DNA of 64,000 nucleotides, taken from positions 186,001 through 250,000 of IMG/VR virus record IMGVR_UViG_3300026078_000017. One strand, given 5' to 3'. This document shows positions 1 through 64,000 of the stretch, in pieces. The translations under genes and the position numbers were made by a program. Within the stretch, counting starts at the first letter, position 1, and each line of letters starts with the position of its first letter. Under the pieces are notes generated by a model, which made no database searches, was not told where the DNA came from, and saw nothing but the letters and a program-made list of their open reading frames with translations.

Positions 1-3000
1 GAGAGATTCTGTCTGAAAGATTCTTGGAGAATCCAGCCGGAATACCAACGGTAAGGATTTTCACCTTTTGATCGGCACTAGTCTTGTGAGAGTATGTTGG
101 TTGTTGAAGCATCGACAGAAGAGCGTTGAACTCTGGGACTGGGATTCTGTCCGTTACCAAATAACCGCTGTTTGCCTCAAGAGAAGAGTCGTCTAGAGAC
201 GTGTCAGAGATTTTATCGTTATAGTTGTCAAACAACCAAGAACTGACTCTTACTTGAGAAGGGTTTCTGACAAGGTCAAAATCTTGAATGGTTGTTCCTG
301 TCGTTGCAAGGAAGTTTTGCAAGGAAGTCTTCGTGAAAGTGTGGATGACTGTTTCCTTGGTTGCCAAAAGACGAGAAGAAATCACACTGTAGATGTGGAG
401 GATGTTCTTGATGGTCTTGTCTTCATCATCCAACTTAGATCTGTTGCCAACAATGGTTTTTCTCAACTCCAACAACTGGGTGGATTCCTGAACATTAATC
501 AAGCCAATCGTGGTGTTTGAAAATACCTTACCAAATCCAAATTTTGGAGTATTGATGATGGTTGACAGATTTGGCAAGTTTAAAGTATTGCTCTTCACGC
601 CAGGCGAGAAAATAGGTGGAACGAGACTTGGGTTATTTACTCCAACTTGACCAGAGACATTTGGAAGTCGTGGCTTTTCATTTGACAAGTCAAAGTTAAA
701 CAAGGAGAATGGAGCTTGTGGAGCTGGTGTTGACGTTGTTAGATTTTGAATGTTTAGTCCACTAGCAACTTTGGTTGTTGCTCTTGTGGCTACAAATAGA
801 ATCTTGGCTGCCACAATATCCTTGAGTATTTTCACCACTCCATCTGACATGGAAGTATCAACCGTAAGACTACCCTCAACAAGTGAACTGTCCTTGTTGA
901 AAGAAGCAAAGGTATACCTGTTGGCAAAAGCCGACATTGTTTCAAAAATAAACAAAAGCAATGTACTTGTACTGAAGTAGTTCTGTCTTGTTCTTCCAGT
1001 GCCATCCTGAAGAGTGTAAACTGGGTTGGAACTTATAGAAGCATTCTGGTCAAGTTTGACAGCAATATCCACGAACTCCTTGCAGAGATTTGTAGACGAG
1101 GGTCCAATTGCTGCAACGTTGTTGAGTAAGGTTTCTCTGATTTCTCCACGTCTAAAAGACATGAAGTAACCATTTCTGTTCAAGGTAATTAGAATTCTGT
1201 TGGAGTTTAAAATTTGAGCTGCCACACCAACAGAACCTAAAGTCTGAGTTGGAGCAGAAATATTAGGAGAGAGAACGGTTGGTCTTAGAGAAGGAACACT
1301 CTTGGTGTATCCCTTCTTCAGCAAAGAAGTATTGAGGGTGCTTGTCAGAGAAAACACCTTGGTTTCAATTGCATCAACAACTGCCTCGATATATGGTCGA
1401 AGACCAGATTGACCACCAAAAAAGTTTGTGTTGTCGTTAGGAGAAACATTGGCAAACTTCAAAGCCTGAACTGTACCAAGTTCTGAACCGAGATTTTGAA
1501 AAATGCTCTTTTGGTCAGTTGGAGTCAAGGATGACAACCCAAGGAGCAACAGATATTCGAACAACATGTTCTTCAGGGTTGTGTCTGAGTTTGCAAGTCT
1601 CAACAAGGCTACAGAAATAGCCTGACTTCTGTTGATGCCGGAACTGTTGACAAGTCCAGCCATTGCCTCAGCTAGACCATTGAGGAAAATGTCATAAGTT
1701 GCCGTTGGAGACAAAGAAGAACCTTGGTTCAACTCCAAAAGATTTTCAATGATGTTTTTCGTGTCACTTGTAATCTGATTAAACTGACTGACGAAGGTCA
1801 CATAAGGTTGAGTGTTGAAGCCATTTGCATCTACCGTCAAAATCGTGTCAACGAAGTAGGTACTGCCAGGAACGTACACACGTCTATCGGCATCGGAGTC
1901 CACATACAGACTTTCAAATGGCAGCACAAGGTTTGTGGTGTCTACATTAAACAACGTCATGGATGCCAAGGAGTTTGGTCCACGTGGGTCATTGAAAATG
2001 GTGTCACCTACATCGCCCAAGATATTATCGAAAGGATCACCATTGTCATCCTGAGCATACTTAGCCTGAAGATTTCTGGCATTTTCTGCTCTGCCCATTT
2101 GTTTAGAAACTCTAAGTTCCTTTGACAAGAAGTGGACAAGAAGCTTGATACGGTCATCTGGGTTGGATGGCAAGGAGTTGAGAAACTGATTAAAGAAAGC
2201 TGACTCGTTTGCATTACGAGGTGTATTTGGAGATCTTACGCTTGAAGGAGTAAATGTAAATCCATTGGTTTGGGTGTATGTCTTGTCAATGTTGACAGGA
2301 CTTGTGTCTGAAGCTCTGTCAGAATCCACAAGGTCAAACAAGGACAAAGAATACCCCTCAAGGATGTTCTTGAAATCTGAGGTAAGTTGGTTGATGATTT
2401 TCGAGTCTGAGAAGTTGGCAAACTTGCTTTTTGGATACTGCATCTTGCGTTCATAGAAGTCAGCAAGGGTCAAGTAGTTTGCAGTGTCGAAGGATGTGTT
2501 TGGAATGCTCTTTGGGTCAAGAGACGTGTTCACAGCCTCGATTTTATCAATCAAAGTTCCATAGTAGTTCAAAATGGTCTTGGTTGAGTTTAGACCATTA
2601 GCAAAGCTTGACTTAATTGAGTCAAGTTGGGCTTTGAACTGAGTGTTGTTTCTCATGTCCCCAATAAGACGTTCAAGTGTAATGGCTCTAACTTCGTTCG
2701 CCTGGAATTGAGACTTTAGAAGCTGCTCTGCGGTCTCAGTTGGGTCCTTGGAACTAAGTCTACCACTTCCATCAACCGGAACGAAGTTCATTATAGACAA
2801 GATCTCTGGCCGAAACACAGAAATGCCGTTTTGTTCAACAGCCTGAAACTTACCATTAGTAAATCTAAACTGGGAGACTCTAAGGGTATCTTGCGTGTAC
2901 TGTTTGGCACGTGAAAGAATGATTGGGGGAACGAATCTCAACACAGGCGGAAGAGGAATGTTTCTAACAATAGAAGGAGAGATTGTTTGTGGGCTTATGT

Positions 3001-3166
3001 TTCTGGCTGTGACAATGGCTCCAATTGTTCCTGCGCGGGAACTTGGACCAATGACGGTTGCAGAACTTGGTGTAGTTTTAGCCGCAGCAGGAGCCGAAAC
3101 CGACTGCTGTGAAACTTGACCCATTGGAGCTGGACTGCCCCTTACACCTATGCCAAAAGTACCCAT
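1..3166 (-). CDS. Large virion structural protein, partial (at least 1055 aa, runs off left edge)
   Basis: Absent from the ORF track. Manual translation from ATG at 3166 (TAATG overlap with the upstream stop) gives MGTFGIGVRGSPAPMGQVSQQ..., open with no stop to position 2. Lies at the end of the baseplate operon. Confidence 0.8.
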   Translation of the reverse strand, partial: MGTFGIGVRGSPAPMGQVSQQSVSAPAAAKTTPSSATVIGPSSRAGTIGAIVTARNISPQTISPSIVRNIPLPPVLRFVPPIILSRAKQYTQDTLRVSQFRFTNGKFQAVEQNGISVFRPEILSIMNFVPVDGSGRLSSKDPTETAEQLLKSQFQANEVRAITLERLIGDMRNNTQFKAQLDSIKSSFANGLNSTKTILNYYGTLIDKIEAVNTSLDPKSIPNTSFDTANYLTLADFYERKMQYPKSKFANFSDSKIINQLTSDFKNILEGYSLSLFDLVDSDRASDTSPVNIDKTYTQTNGFTFTPSSVRSPNTPRNANESAFFNQFLNSLPSNPDDRIKLLVHFLSKELRVSKQMGRAENARNLQAKYAQDDNGDPFDNILGDVGDTIFNDPRGPNSLASMTLFNVDTTNLVLPFESLYVDSDADRRVYVPGSTYFVDTILTVDANGFNTQPYVTFVSQFNQITSDTKNIIENLLELNQGSSLSPTATYDIFLNGLAEAMAGLVNSSGINRSQAISVALLRLANSDTTLKNMLFEYLLLLGLSSLTPTDQKSIFQNLGSELGTVQALKFANVSPNDNTNFFGGQSGLRPYIEAVVDAIETKVFSLTSTLNTSLLKKGYTKSVPSLRPTVLSPNISAPTQTLGSVGVAAQILNSNRILITLNRNGYFMSFRRGEIRETLLNNVAAIGPSSTNLCKEFVDIAVKLDQNASISSNPVYTLQDGTGRTRQNYFSTSTLLLFIFETMSAFANRYTFASFNKDSSLVEGSLTVDTSMSDGVVKILKDIVAAKILFVATRATTKVASGLNIQNLTTSTPAPQAPFSLFNFDLSNEKPRLPNVSGQVGVNNPSLVPPIFSPGVKSNTLNLPNLSTIINTPKFGFGKVFSNTTIGLINVQESTQLLELRKTIVGNRSKLDDEDKTIKNILHIYSVISSRLLATKETVIHTFTKTSLQNFLATTGTTIQDFDLVRNPSQVRVSSWLFDNYNDKISDTSLDDSSLEANSGYLVTDRIPVPEFNALLSMLQQPTYSHKTSADQKVKILTVGIPAGFSKNLSDRIS

Positions 3167-5631
3167 TAGATAAACACTTCGTTCGTTGCTACTTCTGTTC
3201 CTCTACTAAAGTCATAGAAAACCGGAACAATGTAGTATGTCAGTTTTCCATGCTCGCCGTCTGTCAAATTATCCACAAACTGGAAATAGTTGGACTCAGA
3301 AATGTTGTGGGACTTGCCAACGACCGTTCTCATACCTACCATTTCCATGATAACTATGAAGTGGTCGATTTTTGTGACACTTCCTTGGATTCTCCACTGA
3401 ACCAAAATCGAACTTTTACCAAACTTTTGAGCAGATGCCTGGGCAATGGATGGCAAAATGTTTGCCAAGGAGACGTTTGTCGTGACAATGTTGCCAACCG
3501 AACCAAAGGAGAAGACGTTCTGGGAGTGATTTCTGGTAAGAGAGTTAGGACTTACCAAAGAACCTTTGTTGAGGGTAACAGGATGATACCACTTTGAAGG
3601 AGTAAGGTTGTAAGACTGGTTCTGAGAAGTAACAACCGTACGTGATACTGTGTTTAGGGTAGTTTCGGCACTTCTGAAATATGTCGTGACAGCGTATCGG
3701 TATTCAAATCCAGCTTCCAAAACCTTGACTCCCTGAACCTTTCCAAACTTCTTGTCTGAGAAGTCGGTTTCAGAAATTATGCCAAAGTCTTCTACCTCAC
3801 CCGTGGTAACGTTGGTACGCTTTACGTTATAGGCGATAATGTTTTGAAGTTTTTCTTTCTCGTCACCAACAGCTTTTTGGAAGAAGTCTAGGAGTCCTTG
3901 TTTTGCCAAGGTTGACTTGATTAGGTCCATGTTGGTAGGAATAAGGGAGGAGTTCAAGGTAAACTGAACGTCAATCTCTGAGTCATTTTGGACAACAAGT
4001 GGCTTAGAAAGACTTGTTTCAACAATATTCGCAGTTACTGGTTCATACTTGATGATCAGGTTGTTGGCTCCACGTTCTATTGACCCATCTGGGTACAGAA
4101 GTTGAACTTGATACTCATAGATTCGGTCTTCTTGAACGTCATTGTCTGTGAGGAACAATGGAGCAGAGGTCTCTTCGTTTGTAATAAGAGACGACTTAAC
4201 CACAAGCGAAAAATCTTCCTCGAAAATGGTAAGGTTCCTCTTTAGAAGTGACACCAAACACACTCCTGATGGAATATCGCGGATTTCGATAGAAATCGCA
4301 TTTGTGACAATTTCCCCTAACAAGGAAACGAAGTTATGTCTTCGTTGATACTTGTTTGCATTGCGAGGTCTCTGGATTCCCTTGGCTCCAGAAGAGGAGA
4401 ACTCTCCCGACTTTATGTTGTGAGAGTTATAAGGGATTGCTCTATAGAGGATTGTGTTGAAGTTGTTAACGACATCTTCCATACGTTGGAAGTCTTGTCC
4501 ATAAGTTGCATTTATGTTACCAATGAAGGTATAAGCCGCATCCACATTTGGAATGCTCTTCTTTATTTCCTTACGATATACGGCAACTCCTACGGCTGTA
4601 GGATCAAGTTGCTTAACCTGCACAACGTTCTTGCCAGGAAGTCCTGTCTGAAGAATCTGAATGCTTGGCGGAATCGTAGGAATCTGAAGATTTGCGACAT
4701 TCTTTGCGTGTGGCACAGAAATCGTAATGGTCTGGACAGGAACATTTAGGTTGTTCGTGAGTTGCAACACCAAAAAGAACTCATCAAGTTGCAACAAGCC
4801 AATTGGAATATAAAGATATTCTTGAATATCAAGGGTAGTACGAGGACTGTCTACAACCACGTTCACGTAGTCAGTAGAACGTAACTGAAGATGCGTTGAG
4901 GGATTGATTTCGTTTACCAGGTTTCCGGTCAAGGAAACCTTCTGTACGTCGCTCAAGTTCATCTGCTTGAGTACTGGGTTAGGTTGAGCTGTAACGCCTC
5001 CAGAGACCTTCTTGGCGCTCTGAATGGTCCTTGTAGGAGCACCTGAGATCTGTGCAGGATCTACACCCTTAGAAGCCAGTTGTAAGGATACATTTTTGGC
5101 AATGCTTGTGTTTCTTACCAATCCTGGAGACAGGATTGCTGTGGAGATGTTGTTCTCCAGCACAGGCATGATAATGTTTGAGTTCGTGATTTCCTGTACA
5201 GACTTCAACTTTACCAACTTGTCCTTCTTCAGGGTAACTTCCGGAACCAAGGTTTGAATGGCAGGTTTTAGGGTAAGTTGAGTTGTCTTGTCGTTTGGAA
5301 TCTTGGCACTAATATCCGAAATATAAGTGAAGAACACATTTGAAACCTGTCCTCTGGACTGGTCTTTGTTGTTCGAACTCTTTTTCAGAATATTGCTGAT
5401 TAACTGGTCTGGATTGAATGAAGTCAGAATTTTCTGTGGTTGGTTGGTAATCGGCTTTGAGGAAGCCAACATCTTTACCAATATAGACTTATTTTGGATA
5501 GCCTTACGAGGGTCTGTTCTGTAGTTCACCTCATACTTGAAGTAACCATCAGATGTGATTTCAAGCAAATGTACCGCCCCATCTTCTGGGACGTCAATGA
5601 TGTTGGTTTGCTTTTTAAGTGAGACCTTCAT
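3166..5631 (-). CDS. Virion protein with FN3/Ig-like domains (821 aa)
   Basis: Beta-rich segments with FN3-type YxYxV strands (YEYQVQLLY, YRYAVTTYF, YYIVPVF); baseplate operon context. Confidence 0.6.
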   Translation of the reverse strand: MKVSLKKQTNIIDVPEDGAVHLLEITSDGYFKYEVNYRTDPRKAIQNKSILVKMLASSKPITNQPQKILTSFNPDQLISNILKKSSNNKDQSRGQVSNVFFTYISDISAKIPNDKTTQLTLKPAIQTLVPEVTLKKDKLVKLKSVQEITNSNIIMPVLENNISTAILSPGLVRNTSIAKNVSLQLASKGVDPAQISGAPTRTIQSAKKVSGGVTAQPNPVLKQMNLSDVQKVSLTGNLVNEINPSTHLQLRSTDYVNVVVDSPRTTLDIQEYLYIPIGLLQLDEFFLVLQLTNNLNVPVQTITISVPHAKNVANLQIPTIPPSIQILQTGLPGKNVVQVKQLDPTAVGVAVYRKEIKKSIPNVDAAYTFIGNINATYGQDFQRMEDVVNNFNTILYRAIPYNSHNIKSGEFSSSGAKGIQRPRNANKYQRRHNFVSLLGEIVTNAISIEIRDIPSGVCLVSLLKRNLTIFEEDFSLVVKSSLITNEETSAPLFLTDNDVQEDRIYEYQVQLLYPDGSIERGANNLIIKYEPVTANIVETSLSKPLVVQNDSEIDVQFTLNSSLIPTNMDLIKSTLAKQGLLDFFQKAVGDEKEKLQNIIAYNVKRTNVTTGEVEDFGIISETDFSDKKFGKVQGVKVLEAGFEYRYAVTTYFRSAETTLNTVSRTVVTSQNQSYNLTPSKWYHPVTLNKGSLVSPNSLTRNHSQNVFSFGSVGNIVTTNVSLANILPSIAQASAQKFGKSSILVQWRIQGSVTKIDHFIVIMEMVGMRTVVGKSHNISESNYFQFVDNLTDGEHGKLTYYIVPVFYDFSRGTEVATNEVFI

Positions 5632-5645
5632 GTCGTATAAGTAGA

Positions 5646-6590
5646 TTATTCGAATATTAACGAAAACATGTTGACGAAAGTTGTTGTGCCAGTGTCATCA
5701 ATAAACACTTTTCCAACGAAAAACACATGTTTTGTTGGGAATTCTATATCATTTGGAACCGTAAATAGACCAAAGTCGATAACATCTAGTTTTGTTATGG
5801 CATTTCCAGCCACTTCGAACATTTGACATACCAAGTTGTTCTGTCTGGAGGTCTGAAGGAAGGTCACCGTTTGCTTAAATCCAAGTTGATCACTATACCT
5901 AAACTCATTTTCAAGGTCATCATTGGTTAGGATTGGTGCTTGACCAAGGCTTGGGAAGACGCCAAGGGAAGACGTTGTGTTGCCGATTCTAGCTTTATTC
6001 ACAGGTGGCAAATACTTGAAATTGGGCACATGCGAGAGTCTCTTGTCCATGAAAAGACTTTCAATGCTGTTCACCTTGACACTTTGAAGAGCACTTGCTG
6101 AAATAGGAAGGTTGTTGGTAACCGTAAACTTCAGATTGTCATTTCCAATAAGGAACTCGTTAAATCTCTGGTCGAAGAAGTCTGGAGAACCCAACACACG
6201 CAACCTGGAGAAGGCATCAATCGAGGCAGAAGTCAAGAGGTCCCCTGACAAACTTGCAAAGTCAGACCCGGTTACAAACTGTCCAAGACTTCCAGAAAAA
6301 AGCTGACCTGCCTGAATGGTTAGGCCAGAGCTTCTAAAAGCCATGAGTTTGCCAGAGTCATCAGCCTCGAAAGTCACCTGGTCTTGTGGCAAGGAAGTAG
6401 CCTCAAAACAAATACGATAGGTTTCGTCCAGGTGAGATCCTGTGTTGATGGTGTCTGTGTTGTAAATGGCAAATGCATCAGTAAAGCTGTAGTACTCAGC
6501 CTTCATTTTACCAGATGCGAACTGACGGCGACCTTCCTGGGTTACGAAGGTGTCGAAAATGCGAGTCTTTGCGTCGAGTATTCCAGCCAT
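5646..6590 (-). CDS. Baseplate wedge / tail-collar-like protein (314 aa)
   Basis: N-terminal DTFVTQEGRRQFASG...YYSFTD resembles the T-x-x-G-R-x-x-x-A-x-G start of tail-collar/wedge proteins; operon position. Confidence 0.5.
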   Translation of the reverse strand: MAGILDAKTRIFDTFVTQEGRRQFASGKMKAEYYSFTDAFAIYNTDTINTGSHLDETYRICFEATSLPQDQVTFEADDSGKLMAFRSSGLTIQAGQLFSGSLGQFVTGSDFASLSGDLLTSASIDAFSRLRVLGSPDFFDQRFNEFLIGNDNLKFTVTNNLPISASALQSVKVNSIESLFMDKRLSHVPNFKYLPPVNKARIGNTTSSLGVFPSLGQAPILTNDDLENEFRYSDQLGFKQTVTFLQTSRQNNLVCQMFEVAGNAITKLDVIDFGLFTVPNDIEFPTKHVFFVGKVFIDDTGTTTFVNMFSLIFE

Positions 6591-6598
6591 TTTGTTAA

Positions 6599-7801
6599 TT
6601 AGTCAACTGCTTCAATATCAAAGTATGGCTGTCCCACACGTGCATGGATGTCAAATTGACCATTATCACGTGGATTAAACGTGCTTGCTCCAGAAGCAAT
6701 TAGGTCCAGACTAGCTGAGTTGTAGACTTGTGTTCCGCTGAGGAACGAAATCATAACTGGATAGTCAAGGGTTATGTTGTCTGAGGAAATGGTTGCGCCA
6801 TAAGGTGAAGTTTCCAAAAGGTCTCGGAAGAAACCAAAGTGGGTACGTCTGAAGACGTATTTTGGATTCACTGGGTTGGCATTCAGGACGCCATACTTGA
6901 ATCCTCTTAGTCTTGGGTTTGCTATGAAGTACAGATTGTTTGAGTTGCTTTGACTGTTAAACAAGTACACGTCAAATTGAGGCATTGTATGAAAGTTTGG
7001 AAGGGCAACTCTAGATGCCGAAACTGTCAACTCGGTTCCATCTCCGGCACCAAAGAAAACTTTCTTTATAAGGTCGAAGTTGACTGTTGTGAAACCACCA
7101 TTCAAACTAATGCTGGCCGACATGCTTTGACTTATATTGACGCTTGAAAACGAGACTTCTGGATTTGAGTTACAAACCGTTTCAAACCAATAAGAGTTAT
7201 ACCAACTTGGTAGTGTGGCAGAAGCAACACTTACGAAATGTAAGCCACCAAGAACTCTTCCTCCCAAAGCACCAGTAATGTATCCAAGTTGTCTGGTCTG
7301 AAATGTTTGTCTGATGATTTGTTTGTATTTGCTTTGAAATGGAAAACTGACAGGCCAAGGAGATGATGCACTCATGTAAATGTCAATTGCATCATTGTGA
7401 CTAATGGCTTCTGCATTTACGTCTGAATTTCCAAGATAGCCTAAAAGGCTAAAGCTAGCATAGTCTCCACTACGATCTGCAATCTTGGCCATATTTGGCA
7501 TTGTACTATCAAAAAAGATAGCATCTTGATTACTGCAAAACAGGAATCTGTTGTTTCCTTTGACTATGGCTCCAGACACAAACTGAATGAAGTCGTGATA
7601 TCTCCACTTTGGAAGTGTTGTAAAAAGAGAAGATGTTATTCCTGTAGACAGGTCTCCAATAACTTGACGTTTTACGTTATAGATGGAAGCCGAAACAGCA
7701 ATGCTTGAAGTCAAGGTTGACTTGCCAACCACAAACTGTGATGTCATGGAACCGCTAAACTCGGCTTTGAGTTCAAGTCCAAACTGATCAAAAACTGTCA
7801 T
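6599..7801 (-). CDS. Putative virion protein (400 aa), Ser/Thr-rich
   Basis: Long ORF with ATGA overlap in the baseplate operon; many SAS/SGS motifs. Confidence 0.6.
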   Translation of the reverse strand: MTVFDQFGLELKAEFSGSMTSQFVVGKSTLTSSIAVSASIYNVKRQVIGDLSTGITSSLFTTLPKWRYHDFIQFVSGAIVKGNNRFLFCSNQDAIFFDSTMPNMAKIADRSGDYASFSLLGYLGNSDVNAEAISHNDAIDIYMSASSPWPVSFPFQSKYKQIIRQTFQTRQLGYITGALGGRVLGGLHFVSVASATLPSWYNSYWFETVCNSNPEVSFSSVNISQSMSASISLNGGFTTVNFDLIKKVFFGAGDGTELTVSASRVALPNFHTMPQFDVYLFNSQSNSNNLYFIANPRLRGFKYGVLNANPVNPKYVFRRTHFGFFRDLLETSPYGATISSDNITLDYPVMISFLSGTQVYNSASLDLIASGASTFNPRDNGQFDIHARVGQPYFDIEAVD

Positions 7802-9555
7802 TCGATTGCCTCATGAATTGAGTTAGAAAACATGACTTGATTAAAGCCTGAGTTGAACTCAGTTCCTTCTTGAAGGTAAGAACCATAAAGAACAACCTTT
7901 GAGAAACCAGGAGCGATCGTAAGCTGTGCTCCAAAGTTACCACTACCAGTAATGAAAATTCCATCAGGATGTTGACGATCCCAAGTATCTCCCGTGTGAG
8001 GAGATTGCCAACCAAAAATCAACTGATCATTAGGGTACAAAATATATGGATTCAAAATCCAAGAGACGCCATTGATTTGATCTACCAGGCCAGTTGTAGA
8101 GTCGAAAACGCCATGACGTTGGTTGCCAGCAGTTGAATTCAAGAAGTTTCGATTGCCTACAATGGAAGAACTTCCATTTCTAGAATTGGGGAACGTTGGG
8201 ATTGTGTCATAAGTGTCAAACAAGTTACTTCCGCTTCTAATACGAAGGACAGCACCGTTGTCTTGATCTGTGGTAAACAAAGGAGTTGGAGCACAGACCA
8301 CTCCAGAAACAACATACTTGCCTGACCACTTCAACAAGGAACCATCAGGATCATCAGATCGTTGAAATGGAAAAATGATATTTACATTGAGATTTTTCTG
8401 CAAAGCAGGAACAATAGAAATATCTCTGGTTGCTGGATCTGTGGAAAAAGCTCCGGTGCCTGGTGTAAAGATAGGAAGACAGGCAACAATGTCCATCGTA
8501 CCTGAGTTATGGGAAACGGTGTAAGAAGCTGTTGTGTTTGAGAAACTGGTTGGCCCAGGATTTAAGACTACCGTTTCATTAACACTTCCATTTTTACGTT
8601 GGTTCAAAATAAAGAAGAAACTGGTACCTGAACCCAAGGCACCACCACTCCAGTTACATACAAGGTCACCAGAATTAAAGCTTCCAGTAAACTGAACGGC
8701 TACAGCTTCTACCAAAAATGGTCTTCGAAGTTTATTACTCATCGAGTAAAGAATCGAAGAAGAAACTCCAGTGTCTGGAACGAAGTACTTGTCAGCAAAA
8801 GGAAATCCATGTTCCTTGAATGGACGTACTGCCGAAAGCAATTCCATGTTAGGAAGAGCGTTCGTGTAAATGCCAGAAAAGGCACCAAATCCAATTGCTT
8901 TTTCTTTGTACCAAGGAACAATACCGACAGAACCTGTGGCAAGTGCCTGAGAAACGTAGTAGGTTGCCACACGTGGACTTCCAACAGGCTGCCAAGAAGC
9001 AGACCCATGGTTATAATAAGCCATTGTGTATGACTCTGAAATAGCAGGACCCCAGGCATCCCCAAGTGTTCTTGAGGCTACAGCCGAAAGATTGATTTCA
9101 ATCTTTTGTTTGCTCCACAAAGGACTACCAAAACCAATAATCTGAGTTCCGCTTGAGTACAACTGCAAGTTCTGAGACTTACCATCTACAGCAAACTGAT
9201 CATTATCGATAAATGGGTTGATGTTAGAACTGGAAGTATAGTATTTTGGGATATCCAGAAACACGTCAGAGATACCAGCGGCTACATAACCTGAACCTGT
9301 AATAGAAGGCAATAGTCCAGAACTAGAAATAGCAGGAATATAACTTGACCCAGTTGGGACGTTCAAACCATAATAAACATTTCTTTTGTTAAAGACGATA
9401 GTTTCAGTTTGATCATTAAATGGGCTTACGGTGGTTGTTACACCAATGGTTTTGGAAATAACTGGAGGATAACTGCCTGTTGTGCTGTCCTGAATGGTTA
9501 GTCTTACCTTGGGTGGAAGTCCTCTAATGGTTGTTCTTTTTTCGGTTCTTGCCAT
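7798..9555 (-). CDS. Putative virion protein (585 aa), Ser/Thr/Gly-rich
   Basis: Long ORF in the baseplate operon; many TGS/SGS motifs. Confidence 0.6.
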   Translation of the reverse strand: MARTEKRTTIRGLPPKVRLTIQDSTTGSYPPVISKTIGVTTTVSPFNDQTETIVFNKRNVYYGLNVPTGSSYIPAISSSGLLPSITGSGYVAAGISDVFLDIPKYYTSSSNINPFIDNDQFAVDGKSQNLQLYSSGTQIIGFGSPLWSKQKIEINLSAVASRTLGDAWGPAISESYTMAYYNHGSASWQPVGSPRVATYYVSQALATGSVGIVPWYKEKAIGFGAFSGIYTNALPNMELLSAVRPFKEHGFPFADKYFVPDTGVSSSILYSMSNKLRRPFLVEAVAVQFTGSFNSGDLVCNWSGGALGSGTSFFFILNQRKNGSVNETVVLNPGPTSFSNTTASYTVSHNSGTMDIVACLPIFTPGTGAFSTDPATRDISIVPALQKNLNVNIIFPFQRSDDPDGSLLKWSGKYVVSGVVCAPTPLFTTDQDNGAVLRIRSGSNLFDTYDTIPTFPNSRNGSSSIVGNRNFLNSTAGNQRHGVFDSTTGLVDQINGVSWILNPYILYPNDQLIFGWQSPHTGDTWDRQHPDGIFITGSGNFGAQLTIAPGFSKVVLYGSYLQEGTEFNSGFNQVMFSNSIHEAIE

Positions 9556-9557
9556 TG

Positions 9558-10388
9558 TTAACTGCCCCTAACCGTTCCCAGAAATGTAATAGAGTCTGTG
9601 CCGTAAATTGCTGAATCTCTACCATAAACGAAAGTATTTGTGTTAGCGGACCTGGTGCGACTTGGACGCAAGTCGCCATTGAGGTTCATATCCATGTTGT
9701 TTAGAACGCTCAGGAGGTCGCTGGTGGCACTTGTGGTCTGGGGAAGGGCGTTGATGGTCGTGTCGTTAAAAGCCCGTATAAGGCGTTCCTGGCCGAACGT
9801 ATAGCCATCTATGACGATACCATTCGAGATAGGACCCCAAACAGCCTCACCTTCATCCAAGAAGAACCTTTGCTGAATAGGGTCATCATATTCCTTGAAC
9901 TGGGTGGTTCTGTTGGCATTCTTGAAGATTGTGTCAAAGTCATTGCCATCTTCAACTTGACCAGCTACCCTGTGAGCGTAAAATGGACCTTCATTGCCAT
10001 TTTTCCTGAATGGGATCGTCAAAGGCATGATAATGGTTTCCTCTTCCTCTTGAGGACCATCATTGAACACGATAGGAAGTGGGTAGTTCATTCCCAGAAC
10101 AATAAAACTAACCGGGTCGAACTCTGGCAAGTCTTGGAACAAGGGAGAGTTCTCATACTCCGTGAAAGACCTTGCCTGACCAATGGTGTGAATATCCACA
10201 ACGTGGTCAAGGTCACCAGACCAAATTTTAGGTTGAGTAGAGAAGAATCTATGACGATTTGTGGTAATTTCCACACCTTGACGGTAGGCGTCAATAGCCA
10301 AGGTATCACTTCCACCAGTGTCTGAGTCTGTTGGAATGTAAATTACCTGTTGTGAGTCGTCAAATGGTGTAAATTCGTTAGAAGACAT
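9558..10388 (-). CDS. Putative virion protein (276 aa)
   Basis: Tiles the operon with 1-2 nt gaps; acidic. Confidence 0.6.
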   Translation of the reverse strand: MSSNEFTPFDDSQQVIYIPTDSDTGGSDTLAIDAYRQGVEITTNRHRFFSTQPKIWSGDLDHVVDIHTIGQARSFTEYENSPLFQDLPEFDPVSFIVLGMNYPLPIVFNDGPQEEEETIIMPLTIPFRKNGNEGPFYAHRVAGQVEDGNDFDTIFKNANRTTQFKEYDDPIQQRFFLDEGEAVWGPISNGIVIDGYTFGQERLIRAFNDTTINALPQTTSATSDLLSVLNNMDMNLNGDLRPSRTRSANTNTFVYGRDSAIYGTDSITFLGTVRGS

Positions 10389-10389
10389 A

Positions 10390-13300
10390 TTAGTACCGCT
10401 TAAAGTCGCCCGTGATCAACTGCAACAAAATCGTATCTTTTAGACCATGACGGTTATTGTCGCCAAGGTAAATATCAGAGTACAGATATTCCAGTTTTGG
10501 TCTTTCAAGCATGTGGCTTTCAATAACGAAGTTAGTTCCAAGATACTTGGTTTTTCTTGGAATAAGTTGAGCAATGAAAGTTCCAATATTTGTGTCAAAC
10601 CACTTATAGAACTCGAAGAAGCTCTTCAGGTTCATTTTGTCTGTAAGTCTGTTGAAGTAGACTTCTCTAAGGAAGGCAAGTCGTGGGTAGTCAGGGGAGA
10701 ACAACAACTCAGGATTACCAATGATGTTATCCAGGGCATTAAGAGTTGAGAAAATGCCAACCATGTCTTGGTCAAGAGCATCTACAATCGAGAAGTCGAT
10801 GGTGAATCTTGTGTTGTCTGTTGGTTGTTCAGAAAGCTCCACACGATACAAGGGAGCAACTGCCGCATAAGAGCTGGAAAGGACATTTTGATAGTTCAAG
10901 AAGGACCTTGGACGTACCTTCTCTGTTGTGGAGGCTTCATCGAACTTTGGAGAGATGTAACTATAAAAGAATCTCTCTGGAACTACGACAGAAGATGTAG
11001 CTGGGAAAGAACTACCGGAAAAATGCGACAAGGCTCCGAGATAGTTCAAGTTTTGGGAGTAGTCGAAGAACTGAATCTGTCCAGAAGCATCCGACTGTGT
11101 AACCTGTTGATCCATGGAAACATCGAGACGAAGTCTTTCCCAAGAACCTGATGCGTTCGTCACGAAGTTGAAGTTAAGATCAGGGTTCTGAACACCAAGA
11201 GACTTGAAGTTTCTTACGTGTTCTTGCCATTCGTCACTCTCAAGATATTTTGACCAGAATCTAATCTGACCAACACGACCATCGAAATAGGTTACTCTAG
11301 AAGTCTCAGGTGCCGAACCTGTCTGGTTCAAGAAATATGGAGAGGTTGAAGAAAGACTTTGGGAACCCAAGGCCAACCAGGATGCGCTTGCATTTGCAAC
11401 GCTGCTATTGGTTCCCCAAACCGAAGTTGCTCCACCAGGAATTTCATTGAAGAAACTAGATGTAAAGTAGGCTTCAGTAATGTCACCAAAACTCTGCTTG
11501 GCTGCTCTAAGGAAATAAGAAGAAGAGACCACAGAGTTGAGGTCTGGGTGATCACTTCTTTGACGACCATAAGAGACATACCACTGACCACCATCAAAAA
11601 TGTCTGCACCCGTAAGAACAAGACTAACAATTGGACTTGCAGAAGCCGTGATGGTTGGTTGTGTGTAAAGTGTAATATTTTTGGAACCAGAAACCGCTAC
11701 AACGTTCAACAGGGCTTGTTCGCCTGGAACGCTTCCGGTGTTCATGATACGAATAAGACCTTGAGACACATGGTTAACGGTATTCTTTGGAAACCTATAT
11801 GTTCCTTCAATTGTGAAGGAACCAGAAGTAAGATAGCCGGCATCCGTTGTGAATCCAGGTGTAACGAAAGGATAGCCAGGTTCAAATCTGGTCTGGTACA
11901 AATATTCGCTTCTTAGGTATCCGCCTGACACGAAGTTGGCAAAGGAAGAAATCTCCGAACGTTTGTCTCTGACGAAAGAAAGAGGAGCCTTTGTTGGACC
12001 ACCAAACTCACGAATTCTGAAGTTGTTATCTGGGTCAATACCAACAGAACGAATGAAGGACTTCACTGAGTGAATCGTTCCCTTGGACTTTACAACGTCT
12101 TGAAGGTTGATCAAAATACGTCTCCAGATTTGATTCTGGATGTACTGAAGGCTTAGAGCATTTGTAGAAACATCGTCTTGGATGTTTTCTCGATTAATAT
12201 ACTGCTCAATAGAACTGCCAACAAACAACGGTGGCAAGTTGAAGCCCTGTTGTTTAGCCATAAACTGCAAAAATTGATCTGGGACAGTGTCTTCAGAATT
12301 ATAGTCAACCCAGTTCAAGTTAGAGAATGACTGGATGTAAAGCTTCATTTCATCGAAGTACTTTGCCCACACATAAGCAAATGACAAGAGAAGTTGAGTA
12401 CCTCCCAGTTGAGCTGACCGAGGGTCTGTACCAGAAATGATGGTATTGATGATGTTGCCTTGTTCTGTAGCAAGTCCATCTTGAACTTGACCTTCAAGAA
12501 GGTAGTGTTTTGGAACAAGTTTCGTAATGAGGTTGGGGTTGGCGTCATCAAAGTTGGATGCACTAACCATGAAGCTTTGATTGAACGTAAGAACTTGTGG
12601 GTGAGTACCGAAAAGAATTGGCGTGAACTCCAACTTCTCATAGGTCATTGGGTCTGGACCTGCAACAGAACCTGTAGGAATCTCTCTGACTCTGAGAGCA
12701 TTTCCGGCAATGTTCAACTGTCCATGAAGACCTTGACCACTAGAATCCAAGGTAAGAAGCGTGTTTGATCCTGAAGGTTCATTAAGTTTGAAGTACAACC
12801 TAAGGTCATCACTTGCAAAGACTGCCTTCTTTTGGTAGTTCAGTCTGTCATCAAGACTTCTAACCGAATGCCAAATTCTAAAGTCATCTAGGGCACCAGA
12901 AAGTGTATTTTGTGGTGCGTGAGTAAATGATCCCATGGAGAAACCGGAACCAGAACCTATGACAAGGTCAATGCCGTCCCAAAAGGTTTCTCCCAGTTCA
13001 AACGAAACGCTTGATCCAGTCAACGCCTGATTGACATAAGCGTACATTTGGTTGACATTTGGAGTTCTGTCCCAAATCAAAGCTACATTGTTCCAGGTTC
13101 CCTTTCGCAAGGAGAACGACATTGTTTGACCCAAGGATTTACTTGCAACCGTGTAGTACATCGGTGCCATGTCAGTATTTGCGGTACCGCTGACAACCAA
13201 GGAGAAACCATCAAGTCCACTAATGGACTGGGACATCTTACTGAAGACTGTTTGTGTGGTATTTGAACCTGAAGGAAGATAAACCCAAAACTCTATTGTC

Positions 13301-13836
13301 GTAGAGTCAAGACCAGGATTAAGCTTAGAGGCACCTGTGATGTCCTTGGAGACGTTTGGGAAGGCAGCACCGGCACTGTCCTTGACAGTAATCCAAGTGC
13401 CAGCATTCGTCTCTGAACCCTTAGAGCCAGAGAAGAAGGCATATCCCTTGTACTTGGGATAATTGTCAAAGACATATTTCTCAAAGCCCGTCAAGCGGTC
13501 AAAGAACATTTCATATTCTTTTTGTGAGCCGTCAAATGGGAAAGAGTCGACAATTGTTGTAAATGCAACGTTAGTCTTGACCTGAGCACTGTTGAAGAAT
13601 GTGTGATTTTCAAACTTGGACCAGTCTACATTCAACTGTTGAGTGGACTTGAGTCCTTCATTGTCAAGGTCATACTTGAAGGAAGCTGTCATGCCAATTA
13701 CAGAATCAGCCAAGTCTGCACCAATAACCTTCGTAAATGTCGAAGATTTTGCTGCATCTTCTGTTAAGCCTCTTACAAGATTTGGCGTAAACAGGGATGG
13801 TCGGTTGAACCGTAAGTTGTCATTGTTATCTGTCAT
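10390..13836 (-). CDS. Baseplate wedge subunit (gp7 / P2 gpI-like) with two LamG (concanavalin A-like) domains
   Basis: LamG signatures (TIEFWV...WNNVALIWD...GALDDFRIW; second copy GQWYVSY...GRVGQIRFW) flank a WRRILINL...KSKGT..SV helical motif typical of gpI/gp7-like proteins. Confidence 0.65.
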   Translation of the reverse strand: MTDNNDNLRFNRPSLFTPNLVRGLTEDAAKSSTFTKVIGADLADSVIGMTASFKYDLDNEGLKSTQQLNVDWSKFENHTFFNSAQVKTNVAFTTIVDSFPFDGSQKEYEMFFDRLTGFEKYVFDNYPKYKGYAFFSGSKGSETNAGTWITVKDSAGAAFPNVSKDITGASKLNPGLDSTTIEFWVYLPSGSNTTQTVFSKMSQSISGLDGFSLVVSGTANTDMAPMYYTVASKSLGQTMSFSLRKGTWNNVALIWDRTPNVNQMYAYVNQALTGSSVSFELGETFWDGIDLVIGSGSGFSMGSFTHAPQNTLSGALDDFRIWHSVRSLDDRLNYQKKAVFASDDLRLYFKLNEPSGSNTLLTLDSSGQGLHGQLNIAGNALRVREIPTGSVAGPDPMTYEKLEFTPILFGTHPQVLTFNQSFMVSASNFDDANPNLITKLVPKHYLLEGQVQDGLATEQGNIINTIISGTDPRSAQLGGTQLLLSFAYVWAKYFDEMKLYIQSFSNLNWVDYNSEDTVPDQFLQFMAKQQGFNLPPLFVGSSIEQYINRENIQDDVSTNALSLQYIQNQIWRRILINLQDVVKSKGTIHSVKSFIRSVGIDPDNNFRIREFGGPTKAPLSFVRDKRSEISSFANFVSGGYLRSEYLYQTRFEPGYPFVTPGFTTDAGYLTSGSFTIEGTYRFPKNTVNHVSQGLIRIMNTGSVPGEQALLNVVAVSGSKNITLYTQPTITASASPIVSLVLTGADIFDGGQWYVSYGRQRSDHPDLNSVVSSSYFLRAAKQSFGDITEAYFTSSFFNEIPGGATSVWGTNSSVANASASWLALGSQSLSSTSPYFLNQTGSAPETSRVTYFDGRVGQIRFWSKYLESDEWQEHVRNFKSLGVQNPDLNFNFVTNASGSWERLRLDVSMDQQVTQSDASGQIQFFDYSQNLNYLGALSHFSGSSFPATSSVVVPERFFYSYISPKFDEASTTEKVRPRSFLNYQNVLSSSYAAVAPLYRVELSEQPTDNTRFTIDFSIVDALDQDMVGIFSTLNALDNIIGNPELLFSPDYPRLAFLREVYFNRLTDKMNLKSFFEFYKWFDTNIGTFIAQLIPRKTKYLGTNFVIESHMLERPKLEYLYSDIYLGDNNRHGLKDTILLQLITGDFKRY

Positions 13837-15419
13837 TATTCAGAAACTACCTTAAATCTGAACCCTTGTTCGTAGAAGAAGTCTGTTCTACCATTTTCCT
13901 CAAGCTTGAACTCGAACTCATACACTTTACTTGCCTGAAGGTCATTGAACCAAAAATCAAAGAACATTCCTTGGCTGTCTGAAGACAACTTTGTTCCTTG
14001 GGTGTCAAACGGAACAATGATTTCTTTAGTATAGGGGTCAATAACTCTCCAGTACATATTTTTGAAAATTCTAGACACCGCTGGCTTTGGAAGGCGTTGT
14101 GTGGCGAAGTCGAACTCCCAGTCTTGAATGAACACACGAAGACGTGTGTTTTCTTTCTTTGTGTAGAACTGTTCAAGATTGGTGATGTTAACCACATAGT
14201 TTCTTTGGTCGAAAGAAACACCATCACCCATAAGCTTGGAAAACTTCACATATCCACCAGAAGCAAACAAGTAGGTTTTGTCCAAGGACTTCCACAACAA
14301 CAAGAAACTCTGGTCATAACCTGAGGCACTTACAAATGAGTTGAGTTGAATGTCCGAGAACGTGTTAAGTGACACGTCAGCATAATAAGAACCTGTTTGT
14401 TTCAGGTTGCCAAAGGAAAGCTGACTGCCAGTAAAGGAAGAACTAAAGTAAGAATTGCTGCTAGTGTAAAATGTGATTGACTGTGAGTGGCTTTGTGACC
14501 AAGAGGTTACTGGAATAATGCTGCTCTTGGAAGCAACCAACTCCAACATCAAACAGTTTGAACCTGTGATTTCCTGAGCACCCGACATGAAGTTGTGATA
14601 AATGCCTCTTGGAGACGAGTAGACAAAAAATCTATTTGGCACATCAAACATAGCCAAGTTAGAGTCATCAGAAACGACATTGCCATCATATTTGATGTAA
14701 AGTTGAGGTCTAAAAGTTGGGTTATTGGTGTTGCGTCCACCAAACCTCTTTACAAATCGAGTTGTCTGGTCAGTCTCCTGAGAGTCGATGAAGCTGAGTC
14801 TGAAGCCATTGTTTGGAAGATTTCCCCACAAGGAAGCAGACACGAGTTGTGTTACATTCATGAACAAGTCTTCATCACCACGACCAAAAGACTGTGTGAC
14901 ACTCAAACTCTGAGAACCAAAACCAATGTTGCCGCTTACGTAATAATCACAGATGTCACCGATAGCTCCCGAGGCAGCAGCACCAGAAACTGTCCACAAG
15001 GTCACAGAAGGGTTTACAGAGGCTGTAATCCAGTTAGCAGCGTCCAAGTCTCTAAAGTAAAGAACGTCAGAACCTGCTCCTTCGTTCCAGTCTTTTGCAA
15101 GAGGATGAAGTTGAAGGGTAAAATTCGATGGAACAGTTTGACCGCCATTAATGTTTTTCAAGTACAAAAAGGCACCAAAATTTGCACCAGAAGCATCTAA
15201 GATGGAACTGGTCAAGGACTGAAGAGGTGAGTAGTCAAACTTCAACAGGGCTCTTGATAGCTCGGTTGGATTGTTTGTTCCAGATAGTGTCGTTTCACCA
15301 TAAAGGTGGAACAGGTCCATGCTTGCTGCTTGACCAACGTTTGAGTACAAAGACCTAGACCCGAACAAGATTTTGTCGGTAATGTAGGAATCTTTGCTTG
15401 ATGACAAAATTCTAAACAT
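13836..15419 (-). CDS. Baseplate-associated protein with DNRLRE/CBM96-like domain
   Basis: KDSYI...RALLKFD...LHPLAKDWNEG...MNVTQLV...NNGFRL...RPQLYIKY pattern. Confidence 0.6.
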   Translation of the reverse strand: MFRILSSSKDSYITDKILFGSRSLYSNVGQAASMDLFHLYGETTLSGTNNPTELSRALLKFDYSPLQSLTSSILDASGANFGAFLYLKNINGGQTVPSNFTLQLHPLAKDWNEGAGSDVLYFRDLDAANWITASVNPSVTLWTVSGAAASGAIGDICDYYVSGNIGFGSQSLSVTQSFGRGDEDLFMNVTQLVSASLWGNLPNNGFRLSFIDSQETDQTTRFVKRFGGRNTNNPTFRPQLYIKYDGNVVSDDSNLAMFDVPNRFFVYSSPRGIYHNFMSGAQEITGSNCLMLELVASKSSIIPVTSWSQSHSQSITFYTSSNSYFSSSFTGSQLSFGNLKQTGSYYADVSLNTFSDIQLNSFVSASGYDQSFLLLWKSLDKTYLFASGGYVKFSKLMGDGVSFDQRNYVVNITNLEQFYTKKENTRLRVFIQDWEFDFATQRLPKPAVSRIFKNMYWRVIDPYTKEIIVPFDTQGTKLSSDSQGMFFDFWFNDLQASKVYEFEFKLEENGRTDFFYEQGFRFKVVSE

Positions 15420-15421
15420 GA

Positions 15422-17263
15422 TTATACCGATGTTCCTTCAATATCAAAGTCCTTGTATCGGATTTCGAAAATAGATCCTGGTGGGCCAATGATAATACCC
15501 TTGGTTGTGTTAGAAGCCACGTCGAACTGTGCTGAACTGTAAACTCTACTGTTCTGTGCACCAGTAAGGTTCTTCACAGAAACGTTCGTTACAGACACAA
15601 CACCGTTGTTATTGAAAATAAGATTCTGCAAGTCAGATAGAATGATTGGTTGGTCAATCTCAAAGTGCTTTATAGAAAAGTACTGTGTCAATCTTGACAC
15701 AATGTTTTGAAGAACGAGTTTCTTGTTCTTGGTTGGGTCGATCACCACAGAAAACTCAACCTTGAGGTTGATGATTTGAGCATCGAGAATATCGATGGCA
15801 TCAGAAATCATTCTGAAGGAATTCAAATAGGTCTGAAGGTTCTTCTTCAAGCTATCTGGAGACACAACAAGTTGACCTTGTTGATTTCTCGAAATGATGT
15901 AAAGTTGAGTTGCAAGTGGGTTGTTCTGGTTGGACCTAACAGAAGCACGATAAACTCTTCCAAAGTTGGAAGGCATCGTATACACACGGGCAAGCAAGTC
16001 TGGCTTTGTGACAATGCGACTCTGGGAGGCACGAACTGCTGGAATGCGAGTCTTTAGTTCGTCTGTGGTTGGAGCGTCATCTCCTCCTCCAGCATCTTGT
16101 TCATTTACTGCATCTACGGATTTTCTAACGAAAGATGCAACAGATGTACTTGGACCATTTGGGAAACTAATGTTGAGAGTACCAACACCTCTAATAGCTC
16201 CACCAATGACGTTGTGTTTCAAACCACCACCATATCTGTATTCTACAGACAAGGTCGAGTTTGGAGAAATAACACCAAATGTCGTGGTCTGAAGAAGATT
16301 GCCAGGATTCAAGGTAAATCTGGAGAAAGTCTTCTTTCCATAGAGTGGAACTGCAAACTCACTTGGATCTGGAATGATGTCATCATCCAAGGTAGAAGCA
16401 CCACTTCCACCAAAGGTCAAAGACGTAAGGCGTGTCTGAATGTCAGTTCTCTTGATAAAACGATATGGAGCTGGAATGATAGCCAAGTTTTCTTGAACCA
16501 GTTCATTGTCATCGTTTCGGTTAATCAGAGCCTGGAATACTGTGTCTTGGGTCAGGTACTCAACTTCATAGTACTTGTTGCCCTGTGAGTCAGAAACTGA
16601 AATGACCTCAGTAACATTTTCTTTTGAAAGGGTGAACTTCTTGAAAGCCTCGAAATTTCCGATAGAGAAAGACTCGACCTGACGATTACCAGAAAGAGCT
16701 GTGCCCTTTCGAGACATGATGAATGCTGTAGGATTGTTATTCGCATCTCTTCCAGAGATACGAACGCTCGCAACATAGTTGCCGTCAATCGTTTCAGAAA
16801 AATCTAGGTCATCCACAAGTTCGAAGGATGTACCCACGTTTGAAGGGAAGGTTGTACCTGCCTCAATAACTGGGATAGCTGCTAGAAGGGGAGCCGGAGG
16901 GTTTTGGTTTGGGTCGGCTGGGACTTCGAGAGAGATCGTAATATCCACGACAGCCGGGGACGAACCAACGATATCAACACCCGCATTTCTGAGGTGGCGT
17001 TCGATATTCCGAAGCTCAACAGACGAATTCGGGTCCAACTCATGGAACTGATGATCGAGATAGAAACTTTGTACGTCCCCAATATACGCGGCAAATTCCA
17101 AGAACATACCACCAAGCGAAGGCTCGCTAAGGTCACGAATGCGATCCGGGAAGTGTACTCTTGCATATTCAAACAAATCCTGCTTAAAACCAGAGAAATC
17201 CTTGTTTAAGTATTTTCTGGTCTTGATTTGCTTTAAAATCTGCTTTCGTGAATCAGTTGGCAT
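15422..17263 (-). CDS. Baseplate wedge protein (T4 gp6 / baseplate J-like)
   Basis: NKDF..FKQDL.EYA..HFP...D.SE...GGMFLE..AYIGD N-terminus; YRYGGG, GGGDDAPT..ELK, SRIVT..D motifs; follows gp25. Confidence 0.85.
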   Translation of the reverse strand: MPTDSRKQILKQIKTRKYLNKDFSGFKQDLFEYARVHFPDRIRDLSEPSLGGMFLEFAAYIGDVQSFYLDHQFHELDPNSSVELRNIERHLRNAGVDIVGSSPAVVDITISLEVPADPNQNPPAPLLAAIPVIEAGTTFPSNVGTSFELVDDLDFSETIDGNYVASVRISGRDANNNPTAFIMSRKGTALSGNRQVESFSIGNFEAFKKFTLSKENVTEVISVSDSQGNKYYEVEYLTQDTVFQALINRNDDNELVQENLAIIPAPYRFIKRTDIQTRLTSLTFGGSGASTLDDDIIPDPSEFAVPLYGKKTFSRFTLNPGNLLQTTTFGVISPNSTLSVEYRYGGGLKHNVIGGAIRGVGTLNISFPNGPSTSVASFVRKSVDAVNEQDAGGGDDAPTTDELKTRIPAVRASQSRIVTKPDLLARVYTMPSNFGRVYRASVRSNQNNPLATQLYIISRNQQGQLVVSPDSLKKNLQTYLNSFRMISDAIDILDAQIINLKVEFSVVIDPTKNKKLVLQNIVSRLTQYFSIKHFEIDQPIILSDLQNLIFNNNGVVSVTNVSVKNLTGAQNSRVYSSAQFDVASNTTKGIIIGPPGSIFEIRYKDFDIEGTSV

Positions 17264-17271
17264 GTGTATCC

Positions 17272-17745
17272 TTAAATAACAAACAGGGTGACTTCTAATT
17301 TGGCATTATTGATCGCAAGTGAAGCTACAGAATAAATTAGCACCAGTTTGACGATTCCGGTGTATCTATTTTCCACTTGGTCGACATATGACTCATAAGC
17401 CACAGGTGTAACGAAAGGCATCCACTTCGAAATGGCTGTGTTTATACGAATCATCGCCTCTTGATCAAAGTCTGGTTTTGATGAGAAATCAACCAAAAGT
17501 GGTCTTAAATTGGCACCAAGGAAATAGTTTCCGAGTCTTTCGCCCCAATTCGTTAAGATAAGGTTTCGAAGATTGTCAGCAACCTGAGCCTTAATGTCAG
17601 TGTTCATTAGGAACAAGCCGTTCTGAGATGGGTCAGGTTCTACTGGGGTTTTGATGCCAATTGGCGTAATGGTCTTGTTCTTATTCAAGACGTCTTGTTG
17701 CTTAAAGCCCGTTACGCCAACATCTTTGAAAGAGATTTGTGCCAT
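17272..17745 (-). CDS. Baseplate wedge protein gp25 (GPW/gp25 family)
   Basis: NLRNLILTNWGER...GANLRPLL...I..AISKWMPFV pattern; directly upstream of gp6. Confidence 0.85.
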   Translation of the reverse strand: MAQISFKDVGVTGFKQQDVLNKNKTITPIGIKTPVEPDPSQNGLFLMNTDIKAQVADNLRNLILTNWGERLGNYFLGANLRPLLVDFSSKPDFDQEAMIRINTAISKWMPFVTPVAYESYVDQVENRYTGIVKLVLIYSVASLAINNAKLEVTLFVI

Positions 17746-17769
17746 TTTGTTAAATATTTCGACAAGGGA

Positions 17770-18012
17770 TTATGCGCTAGACCCTGTTGGAAGACCTAAG
17801 GTCGTCACACGGGTACTGAGCTGGTTGATTTGGCTTTGAATGGACACAAAGCTGGCAGTTATCTGGTTTTGTATGTACAGGTCTATTTCTGTAGCAAGAT
17901 TCTGAGCAAAGGACAACTTCAGGGTTTGAGCCTGTTCAGGAGTCGTTACAGTTTGTGAGGAGTCCAAAATCCTTACGATTGCATCCCCAAGTTCTTTTTT
18001 GTTTGTTGCCAT
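17770..18012 (-). CDS. Hypothetical protein (80 aa)
   Basis: TAATG overlap with the upstream gene; tiles the operon. Confidence 0.6.
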   Translation of the reverse strand: MATNKKELGDAIVRILDSSQTVTTPEQAQTLKLSFAQNLATEIDLYIQNQITASFVSIQSQINQLSTRVTTLGLPTGSSA

Positions 18013-19601
18013 TATTCTCCGAAGATTCTTTCTGACTTGGCTTTCTCGACAATAGAGTTGTCACCACTGCCTACTAGATTTTGTTCTTTTTGAGTAATTG
18101 TTTGTTGAAGTTGACCTCTATAAAGAGTATTCGACAAAATTTGACTGGATGCAATTGCCTGAAGGGAAGCAATGTTGCTATATGGAACCGCAATGGCAGT
18201 GTTGAAAGCTGTCTCCAAGGTAGTCGTCAAACTTGAACAGAAGTCCTTCAAGGCATTTACTTGATCCTGAAGATTCTGAATGGAGTTCTTGTATTCTGAC
18301 CACTTGATGTATGGCTCAGCCTTTCCAGTTGCCTTGCCCAGGTACATCTCTGGGGCATACATCTGAAGCTTGCCATTTTTATCAATATACAGATAAGCAA
18401 GGTCATCTTCATTATCTGCTTGACGAATGATTAGGATGGTTCCATCGATTTGGTCGGTCTTTCTGGCAATCACACGAATGTGGTCTGCCTTGGCAGCAAC
18501 ATAAGACTTACCAATAGTACCATCGTTTCCATCTTGAGGTTGTTCAAACTCTAGGGTATCATCAGGAAAACTGACATCTGTCAACTTGAAGTTTTTGTCA
18601 AGTTCTGACTGCATCGTAACCATAATACGAGCAGCATCATTCTCCATGTCAGGATCACCCTCACGTGGGTTATCTTGCTTTCCTTCTTGAAGATATGGGG
18701 TTTTGTTTACCTCTTCCACATGACGAGAGTTCTCTACGACACGTGGAGCTGTCTCTTCTGGATCCGTGTTCTCATCTGGAGGGAGCTTACGAGCACGTCC
18801 TGCGACTATGTCAATAGAACCTGCCTGACCGATAGCATCTGCTTCAGCACGAACCACAGGACCCGTTCTGTCTTCTCCAAAAACAATCATGGAGTTGTTC
18901 TTGCCCTGAAGAACAAACTCACCTACGCGTTTGTTGAATCTAGGAACAGGTTCAAAGGTGAAGTTCTTTATCGAGTTGCTGCCCTCCACAATGCCATCGT
19001 AGGGGTTTTCGTTGTTTGACCCAGTAACTCTAAGGGTCAAGGTCTGAGGCGTGTCAGCACCATTTGGGAAGCTTGGAGTATGGTCCTGGTCTCGTCCACG
19101 TTCTGTGGTGGATAGGAGTTGTGGATTGTATTCCGGAAAGAATCTACGGTCATGAACGTTATAGTTCACATCCTCAATAGTTCTCTGTTCTGAGACTCTG
19201 GAAATCCAATAGCCAACCACCGTTCCACTTCGACTTGGATCTGGGAAAATAACCCAAACCTGTTCGCCAGGAACAATAGGAAGTTCAATATAGGAAGAGA
19301 ACAAAGGAAACAACACAGTAGAGATAGGGTTACCACTGTCTGCCGAGTCTGAAACCATTCTTGCCAAAATGGAGTTGACAGGAAGAATGTCTACGAGTTC
19401 AGGGTTGTTTACCTGTTCAGCAAGTGCTTGTTTCTGGTCATCTGACAAAGCACTAGGGTTATCCAAAACCTCTACTACAACAGCCCTTTGAAGGGTTGGA
19501 GCTTGACCTTGTGTTTGAACTGCCCTGATTTCCTGAGTAGGCTGACCAAGGGTCGAACCTCCCACAGCTCTTCTAGAAACCGCACTTGATATTCTTGCCA
19601 T
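18012..19601 (-). CDS. Baseplate hub/central spike protein (gp5-like OB-fold)
   Basis: N-terminal AVVVEV...PLFSSYIELPIVPGEQVWVIF...GYW OB-fold-like pattern, beta-rich C-terminus, position upstream of gp25. Confidence 0.55.
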   Translation of the reverse strand: MARISSAVSRRAVGGSTLGQPTQEIRAVQTQGQAPTLQRAVVVEVLDNPSALSDDQKQALAEQVNNPELVDILPVNSILARMVSDSADSGNPISTVLFPLFSSYIELPIVPGEQVWVIFPDPSRSGTVVGYWISRVSEQRTIEDVNYNVHDRRFFPEYNPQLLSTTERGRDQDHTPSFPNGADTPQTLTLRVTGSNNENPYDGIVEGSNSIKNFTFEPVPRFNKRVGEFVLQGKNNSMIVFGEDRTGPVVRAEADAIGQAGSIDIVAGRARKLPPDENTDPEETAPRVVENSRHVEEVNKTPYLQEGKQDNPREGDPDMENDAARIMVTMQSELDKNFKLTDVSFPDDTLEFEQPQDGNDGTIGKSYVAAKADHIRVIARKTDQIDGTILIIRQADNEDDLAYLYIDKNGKLQMYAPEMYLGKATGKAEPYIKWSEYKNSIQNLQDQVNALKDFCSSLTTTLETAFNTAIAVPYSNIASLQAIASSQILSNTLYRGQLQQTITQKEQNLVGSGDNSIVEKAKSERIFGE

Positions 19602-19638
19602 AATCGTTAAATAGTTACAGTCAAGAATTCAAAATAGT

Positions 19639-20091
19639 CTAATGTTTTGCTGAAGCTTCTATTTGGTCGTAAAGTGCGTCTTCTGTTAGTTCCGTTGTTT
19701 CCTTCTTACGGGCAGCACCAACCAGTTCAACCAGCTTCAAAAGCTGGTCATTTGCCTTTGACATACGTTCAAGGTACCTTGACAAGTTTTGTCCATGAAT
19801 AGCATGTTCTGAAGGCTTACCTTGAACTTCCATGTAAAGGTCAGTCCAAATAATATAGGCATTCATACGATCCGTAATGGAGTTCTCGTAAATCTGTCTC
19901 CACAGGGATTTTTGTTTGTCTTCTGTGCTGGCAAGAGTTTCCAACAGCTCATTGAAAGACGCTAGTTGTTCGGTGGTCTTCTCTCTTAGAGAGTCAATGT
20001 TCTCACCAACAAAATTCCCCACAGGACTGTTAGTTTCAAGTTCTTCATCGTCTGTTATCAAAGCCTGTTGTTTTTTAGAATTGGAACTCAT
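19639..20091 (+). CDS. Hypothetical helical protein (150 aa)
   Basis: Only plus-strand ORF filling the gap; convergent with the sigma gene (17-nt overlap). Confidence 0.6.
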
Positions 20092-20917
20092 CGCGTTTCT
20101 TTAGCTCCCTGTAGTGTTTCTTCAAAGAAGCCAAAACAATGCTCAGTTGCTTGGAAGAAAGACCTGTGATCTCTCTTAAATATAGTAGAATGGCTCTTTT
20201 ATTCAAGAGGTCCACTTCATCTAGATTTTCAACCAAAATCTTGATTGCCTTAACGCAATTTTGTTCGTTGTCAGTCTTTACCTTGACGCCAATTTCTCTA
20301 ATCAAGGCAGTAATCTGATTTTTAAGTTCTCTACCAGCCATAATCTCCTCACCGTCAGGAGCAATGTTGTAAGACTCAATGGTCTCCAAGTCCTGCTGAG
20401 AGATGGCATCCTTGTTGTCAATGGATATGTAGGTTTGAGTCTTCTTGGCGTTCTGTTTTGACTTTATGGTCAACCAGTGTTTCGCAACGACGTTGAAGTA
20501 GGAGAAAGCCTTAGAACCCTTTTCAGCATTGAACTTTGGAAGGGCTCCATACAAGAACTCCAAACACTCATTCTTGAGATCTGTACGACTCTCATACATA
20601 ACAGTAAAGCCATATACGTTAATGAGGTTCTCAACCAAGGAATCAAAGGCAGGGTAAATCTGCTCTAGGTAGATTTTGTTCTTACCGTTGTAGGTTGTTT
20701 CTTTCTGATAAGCAACAATGGATTTTTGGGTATTGTGGTCGAAGTAGTTGATGGTCTTTGTGCCAGGCTTTTTTCTAGAAATCTTTCTTTTTCCAGATAG
20801 CGTTAACTCTTCGGTTGGAGCAGTTGACATTTTAGTAGTGTTGTCCGATTTATCTTTCAATGGACGGCGGGAGTCTGTCTTTTCTTCCACCTTCGAGTTC
20901 TTGTTCGTCTTCTTCAT
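20075..20917 (-). CDS. Phage sigma-factor-like protein (gp55-like late sigma); probable start 20830
   Basis: Region-2-like DLKNECLEFLYGALPKFNAEKGSKAFSYFNVVAKHWL (compare KF.....PFAYF of gp55-type sigmas). Confidence 0.65.
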   Translation of the reverse strand: MKKTNKNSKVEEKTDSRRPLKDKSDNTTKMSTAPTEELTLSGKRKISRKKPGTKTINYFDHNTQKSIVAYQKETTYNGKNKIYLEQIYPAFDSLVENLINVYGFTVMYESRTDLKNECLEFLYGALPKFNAEKGSKAFSYFNVVAKHWLTIKSKQNAKKTQTYISIDNKDAISQQDLETIESYNIAPDGEEIMAGRELKNQITALIREIGVKVKTDNEQNCVKAIKILVENLDEVDLLNKRAILLYLREITGLSSKQLSIVLASLKKHYRELKKRDEFQF

Positions 20918-21233
20918 CGGACCTCACTGTTATATATCTCTCTTTACTAAGACGAGTAAAGTCGTTGATTAATGCCACAAGGGCTGTTCTACTGAGACGA
21001 ACACTGCTTAAGGCTTCCTCAACAGCGTATTTTACTTCTTTTGAATCAAAGAAAAGCTTCATTTCTAGAAGACTCTCTAGTGCTCCATATATTCCATTTA
21101 AAGTCTCAAGTGCATTTTCCAACTTGTCTTCAATTGAGAAGATAATTCTGGCAAACTTGATCAGATAGAAGGTTTCAACCCCTAAAAGACCTAACAAAAG
21201 AACAATAAGAGTAACTAGGAGAAATATCAACAT
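20850..21233 (-). CDS. Membrane-anchored coiled-coil protein
   Basis: N-terminal hydrophobic helix (LIFLLVTLIVLLLGLLGV) followed by a heptad-rich region. Confidence 0.55.
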   Translation of the reverse strand: MLIFLLVTLIVLLLGLLGVETFYLIKFARIIFSIEDKLENALETLNGIYGALESLLEMKLFFDSKEVKYAVEEALSSVRLSRTALVALINDFTRLSKERYITVRSDEEDEQELEGGRKDRLPPSIER

Positions 21234-21234
21234 T

Positions 21235-22413
21235 TTACACTACGCTTCCCAAAACCGCATCATAAGCTGTGGAAATTGCTTGAAAAGAGTGTGTTTTCAA
21301 CAATTTACCCTGAAGCTCCTCAGCCCACTGTTTTGGAATGGTCGAGTTTTCATAGAACTTGAGGACACGCTTCTTGAAGTCTTCCTCGTCAGCAATGCCC
21401 CATTGAGAGCCTGGCATCCAGATTTCATTGTCAAAACGACCTGGAGGAACTGCTCCTACCTTGGTATCAACCTTGATGTACTTGCCTTGACCCAGGAACT
21501 CTGTGTGAGCTGACCAACCAGAGGCAATCACTGGAACACCGCTTGCTGCCGCCTCTAAAATCGGTAAACCGAATCCTTCACCATGGGTGAGGGTTACTAG
21601 CGCCTTGATGGAAGGGTGCTTATAGAGCCTTACAACCTCCTCGTCGTTCATTTCCCCGTGAAGAAGATAAAGTTTTGGATTTGTGCCTTTGTTGACTTGG
21701 CTAAGAAGACCCGTCAACTGTTGCTTGCACAAGAACTCATCTGCCTTGGTGTAACGACCCATGTTGGTCTTCAGAACAATGCCAACGTCTGGCTTGTCTG
21801 CAAAGACCTCAAACAGCCACTTGAGCGTAAATGGAAGGTTCTTTCGGTCGGTAGCTGCGTCACCACCCGTGATCTGACCAAATACCAAGAAGTTAAATGC
21901 CGTGTCGGTTTTGAAGTCAAGAGGCTCAACTGTGGAAGACTCTAGAATCTTGTCAAAGAAAGCCTCGGGAACAACAACGATTGGGGTTGTGACCTTTCCA
22001 GAGTTCATGAACACAGACTTGGTAAACTCAGAAGGAACAATAACCAAGGTCATCTTGTTTACGTGTTCAATCCACTTTGGATTACAGCGGTCTGCCTCTA
22101 CGCCTGCCGTCATACCAATATTTACCTTACCAAGTTCAGGACACCACTCATTTGGGAGCTGGAGTTGGATTGTCACATCATAAAGCTTCTTTTGCTTTTG
22201 GGTGGCACTTGCCTGAAAACAACGACCAATCAGGTCATTCTGGGCATAGGTGTCAACATACCAAGGAGTACCTCCCCAGTTCAAAAGTTCTGTCGTAATG
22301 TCCAAGTTGCCATTCTTGTCGGCACGGTCAAACAACCACCTTGCAACTTGTCTTGCGTGAACTCCATAACCACTCTGTGAAAGAAGTGGCGCTCTCAGAA
22401 GAACTGTTTTCAT
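21235..22413 (-). CDS. Glycosyltransferase, GT4/GT-B fold
   Basis: SGYGVHAR N-terminus; HGEGFGLPILEAAASGVPVIASGW (EX7E) motif. Confidence 0.85.
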   Translation of the reverse strand: MKTVLLRAPLLSQSGYGVHARQVARWLFDRADKNGNLDITTELLNWGGTPWYVDTYAQNDLIGRCFQASATQKQKKLYDVTIQLQLPNEWCPELGKVNIGMTAGVEADRCNPKWIEHVNKMTLVIVPSEFTKSVFMNSGKVTTPIVVVPEAFFDKILESSTVEPLDFKTDTAFNFLVFGQITGGDAATDRKNLPFTLKWLFEVFADKPDVGIVLKTNMGRYTKADEFLCKQQLTGLLSQVNKGTNPKLYLLHGEMNDEEVVRLYKHPSIKALVTLTHGEGFGLPILEAAASGVPVIASGWSAHTEFLGQGKYIKVDTKVGAVPPGRFDNEIWMPGSQWGIADEEDFKKRVLKFYENSTIPKQWAEELQGKLLKTHSFQAISTAYDAVLGSVV

Positions 22414-23852
22414 TTTGCGCTTGCCTTTGTGATTTTGATGTTTTTCATCAAGTGAGCCGTAATGTCCATTGGAAGTTTTGCAACACTTGGGTCAATTTTA
22501 ATTTGCTTCTGTTCAAAGAGCTGTTGAGTAGCTTCCTGTTGATTCTTTGGTTGTGGATTTGGATTATCGATGAGAGAAAGACTCCAAGTCTTTGGTTTGT
22601 TTGCCTTGTACTTGAGGATTGTGTCTTCAAGGGTTCTATCCCAGTCAGCAACCATCTTCTCATAAGAGAACTCAAAGTTCGTGTACTCAAGTAGCTTCTG
22701 CTTCATAGCTACTTTCTCTTCTGGTGTGTACTCGTAAACCTTCATGAAGGCATCCACAACCTGTTGGTGATTTGTGAAGTCTTCATAAATGTATGGAACC
22801 ATCTGAGAACCAACGAGCTGTTGACTTGCTGGTGGAATGGCTACTCCGTTTTCTGAGCCGTCTCTGTGATCAATGACCTGACGAGTCAAACCACCAGTGG
22901 TAAGAGCAATGATTGGCTTACCAACCATCATCTGAATCAAGGTAGACAAACCAAAACCTTCAGCCTTGGCAATGTTGATTAGAACGTCAGACATGTTGTG
23001 AACGATGTTCATGTCACTTGGATTAAGCTTTTCTGTGGAGAACATCAGGTGCTCTCTAAGACCATAGAGATTGCTTACCTCAGCCAAGTTGCCGCCTTCG
23101 ACGTCAAATGGATCTGTGTGCATAATCATCATGGCTTTTCTGTGTCCATGCTTTTTTTCAAGAGCATCAAGGAACTCACTGAAGCATGCAATGACATCAG
23201 AGCCCATTTTACGATGAGCATTTCGGTTAACCCACAAGACCTTGAACCAGTCAGCCTTGTCTCCGAACTTGCCAGTATTGAACTCCGTCATCTTTTCTTC
23301 AGGAAGTGGATAGTAGATTTCCTTTGGAAAGCTGTGAGGAATGTAGTTCGTCTTCTCAGGGAAATGAGGCTGAACTAACTCATATGTCTTATATGCAAGA
23401 CAGTTGATGAGGTCAGTTGAGTTGTACCAAATCTCATTGAACTTTGGATATGGACCATTATCCCACACGTGCCAGTAAACAAGTGGAGCGAGTTGATGAA
23501 TTTCATCCAAGACTTCCCAGGTCCAAATGAACTGACGTGGATCAGTAAACAAGAACACAGCATCTGGACGCTCTGACAACAAGATCTGACGAAGTTGTTC
23601 CTTCGTACCAAAACCATCAACTGGTTTGATGATCATGTCAGGATGTGGTTGAGATACACGATAATCGGAGTGCTTCTGTGCACCACCCAAACAAACAAAC
23701 TTGTACTTGCCGGTATTGAGTAGACCATTGAACAATGCGCCAGCCTGGACGCCTACACCTGAGGTAGACAAAGGATGATCGCAAAGCGTTAAAATCTTGA
23801 ACTTCTTTTTGGGAAGTTGTGCCTGTATGTCGCTTGGGTTAAATCCGGTCAT
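22410..23852 (-). CDS. Glycosyltransferase, GT4/GT-B fold
   Basis: SGVG N-terminus; NRNAHRK; AEGFGLSTLIQMMVGKPII motif. Confidence 0.85.
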   Translation of the reverse strand: MTGFNPSDIQAQLPKKKFKILTLCDHPLSTSGVGVQAGALFNGLLNTGKYKFVCLGGAQKHSDYRVSQPHPDMIIKPVDGFGTKEQLRQILLSERPDAVFLFTDPRQFIWTWEVLDEIHQLAPLVYWHVWDNGPYPKFNEIWYNSTDLINCLAYKTYELVQPHFPEKTNYIPHSFPKEIYYPLPEEKMTEFNTGKFGDKADWFKVLWVNRNAHRKMGSDVIACFSEFLDALEKKHGHRKAMMIMHTDPFDVEGGNLAEVSNLYGLREHLMFSTEKLNPSDMNIVHNMSDVLINIAKAEGFGLSTLIQMMVGKPIIALTTGGLTRQVIDHRDGSENGVAIPPASQQLVGSQMVPYIYEDFTNHQQVVDAFMKVYEYTPEEKVAMKQKLLEYTNFEFSYEKMVADWDRTLEDTILKYKANKPKTWSLSLIDNPNPQPKNQQEATQQLFEQKQIKIDPSVAKLPMDITAHLMKNIKITKASAK

Positions 23853-25855
23853 TTCTTTGTTTCCATTTCAAGTAACAATGTACGCTGTCTATCGCTCGTT
23901 ACTGTGTCTTTCATTAAGTTCATCAAGTCATCTTGATACATTATTTTGGCAAGTTCCTTGAACTTTACTTTTGGTTCCCAACCAAGAATGTTTCTTGCTT
24001 TTGTTGGGTCGCTTTCAAGATGCGTAACTTCATGAGGTCTGAGTTGTTGTGGGTCGAACACTACGTATTTTTCCCAATCTAGCCCTGCTTGTTCAAAAAC
24101 TGCAATTACAAACTCTTTTACAGAGTGACTTTCTCCTGTGCCAATAACGAAGTCATCTGGAACATCATGTTGAAGCATTTTCCACATGCACTCCACGTAC
24201 TCTCTGGAGAAACCCCAGTCACGCTTGGCGTCAAGGTTACCCAGAAGAAGCTTGTCTTGTTTACCCAAGGTAATGTTTGCTACAGCCTTTGTAATCTTTC
24301 TTGTTACGAAGTTTTCGCCACGTCTTGGAGATTCATGATTATGTAAAATACCAACGGCAATGAACATTTTGTATGCCTCACGATAGTTCACACAAATATT
24401 ATGTGCAGCTACCTTGGCACAAGCATAAGGACTTGCTGGCATGAAAGCGGTCTGTTCATTCTGAGGATGTTGGGGATTGAAACCAAACTGCTCAGAAGAA
24501 CCAGCCTGATAAATACGGGTATGAGGAATCAAAACCTTTGCTGCGTTGAGAAGTCTGAGGGTTCCCATGGCAACAACATCAAATGTCTCTTCAGGACAGT
24601 CAAAGCTGACTCTTACATGAGACTGAGCTGCTAGATTGTAAATCTCATCAGGCTTGTATTCTTCCAAAATCTTCCACAGGGAACTTGAATCCTGCATGTT
24701 TCCATAAACAGAAATGAAGTTTGGATGTTCGATTATGTTCTTCATCCATGGGTGCATGCTTTGGGAGTTTCGACGAAACATACCAACAACGACGTAGTTC
24801 TTCAAAAGTAAGAACTCAGCAAGGTAGCTTCCATCTTGACCAGCCACTCCAGTGATTAAGGCGACTTTACGGTGAGTGTCTTCTTTTTTCATGTTTGGAT
24901 TTTTATTCTGGGTTTCCAAGAAGAAATCATAAGCATTTTTTAATGAATCTTCGAAGGTAATTTTAGGCTTCCAACCCAATTTTGTCTGTCTTGACACATC
25001 CGAAAGTTTTTGAAACATTCCATCAGGTCTTGAGGTGTTGAAGGCAAACTTGATTTTTTGTTCAGAACCTACCTTGGTTTCCCCAGTAAGAACCTCAACA
25101 GCCTTTTCATAGATTTCCTTGATACTCAGGTCATATCCAGTAGACACGTTCATGATGTCTGGAACTTCATCGAACTTATCCAAGGAGAAAAAGATAAAAT
25201 CTGCTAAGTCAGCAGCATCCATGAACTCTCTTCTTGGTGTGCCAGTTCCCCAAATCTCAATATAAGTGTCAGACTGTGTTTCCAGTCTTATCTTGGCCTC
25301 ATGAACCTTACGAATGATGGCTGGAAGAAGATGGCTTGCTTCAGGGTCAAAGTGATCCCATCTACCAAACAAGTTGCAAGGAATATAGGTTTTATATGAG
25401 ACACCCTTTTCTTCAGAAGCATACTGACAGGCTCTTTGAACTGCATTTTTAGCAATCGCGTAACCTTCATTGGTTGGCTCAAGAGGACCAGTGAACAGAT
25501 ACGACTCCTTCATTGGCTGTTGAGCCTCACGTGGATACATGCAGGTAGAACCAAGATTAATCATCTTGGATACCCCGAGCTGTTTTGCAGCTCTTACCAC
25601 ATTCAAACCCATGGTGATGTTATCCATCATGAAATTGAACATGTTGGTTTTGTTGGCCTGAATGCCACCAACCAAGCCAGCCGTGTGAATGATGAGGTCT
25701 GGCTTGGTAATGTCTATTGTCTCAACAACTTGAGCAAAGTTCAACAAGTCGAGGTCCTTGCGTGAGGGAGCAATGATTTCGTGTTGTTGAGCTGCTGGAT
25801 GTTCTAGGATATTTCTTCCTACCATTCCAGTGCCACCAGTTAAAAGGATCTTCAT
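23849..25855 (-). CDS. fcl-gmd: Fused GDP-L-fucose synthase (Fcl/GMER, about aa 1-315) and GDP-mannose 4,6-dehydratase (Gmd, aa 322-668)
   Basis: Two Rossmann motifs (TGGTGMVG; ITGVAGQDGSYLAE). Fcl motifs STCMYP, YAIAK, WGTGTPRREF; Gmd motifs NLAAQSHV, SSEQFG, SPYACAK, NHESPRRGENFVTRKI. Confidence 0.92.
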   Translation of the reverse strand: MKILLTGGTGMVGRNILEHPAAQQHEIIAPSRKDLDLLNFAQVVETIDITKPDLIIHTAGLVGGIQANKTNMFNFMMDNITMGLNVVRAAKQLGVSKMINLGSTCMYPREAQQPMKESYLFTGPLEPTNEGYAIAKNAVQRACQYASEEKGVSYKTYIPCNLFGRWDHFDPEASHLLPAIIRKVHEAKIRLETQSDTYIEIWGTGTPRREFMDAADLADFIFFSLDKFDEVPDIMNVSTGYDLSIKEIYEKAVEVLTGETKVGSEQKIKFAFNTSRPDGMFQKLSDVSRQTKLGWKPKITFEDSLKNAYDFFLETQNKNPNMKKEDTHRKVALITGVAGQDGSYLAEFLLLKNYVVVGMFRRNSQSMHPWMKNIIEHPNFISVYGNMQDSSSLWKILEEYKPDEIYNLAAQSHVRVSFDCPEETFDVVAMGTLRLLNAAKVLIPHTRIYQAGSSEQFGFNPQHPQNEQTAFMPASPYACAKVAAHNICVNYREAYKMFIAVGILHNHESPRRGENFVTRKITKAVANITLGKQDKLLLGNLDAKRDWGFSREYVECMWKMLQHDVPDDFVIGTGESHSVKEFVIAVFEQAGLDWEKYVVFDPQQLRPHEVTHLESDPTKARNILGWEPKVKFKELAKIMYQDDLMNLMKDTVTSDRQRTLLLEMETKK

Positions 25856-26538
25856 TTTCTTACCTTAAAGACTCCATAACTGACACAGTCATTGTAGACT
25901 GGGCTATAAAGTAATGATTTGTCTGCGTTTTGCTTCATTACAACTGCATCACATGGTTCAAACAAGTCAAAGGCATCAAGAGTAAAGTCTGTCATGCCAT
26001 ATGAGGTATTTTGATCCTCTGTCTTTAGGCCAGCTCGGTTTCTGGCTCTTTCAAGTTCATTCCATGGAAGACATGACTGGTCATAGTGATCCCAGTACTC
26101 ATCCAAGGTAATAACCATTTTTCCACCTGGACGAAGAACTCTGTGCATTTCCTTCAAAATCTTCTTGAAGAGGTCAAAGTTATCAATGTGTTCAAATGTA
26201 GAAATGGCGTAAACTAAGTCGATGGAGTTATCTGGCATCTGAAGGTTCGATGCATCCATCCACAAGACTTTATGGTTTGGAGTATTGATTTCTTCATTCT
26301 TGATTCGAGAGTCGAAGTCAAATCCAAGGTAGGATTTCGGCTTTAGGTTGTCTCTAACGAACTCATGCCAGTTGTGCTCTGAAGGTAAACCAGTTCCAAA
26401 GTCAATAACGTCCAATCCTTCTACAGGCTCTACAAAAGCAGCCCACATGTACTCATAAGGTCTGGAACCCCAGTTTCCAAAACGAATGCCAGGCAACTGT
26501 GGGTCTGAGGTTTTAAAGTATCCAAATTTTTTCATCAC
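25852..26538 (-). CDS. Class I SAM-dependent methyltransferase
   Basis: VIDFGTG motif I; DASNL..PDNSIDLVYAISTFEHI; RVLRPGGKMVIT. Confidence 0.85.
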   Translation of the reverse strand: MMKKFGYFKTSDPQLPGIRFGNWGSRPYEYMWAAFVEPVEGLDVIDFGTGLPSEHNWHEFVRDNLKPKSYLGFDFDSRIKNEEINTPNHKVLWMDASNLQMPDNSIDLVYAISTFEHIDNFDLFKKILKEMHRVLRPGGKMVITLDEYWDHYDQSCLPWNELERARNRAGLKTEDQNTSYGMTDFTLDAFDLFEPCDAVVMKQNADKSLLYSPVYNDCVSYGVFKVRK

Positions 26539-27473
26539 AACACCTTCAGGATATTATTGATTCGATTCACGAAAGTGTGTTTGTCCTTGACCTTTTGAAC
26601 CAATTCTCTTAGCGTTTGGGGATCTGGGTTTTCTTCCCACAGTTTTGCCTTAAGGTACATTTCTGCTGTGTCAGGAGAATATGGAAGCTTTTGGTCAAAC
26701 AAATCCCACACCGTCTGAGAGTTGGTTGCCGTCATACGACCAAAGGATAGGTTTTTAAAGACACGACAAGGCACATAGCCCTTGTCTACTTGCCAGGACC
26801 CCTGAAGGGCTGGGGCTATCCAGGACTCGGCTATAGCACGAGGCTGGAGGTCATTCTGGAGCTTGGCATGAATAAGTTGGACTCCATCACCCTTGGCTGC
26901 CTGAGCCAAGTCTTGAATTTTGTCATCATTCCTGTGAGGACCACCCATGATGCTACCAATCCAAAAGATTTGCTTGCGACGTTTGTGTTGCATGGCAATC
27001 GTGTGGTCTGGGTCTATTTCACTTGGAAGCAGATTTGTTGCCCATGGTTGGTAAAGAGTTCTGTTGTCACACCCGTGATCAGGTCTGGAATAATCCGGAT
27101 CTTTTTGATAATAGGCGAGCTGTTCAAGGTCAACAGGAACAACATTTCTTGTCAAACAGTCATGAGTGTAAACCTGAAGGTTCAAGACGTTCGGAAGAAT
27201 AGGGCGATACTTGTCCAGGTTGCAGTTATGAATGACGTACTTGCTTGACGCAACAATTGGAATGTTTTGATCAACCTGTCCTTCAGTGAGGAACAGGCAA
27301 TTCTCAAAAGAAAGACCAGAGACATCATCGGAGTTGTCCAGCCATAAAACCTCATATCCCATGTAGTTGAAGGTTCGATACCAGGAGTCATGAATAAAAG
27401 CAAAAGTGTTTGCCGTTCTAGCATCCAGGAGTTTATGACCCCAAACAACTACCTTGTTAAATTTTTCTGTCAT
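26535..27473 (-). CDS. Putative glycosyltransferase (CgeB-like GT-B)
   Basis: IFWIGS and YVPCRVFKNLSFG resemble CgeB-type RxFE motifs; cluster context. Confidence 0.5.
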   Translation of the reverse strand: MTEKFNKVVVWGHKLLDARTANTFAFIHDSWYRTFNYMGYEVLWLDNSDDVSGLSFENCLFLTEGQVDQNIPIVASSKYVIHNCNLDKYRPILPNVLNLQVYTHDCLTRNVVPVDLEQLAYYQKDPDYSRPDHGCDNRTLYQPWATNLLPSEIDPDHTIAMQHKRRKQIFWIGSIMGGPHRNDDKIQDLAQAAKGDGVQLIHAKLQNDLQPRAIAESWIAPALQGSWQVDKGYVPCRVFKNLSFGRMTATNSQTVWDLFDQKLPYSPDTAEMYLKAKLWEENPDPQTLRELVQKVKDKHTFVNRINNILKVL

Positions 27474-28479
27474 ACGTTTCCTTTTCTAAAAACTGATCAA
27501 GCCTTCTGGAAAGTTCTTCATAGGAGATGACAACATCTTTAGAGGAATAGTCCTTAAAAGGACCAGAAGCCTTCTGACGTGACCAGGACTCCCTGATGCA
27601 ATATGCAAAGCCATAGTCTTCCTTCTTTATGTCCTCAAGTTCGTTCATCATGATTTCATGAATCTTTTCTCCAGGACGAATACCAATGATTTTAGTAGGC
27701 TTGTTGAACTTCTTGCTAAAATATGTGGCAAGGTCTTCAACCTTGAATGAGTCGAGTTTTGGAACCCACATAGAACCTGAAGTGCCATAGGCAAGAGCCA
27801 TGTCAATAAGCTTAACCGACTCCTCCAGAAGCATCATGAACCTTGTCATGTTCGGATCTGTAATGGTAAAGGCTTCAGCCTCCTTGGCTTGCTTTAAAAA
27901 CAAGGGAACGATACTTCCTCTTGAGGAGATAACATTTCCATATCTTGTAACCATGTAGGCAACCGAACTTTTTGCAGCCGTAGCAATAACCAGTTTCTCA
28001 GAAATGCTCTTACACATGCCATATACGTTAATCGGATTGCATGCCTTGTCGGTTGACACAAAACAAACTCTGGTGATTTTATTGTCTGGACGTATGGAGT
28101 TTTCCTCAATGGCATCCAGTACGTTTCTAACGCCAATTACGTTTGTGTCGATTGACTCACTTGGTTGATTCTCGCAAGTATCTACCTGTTTCAAAGCCTG
28201 TGCAATAATGACATAAGTTGGGTTCTCTTGACGAATAACCTGACTTACACGACGTGGATCACGAACATCACAAATAATCGTGCTTATTTTCTTGCGGCTG
28301 TTTAACGGAGGAAACTTGTTCTTGAGTTCCCAGTGCTTTGCTTCATCCCTGGAAACCACAACAATGTCAGAAATATATTGCCTGTAAAAGGAAACAAGGG
28401 CTTGTCCCAAAGAACCAGCCCCTCCAAAAATCAACAACTTCTTGTCAGTTAAGTTACTTACGTGTTGCATTTGCCCCAT
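27457..28479 (-). CDS. UDP-GlcNAc 4,6-dehydratase (inverting; PseB/FnlA/CapE family)
   Basis: GGAGSLG, SRDEAK, ALKQV..CE, STDKACNPINVYG.CK, RYGNVISSRGSIVPLF, TRF, GIRPGEKIHE; no N-terminal TM domain. Confidence 0.88.
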   Translation of the reverse strand: MGQMQHVSNLTDKKLLIFGGAGSLGQALVSFYRQYISDIVVVSRDEAKHWELKNKFPPLNSRKKISTIICDVRDPRRVSQVIRQENPTYVIIAQALKQVDTCENQPSESIDTNVIGVRNVLDAIEENSIRPDNKITRVCFVSTDKACNPINVYGMCKSISEKLVIATAAKSSVAYMVTRYGNVISSRGSIVPLFLKQAKEAEAFTITDPNMTRFMMLLEESVKLIDMALAYGTSGSMWVPKLDSFKVEDLATYFSKKFNKPTKIIGIRPGEKIHEIMMNELEDIKKEDYGFAYCIRESWSRQKASGPFKDYSSKDVVISYEELSRRLDQFLEKETYDRKI

Positions 28480-29342
28480 CCGAAGTAAGTGTCTATCGGA
28501 ATCTGGAAGTTGTGTTCCTTGGCTTTTATGAATTGATCCATTTTAATTCCCCTGATTTCCTCGGGCATTATTGTCCTGGAAATGAAGTCTGCCACGAAGT
28601 CAGTCTTGGCTTGGTGATGTTGTTGACTCTGATGATCCCAGTTACTGGACCTACAATAGTGCAAGAAGGCATTTCCAAAGAACTCAAGGTTCCACTCAGG
28701 ATTGTATGAACCAACAATCTCATCAGGAAGACAATGCATGTTTTTGTTTTCTGGCTTGATATGCCAGGTGTTGTGCATGGTTCTTACTGCGGCTTTCACC
28801 TCAGGATGCTTCTCAAAATACAAGTGAAGTCCACCACCCGTGTCAAGACGAGTGTTGTTAATTCCAATACCTTCCCAGTCAATCGTCTCAGCCTCTGGCA
28901 ACAGCTCAGGATTTGCCATCACAATCACAGGTGTGAGATAGTGGTAAATGTGATCTCTCTGTTGTTTACACCCACCAAAGGTTCCTGTGTCTCCAAGAAA
29001 CTCATTGACGGAAAATGGAGCAACCATAAAGCAGTCGCCATCAAGGAACATCACATAGGAATCCTTGTGTTTACACATGTCAGAACGCCAAACCATGTTC
29101 AAGGAATCGGCATGATGTTTTCCTGCCAGGTGAAAGGGTGTATCTGAGTGAGTCTGGATTGTAAAAAGCCCAGCAGCTTCTGCTGTTGTATTAATAGCAT
29201 CTCTCAAACTCTGTTCTCTGGCATTATTGATGATGGTGAAGTCAAAAGGGTCTTTTAGGTGCTTTTGAAGGGTCATCAACTGCCATCTGATAAACTCAGG
29301 ACGATTGTAGTGAACAGCATATACATGTACAGGTTTAGTCAT
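28458..29342 (-). CDS. Putative GT-A fold glycosyltransferase
   Basis: VHYNRPEFI...TIINNA...MFLDGDCF (DxD) pattern. Confidence 0.55.
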   Translation of the reverse strand: MTKPVHVYAVHYNRPEFIRWQLMTLQKHLKDPFDFTIINNAREQSLRDAINTTAEAAGLFTIQTHSDTPFHLAGKHHADSLNMVWRSDMCKHKDSYVMFLDGDCFMVAPFSVNEFLGDTGTFGGCKQQRDHIYHYLTPVIVMANPELLPEAETIDWEGIGINNTRLDTGGGLHLYFEKHPEVKAAVRTMHNTWHIKPENKNMHCLPDEIVGSYNPEWNLEFFGNAFLHYCRSSNWDHQSQQHHQAKTDFVADFISRTIMPEEIRGIKMDQFIKAKEHNFQIPIDTYFGWGKCNT

Positions 29343-30189
29343 TTTCTTTCATCCACTCTCTCAGTTCACAAAGTTGATCACAAATGTTTGGTGCTTCTCC
29401 ATTGCTAGGCAACAGAGCACGATTGACTGCTTTTGGAGCTTTAACATTTTCAACCAAAGGATTTTTCCACTCATTACAAAACACGTTGCTAATGTTAACC
29501 AGAAGATCATATTTTGTTATTGGTGCACTTGCTAGTTGTACGAGCATTCCTGGTGGAAGAGTTAGCAATTGACTTTTGTTGAAAATAAATCTCTCAAGGT
29601 ATTGAGCCAAATATAAAGTTGTTACACCAGACCAAATATGGTTGTTAAATCCTGGAACGCTTTGTTTTGGACTGTTCCTAAACCACTCAAACAAACCATG
29701 TTCAGTGTCGGCCGGACCAATGATGCTTGTCCTTACCACGATAGTGTCTGATGGTTCTCCAAGAGCCTTAGAAATACCATAGTCATCATCTGCGTCCTTT
29801 GGTGCTGAGGCGATATATCGTTCACCTGGTTTGAGGTCGCCCTTAAACACACAGTCACTTGAAATGTGAATTAGTTTGACATTAGCCTTTTTACAAGCCA
29901 ATGCCAGCTTCCATGGAAATACAGCATTAACCTCATAAAAGTCTGAGGACTTCAATCCTTCTTTTTGCTTGATGTTTCCAATGCAGTTAATGACAAAGTC
30001 ATAACCTTCAAAACTTGGTAGCAAGTCCGACTTCACGTCAAACTTGATAACTCCCACAGCTTTTCTTGTAGGCATCCAAGAAGGAATTTTGTCTCGAACA
30101 GTAAAGGTAACATTGTGATCTTTAGAAATCAAATACCTAACAACCACACTGCCCAACATCCCTGTGCCGCCGAGTACCAATACTTTCAT
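29335..30189 (-). CDS. RmlD-like NDP-sugar 4-keto reductase (SDR)
   Basis: LGGTGMLG, VINCIG, HISSDCVF, YGISKALGE (YxxxK), RTSIIG, WSGVTT. Confidence 0.85.
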   Translation of the reverse strand: MKVLVLGGTGMLGSVVVRYLISKDHNVTFTVRDKIPSWMPTRKAVGVIKFDVKSDLLPSFEGYDFVINCIGNIKQKEGLKSSDFYEVNAVFPWKLALACKKANVKLIHISSDCVFKGDLKPGERYIASAPKDADDDYGISKALGEPSDTIVVRTSIIGPADTEHGLFEWFRNSPKQSVPGFNNHIWSGVTTLYLAQYLERFIFNKSQLLTLPPGMLVQLASAPITKYDLLVNISNVFCNEWKNPLVENVKAPKAVNRALLPSNGEAPNICDQLCELREWMKEND

Positions 30190-30875
30190 GTTCTCATTTC
30201 CTTGTGGTTTTTATCAAGAGCCAAGAGTCTCTTCTGAAATGGAAGAGACCAGGACTCAGGATAACAGTAAGAAGGCGACAAGGACAAAGTAGGAGGATTA
30301 TCGATAAAATACCTGTTCATGTGAGACTCATCATGCCAAACGGCTATGATATTTTTGGCTTTATCTTCCAAAACACGACTACCAATGGTTTCACACATCT
30401 TCAGGTATTCTTTAGCAGAACCTCCATTGAATCCACCAGCATAATACACAGTGCCCTCTGAAGGCGCTACAAAGGCTTTGGAGACACGATTGGTCTCATA
30501 GGTGAATGCCTCCCTTGGCTTGTTGAAAAAGCCCGGGTGGATGGTTCCTACGCGGTCTGAGAGCACTTCATCCCCAACCGTGTCCACAAACAACATGTCG
30601 GCATCACAATAAAAGAGATAATCCATCTCTTCTAGTTGCTTCTTTGTCGAAGGCATGGTGAACACATTATACCGAAATAAGGTTGGTCCCGGCCAAGCCA
30701 TATGGATTTGTGGGATAATAACCTGACCAGGTTCTGGTGTGATGCCATGTTTGTTTGTGAAGACAAACATAGTAACCTCATGTTTGGTCAAAAAATGCTT
30801 TTTAACCGACTCCCATAAAGGTGGTACAAAGTCATAGTATTTATTTGTGGCAATAACCAACAGTCCAATTTTCAC
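30186..30875 (-). CDS. GT6 family glycosyltransferase (ABO-like alpha-1,3-GalNAc/Gal transferase)
   Basis: IATNKY, WP..TL.RY, YLFYCDAD, HPGF, YYAGGFNGG, WHDESHMNRYF: the full GT6 motif set. Confidence 0.9.
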   Translation of the reverse strand: MKIGLLVIATNKYYDFVPPLWESVKKHFLTKHEVTMFVFTNKHGITPEPGQVIIPQIHMAWPGPTLFRYNVFTMPSTKKQLEEMDYLFYCDADMLFVDTVGDEVLSDRVGTIHPGFFNKPREAFTYETNRVSKAFVAPSEGTVYYAGGFNGGSAKEYLKMCETIGSRVLEDKAKNIIAVWHDESHMNRYFIDNPPTLSLSPSYCYPESWSLPFQKRLLALDKNHKEMRT

Positions 30876-30879
30876 AGGA

Positions 30880-31482
30880 TTACTCCTTGAGCTTCATGAA
30901 CAAGACAACTTCCTTTGGGTTCACACGAACCCAAGTAAATGAAGTGACCTTTGGGTTCTGGCTCAAGAAGTTCTCAATATCTTGCTTGTTGTAGCGGTTA
31001 TGGAAAAGTTGATCTGGCTCAAAGAAGTCAATCTTCTCTGGTTCATCTGTTGGCTCAATGAAGAAAATGTTGATGGCTTCTTTTTGTCCAATACGAATCA
31101 TCTCTCCAAGACACTCACGAAACGTAGGAAGATGTTCAAGAACGTGGCGAGAGAAAGCAACCTCAAAGGATGAGTCTGGAAGTGAAATCTCCTCAACTGG
31201 AGAATGAAGCGCAGGAACTCCTTGAGAGGTAATGTGGCTATACAAAACCCAGGAAGAGTCAACTCCCATGTAGGAGATCTCATATCCATCATTCTTGTAG
31301 CCAAAATACTCAGTGGCTGGTCCGCATCCAAGATCTACAAGAGACTTATAGCCTGCATTTTTGACATAGTTTCTTACGAAAACCTTGGACTCTGCGTTGA
31401 AGTCACCAATCCAGCTCTTAAACTCACCGAATTTCTGACCAACGTTCTTGTCCCACCATGTTTGATTAAATCTCTCAGTCAT
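30880..31482 (-). CDS. Class I SAM-dependent methyltransferase
   Basis: LVDLGCGP, MGVDSS, LPDSSFEVAFSRHVLEHL. Start moved to ATG 31482. Confidence 0.85.
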   Translation of the reverse strand: MTERFNQTWWDKNVGQKFGEFKSWIGDFNAESKVFVRNYVKNAGYKSLVDLGCGPATEYFGYKNDGYEISYMGVDSSWVLYSHITSQGVPALHSPVEEISLPDSSFEVAFSRHVLEHLPTFRECLGEMIRIGQKEAINIFFIEPTDEPEKIDFFEPDQLFHNRYNKQDIENFLSQNPKVTSFTWVRVNPKEVVLFMKLKE

Positions 31483-31882
31483 TGTCCCACATTTCCTTCT
31501 CGTAAGAATACTTCTTGGCAATCCACTCTTTGTAAAAATGATGTCCTATGTCTAGAGACACATAGTTGTCTCCTTGCATGCCTTGCTCAGAGTAGTCTAC
31601 ATCGTTACAAGCTTTCTTAGAAAATCCTTTTTTGGCTAGGAACTTATGAAACTCCTGTAGCCACAAGCCATCCGTGTAAATCAGTCCATGTTTATCTGGA
31701 TTCCAGGAACTCTTGTAAAAGTAAACCTTGAGTTCTCCCCAGGGCTTCTGTACAGGTCCATCCCAGGATTCGAAAATAAATCTGGCTCTGGCATCACGCA
31801 TCTTGACTTTTCTGTACTCATTTGACCACAACCCATTGCCGGCTGTTTGAATAAGCTTGTTTATTGCCAGATGTTTTTTCAT
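31475..31882 (-). CDS. Hypothetical phage protein (135 aa)
   Basis: GELKVYF...W...GLIYTD...YSEQGMQGDNYVS pattern that I recall from large-phage hypotheticals; not a sugar enzyme. Confidence 0.6.
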   Translation of the reverse strand: MKKHLAINKLIQTAGNGLWSNEYRKVKMRDARARFIFESWDGPVQKPWGELKVYFYKSSWNPDKHGLIYTDGLWLQEFHKFLAKKGFSKKACNDVDYSEQGMQGDNYVSLDIGHHFYKEWIAKKYSYEKEMWDND

Positions 31883-31883
31883 G

Positions 31884-32606
31884 TTACTTACCTGCTGTTT
31901 GTTGGAGGGCTGCCTTCATTGAGATACAGCAAAGTTGAGGAATCCGTGGGTCATACTTCGGATTATGAGAAACGTTATATTCAACCAGCATCTCATCCAG
32001 GTTTGCAAAATTAAACCAAGAAACACACTTAAGCCATAAGTGATAGTCTTCTGCTACTGGATAGGTGTTGTCGTATCCACCAGTTCTCAAGACAACTTCC
32101 GGGCGAAACACCACAGAAGGGTGGGCAAGGGCATTGTGACCAAGGAGTAGCGTTTTCTTTATTTCTGCATTTTCCTTGGGATAAGTCATCTGACTATTCA
32201 AAACGACTTTGGTCCCTGTGGAATAGTCGACTCTTAGGATTTGAGTACCACAAATATGAACGTCAGGATTTTCTGTCATGAACTTGACTTGTTTTTGGAG
32301 TTTGGTTGGTTCCCAAACGTCATCAGCATCAAGTCGAGCAATCAAGTCTGAACTTGCTTCCCCAAGAATCGTAAAGAGTCCTTTGTTCAAGGCAGGAACG
32401 ATTCCAGGTTCCTTGCAAGAAAGCAAGGTCCAATCTTGACCAGCCTCATCCATAAGGTCACTAACGATTTTTACGGTATTGTCCGTGCAGTTGTTGTCAA
32501 CCAACACAAGACGATAGACTCTATAAGTCTGAACTAATAAAGATCTAATTGCTCTTTCAATGGTTTTCTCACCATTGAACACAGGAAGCAAAACCGCTAC
32601 TTTCAT
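31884..32606 (-). CDS. GT2 glycosyltransferase
   Basis: LLPVFNGEKTIERAIRSL, VDNNCTD, IARLDADD, HPSVVFR, EDYHLW. Confidence 0.9.
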   Translation of the reverse strand: MKVAVLLPVFNGEKTIERAIRSLLVQTYRVYRLVLVDNNCTDNTVKIVSDLMDEAGQDWTLLSCKEPGIVPALNKGLFTILGEASSDLIARLDADDVWEPTKLQKQVKFMTENPDVHICGTQILRVDYSTGTKVVLNSQMTYPKENAEIKKTLLLGHNALAHPSVVFRPEVVLRTGGYDNTYPVAEDYHLWLKCVSWFNFANLDEMLVEYNVSHNPKYDPRIPQLCCISMKAALQQTAGK

Positions 32607-32609
32607 AAA

Positions 32610-33416
32610 TCACCTCTTTACAAAAGTCAAAGGTACTAGTTGATGAGCCGACTTGTTCTTGATTCTTTGGAATGTTTTAATGTCAATCTTCTTGCCTTCA
32701 TTCCACAAGCTAAGCAAGTCTCCTTCAGAACCTCCACCAAACACGTTCTTTACTTCAGACTGCACACGGTTATGGGGAACGTTGAAAACTCTCGATACCG
32801 TGAAACAAGCCATCTGTGGATGAGGAATCTGATTGTGAAGGTGAGACATGTTTCCTTCAAAGGTATTTGGGGATTTCCAGTCACCACTGTTGTTCATGGC
32901 AAACAAGGCGTCTGTCCTACGAAACACGTGCCCATCTACGGACAAAGGGTAATTCCAGTCCCAGTCTGTACCCTTCCAGTTCCACACAAAGAATGGTTCT
33001 TTGGTTACGCCTGCATGTGGAACACTCTGTCTTGATTGTGTGGAATAACAAAAATCTAGGTGCTTGCCAAGTCTGAGACTAAAGCAAAACACTGGAAGGT
33101 TGCCTCCAAGAAATCTTGTTATCAGGTCAAAATCCACATTATCCTTAAACACGTCATCGTCTGTGAAGTACACGACATGTTCCTTGGCTCCATTCACAAG
33201 ACCCATGGTTTGTGTGCGAAAGTCAAACTCAGGATGAAAGTTCACTTTTGGGAAAGCCTGTTTCGCCTGTTCCATAGGCCAAATATACTCGTGGTCAGCC
33301 TTGTAAAGGACATTCACATCTGTAGGATCCATGTTCGAGTTATAAAACATGGACTCCAACAGAGCAAACAACTGCATTGGTCTGTTTTTAGAAAACACAA
33401 TTGCGGTAATGTTCAT
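32610..33416 (-). CDS. Putative GT-A fold glycosyltransferase
   Basis: FSKNRPMQL, YFTDDD, YPLSVDGHVFR; cluster context. Confidence 0.55.
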   Translation of the reverse strand: MNITAIVFSKNRPMQLFALLESMFYNSNMDPTDVNVLYKADHEYIWPMEQAKQAFPKVNFHPEFDFRTQTMGLVNGAKEHVVYFTDDDVFKDNVDFDLITRFLGGNLPVFCFSLRLGKHLDFCYSTQSRQSVPHAGVTKEPFFVWNWKGTDWDWNYPLSVDGHVFRRTDALFAMNNSGDWKSPNTFEGNMSHLHNQIPHPQMACFTVSRVFNVPHNRVQSEVKNVFGGGSEGDLLSLWNEGKKIDIKTFQRIKNKSAHQLVPLTFVKR

Positions 33417-34414
33417 AGTGGATGTTTCTCGCACCAGTCTTTCATGATTTCAGGTGCGTTTCTCAAAATCTTGACAGAAGGAGTTGTGGAACCATCCCAA
33501 GGACTGTGGAAAATCCATCCGCCAGTCTTGTCGCGAAGTTCCTTTGCCTTGGCTTCAATCATCTCATCCGTAACCTGTTCCCAGGGAACATCAAAGAAGA
33601 CATTCGAGGAACGATTGATGTCATTATACATTGACTTCCAGAAATCCCCAAAGAAGTGCTTATACTTCTCAATCTTGCCCTTGATGCTGTACCAGGAATA
33701 GTGATACACCGTTGGCAAACCAAAACTCATTTGATTATACCATTTTTCATAGGCTTCAAGAGCCTTAGGATCTTTTAGGGCTGCCATTCTCAAGGACTCA
33801 AGTTGACTATTCATGAAGTTCAAACTTGGAACCGGAAGTCCTTGTTCTTTATTGATATAGTCACAGGTGTCCGTTCCTGGCTTTGCATAAACTAGTCCGT
33901 TGACAACCTGACGATGTGTAACCGGCATACCATGAGTAATGCCTGGGTGATTGCGACTTACACGCCACTTCCATGGGTTGATGTCCACACGAACTTTGTC
34001 TGGACCGCCCCAAAACTCCACAACTGGCAAGCACAACAGAGGAACATCCTCAAGGTTTTTTGCTTGAACAATCAAGTTATCCAAAATAGGTCTGTCAGAG
34101 GCATGAACGACTTCATCACAGTCCATCTGCCAAAGATAGTCGCCTGTACACTTCTCACGAGCTGCTTGCTTGAGCACACCATCATACACTCCGTGGTTTG
34201 GAGCATTCCAGTCCATGTCGGCATAATAAACAAAGAGCTTACCTTTGTTGGCTGCCATCATGTCTGCGAGAACTTTTCTCGTGTCATCGGTTCCGTCCGA
34301 GGAGTCCATTACAACGACTTCATCACAGAAGTCGATAAGAGACTGAATGGACTCCCTAAAAGGGTAATCCATGGCAATGCAGTTACGAGTGGTTGTATAT
34401 CCAGATAGTTTCAT
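33413..34414 (-). CDS. GT2-like glycosyltransferase
   Basis: YPFRESIQSL..FCDEVVVMD...DDT, KQAAREKC, WQMDCDEV (DxD). Confidence 0.75.
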   Translation of the reverse strand: MKLSGYTTTRNCIAMDYPFRESIQSLIDFCDEVVVMDSSDGTDDTRKVLADMMAANKGKLFVYYADMDWNAPNHGVYDGVLKQAAREKCTGDYLWQMDCDEVVHASDRPILDNLIVQAKNLEDVPLLCLPVVEFWGGPDKVRVDINPWKWRVSRNHPGITHGMPVTHRQVVNGLVYAKPGTDTCDYINKEQGLPVPSLNFMNSQLESLRMAALKDPKALEAYEKWYNQMSFGLPTVYHYSWYSIKGKIEKYKHFFGDFWKSMYNDINRSSNVFFDVPWEQVTDEMIEAKAKELRDKTGGWIFHSPWDGSTTPSVKILRNAPEIMKDWCEKHPL

Positions 34415-34422
34415 TTGATTCC

Positions 34423-35286
34423 TTACTTGCAATGTTCAGTCATGTAATATGGACAATACTTGCATGAGTTTCTATTTTTGGTGAAAATCTTCTTTTCGAC
34501 AGACCCAACCATTCTGTAGATGTTCTCCATTGCCTTTTCGATTGCCTTCTCACCAACCGACACAGGCACGAACTCGATGTGCTCACCTGGCTTTGCTGTT
34601 CTCTTGAGAAGAACCCAGGCACATCTAACCTTTTCGATTGGAACATTATTCTTGGCACACCAGAAGTGCTTGTAAAGCACAAGCTGCATCTGTTTCATTT
34701 GGTCACGCTTCTTGTCCCCAGTCCAACCCCAGTCGGTTGTCTTCCAGTCAATAATCCAATATTGCTGTTCAATCTCTGGTTCCTTCTTACGCTTGTCGAC
34801 CTTCTCACACTCAAGGACACAGTCAATAAAGCCCTTGAAGTAGCGGTTCTTCTTTTTTTCTAGACTTTCGAACAAGTCGTACTCAGCAGCAATGATCTTG
34901 TAGTTCTGAAAGTTCTCCTGAAGAAATCCTGGAAGTTCCTCAAAAATAGGCTTGACTGTGGCAGCCCACACAGCAGGGTCATCCTTGAACTCAGGGATTG
35001 CCTTGAGAACCTCAATGACCTTCTCGCCTGTGACAACAGGGTCTAGTGGAGCCTTGCCAAGCAAATACTGCTCAATGGCATCATGGAGCGTTCCACCAAA
35101 CTCTGTGTGTTGGGTTGGCTTGTCCTCCCCAAGTTTATCGATGTGCTTCAACTTGTGACGAAAGGAACACTCGAACCAATCTGTGAACTCGGAATAGGAC
35201 ACATGCCACTTCAACGTTGGAAGTGGGTTGCCCTCAAAGATCATTGGTAACTTGATTTTTTCTTGTTCTTCTGTTATTTCAGACAT
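34423..35286 (-). CDS. PD-(D/E)XK exonuclease (RecB/Cas4-like, probable Fe-S)
   Basis: SYSEF...C, G..LH..IE, E..L, GFID, IIDWKT, Q...Y, C-terminal CKYCPY...C. Confidence 0.85.
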   Translation of the reverse strand: MSEITEEQEKIKLPMIFEGNPLPTLKWHVSYSEFTDWFECSFRHKLKHIDKLGEDKPTQHTEFGGTLHDAIEQYLLGKAPLDPVVTGEKVIEVLKAIPEFKDDPAVWAATVKPIFEELPGFLQENFQNYKIIAAEYDLFESLEKKKNRYFKGFIDCVLECEKVDKRKKEPEIEQQYWIIDWKTTDWGWTGDKKRDQMKQMQLVLYKHFWCAKNNVPIEKVRCAWVLLKRTAKPGEHIEFVPVSVGEKAIEKAMENIYRMVGSVEKKIFTKNRNSCKYCPYYMTEHCK

Positions 35287-35334
35287 TACAAGAGTAAGTC
35301 TGCGTTACAAAGAACCGAAAGGATTATGTGAGTC

Positions 35335-35586
35335 TTATTCTTCAATTCCTGCTTCAATTTTTTCTTTCTTTGTCATTGGTGCCAAACAATATTTTGTTGA
35401 TCGCTTTATTGTTCTACCCAATGGGGTTTCAATAGATGTTTCATCAATGAAACATTCATTAACATCTATAGAATCTTTTTCTTCACCTTCTCCTAAGAGA
35501 CTTTTCACGAAATTCATCGCAAGTTTCTTAGTAGAAAAATAATGTGTATTAGAAGTCGAATAAATATAGACAGAATAAATCTTCAT
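35335..35586 (-). CDS. Hypothetical AT-rich protein (83 aa)
   Basis: ORF overlapping the IMPDH stop (ATGA); markedly AT-rich. Confidence 0.5.
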   Translation of the reverse strand: MKIYSVYIYSTSNTHYFSTKKLAMNFVKSLLGEGEEKDSIDVNECFIDETSIETPLGRTIKRSTKYCLAPMTKKEKIEAGIEE

Positions 35587-36632
35587 TTTCTAACTCCAAA
35601 TGACACGTTCTTACGGAACTCTTCAAGGTTTCTTGCGTTAGAGTAACTCATAGAACTCTGAAGTCCACCCTTAATGTGTTTAACCACATCTCCAACCGTC
35701 TCACCCGAGATATCCAACACTGTGGAAATACCTTCTGGTGTAGGTAGCACTGCGGCGTCCTTGATGGTCAACATGGCATCTTTGGAAGCCATACCACGAT
35801 AGACCTTCATTCCATTGATACGCGGTCCTGGAGCCTCCTGGCAGCTCGCAAAAAGCCTTCCGGACATAACCAGGTCAGCACCCAAGCCAAGAGCCTTGGC
35901 AATGTCGCCAATTTCCTGGATACCACCATCAGCAACAAGTAGGGGCTTTTCCAACATGTGATTATGGGCTTGTTTATACTTGTCCAGGTAAATTCTTTGG
36001 TTAATATCACGAGCACAATCCATTACGGCCGAAAACTGAGGGACAGTTACGCCTGTGATATTCTTGGTTGTACACACAGCACCTGGACCAATGCCAATTT
36101 TAACAGCATCTGCACCCCAGGAAATCAAGTCAAGACAACCTTCCGGAGTTGCCACGTTTCCTGCCATGATGAACGTGTACACGCCAAACTTTTGACGCAT
36201 GAACTTAATCATGTCCTTCATCATCAAGGAGTGACCATGAGCAATGTCAATAATGAAGTTTCTGGCTCCTGCCTTGAAAAGAGCTTCTGCTCTTTCTTTT
36301 GAGTCAGAGTTTACTCCGACAGAAACAAAACATTGTCCATCTTCATTCTGAACACGTTCAAACTGTGCTACATTTTCCTCGATTGACATAAAACGATGAA
36401 CAGCACCAATACCACCAGCTCTCCAAATAGCTAGAGCCATGTTCCCATCAGTAACTGTATCCATGTTTGCTGACATGACCGGAACGTCCAGTTTAAAATC
36501 CGGAGAACCCAACAAGCCCTCTTTCAACACAAGACTTGTGTCTACTTGCGTCCTGGACGTAATGTCGCTGTACTGTGGATAAATGAACACGTTCTTGTAG
36601 TCCAGGTTTTCTACCTCTTTATGTATTTTCAC
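35583..36632 (-). CDS. IMP dehydrogenase / GMP reductase family protein (no CBS domains)
   Basis: [39 protein letters not shown] (catalytic Cys), ADGGI, YRGMAS, PEGIS. Confidence 0.92.
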
Positions 36633-37071
36633 TATTAAGTTCCTTTACAACATCCGAATATTCAATCAAGTCATCTGCAAAATAGAAGTCTGTCTCGTCT
36701 TTAGACTTGTCGCACAGGTAACCAATGCTACCTTTTTCCGACAGCACGTAAAACTCAGAGGTTACAACAACAGTTTCTGTGGTGGGGTTACCCTTGTCGT
36801 CATAATACCCATCAGCATGGATAATACGACCCACATCAACATGAACAATGGACCCGATTGGGTACTTCTTTTGAAGCAAGTCCCAAATCTGGAACAACAT
36901 GTTGAGTTCCTTCTGGCTAGTAACTGGACGACGTCTTCCATAAAGAGTTTGAAGTCCAAACAAGATACCCGAAGGCAAAGTCATTGGTTGAACCGAAACA
37001 ATCTGTTGAGATATTAGTTGTGGCAAAACTGTCCTGACAGTGGGAAATCTAACTTTTTTTGGTGGTGCCAT
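36619..37071 (-). CDS. Small protein with N-terminal major-capsid (gp23 Gol-region)-like peptide and unrelated C-terminal beta domain
   Basis: ATG 37071 overlaps the upstream stop (TGATG). FPTVRTVLPQLISQQIVSVQPMTLPSGILFGLQTLYG matches the gp23-family VRR..P.LI...I..VQPM..P.G..F motif. Confidence 0.75.
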   Translation of the reverse strand: MAPPKKVRFPTVRTVLPQLISQQIVSVQPMTLPSGILFGLQTLYGRRRPVTSQKELNMLFQIWDLLQKKYPIGSIVHVDVGRIIHADGYYDDKGNPTTETVVVTSEFYVLSEKGSIGYLCDKSKDETDFYFADDLIEYSDVVKELNSENT

Positions 37072-37976
37072 CAGAGAACTATTTGATCCCAAAATGCTTT
37101 GCCACGACCACGAAGATATTGTACCGTGTCTTCAACAGTTCCAGCAAACCAAGGCTCATCCTTGTGCTGAACATTTTCATTGAGGTCAAGAGCACAACCA
37201 ATAATCTTCGCCTCAATAACAACTCTTGGACAGGTGTCAAAATCCAAAGGATGGAAAACTAGTCCATCGCACTTTGCAAGTTCTTGAAGGAAATCGTTGG
37301 CAGCCAAGTTAGAAAGGATCTTGACAGGCATTCTCTTTTCCGTACACCACTTTATGGTTTCCTGTGTACCCTTAATCCAGTTGCTGGACCCCTGAACAGC
37401 CCAAATCTTAATTGGAAGCTTACCAGCCACTTGCTCATGAACTTGACGAAGTTCCAAAAGCTTGTCAATTGTCTCATCTGAGAAAACTGAACTCAAAACA
37501 ACATGCTTGCTTTCTTCCACGAAGAGAAGAGCAGGCATTCTTGACAGGAAATGTTCCTTCTGTTTTTCTGACATCCAGAAAATATGCTGGGCTGCTGAGT
37601 ACAACTTCTCCACGACCATCCCATGAGGACGAAGAGGACAGTCACAAGGACTATTTGTCTGCTTCACGTGTGCCACCTCAGACCTAAACATGCAGTACTT
37701 GTAGTCATATTCGATTACTGAGTACTTGATGTTGTTCTGAATCATGTAGGCAAGACTTGCTACGTCACACTGTGTATAGTTGCCAAGGATCCAATATACG
37801 TCCTTGTATTTCTCCAACATGTCAATCGTGAGACTTGAGGAATGAACCTTGAAAATCTTATGAGGGGACTTCTGGATTATCGCCTCTGAGGTAGCCTCGG
37901 CTCCTCCTGCATAATCCTCTAAAAACATGTCACCGACAAAAACAACACGGGTCCCTGATGGAACTACAAATTCCAT
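37071..37976 (-). CDS. Putative GT-B fold glycosyltransferase (alternative start 38054)
   Basis: YAGGAE N-terminal motif; LVFHPLDFDTCPRVVIEAKIIGC (DxxPxxxxEA) motif. Confidence 0.6.
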   Translation of the reverse strand: MEFVVPSGTRVVFVGDMFLEDYAGGAEATSEAIIQKSPHKIFKVHSSSLTIDMLEKYKDVYWILGNYTQCDVASLAYMIQNNIKYSVIEYDYKYCMFRSEVAHVKQTNSPCDCPLRPHGMVVEKLYSAAQHIFWMSEKQKEHFLSRMPALLFVEESKHVVLSSVFSDETIDKLLELRQVHEQVAGKLPIKIWAVQGSSNWIKGTQETIKWCTEKRMPVKILSNLAANDFLQELAKCDGLVFHPLDFDTCPRVVIEAKIIGCALDLNENVQHKDEPWFAGTVEDTVQYLRGRGKAFWDQIVL

Positions 37977-38019
37977 AGGAACCCCCGTGAAGTGATTATT
38001 TGCTGTGGCTGCGCCTAAG

Positions 38020-40008
38020 TTACGCAGAGTCTTTTCCTGTGGTTGCTGTGTCATTCTTACTCTCGGGTTGTGTGTGCTTGACAACCTCGCGTCCACCCTT
38101 GAACACGTAGGTTCGGCCAACGCTATCAGCATACACCTTAACAATCACCTTGTACGTCATTTCGTCATCCAAACCGAAAGGCTTGTCGTTTCGATAAAGA
38201 ATCTGACCGAAACCCATCGTCAGGGCATTGTCAAGGTCAACCAGGCTGATGGTCTCTTCCTCGGTATCAAAGTGATACTTGCGGTCGTACTTGTTGTACC
38301 CACGAGGACAACCAATCATACTGTCAGCGTCAATCTTCTTGATGCTATACATGGTGTTCTTGATTCCAACAATGTCACCCACCTGGATGGCATCCATGAA
38401 ATCACGAGTACGTTCCTCGTCATAAACCAACGTTCCAGCCTCATAGTCCGCTTCCTGCTCAGGCGAAAGCTTCTCGAAAAGCTTGATCTGTGCCATGAGC
38501 AAATCCTGGCTGGACTGCTGCATCCCGTTATACTTGAAGTCATCCGGGTTGTACTTGCGATCGGTCGTGATAATGTCCTCACGAGTCTCAATCAAGGTCA
38601 ACGGAAGACCATCAGGTCCAATAGGACCATTTCCAGAAGCTGCCGCAGTATCTTCCTCGGTACTTCCCTCGACAGGCGTGGCAACAGGAGCTGCCTCAAC
38701 CACAGGCTCAGAAACCGCGACCTCTTCAACCGACTTAGACTTTTTCTTGGTAGCCATTGTATCTCTCCGATTGCTTACATCTTCGCACGTTTCTTCAGCT
38801 TGTGCAAGGACATTCTCGTTTGTATCTATATTCCATAGATTTGCCTTGGATGTTCTTGTCCGTGTAAATCCAAGAGACCGCAACTTCTCAGCCAAAAGCT
38901 GAGACTTGTAGGTTGCAAAATCCTTGATGTCATGACTTTGATACCACGACTTACGCTTCTCTGCAACCCATGCCAAGGAAACCAAAGTTTTTCCAGGTTT
39001 AAGACTGGAGAAAAATAAGGAGTCAACCTGTTCAACCATCTCCAGGTCATTTTTGATCCCTTTCTTCTCCAACCACTTACAGTAATTCTTGTTTACATTT
39101 TCTGAACTGGAGTTGTACACGGGATATCTCATGACTGATACCACGATTCCACGAAGCTCCTTGTCATCAAAGGTTTCAGGATTTTCCAGACAAGCCTTGT
39201 AGTGAACTGCCAAAGCCATCAAGTCTTCATAGGTCGCTACTCCCTTTGCCCTGTGAGAAGACAACATTCGATGGATGGTGATGTTGCGAACACCTGAAGG
39301 GATTTTAACTCCTTCATCTATTTTAGCCTTAACGTCAGCAATGGGATTTTTGTGCCAGGATTCGAATATTGGGTCTGCCACCTGAACGTCAGCACTGAAA
39401 AGGTTTTTCTTCTTGGGCTTTCTTGGACGTCGACTCTTTTGCATCTCGTCATGAGATTTCTTGGTCATGTCCAAGATATGTTTTGGAAGGTCAACAATAG
39501 GTTCATTTAATCCATAAATGAGTTCATAGAATTTTCCTGACTTATGTTTGCTTGGAGGAACAATAACATAACCTGAGGAACCCTTGATGTCGACCTTGCT
39601 GGCAACACCAGAATATGAACAACTTACTGGAACATCACTCCAGTACCAAAAGTGATATCCACCAGATCCAGTACGATAACTGAAGGTTCTTGGAAGAGAC
39701 TTGATTATCTCGTGTTCTACTTGATCAACGTCTACAACAACCAGGTATTTGCCTGTCTTTGAGGATTTCTGACCTGTGATGACAGCGTAATTAACACTAC
39801 GTTTTCCAGCCATCTTGTTGAATTTCTCAAGGTTGTTGGTGGCAAGCTTTTTCCATCCGAAGTTGAGAAATGGATGTTTTCCTGGTGTACGACAAGTCTC
39901 CTTGTTTCGACAGGTACATTTACAGTTTTCATCAACTGAGTGAACTGGGAATATTTGTAAATCGCAGTCTTCTACGAAGTATTTGAGTATGTCTTCGACA
40001 GGGAACAT
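38020..40008 (-). CDS. Bifunctional primase/polymerase (Prim-Pol + PriCT-1-like) with an unrelated acidic C-terminal module
   Basis: C.C....C..PGKHP, NYAVITG, LVVVDVD, RTGSGGYH.WY, DIKG..GYV.VPPS.H.SG; GVRN PriCT motif. Internal ATG 38757 with GGAG RBS. Confidence 0.85.
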   Translation of the reverse strand: MFPVEDILKYFVEDCDLQIFPVHSVDENCKCTCRNKETCRTPGKHPFLNFGWKKLATNNLEKFNKMAGKRSVNYAVITGQKSSKTGKYLVVVDVDQVEHEIIKSLPRTFSYRTGSGGYHFWYWSDVPVSCSYSGVASKVDIKGSSGYVIVPPSKHKSGKFYELIYGLNEPIVDLPKHILDMTKKSHDEMQKSRRPRKPKKKNLFSADVQVADPIFESWHKNPIADVKAKIDEGVKIPSGVRNITIHRMLSSHRAKGVATYEDLMALAVHYKACLENPETFDDKELRGIVVSVMRYPVYNSSSENVNKNYCKWLEKKGIKNDLEMVEQVDSLFFSSLKPGKTLVSLAWVAEKRKSWYQSHDIKDFATYKSQLLAEKLRSLGFTRTRTSKANLWNIDTNENVLAQAEETCEDVSNRRDTMATKKKSKSVEEVAVSEPVVEAAPVATPVEGSTEEDTAAASGNGPIGPDGLPLTLIETREDIITTDRKYNPDDFKYNGMQQSSQDLLMAQIKLFEKLSPEQEADYEAGTLVYDEERTRDFMDAIQVGDIVGIKNTMYSIKKIDADSMIGCPRGYNKYDRKYHFDTEEETISLVDLDNALTMGFGQILYRNDKPFGLDDEMTYKVIVKVYADSVGRTYVFKGGREVVKHTQPESKNDTATTGKDSA

Positions 40009-40104
40009 GTGTCCCTTAGGTCTAAGTCATATGATTTGGTATGTATCTATCACTCTAATTGGTTATGTTCCACTGTGTTTAATTTGACACACACAATCTA
40101 AACA

Positions 40105-40821
40105 TCAGCTTCCAAATGAAGTGATATATGTTTCTGCACTTGCAAGTTGAGTAGTCACATCATTTCCATGAAGAATCATAAAAGCTTTAACGTCCATGGT
40201 AGCTGGTAAACCACCAGTAGCTCTGTTGCCAAGACACAAGAGAGCTGTGGTGAAATTGGCAACTAAACATCCAGTTGAACCACCAGACAAGGTTTGTGAT
40301 ACACCATCAATTCTAATATCCGAACAACCTCTAGTATTACTAGTGTCAATAATTTGAGTTATCGTATGCCATTGATTTTGAGGTCCTGCTGCGGACGTTT
40401 CATTATAACCGAATGTTCCACCCGAACCCCATGCACCACCATTTAATTTGTTATTGGCTGCTGTGAAAGATTGTCCAACACCAAAAGTGTTTGGATTTCC
40501 AGAAAATGCATTACCTAGTTCAAGCCAAATTTCAGCAGCAGTATTTGAACCATGTCTAACTCTCCAAATAATAGCAATTTTTGAATCTGACGTAAATGCA
40601 TTAGTTGAAGGTGTTGCAGTTGGATTGCAATTAGCAAATGAAATATAATCCGAAGTTTTGGTTGGTTTTGTGCCAGAGGTTGCAAAACTTAGAACAGATT
40701 TTCTTCCAGTCCAAGCATTTACTGTTCCAGCAGAAACGTCTCCTGCTACCAATAAATCAATGGTATAAGAACCAACTGGATTCCAAGTACTGTGTCCTGT
40801 TGCTAAAATTACGGCTGTCAT
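40105..40821 (-). CDS. LamG/lectin-like protein, putative receptor-binding or fibre-tip protein
   Basis: QWHTITQII...IRIDGV...LCLGNR LamG-like pattern; downstream of the fibre gene; AT-rich. Confidence 0.5.
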   Translation of the reverse strand: MTAVILATGHSTWNPVGSYTIDLLVAGDVSAGTVNAWTGRKSVLSFATSGTKPTKTSDYISFANCNPTATPSTNAFTSDSKIAIIWRVRHGSNTAAEIWLELGNAFSGNPNTFGVGQSFTAANNKLNGGAWGSGGTFGYNETSAAGPQNQWHTITQIIDTSNTRGCSDIRIDGVSQTLSGGSTGCLVANFTTALLCLGNRATGGLPATMDVKAFMILHGNDVTTQLASAETYITSFGS

Positions 40822-40836
40822 CAGCTAGTAAATATA

Positions 40837-42987
40837 TTAGCGGAACCAATTCAAACCATTACGTGAACTGATGGACAACAAACCACAACCAAGAGATCCA
40901 GTATATGGAGTTGACAACATGTTTAGAGTTGTGCCGCCAGAGCAGGAAATGATTGGAAGCGAAGCACTGTGTTCAAGTTGCAACAAAATAATGCCAGCAT
41001 TTCCTGTTGGGAAACTTGCCGTCAAAGAACTGTTGAGTTGGATGACAATTGAACTGCTTAGGGTATAAGCCACAACCTTACCGAAATCGGTTGCCAAGAG
41101 AGTGTCGGTTGAACCTGTTACAACTCTGACGCTTGGAGTATCCACATATTGTTTATTCGTTGCGGCAGATCCTGTTGTAGGAGTCGGAACGATAACTGTG
41201 CTGCTAAAGGATGCCGTGTTTAATCCATAAAAAACACCAGAAACCACAGCATCGCCTCTGAACAAGGACACGTTACCATTTGAGGTGTCTTTTCCACCGA
41301 TATTACCGGAGACTACAAAAAGGATATCCTTTTCATTGATGCCTGCGTTGGCATTGGCAAGTCCTGTAATTTGGATTGCGCTTACACTACCCGCAGACGT
41401 ATTTCCATTTGCATGAAGATTGATCAAGGATCCACTAAATCCAATACCGCCATCACTATTACCATTTATGATGAAGTTTGAAGTGTTGGCTGAAGACGAA
41501 ACCATTTGAATGGTGCCAGACATATACATGTCACAACCAAAGACAGCAACTCTTTGAACAGAGCCGCCCGGAATAGAGTTTACAGTTCCACTAGCAAGAA
41601 AAATATATTTTGGGTTAGGAGTACTGGTAATGTTGTCGCCAATGTTAATGCTTCTGGAAGTGTAGAAGTTTCCAGAAACAAGAGTGTCTCCAGCAAACAC
41701 TGCTATTGAACCAGAACTGTTAACAGTGTTTGCATTCTTTACACCAAGACCACCAGAGACATAAAAGAAAATGTCCTTACCTGGGTAACCTGCTGTACCT
41801 ATAATTGGGTTGCCATTGAAAAATGCCTTGGCAACTAAGTTCTTGTTTGGAAGATCTCCAACGATGAAGAAGGACCCAGACTCAGAAAACCAAGAAGGAC
41901 GGCTTGCACCAAAGTTACTTCCACCAAAAAGAATGTTGCCAGCTTTGCTTACATAAATGCTTCCACTAAAGGCAGAATAACCTGCTTGTAGGGTTATGGT
42001 ACCTCCAGTACCATGACTACCAGTTGTTGTAAGAACAGGACCAGCAGCACCACCAGCAATGAAAATACCACCACCATCACCACCAATTCCACGATAAGCT
42101 GAAGCACCTGATCCGGCAGAAAGTCCAACAGAACCTCCCGCTCCACCACTACCTGTATTTTCTGAAAGTCCAAAACCTTGAGAATCGCCAGCCGTGATGT
42201 TAACGCTACCACCAGTTCCAGAACTTCCGGTTAAGACATTTGCAAAACCGCCAAAGCCTGCCAGAATAACAACTGTTCCACCACCTCCAGCAGAAGTATT
42301 TTCAATGTTCGCATCACCACCAGCACCTCCTTCAACGAAGGATGATCCACCACTTCCAGCAACCGTTCCTGCTTGAATGGTTGATCCGCCAACACCAGCA
42401 AATAATTGAATGGTACCTCCACCAAGTCCACCGACGGTATTTATGCCAGCATTTCCGCCTTGCAAAATGAGATCACCACCACCACCTGAAACAACAGCAG
42501 TGCCTGCAACAATTTGCATAGAACGTCCTGCTTGAGGAAATCCTGTTGCGTCATTCATGCCCTCAACAGTAATCGTTCGTGGTGTGGTGCTGCCAGCTTC
42601 TACCTTAAAGACAACATCGGACTTGTAGAGTTCAACAGAACCGGTGGTGTAGATAACGTTTGAGGAAGTAGAGAACCAATAACTTGTTCCGCCTCCACCA
42701 GTTCCACCAATTGTGAGATTTCCAGACACATGAAGATCACCACCGAACACAGAAATGGCATGAGTGTTGGCTGTTCCTTTTTGACCAACACCACCTGAGA
42801 CATACAAGAAGACATCTGTACCAATGGAACTTGTACCAAACACTGCCGCATTTATGTTGCCGATGTTTGGAGTCGAAGGATTATCGGCTGCAATCGGATA
42901 AAACAAAAGGGAAGCACCAGTTCCAGTTGAACCTGAACTGATGAACTTCGCACCTCTAAGTTGACTTGCTCTAAAATCTAGTGTCAA
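40837..42987 (-). CDS. Glycine-rich tail fibre-like protein (716 aa)
   Basis: G-rich GG.GG.V.I.AG repeats, four F.VSG...F.GD..VSG repeats, AATNKQYVD fibre motif. Confidence 0.65.
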   Translation of the reverse strand: MTLDFRASQLRGAKFISSGSTGTGASLLFYPIAADNPSTPNIGNINAAVFGTSSIGTDVFLYVSGGVGQKGTANTHAISVFGGDLHVSGNLTIGGTGGGGTSYWFSTSSNVIYTTGSVELYKSDVVFKVEAGSTTPRTITVEGMNDATGFPQAGRSMQIVAGTAVVSGGGGDLILQGGNAGINTVGGLGGGTIQLFAGVGGSTIQAGTVAGSGGSSFVEGGAGGDANIENTSAGGGGTVVILAGFGGFANVLTGSSGTGGSVNITAGDSQGFGLSENTGSGGAGGSVGLSAGSGASAYRGIGGDGGGIFIAGGAAGPVLTTTGSHGTGGTITLQAGYSAFSGSIYVSKAGNILFGGSNFGASRPSWFSESGSFFIVGDLPNKNLVAKAFFNGNPIIGTAGYPGKDIFFYVSGGLGVKNANTVNSSGSIAVFAGDTLVSGNFYTSRSINIGDNITSTPNPKYIFLASGTVNSIPGGSVQRVAVFGCDMYMSGTIQMVSSSANTSNFIINGNSDGGIGFSGSLINLHANGNTSAGSVSAIQITGLANANAGINEKDILFVVSGNIGGKDTSNGNVSLFRGDAVVSGVFYGLNTASFSSTVIVPTPTTGSAATNKQYVDTPSVRVVTGSTDTLLATDFGKVVAYTLSSSIVIQLNSSLTASFPTGNAGIILLQLEHSASLPIISCSGGTTLNMLSTPYTGSLGCGLLSISSRNGLNWFR

Positions 42988-43145
42988 AATTGCACCTTAT
43001 ATTTCCATTGAAGTTTGCCTGCGGTCTTATTTCTGCCACTTGAGCATTCACTAATTGTTGTACGTTTAATTGAGGTTTTTTCAGAAGAACCAACATACAA
43101 CTTTCCATTATATCTGTTTTTGATGATGTAAATGCCTAGTGTCAT
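42984..43145 (-). pseudogene. Internally deleted GIY-YIG homing endonuclease remnant (GIY-YIG N-terminus joined in frame to a NUMOD1 C-terminus; 53 aa)
   Basis: Manual translation: MTLGIYIIKNRYNGKLYVGSSEKTSIKRTTISECSSGRNKTAGKLQWKYKVQF*; below the ORF-track cutoff. Confidence 0.75.
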
Positions 43146-43179
43146 TGTGGTTTATCCTGAGTTCTAAATATCTCAATTG

Positions 43180-43914
43180 TTAATAAAATGCGATGAAATC
43201 AATGGTGGTGTTTGTTGGTGCAGAGATTTCAACAGTTTCAGAGTTGCTTGAGGAAGTCTGATGACTAAAGGCAACGTCTGCACTTCCATCATTTATACCA
43301 ACGTTTGCCCAGGCAGTGTCATAGTAGAACTTTGGAAGACCCGGTAGGGTCGCGAAGGATGCCGTGTAAAAGCTTTTCCCACCAGGAGCGACAGAACCTG
43401 CCGAGGCTGTAATGGATGCCGTATAGGCGCTTGTAGCGACCGCAGGATAGGTTGGAGAGTAGATGGCTCTCCAACGAATACTTCCCGAGAATGGTGCCGA
43501 GAAGTCAAATGTAAATCCTGTGGTTGTTATGTTTCCACCATAAAGATTTAGGTTTCCGCCATAAATCGATGCAGATTCAACAGAAAGGACCACATATGGT
43601 TGATGACTGAAGGTAAAACCAAAGGAACCTGTACCAGAAGTTCCAAGACTTGGAAGTGTGAAAATACCTTCAGAGTACTCTGCCGTGGCAAAAGCAAAAC
43701 TGCTGGTGATAATAACCTGAGATCCTGAGTTGACACCGTTGATTATAAAGAAATCTCGATGACGTAGGGTTTTGTTTAAGTCTAGGGAGTAGGTGACCTG
43801 CGTTTGAGGGTCAACAATACTAACGACCTGAGGTTTGTTGTTGTGGTAGCCATAAACCTTTCTCCAAAGGTTTCGGGCATTACCACCATATTTGTTATTC
43901 TGGTCGTTGCTCAT
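43180..43914 (-). CDS. Virion/fibre protein with tandem H-type lectin-like beta domains
   Basis: F..QPYVVLS...ITTTGF...IRWRAI pattern plus a degenerate second copy; S/T-rich. Confidence 0.45.
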   Translation of the reverse strand: MSNDQNNKYGGNARNLWRKVYGYHNNKPQVVSIVDPQTQVTYSLDLNKTLRHRDFFIINGVNSGSQVIITSSFAFATAEYSEGIFTLPSLGTSGTGSFGFTFSHQPYVVLSVESASIYGGNLNLYGGNITTTGFTFDFSAPFSGSIRWRAIYSPTYPAVATSAYTASITASAGSVAPGGKSFYTASFATLPGLPKFYYDTAWANVGINDGSADVAFSHQTSSSNSETVEISAPTNTTIDFIAFY

Positions 43915-43952
43915 GAGGGTAAATAGGATTTACCCTCCTAAACACACCCGAC

Positions 43953-45311
43953 TCAAAGAATCTTAGCAGCCAAGGTTGCCAACTCAGAACGTTCACCCTT
44001 TGTAAGTGTGACGTGACCTGAGATCTGTTCTTTTTTGAACTTCTCAATAGCCACCGTCAAACCGTTAGAAAGACTGTCCACGTAGGTGTTGTCGATCTGC
44101 TCAATGTCACCTGTGAGAACGATCTTGGTGTTTTCGCCAACTCTCGTAAGAATCGTCTTCAACTCATGGGCATTGAGGTTCTGAGCTTCATCGATAATCA
44201 TGAAAGCATTGGAGATACTTCTGCCACGAATGAAGGTCATTGCCTCAACTTCAATCGTACCTTCCTCGAAGTACATGTTCAAGGTCTCTTCAATGTTTCT
44301 GGATTTTTTACCAGAAGCACTCAACAAGAAACGCAAGTTGTCCTTGATAGGAGCAACCCATGGTTCCATTTTCTCTTCAATGGTACCTGGAAGGAAACCA
44401 ATGTCTTTACCCATTGGCTGAACTGGACGACAAACCACAAGACTCTTGTACTTCTTCTTTTCAAGAACAAGCTCCAAGCCTGCTGCGATTGACAACAAGG
44501 TTTTACCACAACCAGCCAAGCCTGCAAGAGTTACGAGTTTGACATCTGGGTCAAGAAGCAACTGAAGGGCGAATCTCTGTTCTTTGTTCTTTGCTTCCAA
44601 CTTACCAAGTTTCATTACATCATCTACCAAGTAGAGAGGTTCATCCTTGGAAACGAAACGTACAAGTCCAATAGACTCTTCATCAGACTCCGTGTCTTCT
44701 AAAACAAGGAACTGATTTGGAAGCAAGCCCCACTCATCTACCTTACCTGGGTGGATTTCAAGACACTTATCAGCGTAAAGTTTGTCAATGTCAAAATCTC
44801 CCTTAAGAGTCTTGACACCCGAGTACAAACTAGAAACTGATGTGGTTGCTTGAGCCTTTTTATAGTCTTCACACTCAAGACCAAGAATATCTGCCTTGAG
44901 TCTAAGGAGTGTGTCTCTTGTTACCAAAACAAGTTTTTCCTCTGTCTTAGCAGCGACGATTGTCTGACACAAGGTAAGGATGGAGTTGTCTCCAGACTGT
45001 TTGCCTGCAAGTTCGACTGGGAGAGCTTGTGGAGCTGCATTCACAATGTCATCAACAGACAAGATTCTAAGGGTGCCACCATTATTGAGAGCAATGCCGG
45101 TTTTAAGTGCCTTGTCATTTTTGGTAATATCTGCCAACTTACGAACAGTCTCACGGGCATTTCTACCAACTTCGTCTTGACGGTCCTTGTGACGATCGAG
45201 TTCCTCAATAACAATCAAAGGCAAAATGACGTAATTGTCTTCAAATGAAAAAAGTGCTTCTGGATCGGAAAGTAGAACGTTCGTGTCAATAACAAAAGTT
45301 TTCTTGGCCAT
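43953..45311 (-). CDS. phoH: PIN-PhoH (PhoH2/YlaK-type) ATPase
   Basis: N-terminal PIN (VIDTNVLL, EELD, D..IL, VTRD..LR.KA); Walker A GLAGCGKT; RGRS; IIDEAQN; LTRVGENTKIVLTGDIEQID; ERSELA. Confidence 0.93.
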   Translation of the reverse strand: MAKKTFVIDTNVLLSDPEALFSFEDNYVILPLIVIEELDRHKDRQDEVGRNARETVRKLADITKNDKALKTGIALNNGGTLRILSVDDIVNAAPQALPVELAGKQSGDNSILTLCQTIVAAKTEEKLVLVTRDTLLRLKADILGLECEDYKKAQATTSVSSLYSGVKTLKGDFDIDKLYADKCLEIHPGKVDEWGLLPNQFLVLEDTESDEESIGLVRFVSKDEPLYLVDDVMKLGKLEAKNKEQRFALQLLLDPDVKLVTLAGLAGCGKTLLSIAAGLELVLEKKKYKSLVVCRPVQPMGKDIGFLPGTIEEKMEPWVAPIKDNLRFLLSASGKKSRNIEETLNMYFEEGTIEVEAMTFIRGRSISNAFMIIDEAQNLNAHELKTILTRVGENTKIVLTGDIEQIDNTYVDSLSNGLTVAIEKFKKEQISGHVTLTKGERSELATLAAKIL

Positions 45312-45376
45312 TTAAATACACTTATCCCTTCGTACCAAAGAGGTACTAGATACACGGTCACCACTCACTCAACCAG

Positions 45377-45613
45377 CTACTCAGACTTAGGTTTTCTTTT
45401 CACTTTTGCGCTTTTGTCATCCGCATTATTTGCTTCAATGTCAATAAGTTGCGTAGGTTCACTAAAGTGCACAAGTGCATTTTTATGAACTTTCTCTTCG
45501 GTTGTATCACTAATGGGTTTTGTTTTCTCAACAAATGTTCCACTTGGGCCAACTTCGACATTGAGCGGATCTAAGCCTCTTATAAGAAGGTCACGTTTTA
45601 TCGTTCCTAGCAT
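45377..45613 (-). CDS. Hypothetical protein (78 aa)
   Basis: ATG preceded by TATTTAAGGAC. Confidence 0.55.
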   Translation of the reverse strand: MLGTIKRDLLIRGLDPLNVEVGPSGTFVEKTKPISDTTEEKVHKNALVHFSEPTQLIDIEANNADDKSAKVKRKPKSE

Positions 45614-45629
45614 GTCCTTAAATAGAGCC

Positions 45630-46154
45630 TCAACCTACAAAAAGATCCCACAAGAACTTACCAATTGCTGATAATAGGCCAGTTAGGACAAAACCGCCAA
45701 ACCACCAAGCACCCTTGCTAAGTTTGACTGCCTTCTGCAAATCCTTGTTGTCTTCTCCAGCAACCTTTTGGATTTGTTTAATCTTGCTGTCTGTGTCGTC
45801 AGTTCTCTTTTCAACCGAGGAAACTCTAATGTGCATCTTTTCATCAAAGTTAGAAAGGGCATCTACCTTATTGGTAAGGTTTGCAATCATTCCTTCAGAC
45901 TTGTGAAGCTTGGAGTAAATGCCATCTTCAGGGTCATAGAGACGATCAAGCTTTTCCTCAATGCGGCTGTCGTTCTGTTTGTGAGATTCAAAGTCGACGT
46001 TCAACTTGGCTTGCATACTCTTGATTTGAGACACCTCAGCCTCAAGTCTATCAAAGCCTCCGTTTAACACTTTGGCCGATCCAATCTTCTGATTGATTTG
46101 AGTTAGAAGTGCCTTGATTTGCTGGTCGTTTTCGTTGTCGTCAATTTTGGCCAT
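45630..46154 (-). CDS. Coiled-coil protein with C-terminal membrane anchor
   Basis: Long heptad region ending in AWWFGGFVLTGLLSAIGKFLW. Confidence 0.55.
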   Translation of the reverse strand: MAKIDDNENDQQIKALLTQINQKIGSAKVLNGGFDRLEAEVSQIKSMQAKLNVDFESHKQNDSRIEEKLDRLYDPEDGIYSKLHKSEGMIANLTNKVDALSNFDEKMHIRVSSVEKRTDDTDSKIKQIQKVAGEDNKDLQKAVKLSKGAWWFGGFVLTGLLSAIGKFLWDLFVG

Positions 46155-46208
46155 TACATCCCCCAAGTGAATACAACGATAAATATAAACAACAGACTGA
46201 TAAATAAG

Positions 46209-47612
46209 ATGACATCAACAACAACCTTCGTTGACAGAGAAGACTATCAGAAACAAATTCGCCTGTTATCTGAGGAGATTTTAACCAAATACAATGGAAT
46301 TTCTTCACTTTTAACAGAGGACTTGACCGCACTAGATTCTAATACTCTCCATCTTATTGGTAAAGTTTTACGCTCGAATTCACCTCTGGGGGTGAGTTTT
46401 TGTAAGCTCCTTGGTAACTCTTTGTTACAGGCTGAGTCACTAGCTGGCAACTCTGCCAACATTGGACTCATCTATTGCCTGAGCCTCCTTAAGAACGTTT
46501 TGGCATCAGATACCCTAAAAGGCATGTCAGATGTTGCACTTCTGTCTCAATATGAGACAATTCTCCTCAAGCTAAAAGAAGCCATCGAAAACAGCTATCA
46601 AGTTCCTAACTTGGAAGACCTGGAGCAGATTATCGAAAAGGTGTGTGAGGATCGTCTGTTGGCACAGGTTGTCGTTGGAGCAATGAAGGTTGCCGGACTT
46701 CAAGGAAAGATCTACTTTGAAAACGGCAGACAGCACAACTTTGTCGTAGAACGTAGAACTGGGTACAACTTCAAAACAAAACCCTACAAGTTCTTCTTGG
46801 ACTCAAGTGGAGTCTGGGAAAGACAGAATGTAAGGGTTCTGTTGATTGATGGTGTTCTTGAGCAGGTATCTGAGATTGATCAGATTTTGAATGCCGCTCT
46901 TACAAACAAACAGTCAGGTATGATTGTGTGCAGAGGTTTCTCTGAAGAAGTTATTGCCACTCTCAAGGCCAACTTTGACAGAGGACTAATCGACGTCATG
47001 CCCGTCAGAATCAACTCTGACCTGGAGTCCATTAATATTCTCAATGACATGGCAAGTGTGTGCGGCTGTGATATTGTTTCTTCCCTTAAGGGCGATTTGA
47101 TTTCTTGTGTAAAGTGGGATAGTCTTCCTGTTATCAACAAGGTTAGATGTCTTCTTGACAAGACAACCATTGAGGAAGAGAAAACCAGAAATAGTGTCAA
47201 TGCCCAAATCAAACACTTGTTGGCTAAAAGATTTGACAACCAAAACTTGGAAGACGTTGTGAACCTGATTGACGAGAGAATCAAGGCTCTAACCTCTGAG
47301 TCTGTTATTGTTAGACTTCCAGTTATGACCCATCTTCAAAACCAAACAGCAAAAGGGAAGTTCGATACTTCCCTTCGTACAGTCAAGGCAGTTTTGAATA
47401 ATGGCCTAATGACCTTTGGTGACCTGAGAAACAATTTTAAACCAAATAATACTCCACTCGACAGAGCAGTACTTCAAAGCCTAGAAGAAACCCTAAAACA
47501 TTTTGAGAATGTCAAGGTTTCTTCCTTGTCAGCTTACTTGGCCTTCAATGTTTGTGGTAAACAAACGTTGATGATTGCCTCAACTAACGGTGCTATTGTT
47601 GAGGAGGACTGA
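46209..47612 (+). CDS. GroEL/Cpn60-like chaperonin with degenerate ATP-binding motifs
   Basis: G..F apical entry, LLIDG.L..VSEI..IL, IVCRGFSEEVIATL.AN..RG, LNDMA..CG, ERI..L, C-terminal LMIASTNGAIVE; GDGTTT replaced by GNSANI. Confidence 0.75.
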   Translation: MTSTTTFVDREDYQKQIRLLSEEILTKYNGISSLLTEDLTALDSNTLHLIGKVLRSNSPLGVSFCKLLGNSLLQAESLAGNSANIGLIYCLSLLKNVLASDTLKGMSDVALLSQYETILLKLKEAIENSYQVPNLEDLEQIIEKVCEDRLLAQVVVGAMKVAGLQGKIYFENGRQHNFVVERRTGYNFKTKPYKFFLDSSGVWERQNVRVLLIDGVLEQVSEIDQILNAALTNKQSGMIVCRGFSEEVIATLKANFDRGLIDVMPVRINSDLESINILNDMASVCGCDIVSSLKGDLISCVKWDSLPVINKVRCLLDKTTIEEEKTRNSVNAQIKHLLAKRFDNQNLEDVVNLIDERIKALTSESVIVRLPVMTHLQNQTAKGKFDTSLRTVKAVLNNGLMTFGDLRNNFKPNNTPLDRAVLQSLEETLKHFENVKVSSLSAYLAFNVCGKQTLMIASTNGAIVEED

Positions 47613-49272
47613 TCTTCCAACCAGCCTTTAGAAGTGCACTGAGAACTTGCTTGTTGTTTTGGATTGGACCACCAGCAATCTGTGTAACCTTCGCAGCCAT
47701 GTCATCGACGTTTGGAGCGTTTGGCTGACCTGGAGGAGTTTGTTGCTGTCCTGCTTGTGGAGTAGGACTTGCTGTGTTTTGTTGATTTGTCTGTTGAACT
47801 TGGGATGCTCCATTTGGCGGTGGAGGTGCCGCACCCGCTGTTCTCTGAGCCTGATTAGAAGGCTGAGAGCTTTGGGTTGGAGCTGCCTGTCCCGCTGGAG
47901 TTGTACCAGAAGCCTGTTGGGTTCCTTGGGATGCGTTTTGACCTGGGGTGATCGGGTGACCTCCCTTGTCCATGCCTGGAGGAAGTTTTAGACCATTGAG
48001 CCTGGTGAAGAAGTTCTCAAGGTGTTGAACTGTTGCCTGGTCATTTGCAGCAGTTCCTTGTTTCAAGACATTTATCAAGTCTGTCGTGATGGCTTCTGGA
48101 CGAAGAGCAGGATCAGTTGTGCCGGACTTAAAGAAGTTAGAAATTCTCTTGAATAGATTTTGACCAACACCCTTGTTGATGAGAGCTTCCAGTTGTTGAA
48201 GTTCTTGATCATTTAGTGGTCTGTTATCAGGCAGCAACTGATTGATTTTTGGCCAAAGTTCAGCAAGCTTCTCGAAGTAGTTGTAGACGATGTTTGCAGT
48301 TGCAGCCACACCCTTGATAGATGGATCAAGGAAGTTCTTTTTGCCTGAGGCAGCAGCCAAGGCTTGACCACGAAGCTTTTCGAGAGCAGCACCAGTTGCC
48401 TGGAGTTCTGGAAATTGCTTGATGATGGTAGAAATCTTCTGGAGTCCCTGATTGACTCTTTGAAGCTGCATAGCAGGATCTTCGCCTGCTTCCTTGAGGA
48501 AGGCTTCTTCCTCTTCTGTCAGAACATCGCCTCCCTCAGGTGCTTTTGGGTTTGTGCCTGTCGCTGCCTCCATCGCAGGAGCTGCCATTGGAGCTGCTTC
48601 TGCCTTTTCTGGAGTAGCTACAAGCGGAACCTTGTCAACAGACATAAGTTGCTTGAAGTCTCCGGCACTCAGGTTCAAAAGTTCATCTGCGATTTTCTCA
48701 TAGTCCAAGGTTGGAAGTTCCATGGACTTGTACATCCTCTTGAGGATTTCTTGGACTTCATGACCTGGAACCAAGGCATGAAGAATCGCCTTCTTCATTC
48801 TTTCAGCCTCTGCAAGATCCTTGAGAGGTGTGGTTGGGTTCTCGATAGCCTTTCTGAAAATAGGGAACTCCAACATGGACTTCATGTCTCTGTTGAAGAA
48901 CCTCGAAAGGTTGTTGTAAAGCAAGGACATGTACTTTACCATGTAGGTTGCTGGTTCCTTGATTGACTCTTTTTCCTCATCTGTCAAACGAAGACGACCA
49001 TCCGCACGGGTGATCTTCTCGCCCATGGTAATACGGTTCATGAGTTCAACAGCATCGTCAAGGCTTTTCTTGACTTCTGGAACTCTTGCTGCAAACGGAG
49101 CAAATACTGAGTCAAACTTCGAAATTGAACTCTGGAGTCTCTGGAGCGCCTCACGATTAAAAGTCTCGTTGAGCAACAAAACGTTTTCCATTACCCAAGA
49201 AACAGCGGCTTCGTTTATCGCTTTATTCTTTTGGACTTTAAACTTGCCATACTCTTCTCTAAGTGTTACCAT
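47593..49272 (-). CDS. Helical protein with Q/P/A-rich tail, possible internal head protein
   Basis: 559-aa ORF with upstream TATTTA motif and several [LI]xE motifs. Confidence 0.55.
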   Translation of the reverse strand: MVTLREEYGKFKVQKNKAINEAAVSWVMENVLLLNETFNREALQRLQSSISKFDSVFAPFAARVPEVKKSLDDAVELMNRITMGEKITRADGRLRLTDEEKESIKEPATYMVKYMSLLYNNLSRFFNRDMKSMLEFPIFRKAIENPTTPLKDLAEAERMKKAILHALVPGHEVQEILKRMYKSMELPTLDYEKIADELLNLSAGDFKQLMSVDKVPLVATPEKAEAAPMAAPAMEAATGTNPKAPEGGDVLTEEEEAFLKEAGEDPAMQLQRVNQGLQKISTIIKQFPELQATGAALEKLRGQALAAASGKKNFLDPSIKGVAATANIVYNYFEKLAELWPKINQLLPDNRPLNDQELQQLEALINKGVGQNLFKRISNFFKSGTTDPALRPEAITTDLINVLKQGTAANDQATVQHLENFFTRLNGLKLPPGMDKGGHPITPGQNASQGTQQASGTTPAGQAAPTQSSQPSNQAQRTAGAAPPPPNGASQVQQTNQQNTASPTPQAGQQQTPPGQPNAPNVDDMAAKVTQIAGGPIQNNKQVLSALLKAGWKISPPQQ

Positions 49273-49329
49273 GAGATTTCCTCTTGAAAGTGCATCTAAG
49301 CATAAGTAAATAGGTAAGAATACCCCAAT

Positions 49330-50010
49330 ATGCCCATCGATATAAAACCAACCGGAAAAACAATTTCCCTAGAAGAGCTTCTTCGAAAGGAAAATGCTGT
49401 TTATTTGCCCAAGCCTATGATTTCCCGACCAAATTCCCCAAGTGTGGAAAATGAGGAAGACAAGGTTCCAAGCAAGTTTTACTTGCCAGTCCTGAGGATT
49501 AATGACCCAACACAGTGGGAATCGAAACCCCTGAGCGAACGAGTACACTTCACAGATGAGGTGGCAAAGAAGACCTGTCTAGGAAACTGTTGTGGTGTCA
49601 AGGACTTGCGTGCCGGGTGTTGTCAGCTCGACGTGGACGAGGGAGACATGGAGCACGTTCTAGGTCCGGTGGATGAGGACTGGATCAAGAAAACAATCCA
49701 CTGGATGAAAAAGAAGGGATTGAACGTGACAAGACACGATCTTGTGATAGACTACGATGAAGGTAAACTAATCGGGCAACAGTTCTTTCACGATCACGAG
49801 GTCTTCAAACAGAAGGACACCTATCCAATCTTACGCATCCAGGCCAACGGAAAACGCTTTGCCTGCAAATTCCTAAATGTTCATAATGGTATGTGTACCA
49901 TTTACGAACAAAGACCGAACATGTGTAGAGACTATTTATGTGAGTATGTGAAGTCGAACTTCCTTGCAAGGACCAAGGAACACCCGAATACGTATAAAAA
50001 GCTAAGGTAG
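49330..50010 (+). CDS. YkgJ-family Cys-cluster (Zn/Fe-chelating) protein
   Basis: CLGNCC....AGCC; CKFL....GMCTIYEQRP.MCRDYLC. Confidence 0.8.
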   Translation: MPIDIKPTGKTISLEELLRKENAVYLPKPMISRPNSPSVENEEDKVPSKFYLPVLRINDPTQWESKPLSERVHFTDEVAKKTCLGNCCGVKDLRAGCCQLDVDEGDMEHVLGPVDEDWIKKTIHWMKKKGLNVTRHDLVIDYDEGKLIGQQFFHDHEVFKQKDTYPILRIQANGKRFACKFLNVHNGMCTIYEQRPNMCRDYLCEYVKSNFLARTKEHPNTYKKLR

Positions 50011-50013
50011 AAT

Positions 50014-50586
50014 ATGATAACGAAAACCGCAAAACCGATGCCAGTGACCGTTGACACGTGGACGCAGGGAAACGATCCAAAGCAGTATGCTATGGACGAG
50101 ATGCTCGATATTGTACGTCAGAAGTACAATAACCCTGACACCATTACTCACGTGATGGTTGGAACCGACAGTCACTCTGCCGGCGCGAACTACCATTTCG
50201 TTACCGTGCTTTGTGTGTGGGACGAGGGTAAGGGCGGCACGTACTTCTACAAGTCGACCTATGAGCCTAGGAAGACCTTCCAGGGCTCTCAGAAAATGAG
50301 ACTTCAAGACGAGGTTACCAAGAGCCTTGCCTTGGCTTTTGAACTTGAGGAAAAAACCAAGATCAAGCCAGAGGTCCATATTGATGCCTCTCCAGCGGAC
50401 AAAAAGGAATTCTCTTCCTCCTTCAGTGATTTTCTGAAGGGCTATGTACTTTCTTCGGGTTATGATGCAATACTGAAGCCAGAAAGCTTCGTCTCAAATT
50501 GTATTGCAGACAAGCACACCCGTAAAAGAGTACGGGCACGAAGAGGAAACAAAAATGGATCGCAAACAATTGGAAACAGCAATTGA
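50014..50586 (+). CDS. Ribonuclease H-like YkuK family protein
   Basis: VGTDS, FVTVL, GKGG.YFY, RL..EV.KSL..A, EVHID, KP.S...N..ADK. Confidence 0.82.
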   Translation: MITKTAKPMPVTVDTWTQGNDPKQYAMDEMLDIVRQKYNNPDTITHVMVGTDSHSAGANYHFVTVLCVWDEGKGGTYFYKSTYEPRKTFQGSQKMRLQDEVTKSLALAFELEEKTKIKPEVHIDASPADKKEFSSSFSDFLKGYVLSSGYDAILKPESFVSNCIADKHTRKRVRARRGNKNGSQTIGNSN

Positions 50587-50863
50587 ACGTCAAACCTTCA
50601 AATTTCTCACAATGATAAAGGAGTCTGCCTCAGACACCGTAATGTTGTGGGCAAATAGAAACAGGGTTGATGTTGACGTTGCTCTTCTACAAAGAATCCT
50701 TGACCAGTACAAGGCAGCAATTGAGAACGAGTATCTTGGCAAAGTCGATTACTTCATGAAGAACTTAGATGGGGAACTTGAAAAGTTTTCTGAGGTGTCA
50801 AACCCTTTGCCACTTACCGACGAGTTGAAGCCCAAGAGAAAAAACTCCAAAAAGAGCGCCTGA
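50555..50863 (+). CDS. Hypothetical protein
   Basis: ATG 50555 with AGAGGA RBS; in frame with the tracked ORF. Confidence 0.6.
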   Translation: MDRKQLETAIERQTFKFLTMIKESASDTVMLWANRNRVDVDVALLQRILDQYKAAIENEYLGKVDYFMKNLDGELEKFSEVSNPLPLTDELKPKRKNSKKSA

Positions 50864-50889
50864 GTACCAAGCTTAGGATCGCTCTTTTT
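50849..50889. terminator. Intrinsic terminator (possibly bidirectional)
   Basis: AAAAAGAGCG-CCTGAG-taccaag-CTTAGG-at-CGCTCTTTTT hairpin over the 50863 stop. Confidence 0.65.
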
Positions 50890-50945
50890 GTACTTGGTGG
50901 TATAGGCTTGGTCGGTATAGGTTTTCTTTCCGCCTTGTTATTGCT

Positions 50946-51419
50946 ATGAGAGACTACGTAAAGCACCTTATTCAATGCAAGTGCATTCTGATGCAGTTTC
51001 GTCAGATGCCAGATCCTCCTTTTCACAAGTTCATTGTGTTCTCGGAAATCGAACCCCCGGGCATTATAGTAAAATCTATTGTCCAGTGCCCGAACTGTGG
51101 TGCGGTTCACCGAGTAAAAGAAGTCGGAGTCAGTGAAGTCCTTCGTAAGGAAGATGCCCCAAGCATTCTGACAATCGAGGAAATCAAATCCTCCCTGCCA
51201 GAGAAACTGGTTGCAGGATTTTCAGGGTATGACCTTGAACTCCACCAGTGGATGGAAATCAAGTGGATCCTAGACAATGAACAGTGGGGCAGAAACGTCA
51301 TTCTCACAAAAGACTCTGCCGATGGTCTTGTCACAGGAAAGTATGTCCAAATCATATCCAAGGACATTTGGCGATTTAACAACTTCTCCCGTGAGGAGAT
51401 GATTGCAGAGAAGACATGA
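50946..51419 (+). CDS. Zinc-ribbon hypothetical protein
   Basis: QCKC and CPNCGAVH motifs. Confidence 0.65.
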   Translation: MRDYVKHLIQCKCILMQFRQMPDPPFHKFIVFSEIEPPGIIVKSIVQCPNCGAVHRVKEVGVSEVLRKEDAPSILTIEEIKSSLPEKLVAGFSGYDLELHQWMEIKWILDNEQWGRNVILTKDSADGLVTGKYVQIISKDIWRFNNFSREEMIAEKT

Positions 51420-51724
51420 CAGACACCAAAGAACAAACCCCAGCAGAGTTTTGGGAAGAAGAACAACCAGATCAGGTTTACATCAAACCACGTCTAGAGA
51501 TGAATCTTTCCCCAAAGCAGAAACAAGACTGTAGAGACATTGCCCTGGAGATTCGTAAGTTCGGAATCAACTACAGACAGAGATTGTTTCTGTTGGAACT
51601 CCTTGCCCTTGAGTGCGAAGATAATAACCTCATCCGAGATATCAAGGCTGCCATTGAGAAGTCCAGGGAGACTTTCGGCAAGCAACAGGAATCCGGGTTG
51701 ATTATTCCTGGGTCAAACGACTGA
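51416..51724 (+). CDS. Hypothetical protein (102 aa)
   Basis: ATGA overlap with the upstream gene. Confidence 0.65.
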   Translation: MTDTKEQTPAEFWEEEQPDQVYIKPRLEMNLSPKQKQDCRDIALEIRKFGINYRQRLFLLELLALECEDNNLIRDIKAAIEKSRETFGKQQESGLIIPGSND

Positions 51725-52112
51725 CCCGACACAAGTTGTGGTAGGCGTTTCTGATAAATGTCATCTGATAAATACCAACCGTCACAACCTGATTTTTGTA
51801 TAAGCAGCGATAGTACTCGCCATTTATCTGATCTGCTGACCTTGGCACAAACTCAAGAATAAGCAACCAACCCGGAAACATCAGGTTTGTTGGTCTACGA
51901 TAGTGACCATATTCATGCTTCTCTGAAAGCACTGACAAAGAAAAGTCAGCCCCTATAATGAGAAGGTCACCAGGCTCAAAGACGTCCGTTTGGAAGAGCG
52001 ATAATCCTTCGGGTGACTCCGTCTTCTGGGAACGTGTAGGTGTACTCGCCATATAGACTGTGTTCGTTTGGACCCGCTTCTCGATAGTAGTACCCTGGAG
52101 TACTCTTGTCAA
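51702..52112 (-). CDS. Small protein with FEPGDLL...LLILE pattern (same family as the right-arm array); start uncertain
   Basis: ORF track; motif similarity to array proteins. Confidence 0.5.
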   Translation of the reverse strand: MTRVLQGTTIEKRVQTNTVYMASTPTRSQKTESPEGLSLFQTDVFEPGDLLIIGADFSLSVLSEKHEYGHYRRPTNLMFPGWLLILEFVPRSADQINGEYYRCLYKNQVVTVGIYQMTFIRNAYHNLCRVSRLTQE

Positions 52113-52278
52113 GCTTAGTCTTTAACTTCGTACCATCCGTGTCCATCCAGTGAATAAAGTGTAACATGAACTCCTGGTAAATAACCGGATTGACACCAGG
52201 AGGAGATACCCTGCGGAAAATCCTCTCCATGCCAGTTGTCATCTTTGGAGTTGGAAGTGTTGGTTTTGGTGGTTGCAT
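51976..52278 (-). CDS. Hypothetical protein
   Basis: ATG 52278 follows the upstream TAA (TAATATG). Confidence 0.5.
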   Translation of the reverse strand: MQPPKPTLPTPKMTTGMERIFRRVSPPGVNPVIYQEFMLHFIHWMDTDGTKLKTKLDKSTPGYYYREAGPNEHSLYGEYTYTFPEDGVTRRIIALPNGRL

Positions 52279-52279
52279 A

Positions 52280-52441
52280 TTATCTGTACCTTGGGTAAGT
52301 CGCATGTCTTCGACAACACTTTTGGAAGTCTTCCTCAGCCTTACGTAAAACTTCTCGAAACTGTTCAGGCGTGGGAACTTCTACCTTCTCATAGTCTTCC
52401 TCAGAAAGAGTCTTGAAAATATCTGGTCTGTTGTCAGTCAT
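52280..52441 (-). CDS. Small acidic protein (53 aa)
   Basis: Manual translation MTDNRPDIFKTLSEEDYEKVEVPTPEQFREVLRKAEEDFQKCCRRHATYPRYR*; GGGGAG RBS. Confidence 0.55.
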   Translation of the reverse strand: MTDNRPDIFKTLSEEDYEKVEVPTPEQFREVLRKAEEDFQKCCRRHATYPRYR

Positions 52442-52455
52442 AGCACTCCCCTAGT

Positions 52456-53397
52456 TTATGGGATTGGTAATAAAATGGGCAAAGACAAGGGATCTGGACA
52501 AGCCCACACAGGAGCATCAACCCATACCGGAATCCTACCAGAAAACCAAATCTTGTAGAAAATGGTCTTGTAGTCATTCCCACCAACATATTGACCGTCA
52601 GCCGTAAGAGAGTGAGTTACTACCCTGTAGTCCATCAAGGTCCCAACCAACCCACACAAAGGAAACTTCACATAAGTCTCCCCTGTCAAGTCACTAGAAC
52701 TCTGATGTATGTTGTTATTGGTGTTGTTGAAAAACCAGTGCTTCTGTCTTCTGGTCTCAACTACTCCAGGAATACCAGTTATCATGTCCGTGTCCAACCA
52801 GGCAATCTGGTGGAAGTTCACACTGTCCCCAGCAGAGAACCCTATCGACTGTCCATCTCCATTAAGAATCTTTGACCTTTTTGTCACATAGTCCCTTAAC
52901 CGAAGTCCCCCATGCTCCCGCATGTCCCAACGTTTCGTGTCCGTCATGGACTCCTCATAGTCATAACCAGTCAACTCCAACATTCCGTCCACATCCAAAA
53001 AACAATTCAATGTCAAAGTCGGTATGTACTTCGTCTCCTCAGGACTTCCCTTTGTGGTGTGATTTACAATATCTACCATAATGAACTTGTCCTTTAGGGC
53101 AGGAGGTAAGAAGTAGTGGTTAGGATAAGAGAAGGCGGTGCTTACAAACTGTAGGTCACACTTAACAGCCACCAGGTCACCTATCGTCGGAAGATAGTCC
53201 TCAAGCCCTCCTAGAGCCGGCAATAATACATTCTTGGGCGGTACATCCGGAAGATGTGTCACAACAAGTCTCCGACCATCAAAATATCTCCAAGAGGCAT
53301 GATATATCGACATGTACAATCTACCAGAACCATACTCATTAACCCGCGCACGAGTAAACCACTTGTCCATGATAAATGCATTCCGACACCCCCGCAT
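52456..53397 (-). CDS. Hypothetical protein with LPTIGDLV-type beta modules
   Basis: Tracked ORF 52456..53508; start moved to ATG 53397, 6 nt after a TATTTA motif. Confidence 0.55.
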   Translation of the reverse strand: MRGCRNAFIMDKWFTRARVNEYGSGRLYMSIYHASWRYFDGRRLVVTHLPDVPPKNVLLPALGGLEDYLPTIGDLVAVKCDLQFVSTAFSYPNHYFLPPALKDKFIMVDIVNHTTKGSPEETKYIPTLTLNCFLDVDGMLELTGYDYEESMTDTKRWDMREHGGLRLRDYVTKRSKILNGDGQSIGFSAGDSVNFHQIAWLDTDMITGIPGVVETRRQKHWFFNNTNNNIHQSSSDLTGETYVKFPLCGLVGTLMDYRVVTHSLTADGQYVGGNDYKTIFYKIWFSGRIPVWVDAPVWACPDPLSLPILLPIP

Positions 53398-53531
53398 ACC
53401 ATTTAAATAGATGACCACAAATACCCAAATCAACTTATTCCCAAATATCCACTTATTGCCAATATGAACAAATGCCAATATCAATAAAACAAATATCCAT
53501 ATAACCAATAATCAACCCACCATAATAAAAC

Positions 53532-53633
53532 ATGCTCATCATCCCAGGATCCCTAGAAGCACTCGCCATCCTCATAGTCACCCTCACTATGGCATATACC
53601 CTCTTCTACCTCCTCTCAGATAATGACCACTAA
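53532..53633 (+). CDS. Putative 33-aa single-pass membrane peptide
   Basis: MLIIPGSLEALAILIVTLTMAYTLFYLLSDNDH*; manual translation. Confidence 0.35.
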   Translation: MLIIPGSLEALAILIVTLTMAYTLFYLLSDNDH

Positions 53634-53799
53634 CCCATAAAGACACTGAGTGGCGAGAGTGAGAGATACAGAGAGAGAGAACACACCCACGTCCTCCCCT
53701 AAGATTTTCTGAGATTTATCAGGCGTTTTTCTTCGCAAAGTTTCAGAAGTTGACAAAAGGGTGAGACCCAACCCCTAATTTACACCTCCACCCTCTTTT

Positions 53800-53895
53800 G
53801 GAATTCCCAGGTTTCCCCTTAGTTCTCAGACACTTACAAAGATTTCCCTAAAGAGTGTGGTTTTGGGTGTGTTTAGAATTCCCTAAGGAATTCCA
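53800..53895. repeat. Cluster of AATTCCC-type imperfect repeats
   Basis: GGAATTCCCAGG, AGATTTCCCTAAAG, AGAATTCCCTAAGGAATTCC. Confidence 0.5.
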
Positions 53896-53965
53896 TATGT
53901 GGCGGCAGTTCTGGTTTCTCTTTTGGGGATTACACAAGATTTGAGGTTGATACCAAAATATCCTT

Positions 53966-55375
53966 ATGCGAAATTCCTCCTCCAAGTCCAAGTCCCCGGT
54001 TTCTAAGAAAACCAAACAGCCAAGGAAACACCTGGCAAAACAGCAGGCCAAAAACAACAAGAAGATGTCTTCCAAAAAGCAGCAGACTCAGAAGGAGAGT
54101 CTGTTAAGCCTGAAGTCTGGTGGGACATTTCCTAGAAGTGTAAGTTCTTCTTCTGCTGGTACCTGGAGTGTTCAACCAGTTTCCTCCACCGGAATACCTT
54201 CCACAAGCAACAGCACCACATTTGAACTAAAGAAGGCAATGTCCTCTCGACTCTTACACAAGGTCAAGGCATTTACTCCTGGGGAGATGGTTTTGAAAAA
54301 GCTAGCTGTGATGGAGTACATCGACCTGTACCTGAGGATTCTGAAAAAGGTGAACTCCACAAACACGCCATCCCTTGGAGGTTTAGGGGGAAGTCCAAAT
54401 GTGGTTATTGCCACTTCTGGGTACTCGGTGTCTCTCAGTCCAATCACCACTTCCACGCCAATGTCCACAAGCACCTCAGTGTCTGTTGGTGGTAGTAAAC
54501 CAATAAACCTGGGTTCGGCTTTTACACACATTGGTGGGTCGTCTTCTCCTTCCTCAGGTGCCTCGGTTGAACTTACCATTCTCCCACAACCCCAGTTTTC
54601 TAAAATAGACATGGAAGTCACCTTCGACGGGTCAGAGCTTGAAGAGGTAGTTTACAAAACCAAAAGCAAGCAAGCCGAGCCAGCCAAGTCAACCGCAAAG
54701 AAGGCAACCAAAAAGCTGGCCCAGGAGAAGGAAGGACCAATAACCAAGTCCTTGAGAGAAGCCACAGAAGGGTTGCCATCCTTTGCCAATATGTCCCCGG
54801 CAGGCATCCTGGGAACCTTGATTTCCGATAACCTAAACCCTGGGTTGAAGGATGCTGGAAATCTGGAAAGAGACATCACCAAGTCAACCTCTGCCACGGA
54901 CGTGATCTTTGCCGAAATGCTCCTGTGTGTGTCCAAGCCTTTTTTGAAAAAGAGGGACATCGAAAAGGAACAGGAAGAAGTCGAAAAACAACTCACCTTC
55001 AAGTTTCATGGACAAGGAGACAGGTCAGACTCTTCTTCCTCCATTACACCAGAACACCTCAGGGACTACGACCTGTCGAAACTGGAAAACCTGGAAGTCA
55101 CCACAGACCACACAGAAGACAGCGATGAAGAAGACCCAAAAGGGCTTTGGTCCAAGTCACTCGACACCGGCGGATTCACCTTTTCTGGAAGTTCTGCTGG
55201 GTATTTCGGAGAAGCCAACACGATCTTTCAGGAGTTCTGGAACCTTGAGAAAAACTGCAAGGTCGAGGTTGCCCTGAGTGCCTTTGAACCAAAACACCTG
55301 GAGGTCTATGACCCACAGGGGATTCACAAAAACTGGAAGTCCCTGTCAACCTTGAAGAAAGACCTTGGCGAGTAG
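53966..55375 (+). CDS. Low-complexity K/S/T-rich, largely disordered protein (469 aa)
   Basis: Long ORF; basic N-terminus, S/T tracts, acidic C-terminus. Confidence 0.65.
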   Translation: MRNSSSKSKSPVSKKTKQPRKHLAKQQAKNNKKMSSKKQQTQKESLLSLKSGGTFPRSVSSSSAGTWSVQPVSSTGIPSTSNSTTFELKKAMSSRLLHKVKAFTPGEMVLKKLAVMEYIDLYLRILKKVNSTNTPSLGGLGGSPNVVIATSGYSVSLSPITTSTPMSTSTSVSVGGSKPINLGSAFTHIGGSSSPSSGASVELTILPQPQFSKIDMEVTFDGSELEEVVYKTKSKQAEPAKSTAKKATKKLAQEKEGPITKSLREATEGLPSFANMSPAGILGTLISDNLNPGLKDAGNLERDITKSTSATDVIFAEMLLCVSKPFLKKRDIEKEQEEVEKQLTFKFHGQGDRSDSSSSITPEHLRDYDLSKLENLEVTTDHTEDSDEEDPKGLWSKSLDTGGFTFSGSSAGYFGEANTIFQEFWNLEKNCKVEVALSAFEPKHLEVYDPQGIHKNWKSLSTLKKDLGE

Positions 55376-55380
55376 TTCCC

Positions 55381-55956
55381 GTGAGTTCCTCAATCGCCAA
55401 GTTCCAAAAAGTCCTAAGAGACGCAGCTCGGTATCAAATCATCAAAAGGATGAACGAGATCGAGGCCGAAACAGACTTTGAGTCCAGTTGTTACCTTGCT
55501 GAGTCTACAAATAGTGTTGACATAACCCCCGAGATAACCAAAATGGCAAACCCAAGTTCTGACGATGAGAAACCCCTGGATGCAGACCTTCACGAAACCC
55601 TTAGGGCCAAGTATGGGACCTATGCTATTCCAAAATACATGTATGGTCAAGCTTTGGCACAAGGCAGTCTTTACAAAAGAAACGACAAGGGTGTTCCGGA
55701 CTGGGACAGAGGCAGAGTTACTTCCTCTTCTGGTATAGGAGACCCAAACCAGTATCTCTTCACCCAAAGTAACACAACGATTCCCTTGAACTACGCCTTC
55801 AAGACTGGTGACATCATTCTGATAACTTCAAGCCCACAGGCAGAACAGCCCTGGCAAAACGTCCTGGTGCTCCACAATAACGCCAGAGCCAGACTTTACA
55901 CAAACCCCGAGATTCTGTTGTACTGGGACCTTGTGAGCGAACCTGAGGTCAAGTAA
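55381..55956 (+). CDS. Hypothetical protein with C-terminal FKTGDIIL array-type domain
   Basis: ORF track; C-terminal motif similarity to array proteins. Confidence 0.6.
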   Translation: MSSSIAKFQKVLRDAARYQIIKRMNEIEAETDFESSCYLAESTNSVDITPEITKMANPSSDDEKPLDADLHETLRAKYGTYAIPKYMYGQALAQGSLYKRNDKGVPDWDRGRVTSSSGIGDPNQYLFTQSNTTIPLNYAFKTGDIILITSSPQAEQPWQNVLVLHNNARARLYTNPEILLYWDLVSEPEVK

Positions 55957-56236
55957 GGGATTTCAAAGTCCAAAATTCTCCCGGGAATTTTTTCCACAGG
56001 GAAATTCCCCAGGAAATTTTTTCCAAAATTGAAATTGGAATTTGAAAATTGACTTGCGCCAAAAAGTACAGGGGTCAAGCCTATTAACACAATAGGAACC
56101 CCCGGTCATTATGGACGTGGGGGGGTGGGGTCAATTTGATACCCCTGGTAGGGGTGGGGGTCAATACCCCCAATTGACGGGTATCAAGTTCGATACAGTG
56201 TCAAGTGTAGGTATCAAACGAGATACCTTGACAAGG
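55957..56236. repeat. Repeat/palindrome-rich non-coding element (origin or terminus candidate)
   Basis: GG[GA]AATTTTTTCC at 55983 and 56012; GGGAAATTCCCC at 55999; GGGGTCAA at 56071, 56127, 56157; GTATCAA at 56181, 56211; four G-tracts 56119-56160. Confidence 0.7.
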
Positions 56237-56256
56237 CATGTGATGTATGCTAGGGT
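56228..56256 (+). promoter_or_regulatory. Sigma70-type early promoter
   Basis: TTGACA-N17-TAGGGT with TGC just before -10; ATG at 56262. Confidence 0.7.
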
Positions 56257-56261
56257 GTATC

Positions 56262-56471
56262 ATGTCTGAGTGGCATCACAACTGGCAGCCTGGGTATCTA
56301 TATAGGTGCATACATCATCATGGCACATGGATTGCACCTGGCGACTTAGTTTTGTTATTGAATGAAGGTGGTGATGGTCGGTATGAGGTGTATCACTTCC
56401 GTCTTGGACAGAAGGCATTGGTATTGCATCATGATGCGGTGTGGCATTTTAAGTTAGAAGCCAAGCTTTGA
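56262..56471 (+). CDS. Small SH3/KOW-like array protein
   Basis: WQPGYLY...APGDLVLLL...YEVYHF. Confidence 0.6.
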   Translation: MSEWHHNWQPGYLYRCIHHHGTWIAPGDLVLLLNEGGDGRYEVYHFRLGQKALVLHHDAVWHFKLEAKL

Positions 56472-56752
56472 GGGTCAACATGGAAAATTGTTCTACTGAG
56501 GAGAAGGAGCATTTGTCTTTAACCAACATGCCTAGGGTTGGCGACTTGGTTTGGTTACCGAATTACTACACTCCGCACTTATATCTTGTGATACAAAATC
56601 CGGTAGTATCATGGTTGAACTCTACTGATGGATATTTGGTGGAGTTTTTGTGTGTTGACATGGTGACGCAGAGAAAAGGACTTCAGTGTTTCGAGCAGTA
56701 TCCCGATATTTGTATCGATAGCGATTATCGGATCATGTCGAGGTTTTGTTGA
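56468..56752 (+). CDS. Small SH3/KOW-like array protein
   Basis: MPRVGDLVW...LYLVI. Confidence 0.6.
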   Translation: MRVNMENCSTEEKEHLSLTNMPRVGDLVWLPNYYTPHLYLVIQNPVVSWLNSTDGYLVEFLCVDMVTQRKGLQCFEQYPDICIDSDYRIMSRFC

Positions 56753-56777
56753 CATGTTGTCATGGGTCTGCTAGTGT
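56749..56777 (+). promoter_or_regulatory. Sigma70-type early promoter
   Basis: TTGACA-N17-TAGTGT with TGC; GTG start at 56784. Confidence 0.7.
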
Positions 56778-56783
56778 GAGAGG

Positions 56784-57017
56784 GTGGAAGAGAACGTTGG
56801 AAAGTTATTGAGGGCGAAGGGATCCTGTCGAGCCTGGGCTTTGGTCTCAGTTGGGGAAGTGATTTGTCTTATCCATCCTTCGGATATCATTTTGGTCTTG
56901 AGGTGGCATAACTCACATTTTATTGTGTGGGACTTGACACAGCAATGCATGTACGAGGTTTTCTTTCTAGATTTTGCGCGTATGGACTGGGAAGAGGTAA
57001 CGAGTGAAGGATTCTGA
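56784..57017 (+). CDS. Small SH3/KOW-like array protein
   Basis: VGKLL...HPSDIILVL...FIVWDL. Confidence 0.55.
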   Translation: MEENVGKLLRAKGSCRAWALVSVGEVICLIHPSDIILVLRWHNSHFIVWDLTQQCMYEVFFLDFARMDWEEVTSEGF

Positions 57018-57312
57018 CTTTGGTGGGCTTTATAAGCCTTTGAGACGTGTTCCTAGGGCTGGGGATATTCTCTTGCAGGATTTTCCTCGGTGGGCTAGTG
57101 GCGAGCTTGGAATCTACATGGTAACCTCAGAGCCTGCATATCACACCACCAAGAGTCCATATTTGCCGCCAGGGACTTTAATTTGGCACATTGACTTGTG
57201 GAACTTGGTTGACTATGGATTTACGTGGTGGGAGCCGCAGGGTTTGGAAGATGGTAAGTTGACTTCTGAGAGTGTGCAAGGGTGGTATTTGGCGACTTAT
57301 GACAAAGTCTAG
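57004..57312 (+). CDS. Small SH3/KOW-like array protein
   Basis: VPRAGDIL...IYMVTSEP...LWNL. Confidence 0.6.
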   Translation: MKDSDFGGLYKPLRRVPRAGDILLQDFPRWASGELGIYMVTSEPAYHTTKSPYLPPGTLIWHIDLWNLVDYGFTWWEPQGLEDGKLTSESVQGWYLATYDKV

Positions 57313-57616
57313 CAAAAATCTTGTGCCGGCAACCTTTGTGCCAGAGGTTGGGGAGATTTATAGGATTAAGGGAAATTATGGCCGTGGCAATAGCAGCGTG
57401 CCATTTTACACAATCAATGACCGTTTGTCAGGGGATTTTAGTTTCTTGCACACGGGTGATCTTGTTCTTTTTCTTTGTGAGGAGGAGAATTCTCACTGGA
57501 AAGGCACGCCTTATGCTTGTAAGTGGTGGAAGGTCTTTGACTTGAAGAATCTTTTGGTTGGACATATCATGGATGACACCAGGACGATTGAGAGCTTGTC
57601 TAAGGACTTGGCATGA
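57299..57616 (+). CDS. Small SH3/KOW-like array protein
   Basis: VPEVGEIY...LHTGDLVLFL...WKVFDL...GHI. Confidence 0.6.
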   Translation: MTKSSKNLVPATFVPEVGEIYRIKGNYGRGNSSVPFYTINDRLSGDFSFLHTGDLVLFLCEEENSHWKGTPYACKWWKVFDLKNLLVGHIMDDTRTIESLSKDLA

Positions 57617-57879
57617 AAATTGACTTACAGGTTGGCGACGTGTTTCAGACCAAAGCCACAAGTCACGCGTGGATTGGGCCAAAGTATTTGTTACTTGACA
57701 AATGTCCGATTGAACCAAAATACGGCAATTTTGAGTCGGCGTTTGCACTTGACCTTGACAAGTGTGAATGTTTCAGGTTTGCTATTGCGAGCGACAGCAC
57801 ACAGTTGACCATGGGTTATGAGTTAACGGTTTGGTCTATGTCAGGCAAGATGAAAATCTATACCAGTGAAATGTTATGA
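57613..57879 (+). CDS. Small SH3/KOW-like array protein
   Basis: LQVGDVF...YLLL...ALDL; ATGA overlap. Confidence 0.6.
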   Translation: MKIDLQVGDVFQTKATSHAWIGPKYLLLDKCPIEPKYGNFESAFALDLDKCECFRFAIASDSTQLTMGYELTVWSMSGKMKIYTSEML

Positions 57880-58169
57880 CGTGTGAGTGCAAAAACTGTT
57901 GTTTCGTCCGCAAGCAAGAATTGCCTATGTGGACCTTTGGTGAACGTCCACCGAGGGTTGGTGACCATATCTTTCTTGACACGCCATCCAACATTTTCAG
58001 ACGACACAAGGCATCACACTTGATACTTTCGATTGACGAGCATGAAGATGAGTGGAAAATGTTCAAGTATTTTACACAGACGATTCAATACATGGACGGC
58101 AAGGATTCTAGGTCGCCATTGAATCTCAAAGTCACAGACAGTTATTGGTTGCTTGGAAGTGTGGATTGA
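57876..58169 (+). CDS. Small SH3/KOW-like array protein
   Basis: PPRVGDHI...HLIL; ATGA overlap. Confidence 0.6.
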   Translation: MTCECKNCCFVRKQELPMWTFGERPPRVGDHIFLDTPSNIFRRHKASHLILSIDEHEDEWKMFKYFTQTIQYMDGKDSRSPLNLKVTDSYWLLGSVD

Positions 58170-58177
58170 GGTATACT
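58149..58177 (+). promoter_or_regulatory. Sigma70-type promoter
   Basis: TTGCTT-N17-TATACT; ATG at 58189. Confidence 0.55.
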
Positions 58178-58188
58178 AGGTAATTGCG

Positions 58189-58461
58189 ATGTTTGAGAGA
58201 CCTTTATTTCCTCCTGTGTGTGAGTCTGGCATGTTATATGTGGTAACACACGCCATGCCATTTTACAAAAATTGTTTTGTAAATGTTCCACCTGACCTAT
58301 TGCCAACGATGTTGACTGGTCACAAGGTTTTGCCTCTTGGACCGATTCATGCACTTGAGTACAACTTCCAGCAAATATGGAATTTGACGTCAGGACATAT
58401 TGGGTTTGTGTTTGGTCCAACCACTTATCACTTTAGGAAGCTTGAGGAAGATGGCTTATAA
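58189..58461 (+). CDS. Small SH3/KOW-like array protein
   Basis: ESGMLY...IWNL.SGHIGFV. Confidence 0.55.
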   Translation: MFERPLFPPVCESGMLYVVTHAMPFYKNCFVNVPPDLLPTMLTGHKVLPLGPIHALEYNFQQIWNLTSGHIGFVFGPTTYHFRKLEEDGL

Positions 58462-58711
58462 CGAGCAAAAGCCTGAGGCTGGTGATGTGTGGATTGTCAC
58501 AAAGACAAGTGGCACTTATGTAAGTGTACCTGCCAGCATTTTCGGTTCCAACGAACATCGTGTAGCAAAACATATACCATATGGCACGTATGTTTTGTTT
58601 CTTGAGAATGCACAATTTAAGAATGCAAATGGCACTGCCATTATGGTAAATGGAGAAAAATGTTGGGTATCTCCGTATTATCTTCACGGAATAAGCCCGA
58701 TTCGAGGATGA
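58451..58711 (+). CDS. Small SH3/KOW-like array protein (paralogue of 58715)
   Basis: PEAGDVWIV...IPYGTYVLFLE...KCWV; GAGGA RBS. Confidence 0.65.
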   Translation: MAYNEQKPEAGDVWIVTKTSGTYVSVPASIFGSNEHRVAKHIPYGTYVLFLENAQFKNANGTAIMVNGEKCWVSPYYLHGISPIRG

Positions 58712-58714
58712 CTT

Positions 58715-58978
58715 ATGAGAGGCGCAAAGTTACCAAAAAAGGGTGACATCTGGATTGTCAAGTCACATTCGGTTTATGTGAGGGTTCCAGGCGCGTCACC
58801 TTATGCGGATATCACTACTCGATACGCAATTCCTGTGCCATACGGGTCATACCTCTTATTTCTTGAAGATATGCGGGATTTTCCAGAGCAGGTTGAAGTT
58901 TTGTGGAAAAATCAAAAGTGTTGGATAACATTTAGTTATGTGACTCAACACATGCAAGACATGGAGAGATTGAAGTGA
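58715..58978 (+). CDS. Small SH3/KOW-like array protein (paralogue of 58451)
   Basis: PKKGDIWIV...VPYGSYLLFLE...KCWI. Confidence 0.65.
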   Translation: MRGAKLPKKGDIWIVKSHSVYVRVPGASPYADITTRYAIPVPYGSYLLFLEDMRDFPEQVEVLWKNQKCWITFSYVTQHMQDMERLK

Positions 58979-59289
58979 CGATGACACCAGAAGAAAAAGA
59001 CAACTTGACAAGCGTTTTCTACCTGCTCATGCGGGATTATGTTCCAACTGGCACAATTGCAAAGCTCGTGCAGGACTTGGAGAAACATCCAGGTCCGCAC
59101 GAGTTTACGAGCAAGTATCTTGCGGCTTACGCTGGCGAGCTTGTAGAACGCATCGCTAAGGTGCCGCAAAGCCCTTCTTCCAATAAACCTTCGCCTTCCT
59201 TGGAAAGTCTACGGAAGGAGATTGAGGTTTTGCGGCAGAAGATTGCCGAGATGGGTCCGATTCGGAATGACGGTTTCCAGGACCCGTAA
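58975..59289 (+). CDS. Hypothetical helical protein
   Basis: GTGA overlap; helical, does not carry the array motif. Confidence 0.6.
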   Translation: MTMTPEEKDNLTSVFYLLMRDYVPTGTIAKLVQDLEKHPGPHEFTSKYLAAYAGELVERIAKVPQSPSSNKPSPSLESLRKEIEVLRQKIAEMGPIRNDGFQDP

Positions 59290-59293
59290 ACAC

Positions 59294-59518
59294 TCAGATC
59301 TTATCATGTTGCCAATATTTGGCAATGAGAGAAATAATTTCTTCTTTCTCAACCTGCCCTGTCTTGAGGTTGAGTTTAGTTAGTGTGTAATAATTCCGGC
59401 CATCGGGCTTTTCCACACGTAACACTAAGTGAATGGATTTGGTCTCAAGGTGGGTGATTAGGTCGCCTGGGGACAGGTCAGTGACCAGAATCTCTTTGTA
59501 GTGGGAAAGCCTAGTCAC
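59294..59518 (-). CDS. Small SH3/KOW-like array protein (opposite strand)
   Basis: LSPGDLI...IHLVL...LNL..G. Confidence 0.6.
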   Translation of the reverse strand: MTRLSHYKEILVTDLSPGDLITHLETKSIHLVLRVEKPDGRNYYTLTKLNLKTGQVEKEEIISLIAKYWQHDKI

Positions 59519-59688
59519 GTTGCCGATTCTGCCAGAAGAGCGTGAGCCCTTGCCTGAGAGTCTTCCTGGTACTGACGCTCACGTGAGGAGCTGAACCAGG
59601 TGAGGGATTTCAATCGACTCTGAATCAGGTCATCCTGAGACTTTTCGACGTTGGACTTCTTGCGCTTGGGGTTCTTGTTGGTCGGCAT
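59515..59688 (-). CDS. Small basic protein (57 aa)
   Basis: Manual translation MPTNKNPKRKKSNVEKSQDDLIQSRLKSLTWFSSSRERQYQEDSQARAHALLAESAT*; GTGA overlap; upstream TTGCTC-N16-TAATAT promoter. Confidence 0.6.
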   Translation of the reverse strand: MPTNKNPKRKKSNVEKSQDDLIQSRLKSLTWFSSSRERQYQEDSQARAHALLAESAT

Positions 59689-59712
59689 AAGGAGATATTA
59701 GCAGAAACGACA

Positions 59713-59745
59713 AAGGGAGCAACCTATTTTTGTAGGTGCTCCCTT
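59713..59745. terminator. Intrinsic terminator hairpin
   Basis: AAGGGAGC-a-ACCTAT-tttt-GTAGGT-GCTCCCTT just downstream of the 59751 stop. Confidence 0.7.
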
Positions 59746-59750
59746 CTTAT

Positions 59751-60341
59751 TCAGCGTCGGCAAATCGTTGGTTGTTTCACACGAACCCAATCCTCGTGAG
59801 GATCCAAGGCAAGCAAGGTATCTAGATTCTTGGAACAAACGAACATGGACACCGGCCCAGCCCCTTCACTTTCGCTCAGAAAGTCGTTGTACTCACTTGC
59901 AACCATCCGAGTCCATACGAAACATGCCGGACTATCGAACATGCGTGAAGGCTTGGGCAAGTGATTGAAATTTCGTCCGTTACTGAACGATTGAGTGTGA
60001 GAGAAAAGGGCATTTGCCAGATTCTCCATTTTCCAATCGTCGAACAAATTTGAGAAAAGACGAAAGCCATCCAAAGCATATCGTGATTTCTTGGCGTTTT
60101 CGCTTTTGCCAGTCCAGTAGATTCGATTGACTAGAACCTTACAGATCCGCGTCTGATGAGGCTTAGTGTGAGCTTCTCGAATCAACGATTCGGCTTCTTT
60201 GGCAGAATGGGCAGTAGTATAGTGCTCGTAAATGATCGCATCACGGTGGTTCGTGAAAGACTTCTCGCCACGATGCGAGCCCATGAGATCTTTGCGGGTA
60301 TCATTGCCACGGGCCAAAACCAAAACCTGATAGTCAGCCAT
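59751..60341 (-). CDS. Hypothetical protein (196 aa)
   Basis: GAGGA RBS; followed by a terminator. Confidence 0.65.
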   Translation of the reverse strand: MADYQVLVLARGNDTRKDLMGSHRGEKSFTNHRDAIIYEHYTTAHSAKEAESLIREAHTKPHQTRICKVLVNRIYWTGKSENAKKSRYALDGFRLFSNLFDDWKMENLANALFSHTQSFSNGRNFNHLPKPSRMFDSPACFVWTRMVASEYNDFLSESEGAGPVSMFVCSKNLDTLLALDPHEDWVRVKQPTICRR

Positions 60342-60425
60342 TTTATATCCTCGGTGTTTGTCAGTCGCCCTGTGCTGTTGACAAAGAACGTTTTACCAGA
60401 ATCTCAGAGACGTGCAAGGATTATT

Positions 60426-60752
60426 TTAGCGTCCAACCACTGACACAGGACAACCATGCGTCAAAAGAAAATCTTGACGACGAAGTGGAGAAGTGTGCCA
60501 AAATTCTGTTCGCAATCGAACGATGCAGGAAATCCGGGAAATTGGTTCACGTGAACATAACATTGGCACAACAATTGGCAGACATTGATCAAGCATACGA
60601 TAGCCGTGTGACTGCACGCGGTCTTCACCAGCACCATAAATAGGACCTGACGCAAAAGATCCACGATCAAGTCGAGTCACGTAAACACGCGGTCCACAAC
60701 CGCTTCCAAGACTGCTGAATAGAACCAACAGAACTAACAGAAAACTTTTCAT
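60426..60752 (-). CDS. Putative lipoprotein / secreted Cys-rich small protein
   Basis: MKSFLLVLLVLFSSLGSG-C signal with lipobox-like Cys; upstream TTGACT-N16-TAAAGT promoter. Confidence 0.5.
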   Translation of the reverse strand: MKSFLLVLLVLFSSLGSGCGPRVYVTRLDRGSFASGPIYGAGEDRVQSHGYRMLDQCLPIVVPMLCSREPISRISCIVRLRTEFWHTSPLRRQDFLLTHGCPVSVVGR

Positions 60753-60757
60753 CCTAC

Positions 60758-60816
60758 ACTTTATCACACCTTCCCAATGAGTCAAGGATTGACATTGGCT
60801 TTCTTTCTGCTACTCT
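60758..60816. promoter_or_regulatory. Back-to-back divergent sigma70 promoters
   Basis: GTCAA-gga-TTGAC inverted repeat (60781-60793) supplies both -35 boxes; minus TTGACT-N16-TAAAGT, plus TTGACA-N16-TACTCT. Confidence 0.6.
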
Positions 60817-60825
60817 TCCCAGGTC

Positions 60826-61137
60826 ATGCCTCAGATTTGTGATTTCTCTAGAGAACGTCTTCTGCGTCCACCTCCAATTGGCGCACTTATTGCGTGCGAA
60901 AGAGGTACGAATGCAAATGTAAACCGACCGAGAAAACTCGGTGGACCACACGAGGAATTCTTTTTGGTCCTCAGTGTCAAGATGGACACATACAGCAATA
61001 CCTCGGAGATAGTCAAGAAGTGGTTGATTGACGTCTTGGACTTACAAACCCTAACAACCACATGGATTTGGCCGCGTGAGGACGAGGAAGGAAATCTCAA
61101 GTTCATGAATGCTGATTGGTGGTTGCTGCATGAGTGA
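60826..61137 (+). CDS. Small SH3/KOW-like array protein
   Basis: PPPIGALI...FFLVL...VLDL...W. Confidence 0.6.
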   Translation: MPQICDFSRERLLRPPPIGALIACERGTNANVNRPRKLGGPHEEFFLVLSVKMDTYSNTSEIVKKWLIDVLDLQTLTTTWIWPREDEEGNLKFMNADWWLLHE

Positions 61138-61399
61138 AAAATTCCTTGATTGGGTTGACCTTGACTACACCGACATAACATATCCGCCAAAGGTCGGAGA
61201 CTTCATTTCTCCTAATGAATTTGGGCGTGATGACATTTATATGGTCATCAGAACCGAAAGAATTGACCCTGACTGTTTGCTTGTTGTTTTGTGGGACCTG
61301 AGAAAAAATTGCAAGGCTTTCAATGTTTGGCACTTAATGCCGGACACCAAGAAAGTGCGTTGGCCTTATTCTAGATGGGCGGTTGTTACGCTTCCATGA
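61130..61399 (+). CDS. Small SH3/KOW-like array protein
   Basis: PPKVGDFI...IYMVI...LWDL. Confidence 0.6.
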   Translation: MSEKFLDWVDLDYTDITYPPKVGDFISPNEFGRDDIYMVIRTERIDPDCLLVVLWDLRKNCKAFNVWHLMPDTKKVRWPYSRWAVVTLP

Positions 61400-61626
61400 G
61401 TGAAAAACATTACGACTTTGTTGGAAAATCATATTTGATACCCTTTGGTGTGTCAGTGTTCGGATTTGGCGTTACGAATCCTGGACACAATGAGTGGTTA
61501 AAGCCTGGCACAACATTTCTGGTGCTGAGTGACAGCCAAACAACAGGGGAATATTTTACTGTCTTGCATCTTGGTCTCAGGTATGACATAAGCTATAGTC
61601 GCCTTATGGACTGTCGTGAACTATGA
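61396..61626 (+). CDS. Small SH3/KOW-like array protein
   Basis: FVGKSY...LKPGTTFLVL...FTVLH. Confidence 0.6.
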   Translation: MSEKHYDFVGKSYLIPFGVSVFGFGVTNPGHNEWLKPGTTFLVLSDSQTTGEYFTVLHLGLRYDISYSRLMDCREL

Positions 61627-61952
61627 CTTTCATCAACCTGAAAAATCTTGTGGATGTTCAGCCTGGAACGTTGCTGAAAGCTCGGGGGTGTGAGGGAAGC
61701 TTTGCCTTGGTTCTTGAGCCACCCACACTAAACACAACACAAACAAACAGTGATACTTCTTTTCACCTAAATTGTAACTGTTGGCATATTTCTGAGAAGA
61801 GTCTTTACGGTACGAAAAGACAACCAACCGATTTACCAAAGCCAGATTTTCTCACCATAAAAATGCACTTCTTTCCACATCAGGGATTAAGTCTGGCGAC
61901 ATGTGTCGGATGGGAAATATACGACGGTGAGGACATAAATCATGGAACTTGA
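61623..61952 (+). CDS. Small SH3/KOW-like array protein
   Basis: VQPGTLL...FALVLEPP...CW. Confidence 0.6.
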   Translation: MTFINLKNLVDVQPGTLLKARGCEGSFALVLEPPTLNTTQTNSDTSFHLNCNCWHISEKSLYGTKRQPTDLPKPDFLTIKMHFFPHQGLSLATCVGWEIYDGEDINHGT

Positions 61953-62175
61953 TCGACTACCACAAATCGGCGAGACATGGACGGTCAAGGAAGATCACCA
62001 AGCTTTCGCCATTGACCAAAACTACAAGCCGTGGCGATTTGTACCAGGTATGTATATTCTCTTCCTTGATACAGTCAGGTCACTAGACATAACAGATGAA
62101 TCAACACCCATTCTGTGTCAAGGTGTACGTTATCACATCATGCGACTCTATATCAGGGCCTTAGTACCTCTGTGA
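61942..62175 (+). CDS. Small SH3/KOW-like array protein
   Basis: LPQIGETWTV...VPGMYILFLD. Confidence 0.6.
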   Translation: MELDRLPQIGETWTVKEDHQAFAIDQNYKPWRFVPGMYILFLDTVRSLDITDESTPILCQGVRYHIMRLYIRALVPL

Positions 62176-62182
62176 GACACAA

Positions 62183-62512
62183 ATGGAATTTCATAAATCA
62201 AAAATGATAGAAGTCAAAGTTGGTCAGGTGTATCAAATTCGAGAAGAGACAGATCCGGATCTGTGGTGTCACCTAATGATTTTTCAAGACGAAAGAGATA
62301 GTCAAGGCAACTATCCCCACAAGCACTTGGAATACCCTTCTAAGGTCGTAATAACCCGTGAGAAGCATATTTCAAACGGACGTTGGGTGATTGAGGTTCA
62401 GGTGGCAAATGTCATCTCACCGCTTCTGAGTGACCTGGAAAAACGTTGGATTTGTCGAGAAGGAGATCTCAGAGAAGATACAATTCAACTGGTAGATCAT
62501 GGAACCCCATAA
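62183..62512 (+). CDS. Small SH3/KOW-like array protein
   Basis: VKVGQVYQI...VVIT...WVIEV. Confidence 0.55.
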   Translation: MEFHKSKMIEVKVGQVYQIREETDPDLWCHLMIFQDERDSQGNYPHKHLEYPSKVVITREKHISNGRWVIEVQVANVISPLLSDLEKRWICREGDLREDTIQLVDHGTP

Positions 62513-62789
62513 AAATCATAGACACTATGTGTCAAGGAAAAATCTCCCTAGTGTTGGTGACATAATCCAGTGGGGCGAATGTAAGCCCGGTGAGCATTAT
62601 TTGCTGGTTTTGGAAGAGCCAAAGTTGATACAAGAAGCCAAAGATTTTTCCAGTCCCCTATTAAATGCCATAATAGACACACATTGGCAACTTTTGTGTC
62701 TCGACATTGATTCTGGAACCCTGGCACACAATTGGTTTTGGGATGATGTTATCAGCGACTATGTGTTCATTAGTCGACTTGACCCATGA
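62499..62789 (+). CDS. Small SH3/KOW-like array protein
   Basis: LPSVGDII...YLLVLEEP...LDI.SG. Confidence 0.6.
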   Translation: MEPHKNHRHYVSRKNLPSVGDIIQWGECKPGEHYLLVLEEPKLIQEAKDFSSPLLNAIIDTHWQLLCLDIDSGTLAHNWFWDDVISDYVFISRLDP

Positions 62790-62807
62790 CCAAAGCCATG
62801 CTAGACT
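62779..62807 (+). promoter_or_regulatory. Sigma70-type early promoter
   Basis: TTGACC-N17-TAGACT with TGC; ATG at 62818. Confidence 0.65.
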
Positions 62808-62817
62808 ATTTGGTTCT

Positions 62818-63111
62818 ATGTTTCACAAAGGTACAGTAAAAAAACTGAAACTGCTTAAAGAAGTTCCCAAGAATGGCACGCTTCTTGTTCAGCAGCACAA
62901 CAATGGCAATAATGTGTCGCTTGATTTTTCTCTCTATCTGGTCTTGGATTCTGAGTATATCGCGACTCGACGTGACTGGCGCTTAAATCTATGGTGTATC
63001 ACAGCAGGATATAACACAAGGTGGAATCCTCCGGGCTTTCCAAATGGAAAGCTAAATCTTGACTGGACAACAGGACCCGTTAAGTGGTATGTGTTTAGTG
63101 AGCCCGAATGA
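62818..63111 (+). CDS. Small SH3/KOW-like array protein
   Basis: VPKNGTLL...LYLVL...LWCI; start moved to the ATG after the promoter. Confidence 0.6.
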   Translation: MFHKGTVKKLKLLKEVPKNGTLLVQQHNNGNNVSLDFSLYLVLDSEYIATRRDWRLNLWCITAGYNTRWNPPGFPNGKLNLDWTTGPVKWYVFSEPE

Positions 63112-63413
63112 CACGTCAGAAGAAAGTCAAGCATTTACCTGGCAAGATTCTTGAAATGCGTGCCAATGGATGTGTGATGTATTTTTTCTCAGATGAAGAC
63201 AATAATACTTCCAACCTCAAACACCTTCACAAGGGAAATCTCTTTATGATACTTGACACGGTCAAGTCAGAGGATGTTCCAGGCGAAGCCTGGCAAAAAA
63301 GCAACCCTCAAGAAAAGTGGTGTCGAGTTTGGCACTTCAAGTCTAATCTGATTGGATACATTGCCCTAGAGGACATAATCGTCTTCACAGAAGAAACTCG
63401 GTGGTTGACATGA
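63108..63413 (+). CDS. Small SH3/KOW-like array protein
   Basis: LPGKIL...LHKGNLFMILD...RVWHF...IGYI. Confidence 0.6.
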   Translation: MTRQKKVKHLPGKILEMRANGCVMYFFSDEDNNTSNLKHLHKGNLFMILDTVKSEDVPGEAWQKSNPQEKWCRVWHFKSNLIGYIALEDIIVFTEETRWLT

Positions 63414-63622
63414 GCACTATTCTGCGAACAGGAGACATTATCCGTTATCGGCCAGCAGCCCTTGGTACAGTATCCTTGGTTTTGACAGAACCAATTTTGG
63501 TAAACAGTCGTTGTTGGCGTGTTAAAACGTGGGACCTAACCCGAAATGAACTGTCGGGTGCAGTCTTTTACACAATCAAGAACAATGCCGATCCCAACTG
63601 GGAAGTTATTTACCACATATGA
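63410..63622 (+). CDS. Small SH3/KOW-like array protein (paralogue of 63619)
   Basis: LRTGDIIRYR...LVLTEP...TWDL...DPNWEVI. Confidence 0.65.
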   Translation: MSTILRTGDIIRYRPAALGTVSLVLTEPILVNSRCWRVKTWDLTRNELSGAVFYTIKNNADPNWEVIYHI

Positions 63623-63978
63623 CCAAAGGTGACAACAGGTATTTGCCAGAAGTAGGTGACTTGATCCGTTACCGTCGTCAGGAGTTTATCGAAGGTTTGC
63701 ACCTGGTTCTTTCTACTCCAGAAAAAGCCAGAAATTCAGCTTATGCCATGTATGTGGGTGGCGTGCCTGTGCATATGGACTCTTGGGTTGTGTCAGTTTG
63801 GGAATTGACTGGAATGTGTGAAAGCGGTGCAAGCTTTCAGAAGATCAACAGTCCAGATCCCAATTGGGAAATCGTCCTCAAGTTCAAGCCATCACACACG
63901 AGTCACCAGACACAGGTGCAAGGTGCAAGTATTCCGGAATGTCCTGATTGCTCAGGAAGTACACCAGACCGTCTGTAA
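63619..63978 (+). CDS. Small SH3/KOW-like array protein (paralogue of 63410)
   Basis: LPEVGDLIRYR...LVLSTP...VWEL...DPNWEIV; C-terminal CPDC. Confidence 0.65.
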   Translation: MTKGDNRYLPEVGDLIRYRRQEFIEGLHLVLSTPEKARNSAYAMYVGGVPVHMDSWVVSVWELTGMCESGASFQKINSPDPNWEIVLKFKPSHTSHQTQVQGASIPECPDCSGSTPDRL

Positions 63979-64000
63979 GGGCGTTGCGAATCTCTTCCAC

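What the first reader, a model, noticed from the sequence alone, without database searches (positions are those of the whole stretch)
52450..57600. Mirror-image strand-composition switch centred on a palindromic G-tract element: origin or genome end
Seen by eye: the plus strand is very C/A-rich at 52.5-53.7 kb and G/T-rich from 56.2 kb. At 55957-56236 lie phased A/T tracts (GGRAATTTTTTCC x2), three GGGGTCAA, several GTATCAA/GTGTCAA/TTGATAC, hairpins GGGGTCAATTTGATACCCC and GGGGGTCAATACCCCC, and four G-runs able to form a G-quadruplex. Inference: a bidirectional replication origin with iterons and a G4, or the terminal/packaging junction at the first-injected end.
Basis: partly seen in the sequence, partly recalled or inferred. 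Interest (0 to 1): 0.6.

Follow-up and report, generated by a model that had tools for sequence, protein, structure and literature searches.

The report
Early-gene control region of jumbo phage
The odd G-rich, hairpin-rich 300-bp spacer is real and conserved in three related giant phages. The part that can be read is a regulated promoter at the head of a block of small early genes; a replication origin is not shown but cannot be excluded.

Summary
The window lies in a 320-kb uncultured myovirus-type jumbo phage. It has the densest cluster of G/C runs in the genome. It sits exactly at the sharpest local GC/keto-skew switch of the whole genome at 1.5-6 kb scale.

Two relatives (L036, L043) have the same layout:
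- A/T-tract palindromes;
- a single-copy 51-nt core that is 88-92% identical while its surroundings are at random-level identity;
- G/C-run hairpins;
- a GTATC-N6-GATAC palindrome that abuts TTGACA;
- TGnTAnnnT, then 5-8 nt, then the ATG of the first gene of a tandem array of small SH3-like paralogues.

That promoter belongs to a class of 54 sites in the genome (0-4 in shuffles). The element's copy is the first of the promoter-dense region at 242-304 kb.

The features cited for an origin are not conserved: GGGGTCAA occurs three times only in this phage, and the four G-tracts are missing in one relative. The skew is confined to about 3 kb, and the detrended skew minimum lies at 174.7 kb. No read-end data exist.

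Best reading: a regulated early-region control element (confidence 0.55). An origin, possibly primed by transcription, is the main rival (about 0.2).

The parts
52456..53508 (-). 350-aa ORF. Only the C-terminal ~260 aa are conserved, so the true start is probably near 53,240-53,300. It forms the left C/A-rich block of the plus strand.
   Evidence: Coding-strand GC3 skew +0.29 and keto3 +0.33. Orthologues in L002, L036, L038 and L043 at 51-77% identity.
53509..53965 (.). Divergent intergenic region IG1. It is C/A-rich on the plus strand. It holds GGAATTCC-type palindromes (about 53800, 53876, 53887), TTGACA followed by a GGGT-GAG-ACCC hairpin (53749-53769), and a small conserved plus-strand membrane-peptide ORF (53533-53634).
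   Evidence: The homologous region of relative L002 ends in G/C-run palindromes. The small ORF is also readable in L036.
53966..55956 (+). Two co-oriented genes: a 469-aa basic, low-complexity protein, and a 191-aa protein with an SH3-like 'GD[IV]' C-terminus. They are barely skewed and separate the two skewed blocks.
   Evidence: Orthologues in L036 (465 and 175 aa) and L043 (368 and 204 aa). No Pfam or PHROG hit. The Atlas model is disordered.
55973..56048 (.). A/T-tract palindromes of the type GGRAA-T(3-7)-CC: 55983-55995, 55999-56010, 56012-56024, with a partial copy at 56038-56044. The upstream part of the element has 36% GC.
   Evidence: Relatives have 3-5 motifs of the same type at the same place, but these are only partly alignable.
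56071..56121 (+). Single-copy conserved 51-nt core. Its blocks are GGGGTCAAGCC, 10-11 variable nt, ATAGGAACCCCC, 2 variable nt, TCATTATGGACGTGGG.
   Evidence: 88-92% identity among the three phages, against 46-65% for the rest of the element (random is 50 +/- 2%). One copy per genome by nhmmer. No Rfam hit.
56119..56171 (+). G/C-run hairpin cluster: G7-T-G4, hairpins at 56127-56145 and 56156-56171, and the direct repeat GGGG(G)TGGGG(G)TCAAT 30 bp apart.
   Evidence: In all three phages a G/C hairpin starts at the 3' end of the core, but the sequences differ. The four G-tracts are absent in L036.
56180..56227 (.). Two 16-18-bp palindromes GGTATC-N6-GATAC(C), at 56180-56196 and 56210-56227, 30 bp apart. 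The second abuts the -35 box.
   Evidence: These are the only two GTATC-N6-GATAC sites in the 320-kb genome (0 in shuffles). L043 has two, 29 bp apart, and L036 has one in its element. The arms are invariant, the spacers differ, and the last copy always abuts TTGAC.
56228..56264 (+). Promoter P2: TTGACA (56228-56233), 17-nt spacer, TGc-TAGGGT (56248-56256), 5 nt, ATG (56262-56264). The geometry is of the leaderless type.
   Evidence: Member of a class of 54 sites (0-4 in shuffles). 32 of them have a start codon 3-12 nt downstream, with the mode at 6 nt. The same geometry is found in L036 (TTGACT-16-TGgTATAGT-5-ATG) and L043 (TTGACA-17-TGaTATGGT-8-ATG).
56262..58978 (+). Tandem array of nine small (69-114 aa) SH3-like paralogues plus one unrelated small ORF. 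This is the G/T-rich right block. A second promoter of the same class lies at 56749-56783.
   Evidence: Family HMM hits. AlphaFold pLDDT 85.8, with SH3 domains as the best, weak matches. These genes have the highest keto3/GC3 skew in the genome, falling with distance. The array has 8 genes in L043 and about 3 in L036.

Best explanation
The element is the control region at the head of the phage's early, host-polymerase-transcribed region.

Shown:
- Its 3' end is a sigma-70-type extended -10 promoter (P2). P2 is placed so that transcription should start at or next to the ATG of the first gene of a tandem array of small SH3-like genes.
- P2 is the leftmost of a dense set of such promoters, which fills 242-304 kb.
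- Unlike the other 53 sites, P2 is abutted by a palindrome, GTATC-N6-GATAC, that occurs nowhere else in the genome.

Inferred:
- The palindromes are operators for a dimeric DNA-binding protein that switches P2.
- The A/T-tract palindromes upstream bend the DNA or bind a factor.
- The single-copy 51-nt core and the G/C hairpin that follows it form a second regulatory site. This could be a protein-binding site, or the start of a leader RNA with a 5' stem-loop.
- The composition switch arises because the array genes carry a very G/T-rich non-template strand, including at third codon positions, and this fades with distance from the promoter. That is the pattern expected from transcription-linked C-to-T change. 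The left block is a divergently oriented unit of the same kind.
For: - Promoter class: 54 TTGACN-N16/17-TGnTAnnnT sites against 0-4 in shuffles and 1 in the reversed sequence. 32 have a start codon 3-12 nt downstream. 21 of those 32 lie at 242-304 kb, and none lies between 161 and 242 kb.
- The phage has a sigma-70-family gene, and no RNA polymerase was detected.
- P2 geometry and the abutting palindrome are conserved in L036 and L043, although the surrounding sequence is at random-level identity.
- In L036 the promoter class also begins at the element.
- Array genes have coding-strand GC3 skew of 0.28-0.43 and keto3 of 0.36-0.48, 3-4 sd above the genome mean, and the values decay along the array.
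- The same jump sits at the element in L043, and a weaker one in L036, where the array is short.
- Beyond the array, coding-strand skew returns to genome-typical values on both strands.
Against: - No transcript data exist, so no start site is mapped.
- The -10 of P2 in this phage (TAGGGT) is weak.
- The most conserved part, the 51-nt core, is not explained by a promoter. In a sigma-70 reading (TTAACA-17-CATTAT) the -35 falls in the variable block and the spacer is invariant. The ECF-like pattern GGAAC-N16-CGT is not a repeated class.
- A single-copy, highly conserved core at the sharpest skew switch, next to an A/T-rich tract, is also what an origin would look like.
- The left skewed block includes a plus-strand small ORF, so the rule 'the coding strand is G/T-rich' does not cover everything.
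Confidence: 0.55

Rival explanations
1. It is a replication origin, possibly activated or primed by transcription. The single-copy core and the palindromes would bind an initiator. The A/T-rich tract upstream would melt. Alternatively, a G-rich transcript from the element would form an R-loop on the C-rich template, as at T4 oriF/oriG or ColE1.
For: - The raw cumulative GC-skew minimum of the whole genome is at window 55,908.
- The sharpest local skew switch is at the element, and this is conserved in L043 and L036.
- The core is unique and 88-92% conserved.
- The upstream part has 36-43% GC.
- G clusters on the non-template strand are strong in the two phages with strong downstream G skew (this phage and L043) and weak in L036, where the skew is weak.
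- The large-scale change of gene orientation falls at 232-242 kb.
- Prim-Pol, an RNase-H-like gene and a PhoH-like gene lie 4-18 kb to the left.
Against: - The skew is confined to about 3 kb. The detrended minimum is at 174.7 kb, and GC3 skew changes sign many times along the genome.
- GGGGTCAA x3 is not conserved.
- There is no cluster of DnaA boxes and no DnaA gene.
- No recognisable initiator lies next to the element.
- From my own knowledge: replicons of the N15 RepA / P4 alpha Prim-Pol type have their origin in or beside that gene, which here is 16 kb away.
Confidence: 0.2
2. It is a structured RNA element: a 5' leader, the 3' end of the upstream operon, an antitermination or processing site, or a small RNA. 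The conserved core would be the recognised motif and the hairpins would act in the transcript.
For: - Fold z-scores for the region are -3.6 to -4.8.
- In all three phages a G/C hairpin begins at the end of the core, with different stem sequences.
- The core has conserved arms around a variable 10-11-nt centre.
Against: - No Rfam match.
- The leaders of L036 and L043 fold only at z = -2.2 and -1.65.
- The inner stem of the core is weakened, not compensated, in L036 and L043.
- The long-range helix seen in this phage and L036 is absent in L043.
- Palindromic protein sites give the same picture.
Confidence: 0.12
3. It is a packaging, terminal or injection-boundary site: the physical genome end or first-injected end, or a T5-like injection-stop region in front of the pre-early genes.
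For: - It is a unique, repeat-rich non-coding element directly in front of an array of small early-type genes.
- It is conserved in relatives.
Against: - Two independent assemblies of this phage, and the contigs of L036 and L043, run through the element without a break. The second assembly also bridges the record's ends, which overlap by about 126 nt.
- The T4-like portal and the Terminase_6N large subunit lie 112 and 71 kb away.
- Where assemblies of relatives do break, it is in the other intergenic region, IG1.
Confidence: 0.06

Closest known systems
Lambdoid early control regions (PR/OR, PL/OL): a sigma-70 promoter with palindromic operators
   Same: Host-polymerase promoter at the head of an early operon. 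Two or more palindromic sites with conserved arms and free spacers, the last one touching the -35 box. The sites are unique in the genome.
   Different: No repressor/Cro pair is identified. The operator is a 5-6-N6-5-6 palindrome with 29-30 bp spacing. Extra parts have no lambdoid counterpart: the 51-nt core, the G/C hairpins and the A/T-tract palindromes. The geometry is leaderless. The phage is a lytic-looking jumbo myovirus.
SPO1 host-takeover module and the T7 A1-A3 early promoters: strong host-type promoters in front of many small early genes
   Same: A block of small fast-evolving genes, each or nearly each with its own host-type promoter, at one boundary of the genome map. An extended TG -10, as is common in Gram-positive sigmaA promoters.
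   Different: No terminal redundancy or fixed end is shown here. The promoters sit 5-8 nt from the start codon. The paralogue family is SH3-like and unrelated to those phages' genes.
Transcription-dependent phage origins: T7 primary origin, T4 oriF/oriG, lambda ori
   Same: A promoter next to an A/T-rich tract at the early/middle boundary. Dyad-symmetric repeats. A G-rich non-template strand downstream that would favour an R-loop.
   Different: No initiator gene is adjacent. The repeats cited as iterons are not conserved. The skew is local only. There is no functional evidence.
T5 injection-stop region
   Same: A repeat- and palindrome-rich non-coding stretch bordering a block of small pre-early-type genes.
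   Different: T5 has fixed ends with long terminal repeats. Here the assemblies are circular and no end signal is available.

Membership tests
Sigma-70-type extended -10 promoter (leaderless class of this phage) | TTGACN, a 16-17-nt spacer, TGn and TAnnnT | tested here: met
   56228-56256. The class has 54 sites against 0-4 in shuffles.
Sigma-70-type extended -10 promoter (leaderless class of this phage) | Start codon of a real gene 3-12 nt after the -10 | tested here: met
   The ATG is 5 nt downstream. The gene is a member of the paralogue family.
Sigma-70-type extended -10 promoter (leaderless class of this phage) | Boxes and geometry conserved in relatives while the flanks diverge | tested here: met
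   L036 and L043.
Sigma-70-type extended -10 promoter (leaderless class of this phage) | Mapped transcription start | not testable with these tools
   No RNA run holds the sequence.
Palindromic operator of a dimeric regulator | Inverted arms conserved, spacer free, next to a promoter box, rare in the genome | tested here: met
   GTATC-N6-GATAC occurs only twice in 320 kb, and both copies are here. The arms are the same in L036 and L043, with different spacers, and the last copy abuts TTGAC.
Palindromic operator of a dimeric regulator | An identified binding protein | not tested
   No neighbouring gene has a recognisable DNA-binding domain.
Iteron-type replication origin | Three or more direct repeats (iterons) that are kept in relatives | tested here: not met
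   GGGGTCAA x3 and the GGGGTGGGGGTCAAT pair are specific to this phage. L036 and L043 have one GGGGTCAA each, inside the core.
Iteron-type replication origin | Adjacent A/T-rich unwinding region | tested here: inconclusive
   The upstream part has 36-43% GC, against 44% for the genome.
Iteron-type replication origin | Genome-wide skew extremum at the site | tested here: inconclusive
   The raw minimum is at 55,908, but the detrended minimum is at 174.7 kb and the profile is multiphasic.
Iteron-type replication origin | Initiator gene at or next to the site | tested here: not met
   Flanking proteins have no family hit. Prim-Pol is 16 kb away, and DnaB-like and DnaE genes are more than 160 kb away.
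G-quadruplex | Four G-tracts of 3 or more with loops of 1-7 nt | tested here: not met
   There is no canonical motif anywhere in the genome. The element would need a 20-nt loop. G4Hunter score 1.88, rank 2.
G-quadruplex | G-tract arrangement kept in relatives | tested here: not met
   Present in L043, absent in L036.
pac/cos or terminal site | Read-start pile-up or a fixed end at the site | not testable with these tools
   The only run is held as contigs.
pac/cos or terminal site | Position beside the terminase genes | tested here: not met
   The large terminase gene is at genome 169.8-171.4 kb, 71 kb away.
Known RNA family (Rfam 15) | Covariance-model match | tested here: not met
   No match at E <= 1 in 52-58 kb apart from a chance snoRNA hit elsewhere.

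The most novel reading that the evidence does not exclude
The single-copy 51-nt core, the G-cluster hairpins and the strongly G-rich non-template strand that follows them are together a transcription-primed (R-loop) replication origin, placed at the head of the early region of a DnaE/Prim-Pol jumbo phage lineage. The GTATC palindromes would gate it. This would explain why the sharpest composition switch of the genome sits exactly there in three phages.
Probability: 0.15. Interest if true: 0.65.

Novelty: new member of a known kind. Interest (0 to 1): 0.4.

Why it matters
Almost nothing is known about the cis-acting sites of uncultured jumbo phages. This work gives a concrete, testable map for one lineage:
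- a 54-member class of host-type promoters with leaderless geometry;
- the boundary of the early region;
- one uniquely regulated promoter;
- a 51-nt single-copy core kept at about 90% identity while neighbouring proteins have drifted to about 40%.

If the core turns out to be an origin or a new regulatory RNA or protein site, it would be a handle for replicons or expression switches in this group. If not, the result still shows that a striking local skew switch in a phage can come from one transcription unit rather than from replication.

Tried and rejected
- DNA and protein searches of cultured phages with the region and with the 469-aa protein found nothing.
- Scans of IMG/VR with the 469-aa, GroEL-like and 191-aa proteins found nothing.
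- The exact 19-mer hairpin has no match in IMG/VR.
- The genome-contig collection gave nothing for the core or for the 191-aa family.
- The 17-mer of the core hit L042, but that is an RCC1-repeat coding sequence of an unrelated phage. Rejected.
- TTGACAAGG looked enriched (19 copies), but the copies are coding.
- GGAATTCC-type motifs are not a genome-wide promoter motif.
- DnaA boxes: one relaxed match in the element and no cluster.
- The ECF-like pattern GGAAC-N16-CGT is at chance level in the genome.
- The sigma-70 reading of the core (TTAACA-17-CATTAT) does not fit the conservation pattern.
- The second GGAACCCCC at 37,978 lies inside a conserved gene.
- A long-range helix closing the leader is seen in this phage and in L036 but not in L043.
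- In a genome-wide MFE scan the element is in the top 10 windows, not the top one. The first attempt timed out.
- Read laying returned one contig with flat depth, so it gave no ends and no coverage slope.
- The 304-kb ENA contig of the L002-type relative could not be read, because no DNA is served for it.
- The ORF at 60426-60785 (-), which seemed to contradict a strand-wise skew, scores as non-coding.
- One search used a wrong frame for the first array gene. The values stand.
Full report
**What the window is**

The window is bases 186,001-250,000 of a 320,479-bp IMG/VR virus record. The record's ends overlap by about 126 nt. A second, independent assembly of the only public run that holds the sequence (a rhizosphere metagenome) is a single 320,363-bp contig that bridges those ends. 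The genome therefore assembles as a circle.

The gene content is that of a contractile-tailed jumbo phage:
- two sheath-like genes and a T4-like portal;
- a Terminase_6N large subunit at 169.8-171.4 kb;
- a DnaE-type polymerase, a DnaB-like helicase and a ribonucleotide reductase;
- a Prim-Pol at window 38,020-40,008;
- 38 tRNAs;
- one sigma-70-family gene, with no RNA polymerase and no DnaA detected.

**The observation**

The stretch 55,957-56,261 is non-coding. It lies between the stop codon of a 191-aa plus-strand gene and the ATG of the next plus-strand gene. It is not a divergence point of transcription.

The element is unusual in several measurable ways:
- It holds 8 G/C runs of at least 4 in 120 bp. 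The next best place in the genome holds 4, and such runs are about five-fold depleted genome-wide.
- It holds 3 of the 7 GGGGTCAA in the genome.
- It has a 29-30-bp periodicity (lag 30, z = 3.9), carried by three pairs of repeats.
- It folds better than shuffled versions of itself (z = -3.6 to -4.8).
- It has no second copy in the genome.

The composition switch is also real. At 1.5, 3 and 6 kb scales, the largest upward jump of GC skew and of keto skew in the whole genome falls at 55,900-56,100. The raw cumulative GC-skew minimum is at 55,908.

Three qualifications apply:
- The two skewed blocks are 52.5-53.75 kb and 56.0-58.2 kb. The 2 kb between them, which holds two plus-strand genes, is nearly unskewed, so the element is not the centre of a mirror.
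- For a circular genome with a net skew the curve must be detrended. The minimum then moves to 174.7 kb, and at 15-kb scale the main switch is at about 174 kb. Third-position skew changes sign many times along the genome.
- There is no canonical G4 motif. The four G-tracts would need a 20-nt loop, and they compete with hairpins formed with C-runs on the same strand.

**What lies beside the element**

Immediately to the right is a tandem array of nine small genes (69-114 aa). They share a P-x-x-G-D-[ILV] motif and form a 12-member family in this genome. An AlphaFold model (pLDDT 85.8) is a small beta-barrel whose best, weak matches are all SH3 domains. Neither the family nor the 469-aa protein has relatives outside this lineage in the 5.8-billion-protein word search.

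The array genes carry the most G/T-rich coding strands in the genome, including at third codon positions (GC3 skew 0.28-0.43, keto3 0.36-0.48). The values fall along the array. The first three genes even score poorly with the genome's own codon model. The left block is the minus-strand 350-aa gene plus a C/A-rich intergenic region.

**Relatives**

A PhoH-based scan found a syntenic relative, L002. Its contig stops in G/C-homopolymer palindromes in the intergenic region upstream of the 350-aa orthologue. Three of four assemblies of that phage stop within about 130 nt of the same place.

A profile of the 350-aa protein then found L036 in the metagenome collection. A profile of the 191-aa protein found L043 through the protein index. 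Both contigs run through the element.

All three phages have the same order of parts:
- the 350-aa gene on the minus strand;
- an intergenic region of 450-700 bp;
- two plus-strand genes;
- the element (256-346 bp);
- small plus-strand genes: 8 in tandem in L043 and about 3 in L036.

**Anatomy that is conserved**

(a) There are three to five A/T-tract palindromes of the form GGRAA-T(3-7)-CC. They are conserved in kind and only partly in sequence.

(b) There is a 51-nt core with three invariant blocks: GGGGTCAAGCC, ATAGGAACCCCC and TCATTATGGACGTGGG. The core is 88-92% identical between the phages. The rest of the element is at 46-65% (random expectation 50 +/- 2%), and the adjacent 191-aa protein is only about 40% identical. 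The core occurs once per genome.

(c) A G/C hairpin starts at the 3' end of the core in all three phages, with different sequences, and further G/C-run hairpins follow.

(d) GTATC-N6-GATAC palindromes follow: two in this phage 30 bp apart, two in L043 29 bp apart, and one, with an extra GATACC half-site just upstream, in L036. The arms are invariant, the spacers differ, and the last copy always abuts TTGAC. These are the only two such sites in the 320-kb genome.

(e) The promoter layout is TTGAC(A/T), 16-17 nt, TGn-TAnnnT, then 5-8 nt, then the ATG of the first small gene.

**Anatomy that is not conserved**

The three GGGGTCAA units and the duplicated GGGG(G)TGGGG(G)TCAAT are not conserved: the relatives have one GGGGTCAA, inside the core. 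The G7-T-G4...G4-T-G5 arrangement is absent in L036.

**The promoter class**

A scan for TTGACN-N16/17-TGnTAnnnT gives 54 sites in the genome. Mononucleotide shuffles give 0-4, and the reversed sequence gives 1. Of the 54 sites, 32 have the start codon of an ORF of at least 50 aa lying 3-12 nt downstream, with the mode at 6 nt; the controls have none.

This is therefore a real promoter class of the host sigma-70 type, with a geometry that predicts leaderless or nearly leaderless mRNAs. Of the 32 sites, 21 lie at genome 242-304 kb. None lies between 161 and 242 kb, and the element's promoter (242,228) is the first of the dense set. A second one stands before the third array gene (56,749). In L036 the class likewise begins at the element, and it is absent from the sequence to its left.

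This settles the 3' third of the element as an ordinary member of a known kind. That member carries a dedicated palindromic site next to its -35 box.

**How it most likely works**

Host polymerase starts at P2 early in infection and transcribes the SH3-like array. A dimeric protein that binds the GTATC palindromes turns P2 up or down. The A/T-tract palindromes and the core are further factor sites, or the start of a leader.

The very G/T-rich non-template strand, strongest next to the promoter and fading downstream, fits transcription-linked cytosine loss. The skew is confined to the transcription unit, because genes of both orientations beyond the array return to genome-typical values.

Shown: the promoter class, its conservation, the uniqueness and conservation of the palindrome and of the core, and the location and conservation of the skew jump. 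Inferred: early timing, operator function, and the cause of the skew.

**What this does not explain, and the rivals**

The core is the best-conserved piece, and it is not accounted for.
- A sigma-70 reading of the core puts the -35 box in the variable block.
- An ECF-like GGAAC-N16-CGT reading is unique to this site rather than a class.
- The inner stem of the core is not kept by compensating changes.

A single-copy conserved core next to an A/T-rich tract, dyad repeats and the sharpest skew jump is what an origin could look like. G clusters are strong in the two phages with strong downstream G skew and weak in the third. This keeps a transcription-primed origin alive at about 0.15-0.2.

Several points count against an origin:
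- the skew is local only;
- there is no initiator gene beside the element and no cluster of DnaA boxes;
- the supposed iterons are not conserved;
- the global profile is unlike the clear patterns described for about 60% of huge phages (PMC7162821).

A terminal or packaging role has no support from assemblies or from the terminase position, but it cannot be tested without raw reads. A structured-RNA role is possible but weakly supported.

**Verdict**

The thing is a unique, conserved cis element at a compositional boundary, but the readable part is a regulated early promoter, and the cited origin and G4 features do not hold up in relatives. Novelty: a new member of a known kind (a phage early control region), with one unexplained conserved core. 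Interest: 0.4.

Noticed in passing
whole genome; in the window e.g. 56228, 56749, 60785(-), 60789, 62779: A class of 54 TTGACN-N16/17-TGnTAnnnT promoters. 32 have a start codon 3-12 nt after the -10, which predicts widespread leaderless mRNAs. Several are back-to-back divergent pairs that share palindromic -35 boxes (e.g. genome 250,712 / 250,718).
   Followed up: partly
genome 137-165 kb (outside the window), plus 4 tRNAs at 0.1-4 kb and one at 256.7 kb: 38 tRNA genes, all on the minus strand. One has anticodon CUA (genome 139,981-140,057), which would read TAG. This hints at amber suppression or recoding in part of the genome.
   Followed up: no
window 53533-53634 (+); L036 in the homologous intergenic region: A conserved 33-35-aa hydrophobic small ORF, ending ...ND(H/N), inside the divergent intergenic region. 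It is on the strand opposite to the 350-aa gene.
   Followed up: partly
L002 1-260 (IMGVR_UViG_3300032118_002414) and three other assemblies of that phage: Contigs of the L002-type relative end in runs such as C11G13 and several GGGG...CCCC hairpins, in the intergenic region homologous to window 53.5-53.97 kb. Three of four assemblies stop within about 130 nt of each other there. L035 also stops in that region.
   Followed up: partly
window 56262-58978, 61942-62175, 63108-63413; genome 295,514-295,795: A lineage-specific family of small SH3-like proteins (12 copies). The number of tandem copies differs between relatives (9, 8, about 3). The 191-aa, 350-aa and 136-aa neighbours carry the same G-D-[ILV] motif.
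   Followed up: partly
window 56110-56269 (+): An ATG inside the conserved core opens a short frame that starts MDVG in all three phages, but its length is 52, 18 and 10 aa. The conservation is therefore at the nucleotide level and not that of a protein.
   Followed up: yes
genome 304,741; 265,681; 279,361; 290,251; 77,581: These windows fold more strongly than the element in the genome-wide scan (z = -3.1 to -4.3). The one at 77.5-77.7 kb is a long hairpin beside the ribonucleotide reductase and DnaB-like genes.
   Followed up: no
window 58975-59289 (+): The 104-aa gene that closes the array is the best-conserved gene to the right of the element (78% nucleotide identity with L036). It has no family assignment.
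   Followed up: no

What the first reader, a model, noticed from the sequence alone, without database searches (positions are those of the whole stretch)
56262..63978. Tandem array of about 20 divergent paralogous SH3/KOW-like mini-proteins
Seen: most ORFs from 56.2 kb to the window end are 70-120 aa and share an architecture: N-terminal P-x-[VI]-G-[DE]-[LIV] (PRVGDL, PEVGEI, PKVGDF, PSVGDI, PEVGDL, LQVGDV...), a [YF]-L-V-[LI] strand often followed by E-P, a variable loop, then [VW]-[WDN]-L and G-x-I. Adjacent pairs are closer (58451/58715 share PYG.Y.LFLE..KCW; 63410/63619 share GD.IRYR..DPNWE, with DNA GATCCCAA[CT]TGGGAA), showing ongoing tandem duplication. Outliers occur at 51702, 52456, 55381, 59294 and probably in the capsid-mimic protein. 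Genes are coupled by ATGA overlaps behind strong early promoters. Inference: a diversified library of one small beta-barrel scaffold with variable loops, used as an early arsenal of binders for host takeover or anti-defence. The SH3/KOW fold itself is inferred, not shown.
Basis: partly seen in the sequence, partly recalled or inferred. Interest (0 to 1): 0.85.

Follow-up and report, generated by a model that had tools for sequence, protein, structure and literature searches.

The report
Expanded SH3-like mini-protein family in jumbo phage
A 320-kb soil jumbo phage carries about 34 very divergent copies (20 in this window) of one small beta-barrel protein unknown to the family libraries; the copies evolve and turn over much faster than their neighbours, as expected of proteins in an arms race with the host, but their targets are unknown.

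Summary
The window is part of IMG/VR contig IMGVR_UViG_3300026078_000017 (320,479 bp).

- **Family.** In leave-one-out HMM tests, 20 of the small ORFs between 56.2 and 64.0 kb belong to one divergent family. The array runs about 6 kb past the window end, on both strands, giving about 34 members in 13.6 kb.
- **Fold.** AlphaFold2 models of two members (pLDDT 80 and 87) and ESM models of three members give an all-beta small barrel. Its nearest neighbours are EF-P/eIF5A domain I, CarD/TRCF RID, the Dda SH3 domain and bacterial SH3 domains. No structural match is significant.
- **Known families.** Pfam, PHROGs, NCBIfam and PADLOC give no hit.
- **Expansion.** Adjacent pairs and one collinear three-gene block show growth by duplication.
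- **Turnover.** A syntenic relative has only 13-16 members. Neighbouring genes there are 44-85% identical, but family members are at most 26-51% identical and 21 of 34 have no detectable counterpart.
- **Promoters.** A motif, TTGACA-N13-15-TGCTANNNT, ends 5-9 nt before the first start codon of each operon. It occurs only in this region (3 matches against 0.03 expected).

The function (diversified intracellular binders made early in infection) is inferred, not shown.

The parts
56228..56256 (+). Promoter-like element TTGACA-N14-TGCTAGGGT, ending 5 nt before the ATG at 56262 (leaderless arrangement)
   Evidence: 3 matches in the window against 0.03 expected, and none in positions 1-56000
56262..56471 (+). 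Family member (the longest ORF starts at 56247)
   Evidence: leave-one-out HMM 7.9 bits against a decoy maximum of 3.8
56480..56752 (+). Family member. Collinear paralogue of 62499. Its counterpart in L014 is 50.6% identical
56749..56777 (+). Promoter-like element TTGACA-N14-TGCTAGTGT, ending 6 nt before the GTG at 56784
56784..57017 (+). Family member
   Evidence: leave-one-out 17.2 bits
57004..57312 (+). Family member, subgroup A (paralogue of 62761)
   Evidence: jackhmmer pair; AlphaFold2 pLDDT 86.6, same strand order as the 62499 model; Foldseek neighbours EF-P domain I, Dda SH3, eIF5A and CarD; sequence link to the core family is weak
57299..57616 (+). Family member, subgroup B (paralogue of 63108)
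   Evidence: leave-one-out 16.5 bits, 10.5 bits with the subgroup left out; ESM model neighbours are bacterial SH3 domains
57613..57879 (+). Borderline family member
   Evidence: leave-one-out 5.6 bits, reached by 2 of 177 decoys; kept by the iterated HMM
57876..58169 (+). Family member
58451..58711 (+). Family member, subgroup C (adjacent paralogue of 58715)
58715..58978 (+). Family member, subgroup C
   Evidence: ESM model neighbours are SH3_3, SH3_4 and the RecD2 SH3 domain, TM 0.55-0.70
59294..59518 (-). Family member on the opposite strand
   Evidence: leave-one-out 15.3 bits
60789..60816 (+). Promoter-like element TTGACA-N13-TGCTACTCT, ending 9 nt before the ATG at 60826
60826..61137 (+). 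Family member
   Evidence: leave-one-out 14.3 bits
61130..61399 (+). Family member
   Evidence: leave-one-out 18.0 bits
61396..61626 (+). Family member
   Evidence: leave-one-out 6.9 bits with no decoy above it
61623..61952 (+). Family member
   Evidence: leave-one-out 14.0 bits
61942..62175 (+). Family member, joined to subgroup C
   Evidence: jackhmmer from 58400; leave-one-out 12.1 bits
62183..62512 (+). Doubtful member
   Evidence: leave-one-out 4.2 bits; 2.5 bits with the iterated HMM
62499..62789 (+). Family member, used as the reference for the structure model
   Evidence: leave-one-out 22.6 bits; AlphaFold2 pLDDT 80.2, pTM 0.70, six strands; Foldseek; ESM Atlas
62761..63111 (+). Family member, subgroup A (paralogue of 57004)
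63108..63413 (+). Family member, subgroup B (paralogue of 57299)
63410..63622 (+). Family member, subgroup D (adjacent paralogue of 63619)
   Evidence: 16.0 bits with the subgroup left out; HHalign 92.9% against the rest of the family
63619..63978 (+). Family member, subgroup D. Its positional counterpart in L005 is about 26% identical, while the neighbouring gene there is 62.5% identical
55381..55956 (+). Possible distant member: C-terminal residues 133-168 of a 191-aa protein
   Evidence: 7.6 bits, above all shuffled decoys but weak; 38.8% identical to its L014 counterpart, so also fast-evolving
51702..52112 (-). Possible distant member
   Evidence: 7.4 bits; HHalign 36% against 0.1-3% for the other controls; 33.9% identical to its L014 counterpart while its neighbours are 72-83% identical

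Best explanation
This is a lineage-specific expansion of a previously undescribed family of single-domain proteins of 70-120 aa in a 320-kb jumbo phage. There are about 34 copies in 13.6 kb, 20 of them in the window.

Shown:
- The copies share a P-x-V-G-D turn, an h-h-L-V-L strand, a W-x-h-x-h-h-D-L hairpin and a C-terminal W.
- These positions are the conserved core of a predicted six-stranded small beta-barrel of the SH3/KOW/Tudor class. The loops between them vary widely in length and sequence.
- The array grew by single-gene tandem duplication and by at least one multi-gene block duplication.
- Members diverge and turn over far faster than the interspersed non-family genes.
- The genes lie in tightly coupled operons. 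Each operon follows a near-consensus promoter-like element (a -35 box plus an extended -10) placed so that the mRNA would have no leader.

Inferred:
- Host RNA polymerase transcribes the array early in infection.
- The proteins act in the cytoplasm as a diversified set of small binders or inhibitors, each with loops tuned to a different host target, such as a defence system or a piece of host machinery. In this reading they are kept diverse by an arms race, as anti-defence and host-takeover genes of other phages are.
For: - **Extent.** The array continues past the window end, on both strands.
- **Fold.** AlphaFold2 models with pLDDT 80.2 and 86.6 and the same strand order. Both share neighbours: EF-P domain I, eIF5A, Dda SH3, CarD/TRCF RID. 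ESM models of three members point to EF-P KOW or bacterial SH3 domains.
- **Scaffold and loops.** Conserved columns are G20, D21 and the hydrophobic positions in the strands. The loops have low occupancy.
- **Duplication.** Four adjacent pairs, plus the collinear pairs 56468~62499, 57004~62707 and 57272~63108.
- **Rapid evolution and turnover.** In the syntenic relative L014, non-family genes are 44-85% identical. Only 13 of 34 members have any hit there, at 26-51%. L014 has 13-16 members, and 9 genes where the window has 26.
- **Rarity.** A profile search of 1.84 billion representative proteins gave 20 hits, 15 of them from this phage itself.
- **Promoters.**. The motif is also present in L014.
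- **Coupling.**
- **Charge.** Members are mostly acidic or neutral (median pI 6.1) and rich in Trp. That fits protein binding better than general nucleic-acid binding.
Against: - There is no functional evidence of any kind. No member matches a characterised protein in Pfam, PHROGs, NCBIfam, PADLOC or PDB sequences.
- No Foldseek match reaches E < 1e-3, and TM-scores are only 0.4-0.5.
- The two AlphaFold2 runs used the same alignment, so they are not fully independent.
- Two subgroups are tied to the core family mainly by fold and motif, not by significant sequence scores.
- Fast divergence could also reflect relaxed constraint. dN/dS could not be measured: the paralogues are saturated and the relative's four samples are identical.
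- The host, and hence its sigma factor, is unknown, so calling the genes 'early' is an inference.
Confidence: 0.55

Rival explanations
1. The proteins bind nucleic acid, acting as Sm/KOW/EF-P-like RNA binders or Cren7-like DNA binders. [quoted passage not shown]
For: The structural neighbours are mostly nucleic-acid or ribosome/RNAP-associated barrels: the XC5848 Sm-like variant, EF-P/eIF5A domain I, ribosomal proteins, Cren7 and CarD. T4 offers a precedent of early SH3/LSm-like paralogues (PMC12152347).
Against: Median pI is 6.1, and 21 of 35 members are acidic. No basic position is conserved. There is no N-terminal Sm helix and no KOW or Sm Pfam hit. HHalign against T4 GoF and MotB.1 gives 0.3-0.4%. 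About 34 fast-diverging copies are hard to reconcile with binding a conserved nucleic-acid target.
Confidence: 0.15
2. The expansion is largely neutral: duplicates of one small gene in a recombination-prone, dispensable region, most of them with no function of their own and drifting toward loss.
For: Copy number differs twofold between relatives, and many members have no counterpart. Divergence is very high. No function is detectable.
Against: All members keep intact ORFs, the core-forming residues, start codons coupled to the upstream stop, and a position inside promoter-driven operons. The paralogues are old (38% identity or less), yet none is visibly broken. Independent arrays persist in phages with different GC content (L007 51%, L009 53%, L014 49%).
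Confidence: 0.12
3. The domain is a diverged CarD/TRCF-RID-type Tudor domain. The proteins would dock on the host RNA polymerase beta subunit to redirect or shut off host transcription.
For: The family profile aligns its PxVGD...YLVL half to the same motif of CarD, at E about 0.7-1.5 in PDB sequence searches. CarD and TRCF-RID appear among the Foldseek neighbours of both models.
Against: None of these scores is significant. HHalign against the E. coli Mfd RID segment gives 0.1%. Pfam CarD_TRCF_RID was not hit. One conserved target would not explain 34 divergent copies.
Confidence: 0.08
4. They are virion or assembly components, such as small decoration, internal or chaperone proteins that occur as paralogous sets in jumbo phages.
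For: Jumbo phages are known to carry paralogous virion proteins (general knowledge).
Against: The array lies outside the baseplate/structural block. It has its own promoter class, which is absent from the structural and replication part of the window. The proteins are very small, poorly conserved and variable in number between relatives, unlike structural proteins.
Confidence: 0.05

Closest known systems
[quoted passage not shown] 2021, PMC7824862)
   Same: It is a jumbo phage with about 35 paralogues of one tiny domain. The authors called that expansion 'unprecedented' and left its function unknown.
   Different: The fold differs (zinc ribbon against an all-beta SH3-like barrel), as do the phage lineage and host. 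Here there is also evidence of rapid turnover against a syntenic relative, and of a dedicated promoter class.
T4 early proteins GoF / MotB.1 / Frd.2 (LSm-like/SH3-topology family, PMC12152347)
   Same: These are small phage proteins with a bent five-stranded beta-barrel. They are divergent paralogues that ordinary BLAST does not recognise, are non-essential in the laboratory, and have unknown function.
   Different: T4 has three copies, each with an extra C-terminal domain. This phage has about 34 single-domain copies in tandem. No sequence relationship was found (HHalign 0.3-0.4%).
SH3-like small beta-barrels of the KOW / EF-P domain I / eIF5A / CarD-TRCF RID (Tudor-like) / helicase SH3 type
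   Same: They have the same predicted fold class and are the best structural neighbours of both models. They also share the G-D-h-h first strand and the h-L-V-L second strand seen in CarD.
   Different: No significant sequence or structural score was found. An extra strand is inserted after the second strand. The KOW glycine pattern is absent. The proteins stand alone rather than forming domains of larger ones.
Multigene families of large eukaryotic DNA viruses (e.g. ASFV MGF, poxvirus host-range families) and phage anti-defence gene clusters (comparison from general knowledge)
   Same: They are tandem, fast-evolving paralogues of variable copy number that sit in variable genome regions. They are expressed early and are used against host defences.
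   Different: Those families have experimentally shown roles. For this one there is none, and the protein folds are unrelated.

Membership tests
SH3-like small beta-barrel fold class | Five or six antiparallel strands forming a small, strongly bent barrel, with structural neighbours drawn from that class | tested here: met
   AlphaFold2 models are all-beta with six strands, at pLDDT 80.2 and 86.6. The top Foldseek and ESM Atlas neighbours are EF-P domain I, eIF5A, CarD/TRCF RID, Dda/RecD2 SH3, bacterial SH3 and an Sm-like variant. Caveat: the best E-values are 0.04-0.14 and TM-scores 0.4-0.6, and these are predicted models only.
KOW motif family (Pfam KOW; NusG/L24/EF-P type) | Match to the KOW or EFP_N sequence profile, with its conserved glycine pattern | tested here: not met
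   No Pfam hit for any of 23 members at E <= 1. One NCBIfam IF-5A hit at E 0.065 in 1 of 47 members.
Sm/LSm (Hfq-like) | An N-terminal alpha-helix followed by five strands carrying the Sm1/Sm2 motifs, and a ring-forming oligomer | tested here: not met
   The models have no helix of 4 or more residues before the strands. No Pfam LSM or Hfq hit. Oligomeric state cannot be tested with these tools.
T4 GoF/MotB.1/Frd.2 family | Detectable profile similarity to the GoF or MotB.1 N-terminal domain | tested here: not met
   HHalign probabilities of 0.34% and 0.37%.
CarD/TRCF RNA-polymerase-interacting domain (Tudor-like) | Significant profile match to the CarD_TRCF RID, and binding to the RNAP beta subunit | tested here: inconclusive
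   PDB profile hits to CarD at E 0.7-1.5, covering only the first two strands. Foldseek E 0.24-0.9. HHalign against the E. coli Mfd RID gives 0.14%. RNAP binding cannot be tested here.
Lineage-specific expansion / tandem paralogue array | Many homologous genes clustered in one genome, with copy number differing between relatives | tested here: met
   About 34 members in 13.6 kb, against 13-16 in the syntenic relative L014. Duplication signatures were found.
Phage early (host-RNAP-transcribed) gene class | Sigma-70-type promoters in front of the operons, and transcription in the first minutes of infection | tested here: inconclusive
   The promoter-like motif TTGACA-N13-15-TGCTANNNT is specific to this region and correctly placed. 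Timing cannot be tested without an infection experiment.
Known anti-defence or defence proteins | Match to a described family | tested here: not met
   PADLOC gave only single chance-level hits. PHROGs gave none. No anti-defence library was available.

The most novel reading that the evidence does not exclude
The array is a germline-encoded repertoire of binders. One SH3-like scaffold would carry about 34 loop variants, each neutralising a different host defence or host factor, and gain and loss of copies would track the defence repertoires of the hosts met by each phage lineage. In that case the family would be a rich, untapped source of new anti-defence proteins, and a natural counterpart of engineered binder scaffolds built on small SH3-like barrels.
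Probability: 0.25. Interest if true: 0.85.

Novelty: new variant of a known kind. Interest (0 to 1): 0.62.

Why it matters
Large expansions of one tiny domain are very rare in phages. A comparative survey of 224 jumbo phages called a ~35-copy zinc-ribbon expansion in phage G 'unprecedented' (PMC7824862). This is a second case on the same scale, with a different fold and in an uncultured soil phage lineage.

It comes with direct comparative evidence that the copies diverge and turn over much faster than their neighbours. That pattern is typical of genes at the phage-host interface.

If the members are specific inhibitors, the locus offers dozens of candidate anti-defence or host-takeover proteins built on one small scaffold that models with good confidence. 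The family also defines a new protein family absent from Pfam and PHROGs. The region-specific leaderless promoter motif gives a handle on the temporal programme of an uncultured jumbo phage.

Tried and rejected
- **Close phage relatives.** Megablast of the region against 50,697 phage records found nothing.
- **Curated libraries.** Pfam, PHROGs, NCBIfam and PADLOC scans of all members gave no family.
- **Spurious jackhmmer link.** The link between 57613 and the 400-aa protein at 6599-7801(-) does not hold up (BLASTP E 0.77).
- **P0019.** This polysaccharide-export protein matched only through its repeated 'KPGDII' motif, so it is a chance hit.
- **P0015.** This 615-aa protein has about 9 'QPKVGEIW' repeats. 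It matches only the first-strand motif at 8 bits or less per repeat, so it is not counted as a member.
- **CheY guess.** My guess that ORF ext 65445-65801(-) is a CheY-like receiver got no Pfam support.
- **Other SH3-like families.** T4 GoF and MotB.1 and the E. coli Mfd RID gave no profile similarity.
- **More relatives through a neighbour gene.** Searches for relatives of the conserved neighbour 65086(-) in IMG/VR and JGI metagenomes returned only this contig itself.
- **Word-indexed search.** The family profile added almost nothing in that protein search.
- **Population variation.** The relative's contigs from four samples are 100% identical, so no dN/dS estimate was possible.
- **DNA repeats.** Repeat search in the array found only short matches at the conserved codons, so there is no sign of recent duplication.
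- **Generic promoter scan.** The sigma-70 scan did not single out the real motif. It emerged only from aligning the sequences upstream of the operons.

Full report
**Where the window comes from.** The window is part of IMG/VR contig IMGVR_UViG_3300026078_000017 (= Ga0207702_10000008), which is 320,479 bp long. Window position 1 corresponds to about contig position 186,004. The rest of the window encodes baseplate-like proteins, a nucleotide-sugar and glycosyltransferase cluster, a primase-polymerase, PhoH and a GroEL-like protein. It is therefore a jumbo tailed phage. It has no close relative among 50,697 deposited phage genomes.

**Checking the observation.** Plain pairwise methods (BLASTP, jackhmmer) connect only small subgroups. 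In the extended coordinates defined below, these are:
- {57004, 62707}
- {57272, 63108}
- {58400/58451, 58715, 61942}
- {63401, 63619}
- {64224-, 64447-, 64700}, beyond the window
- {68068-, 68301-}, beyond the window

I therefore tested the family as a whole.
- **Leave-one-out HMM.** For each of 41 candidate ORFs I rebuilt the alignment and HMM without that ORF. I then scored the ORF against 200 shuffles of itself and 177 unrelated ORFs of the same phage. About 29 ORFs scored 7-24 bits against decoy maxima of 3-8 bits. This includes ORFs with no close paralogue: 56784 (17.2), 59294- (15.3), 60826 (14.3), 61109 (18.0), 61623 (14.0) and 62499 (22.6).
- **Whole subgroups left out.** Subgroups D, E, F and B stayed clearly above or near the top of the decoys. 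Subgroups A {57004, 62707} and C {58451, 58715, 61942} dropped to 2-6 bits. HHalign of each subgroup against the rest gave 93, 60, 60, 40, 17 and 11%, against 0.1-3% for non-member controls.

The family is real. In the window it has 20 members. ORFs 58189 and 58975 and the minus-strand genes 59515, 59751 and 60426 are not members, and 62183 is doubtful.

**The array is larger than the finding.** I fetched the contig beyond the window (L003, L004). I call the window joined to this sequence 'ext'; ext coordinates continue the window numbering. The family continues on both strands to about ext 69.9 kb. An HMM iterated over all ORFs of the fetched loci, with one shuffled decoy per ORF, admitted 34 ORFs of this phage and no decoy. 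The array thus spans about 13.6 kb. It is interrupted by a few unrelated small genes.

**Fold.**
- An AlphaFold2 model of the 62499 product, built on a 47-sequence family alignment, has pLDDT 80.2 and pTM 0.70. It has six strands and no helix of four or more residues.
- A model of the weakly linked 57004 product has pLDDT 86.6 and pTM 0.77, with the same strand order.
- Foldseek against the PDB found no hit at E < 1e-3 for either model. Both gave the same neighbours: EF-P domain I, eIF5A, the SH3 domain of T4 Dda, and CarD/TRCF RID. TM-scores were 0.4-0.46 on the query, and up to 0.62 on the 66-residue EF-P domain.
- BFVD gave only uncharacterised small phage proteins at TM about 0.5.
- Single-sequence ESM Atlas models are independent of my alignment. 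Their nearest structures are the EF-P KOW-like domain and SNF2 N-terminal domains for 62499. For 58715 they are bacterial SH3_3/SH3_4 and the RecD2 SH3 domain. For 57299 they are bacterial SH3 domains.

The SH3/KOW-like barrel is therefore supported at the level of fold class for four subgroups. It is a prediction, and membership of any named family failed:
- Pfam, PHROGs, NCBIfam and PADLOC gave no hit.
- HHalign against T4 GoF and MotB.1 gave 0.3-0.4%.
- HHalign against the E. coli Mfd RID gave 0.1%.
- CarD matched at E about 1 only.

**Anatomy of the domain.** In the 47-sequence alignment, G20 is invariant and D21 is present in 77% of sequences. The conserved hydrophobic positions are:
- positions 22-23 (strand 1);
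- positions 34-38 (strand 2; L36 85%, L38 81%);
- W63, L68 and L70 (the strand 3/4 hairpin, consensus 'W..h.h.DL');
- W88 and position 90 (last strand).

The segments between these have low occupancy and very variable length. The proteins are mostly acidic to neutral (median pI 6.1, with 21 of 35 below 6.5) and unusually rich in Trp (3.1% against 1.3%).

**How the array grew.** Four of the strongest pairs are adjacent genes: 58451/58715, 63410/63619, 64224-/64447- and 68068-/68301-. Three further strong pairs are collinear between two blocks: 56468~62499, 57004~62707 and 57272~63108. This indicates duplication of a multi-gene segment. The duplications are old. Protein identity is 38% or less, and the only DNA repeats are short stretches at the conserved codons. 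'Ongoing' duplication is therefore not shown.

**Distribution and rate of evolution.** A profile search of 1.84 billion representative proteins found only 20 hits at E < 1e-3, and 15 of them are this phage's own proteins. The external hits lead to metagenomic contigs that also carry arrays:
- L007/L008, with at least 12 members, one of them (P0016) a fusion of two full domains;
- L009, with at least 5 members;
- L005, with 1 member.

Through a conserved neighbouring gene I found a closer relative, L014 (an 82-kb contig). It is syntenic with ext 47.6-73.9 kb. Most non-family genes there are 44-85% identical to ours. A few larger proteins (53966 and 55381) and ORF 51702 are only 31-39% identical. 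Only 13 of the 34 family members have any BLASTP hit at E < 1e-3 in L014, at 26-51% identity, and 21 have none. L014 has 13-16 members. Between the counterparts of 55381 and 63884- it has 9 small genes, where the window has 26. In L005, similarly, the positional counterpart of 63619 is about 26% identical while the adjacent gene is 62.5% identical. The family therefore diverges and turns over much faster than its surroundings. I could not separate positive selection from relaxed constraint. The paralogues are saturated, and the four samples carrying the relative are 100% identical.

**Expression signals.** Eight of about 20 plus-strand junctions are 4-nt ATGA/GTGA overlaps. Most others overlap by 8-29 nt. 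Shine-Dalgarno motifs are mostly absent. Aligning the sequences upstream of the first gene of each run revealed a shared element, TTGACA-N13-15-TGCTANNNT. This is a consensus -35 box plus an extended -10. It ends 5-9 nt before the start codon, which would give leaderless mRNAs. It occurs three times in the window, at 56228, 56749 and 60789. The chance expectation is 0.03, and there is no match in the first 56 kb. There are five more in the next 10 kb, including two back-to-back divergent pairs, and the motif recurs at equivalent places in L014. It also marks the small-gene region as a separate transcription class. That the class is 'early' is an inference from general phage biology.

**Interpretation.** The best-supported reading is a lineage-specific expansion of a new small beta-barrel family, expressed as coupled operons from host-type promoters. 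The expansion itself is shown; the promoter function rests on motif evidence. Diversification at the phage-host interface is inferred. Cytoplasmic binders or inhibitors of host targets is the most likely mode of action. The reasons are the fixed core with variable loops, the acidic character, the rapid turnover, the genomic setting, and the analogy with other early and anti-defence phage genes. The rivals cannot be excluded: nucleic-acid binding, a CarD-like RNAP binder, neutral duplicates, and virion components. I weigh them in the rival-explanations section. The closest precedent in scale is the ~35-copy zinc-ribbon expansion of Bacillus phage G, described as unprecedented (PMC7824862). [quoted passage not shown] There is no sequence relationship to the T4 proteins.

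**Verdict.** The fold inference is supported at class level, and the functional inference is plausible but untested. This is a new protein family and a new instance of a rare phenomenon, rather than a new kind of system.

Noticed in passing
window 56228-56256, 56749-56777, 60789-60816; ext 64712(-), 64718(+), 65835(-), 71654(-), 71825(-); L014 7114-7142(-), 9967-9994(+), 11558-11585(-), 12734-12762(-): A region-specific promoter-like motif, TTGACA-N13-15-TGCTANNNT, ends 5-9 nt before start codons, which implies leaderless mRNAs. It is absent from window 1-56000. It also precedes non-family small genes, and it forms back-to-back divergent pairs around a palindromic CCTTGACAAGG.
   Followed up: partly
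window 55957-56261: This 305-nt intergenic region lies upstream of the array. It holds two copies of AAATTCyCCsGGrAATTTTTTCCA (55973 and 56002) and several GGTATCAA/TTGATACC and GGGGTCAAT repeats. These may be operator or regulatory sites.
   Followed up: no
window 60426-60785 (-): This 119-aa ORF has an internal start followed by MKSFLLVLLVLFSSLGSGC. That looks like a lipoprotein signal peptide with a lipobox cysteine, so it may be a phage lipoprotein sitting inside the array.
   Followed up: no
window 53966-55375 (+), 55381-55956 (+), 51702-52112 (-): These three larger proteins just upstream of the array are also fast-evolving: 31%, 39% and 34% identical to their L014 counterparts, while their neighbours are 61-85% identical. 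The 469-aa protein is Ser/Thr-rich and of low complexity.
   Followed up: partly
L007 10001-10540 (P0016); L010 4576-6423 (P0015): In other phages the module occurs fused. P0016 has two full domains in one 179-aa protein. A 615-aa protein, P0015, carries about 9 'QPKVGEIW...WY' repeats that share only the first-strand motif, with weak hits to DUF4222 and DUF6763.
   Followed up: partly
window 58975-59289 (+) versus L014 5749-5973 (-): The non-family gene 58975 is 82% identical to a gene in the relative. There it lies next to the counterpart of ext 67509(-), not inside the first array block. The array region has therefore been rearranged between the two phages.
   Followed up: no
ext 69973-70257 (-) (= L004 4418-4702 +); L014 3732-4007: The conserved small gene just beyond the array is 56% identical to its L014 counterpart. 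That counterpart carries a precomputed Pfam KH_KhpA-B hit, suggesting a KH-type RNA-binding protein. An ORF with HNH-like Cys/His motifs follows, at L004 3610-3948.
   Followed up: no
window 20000-36700 (-): This is a long cluster of sugar-nucleotide enzymes. It includes a 668-aa fusion of an RmlD-like domain with GDP-mannose 4,6-dehydratase, further epimerases and a dehydrogenase, and two glycosyltransferases. It is followed by a primase-polymerase (38020-40008), PhoH (43953-45311) and a GroEL-like protein (46119-47612).
   Followed up: partly
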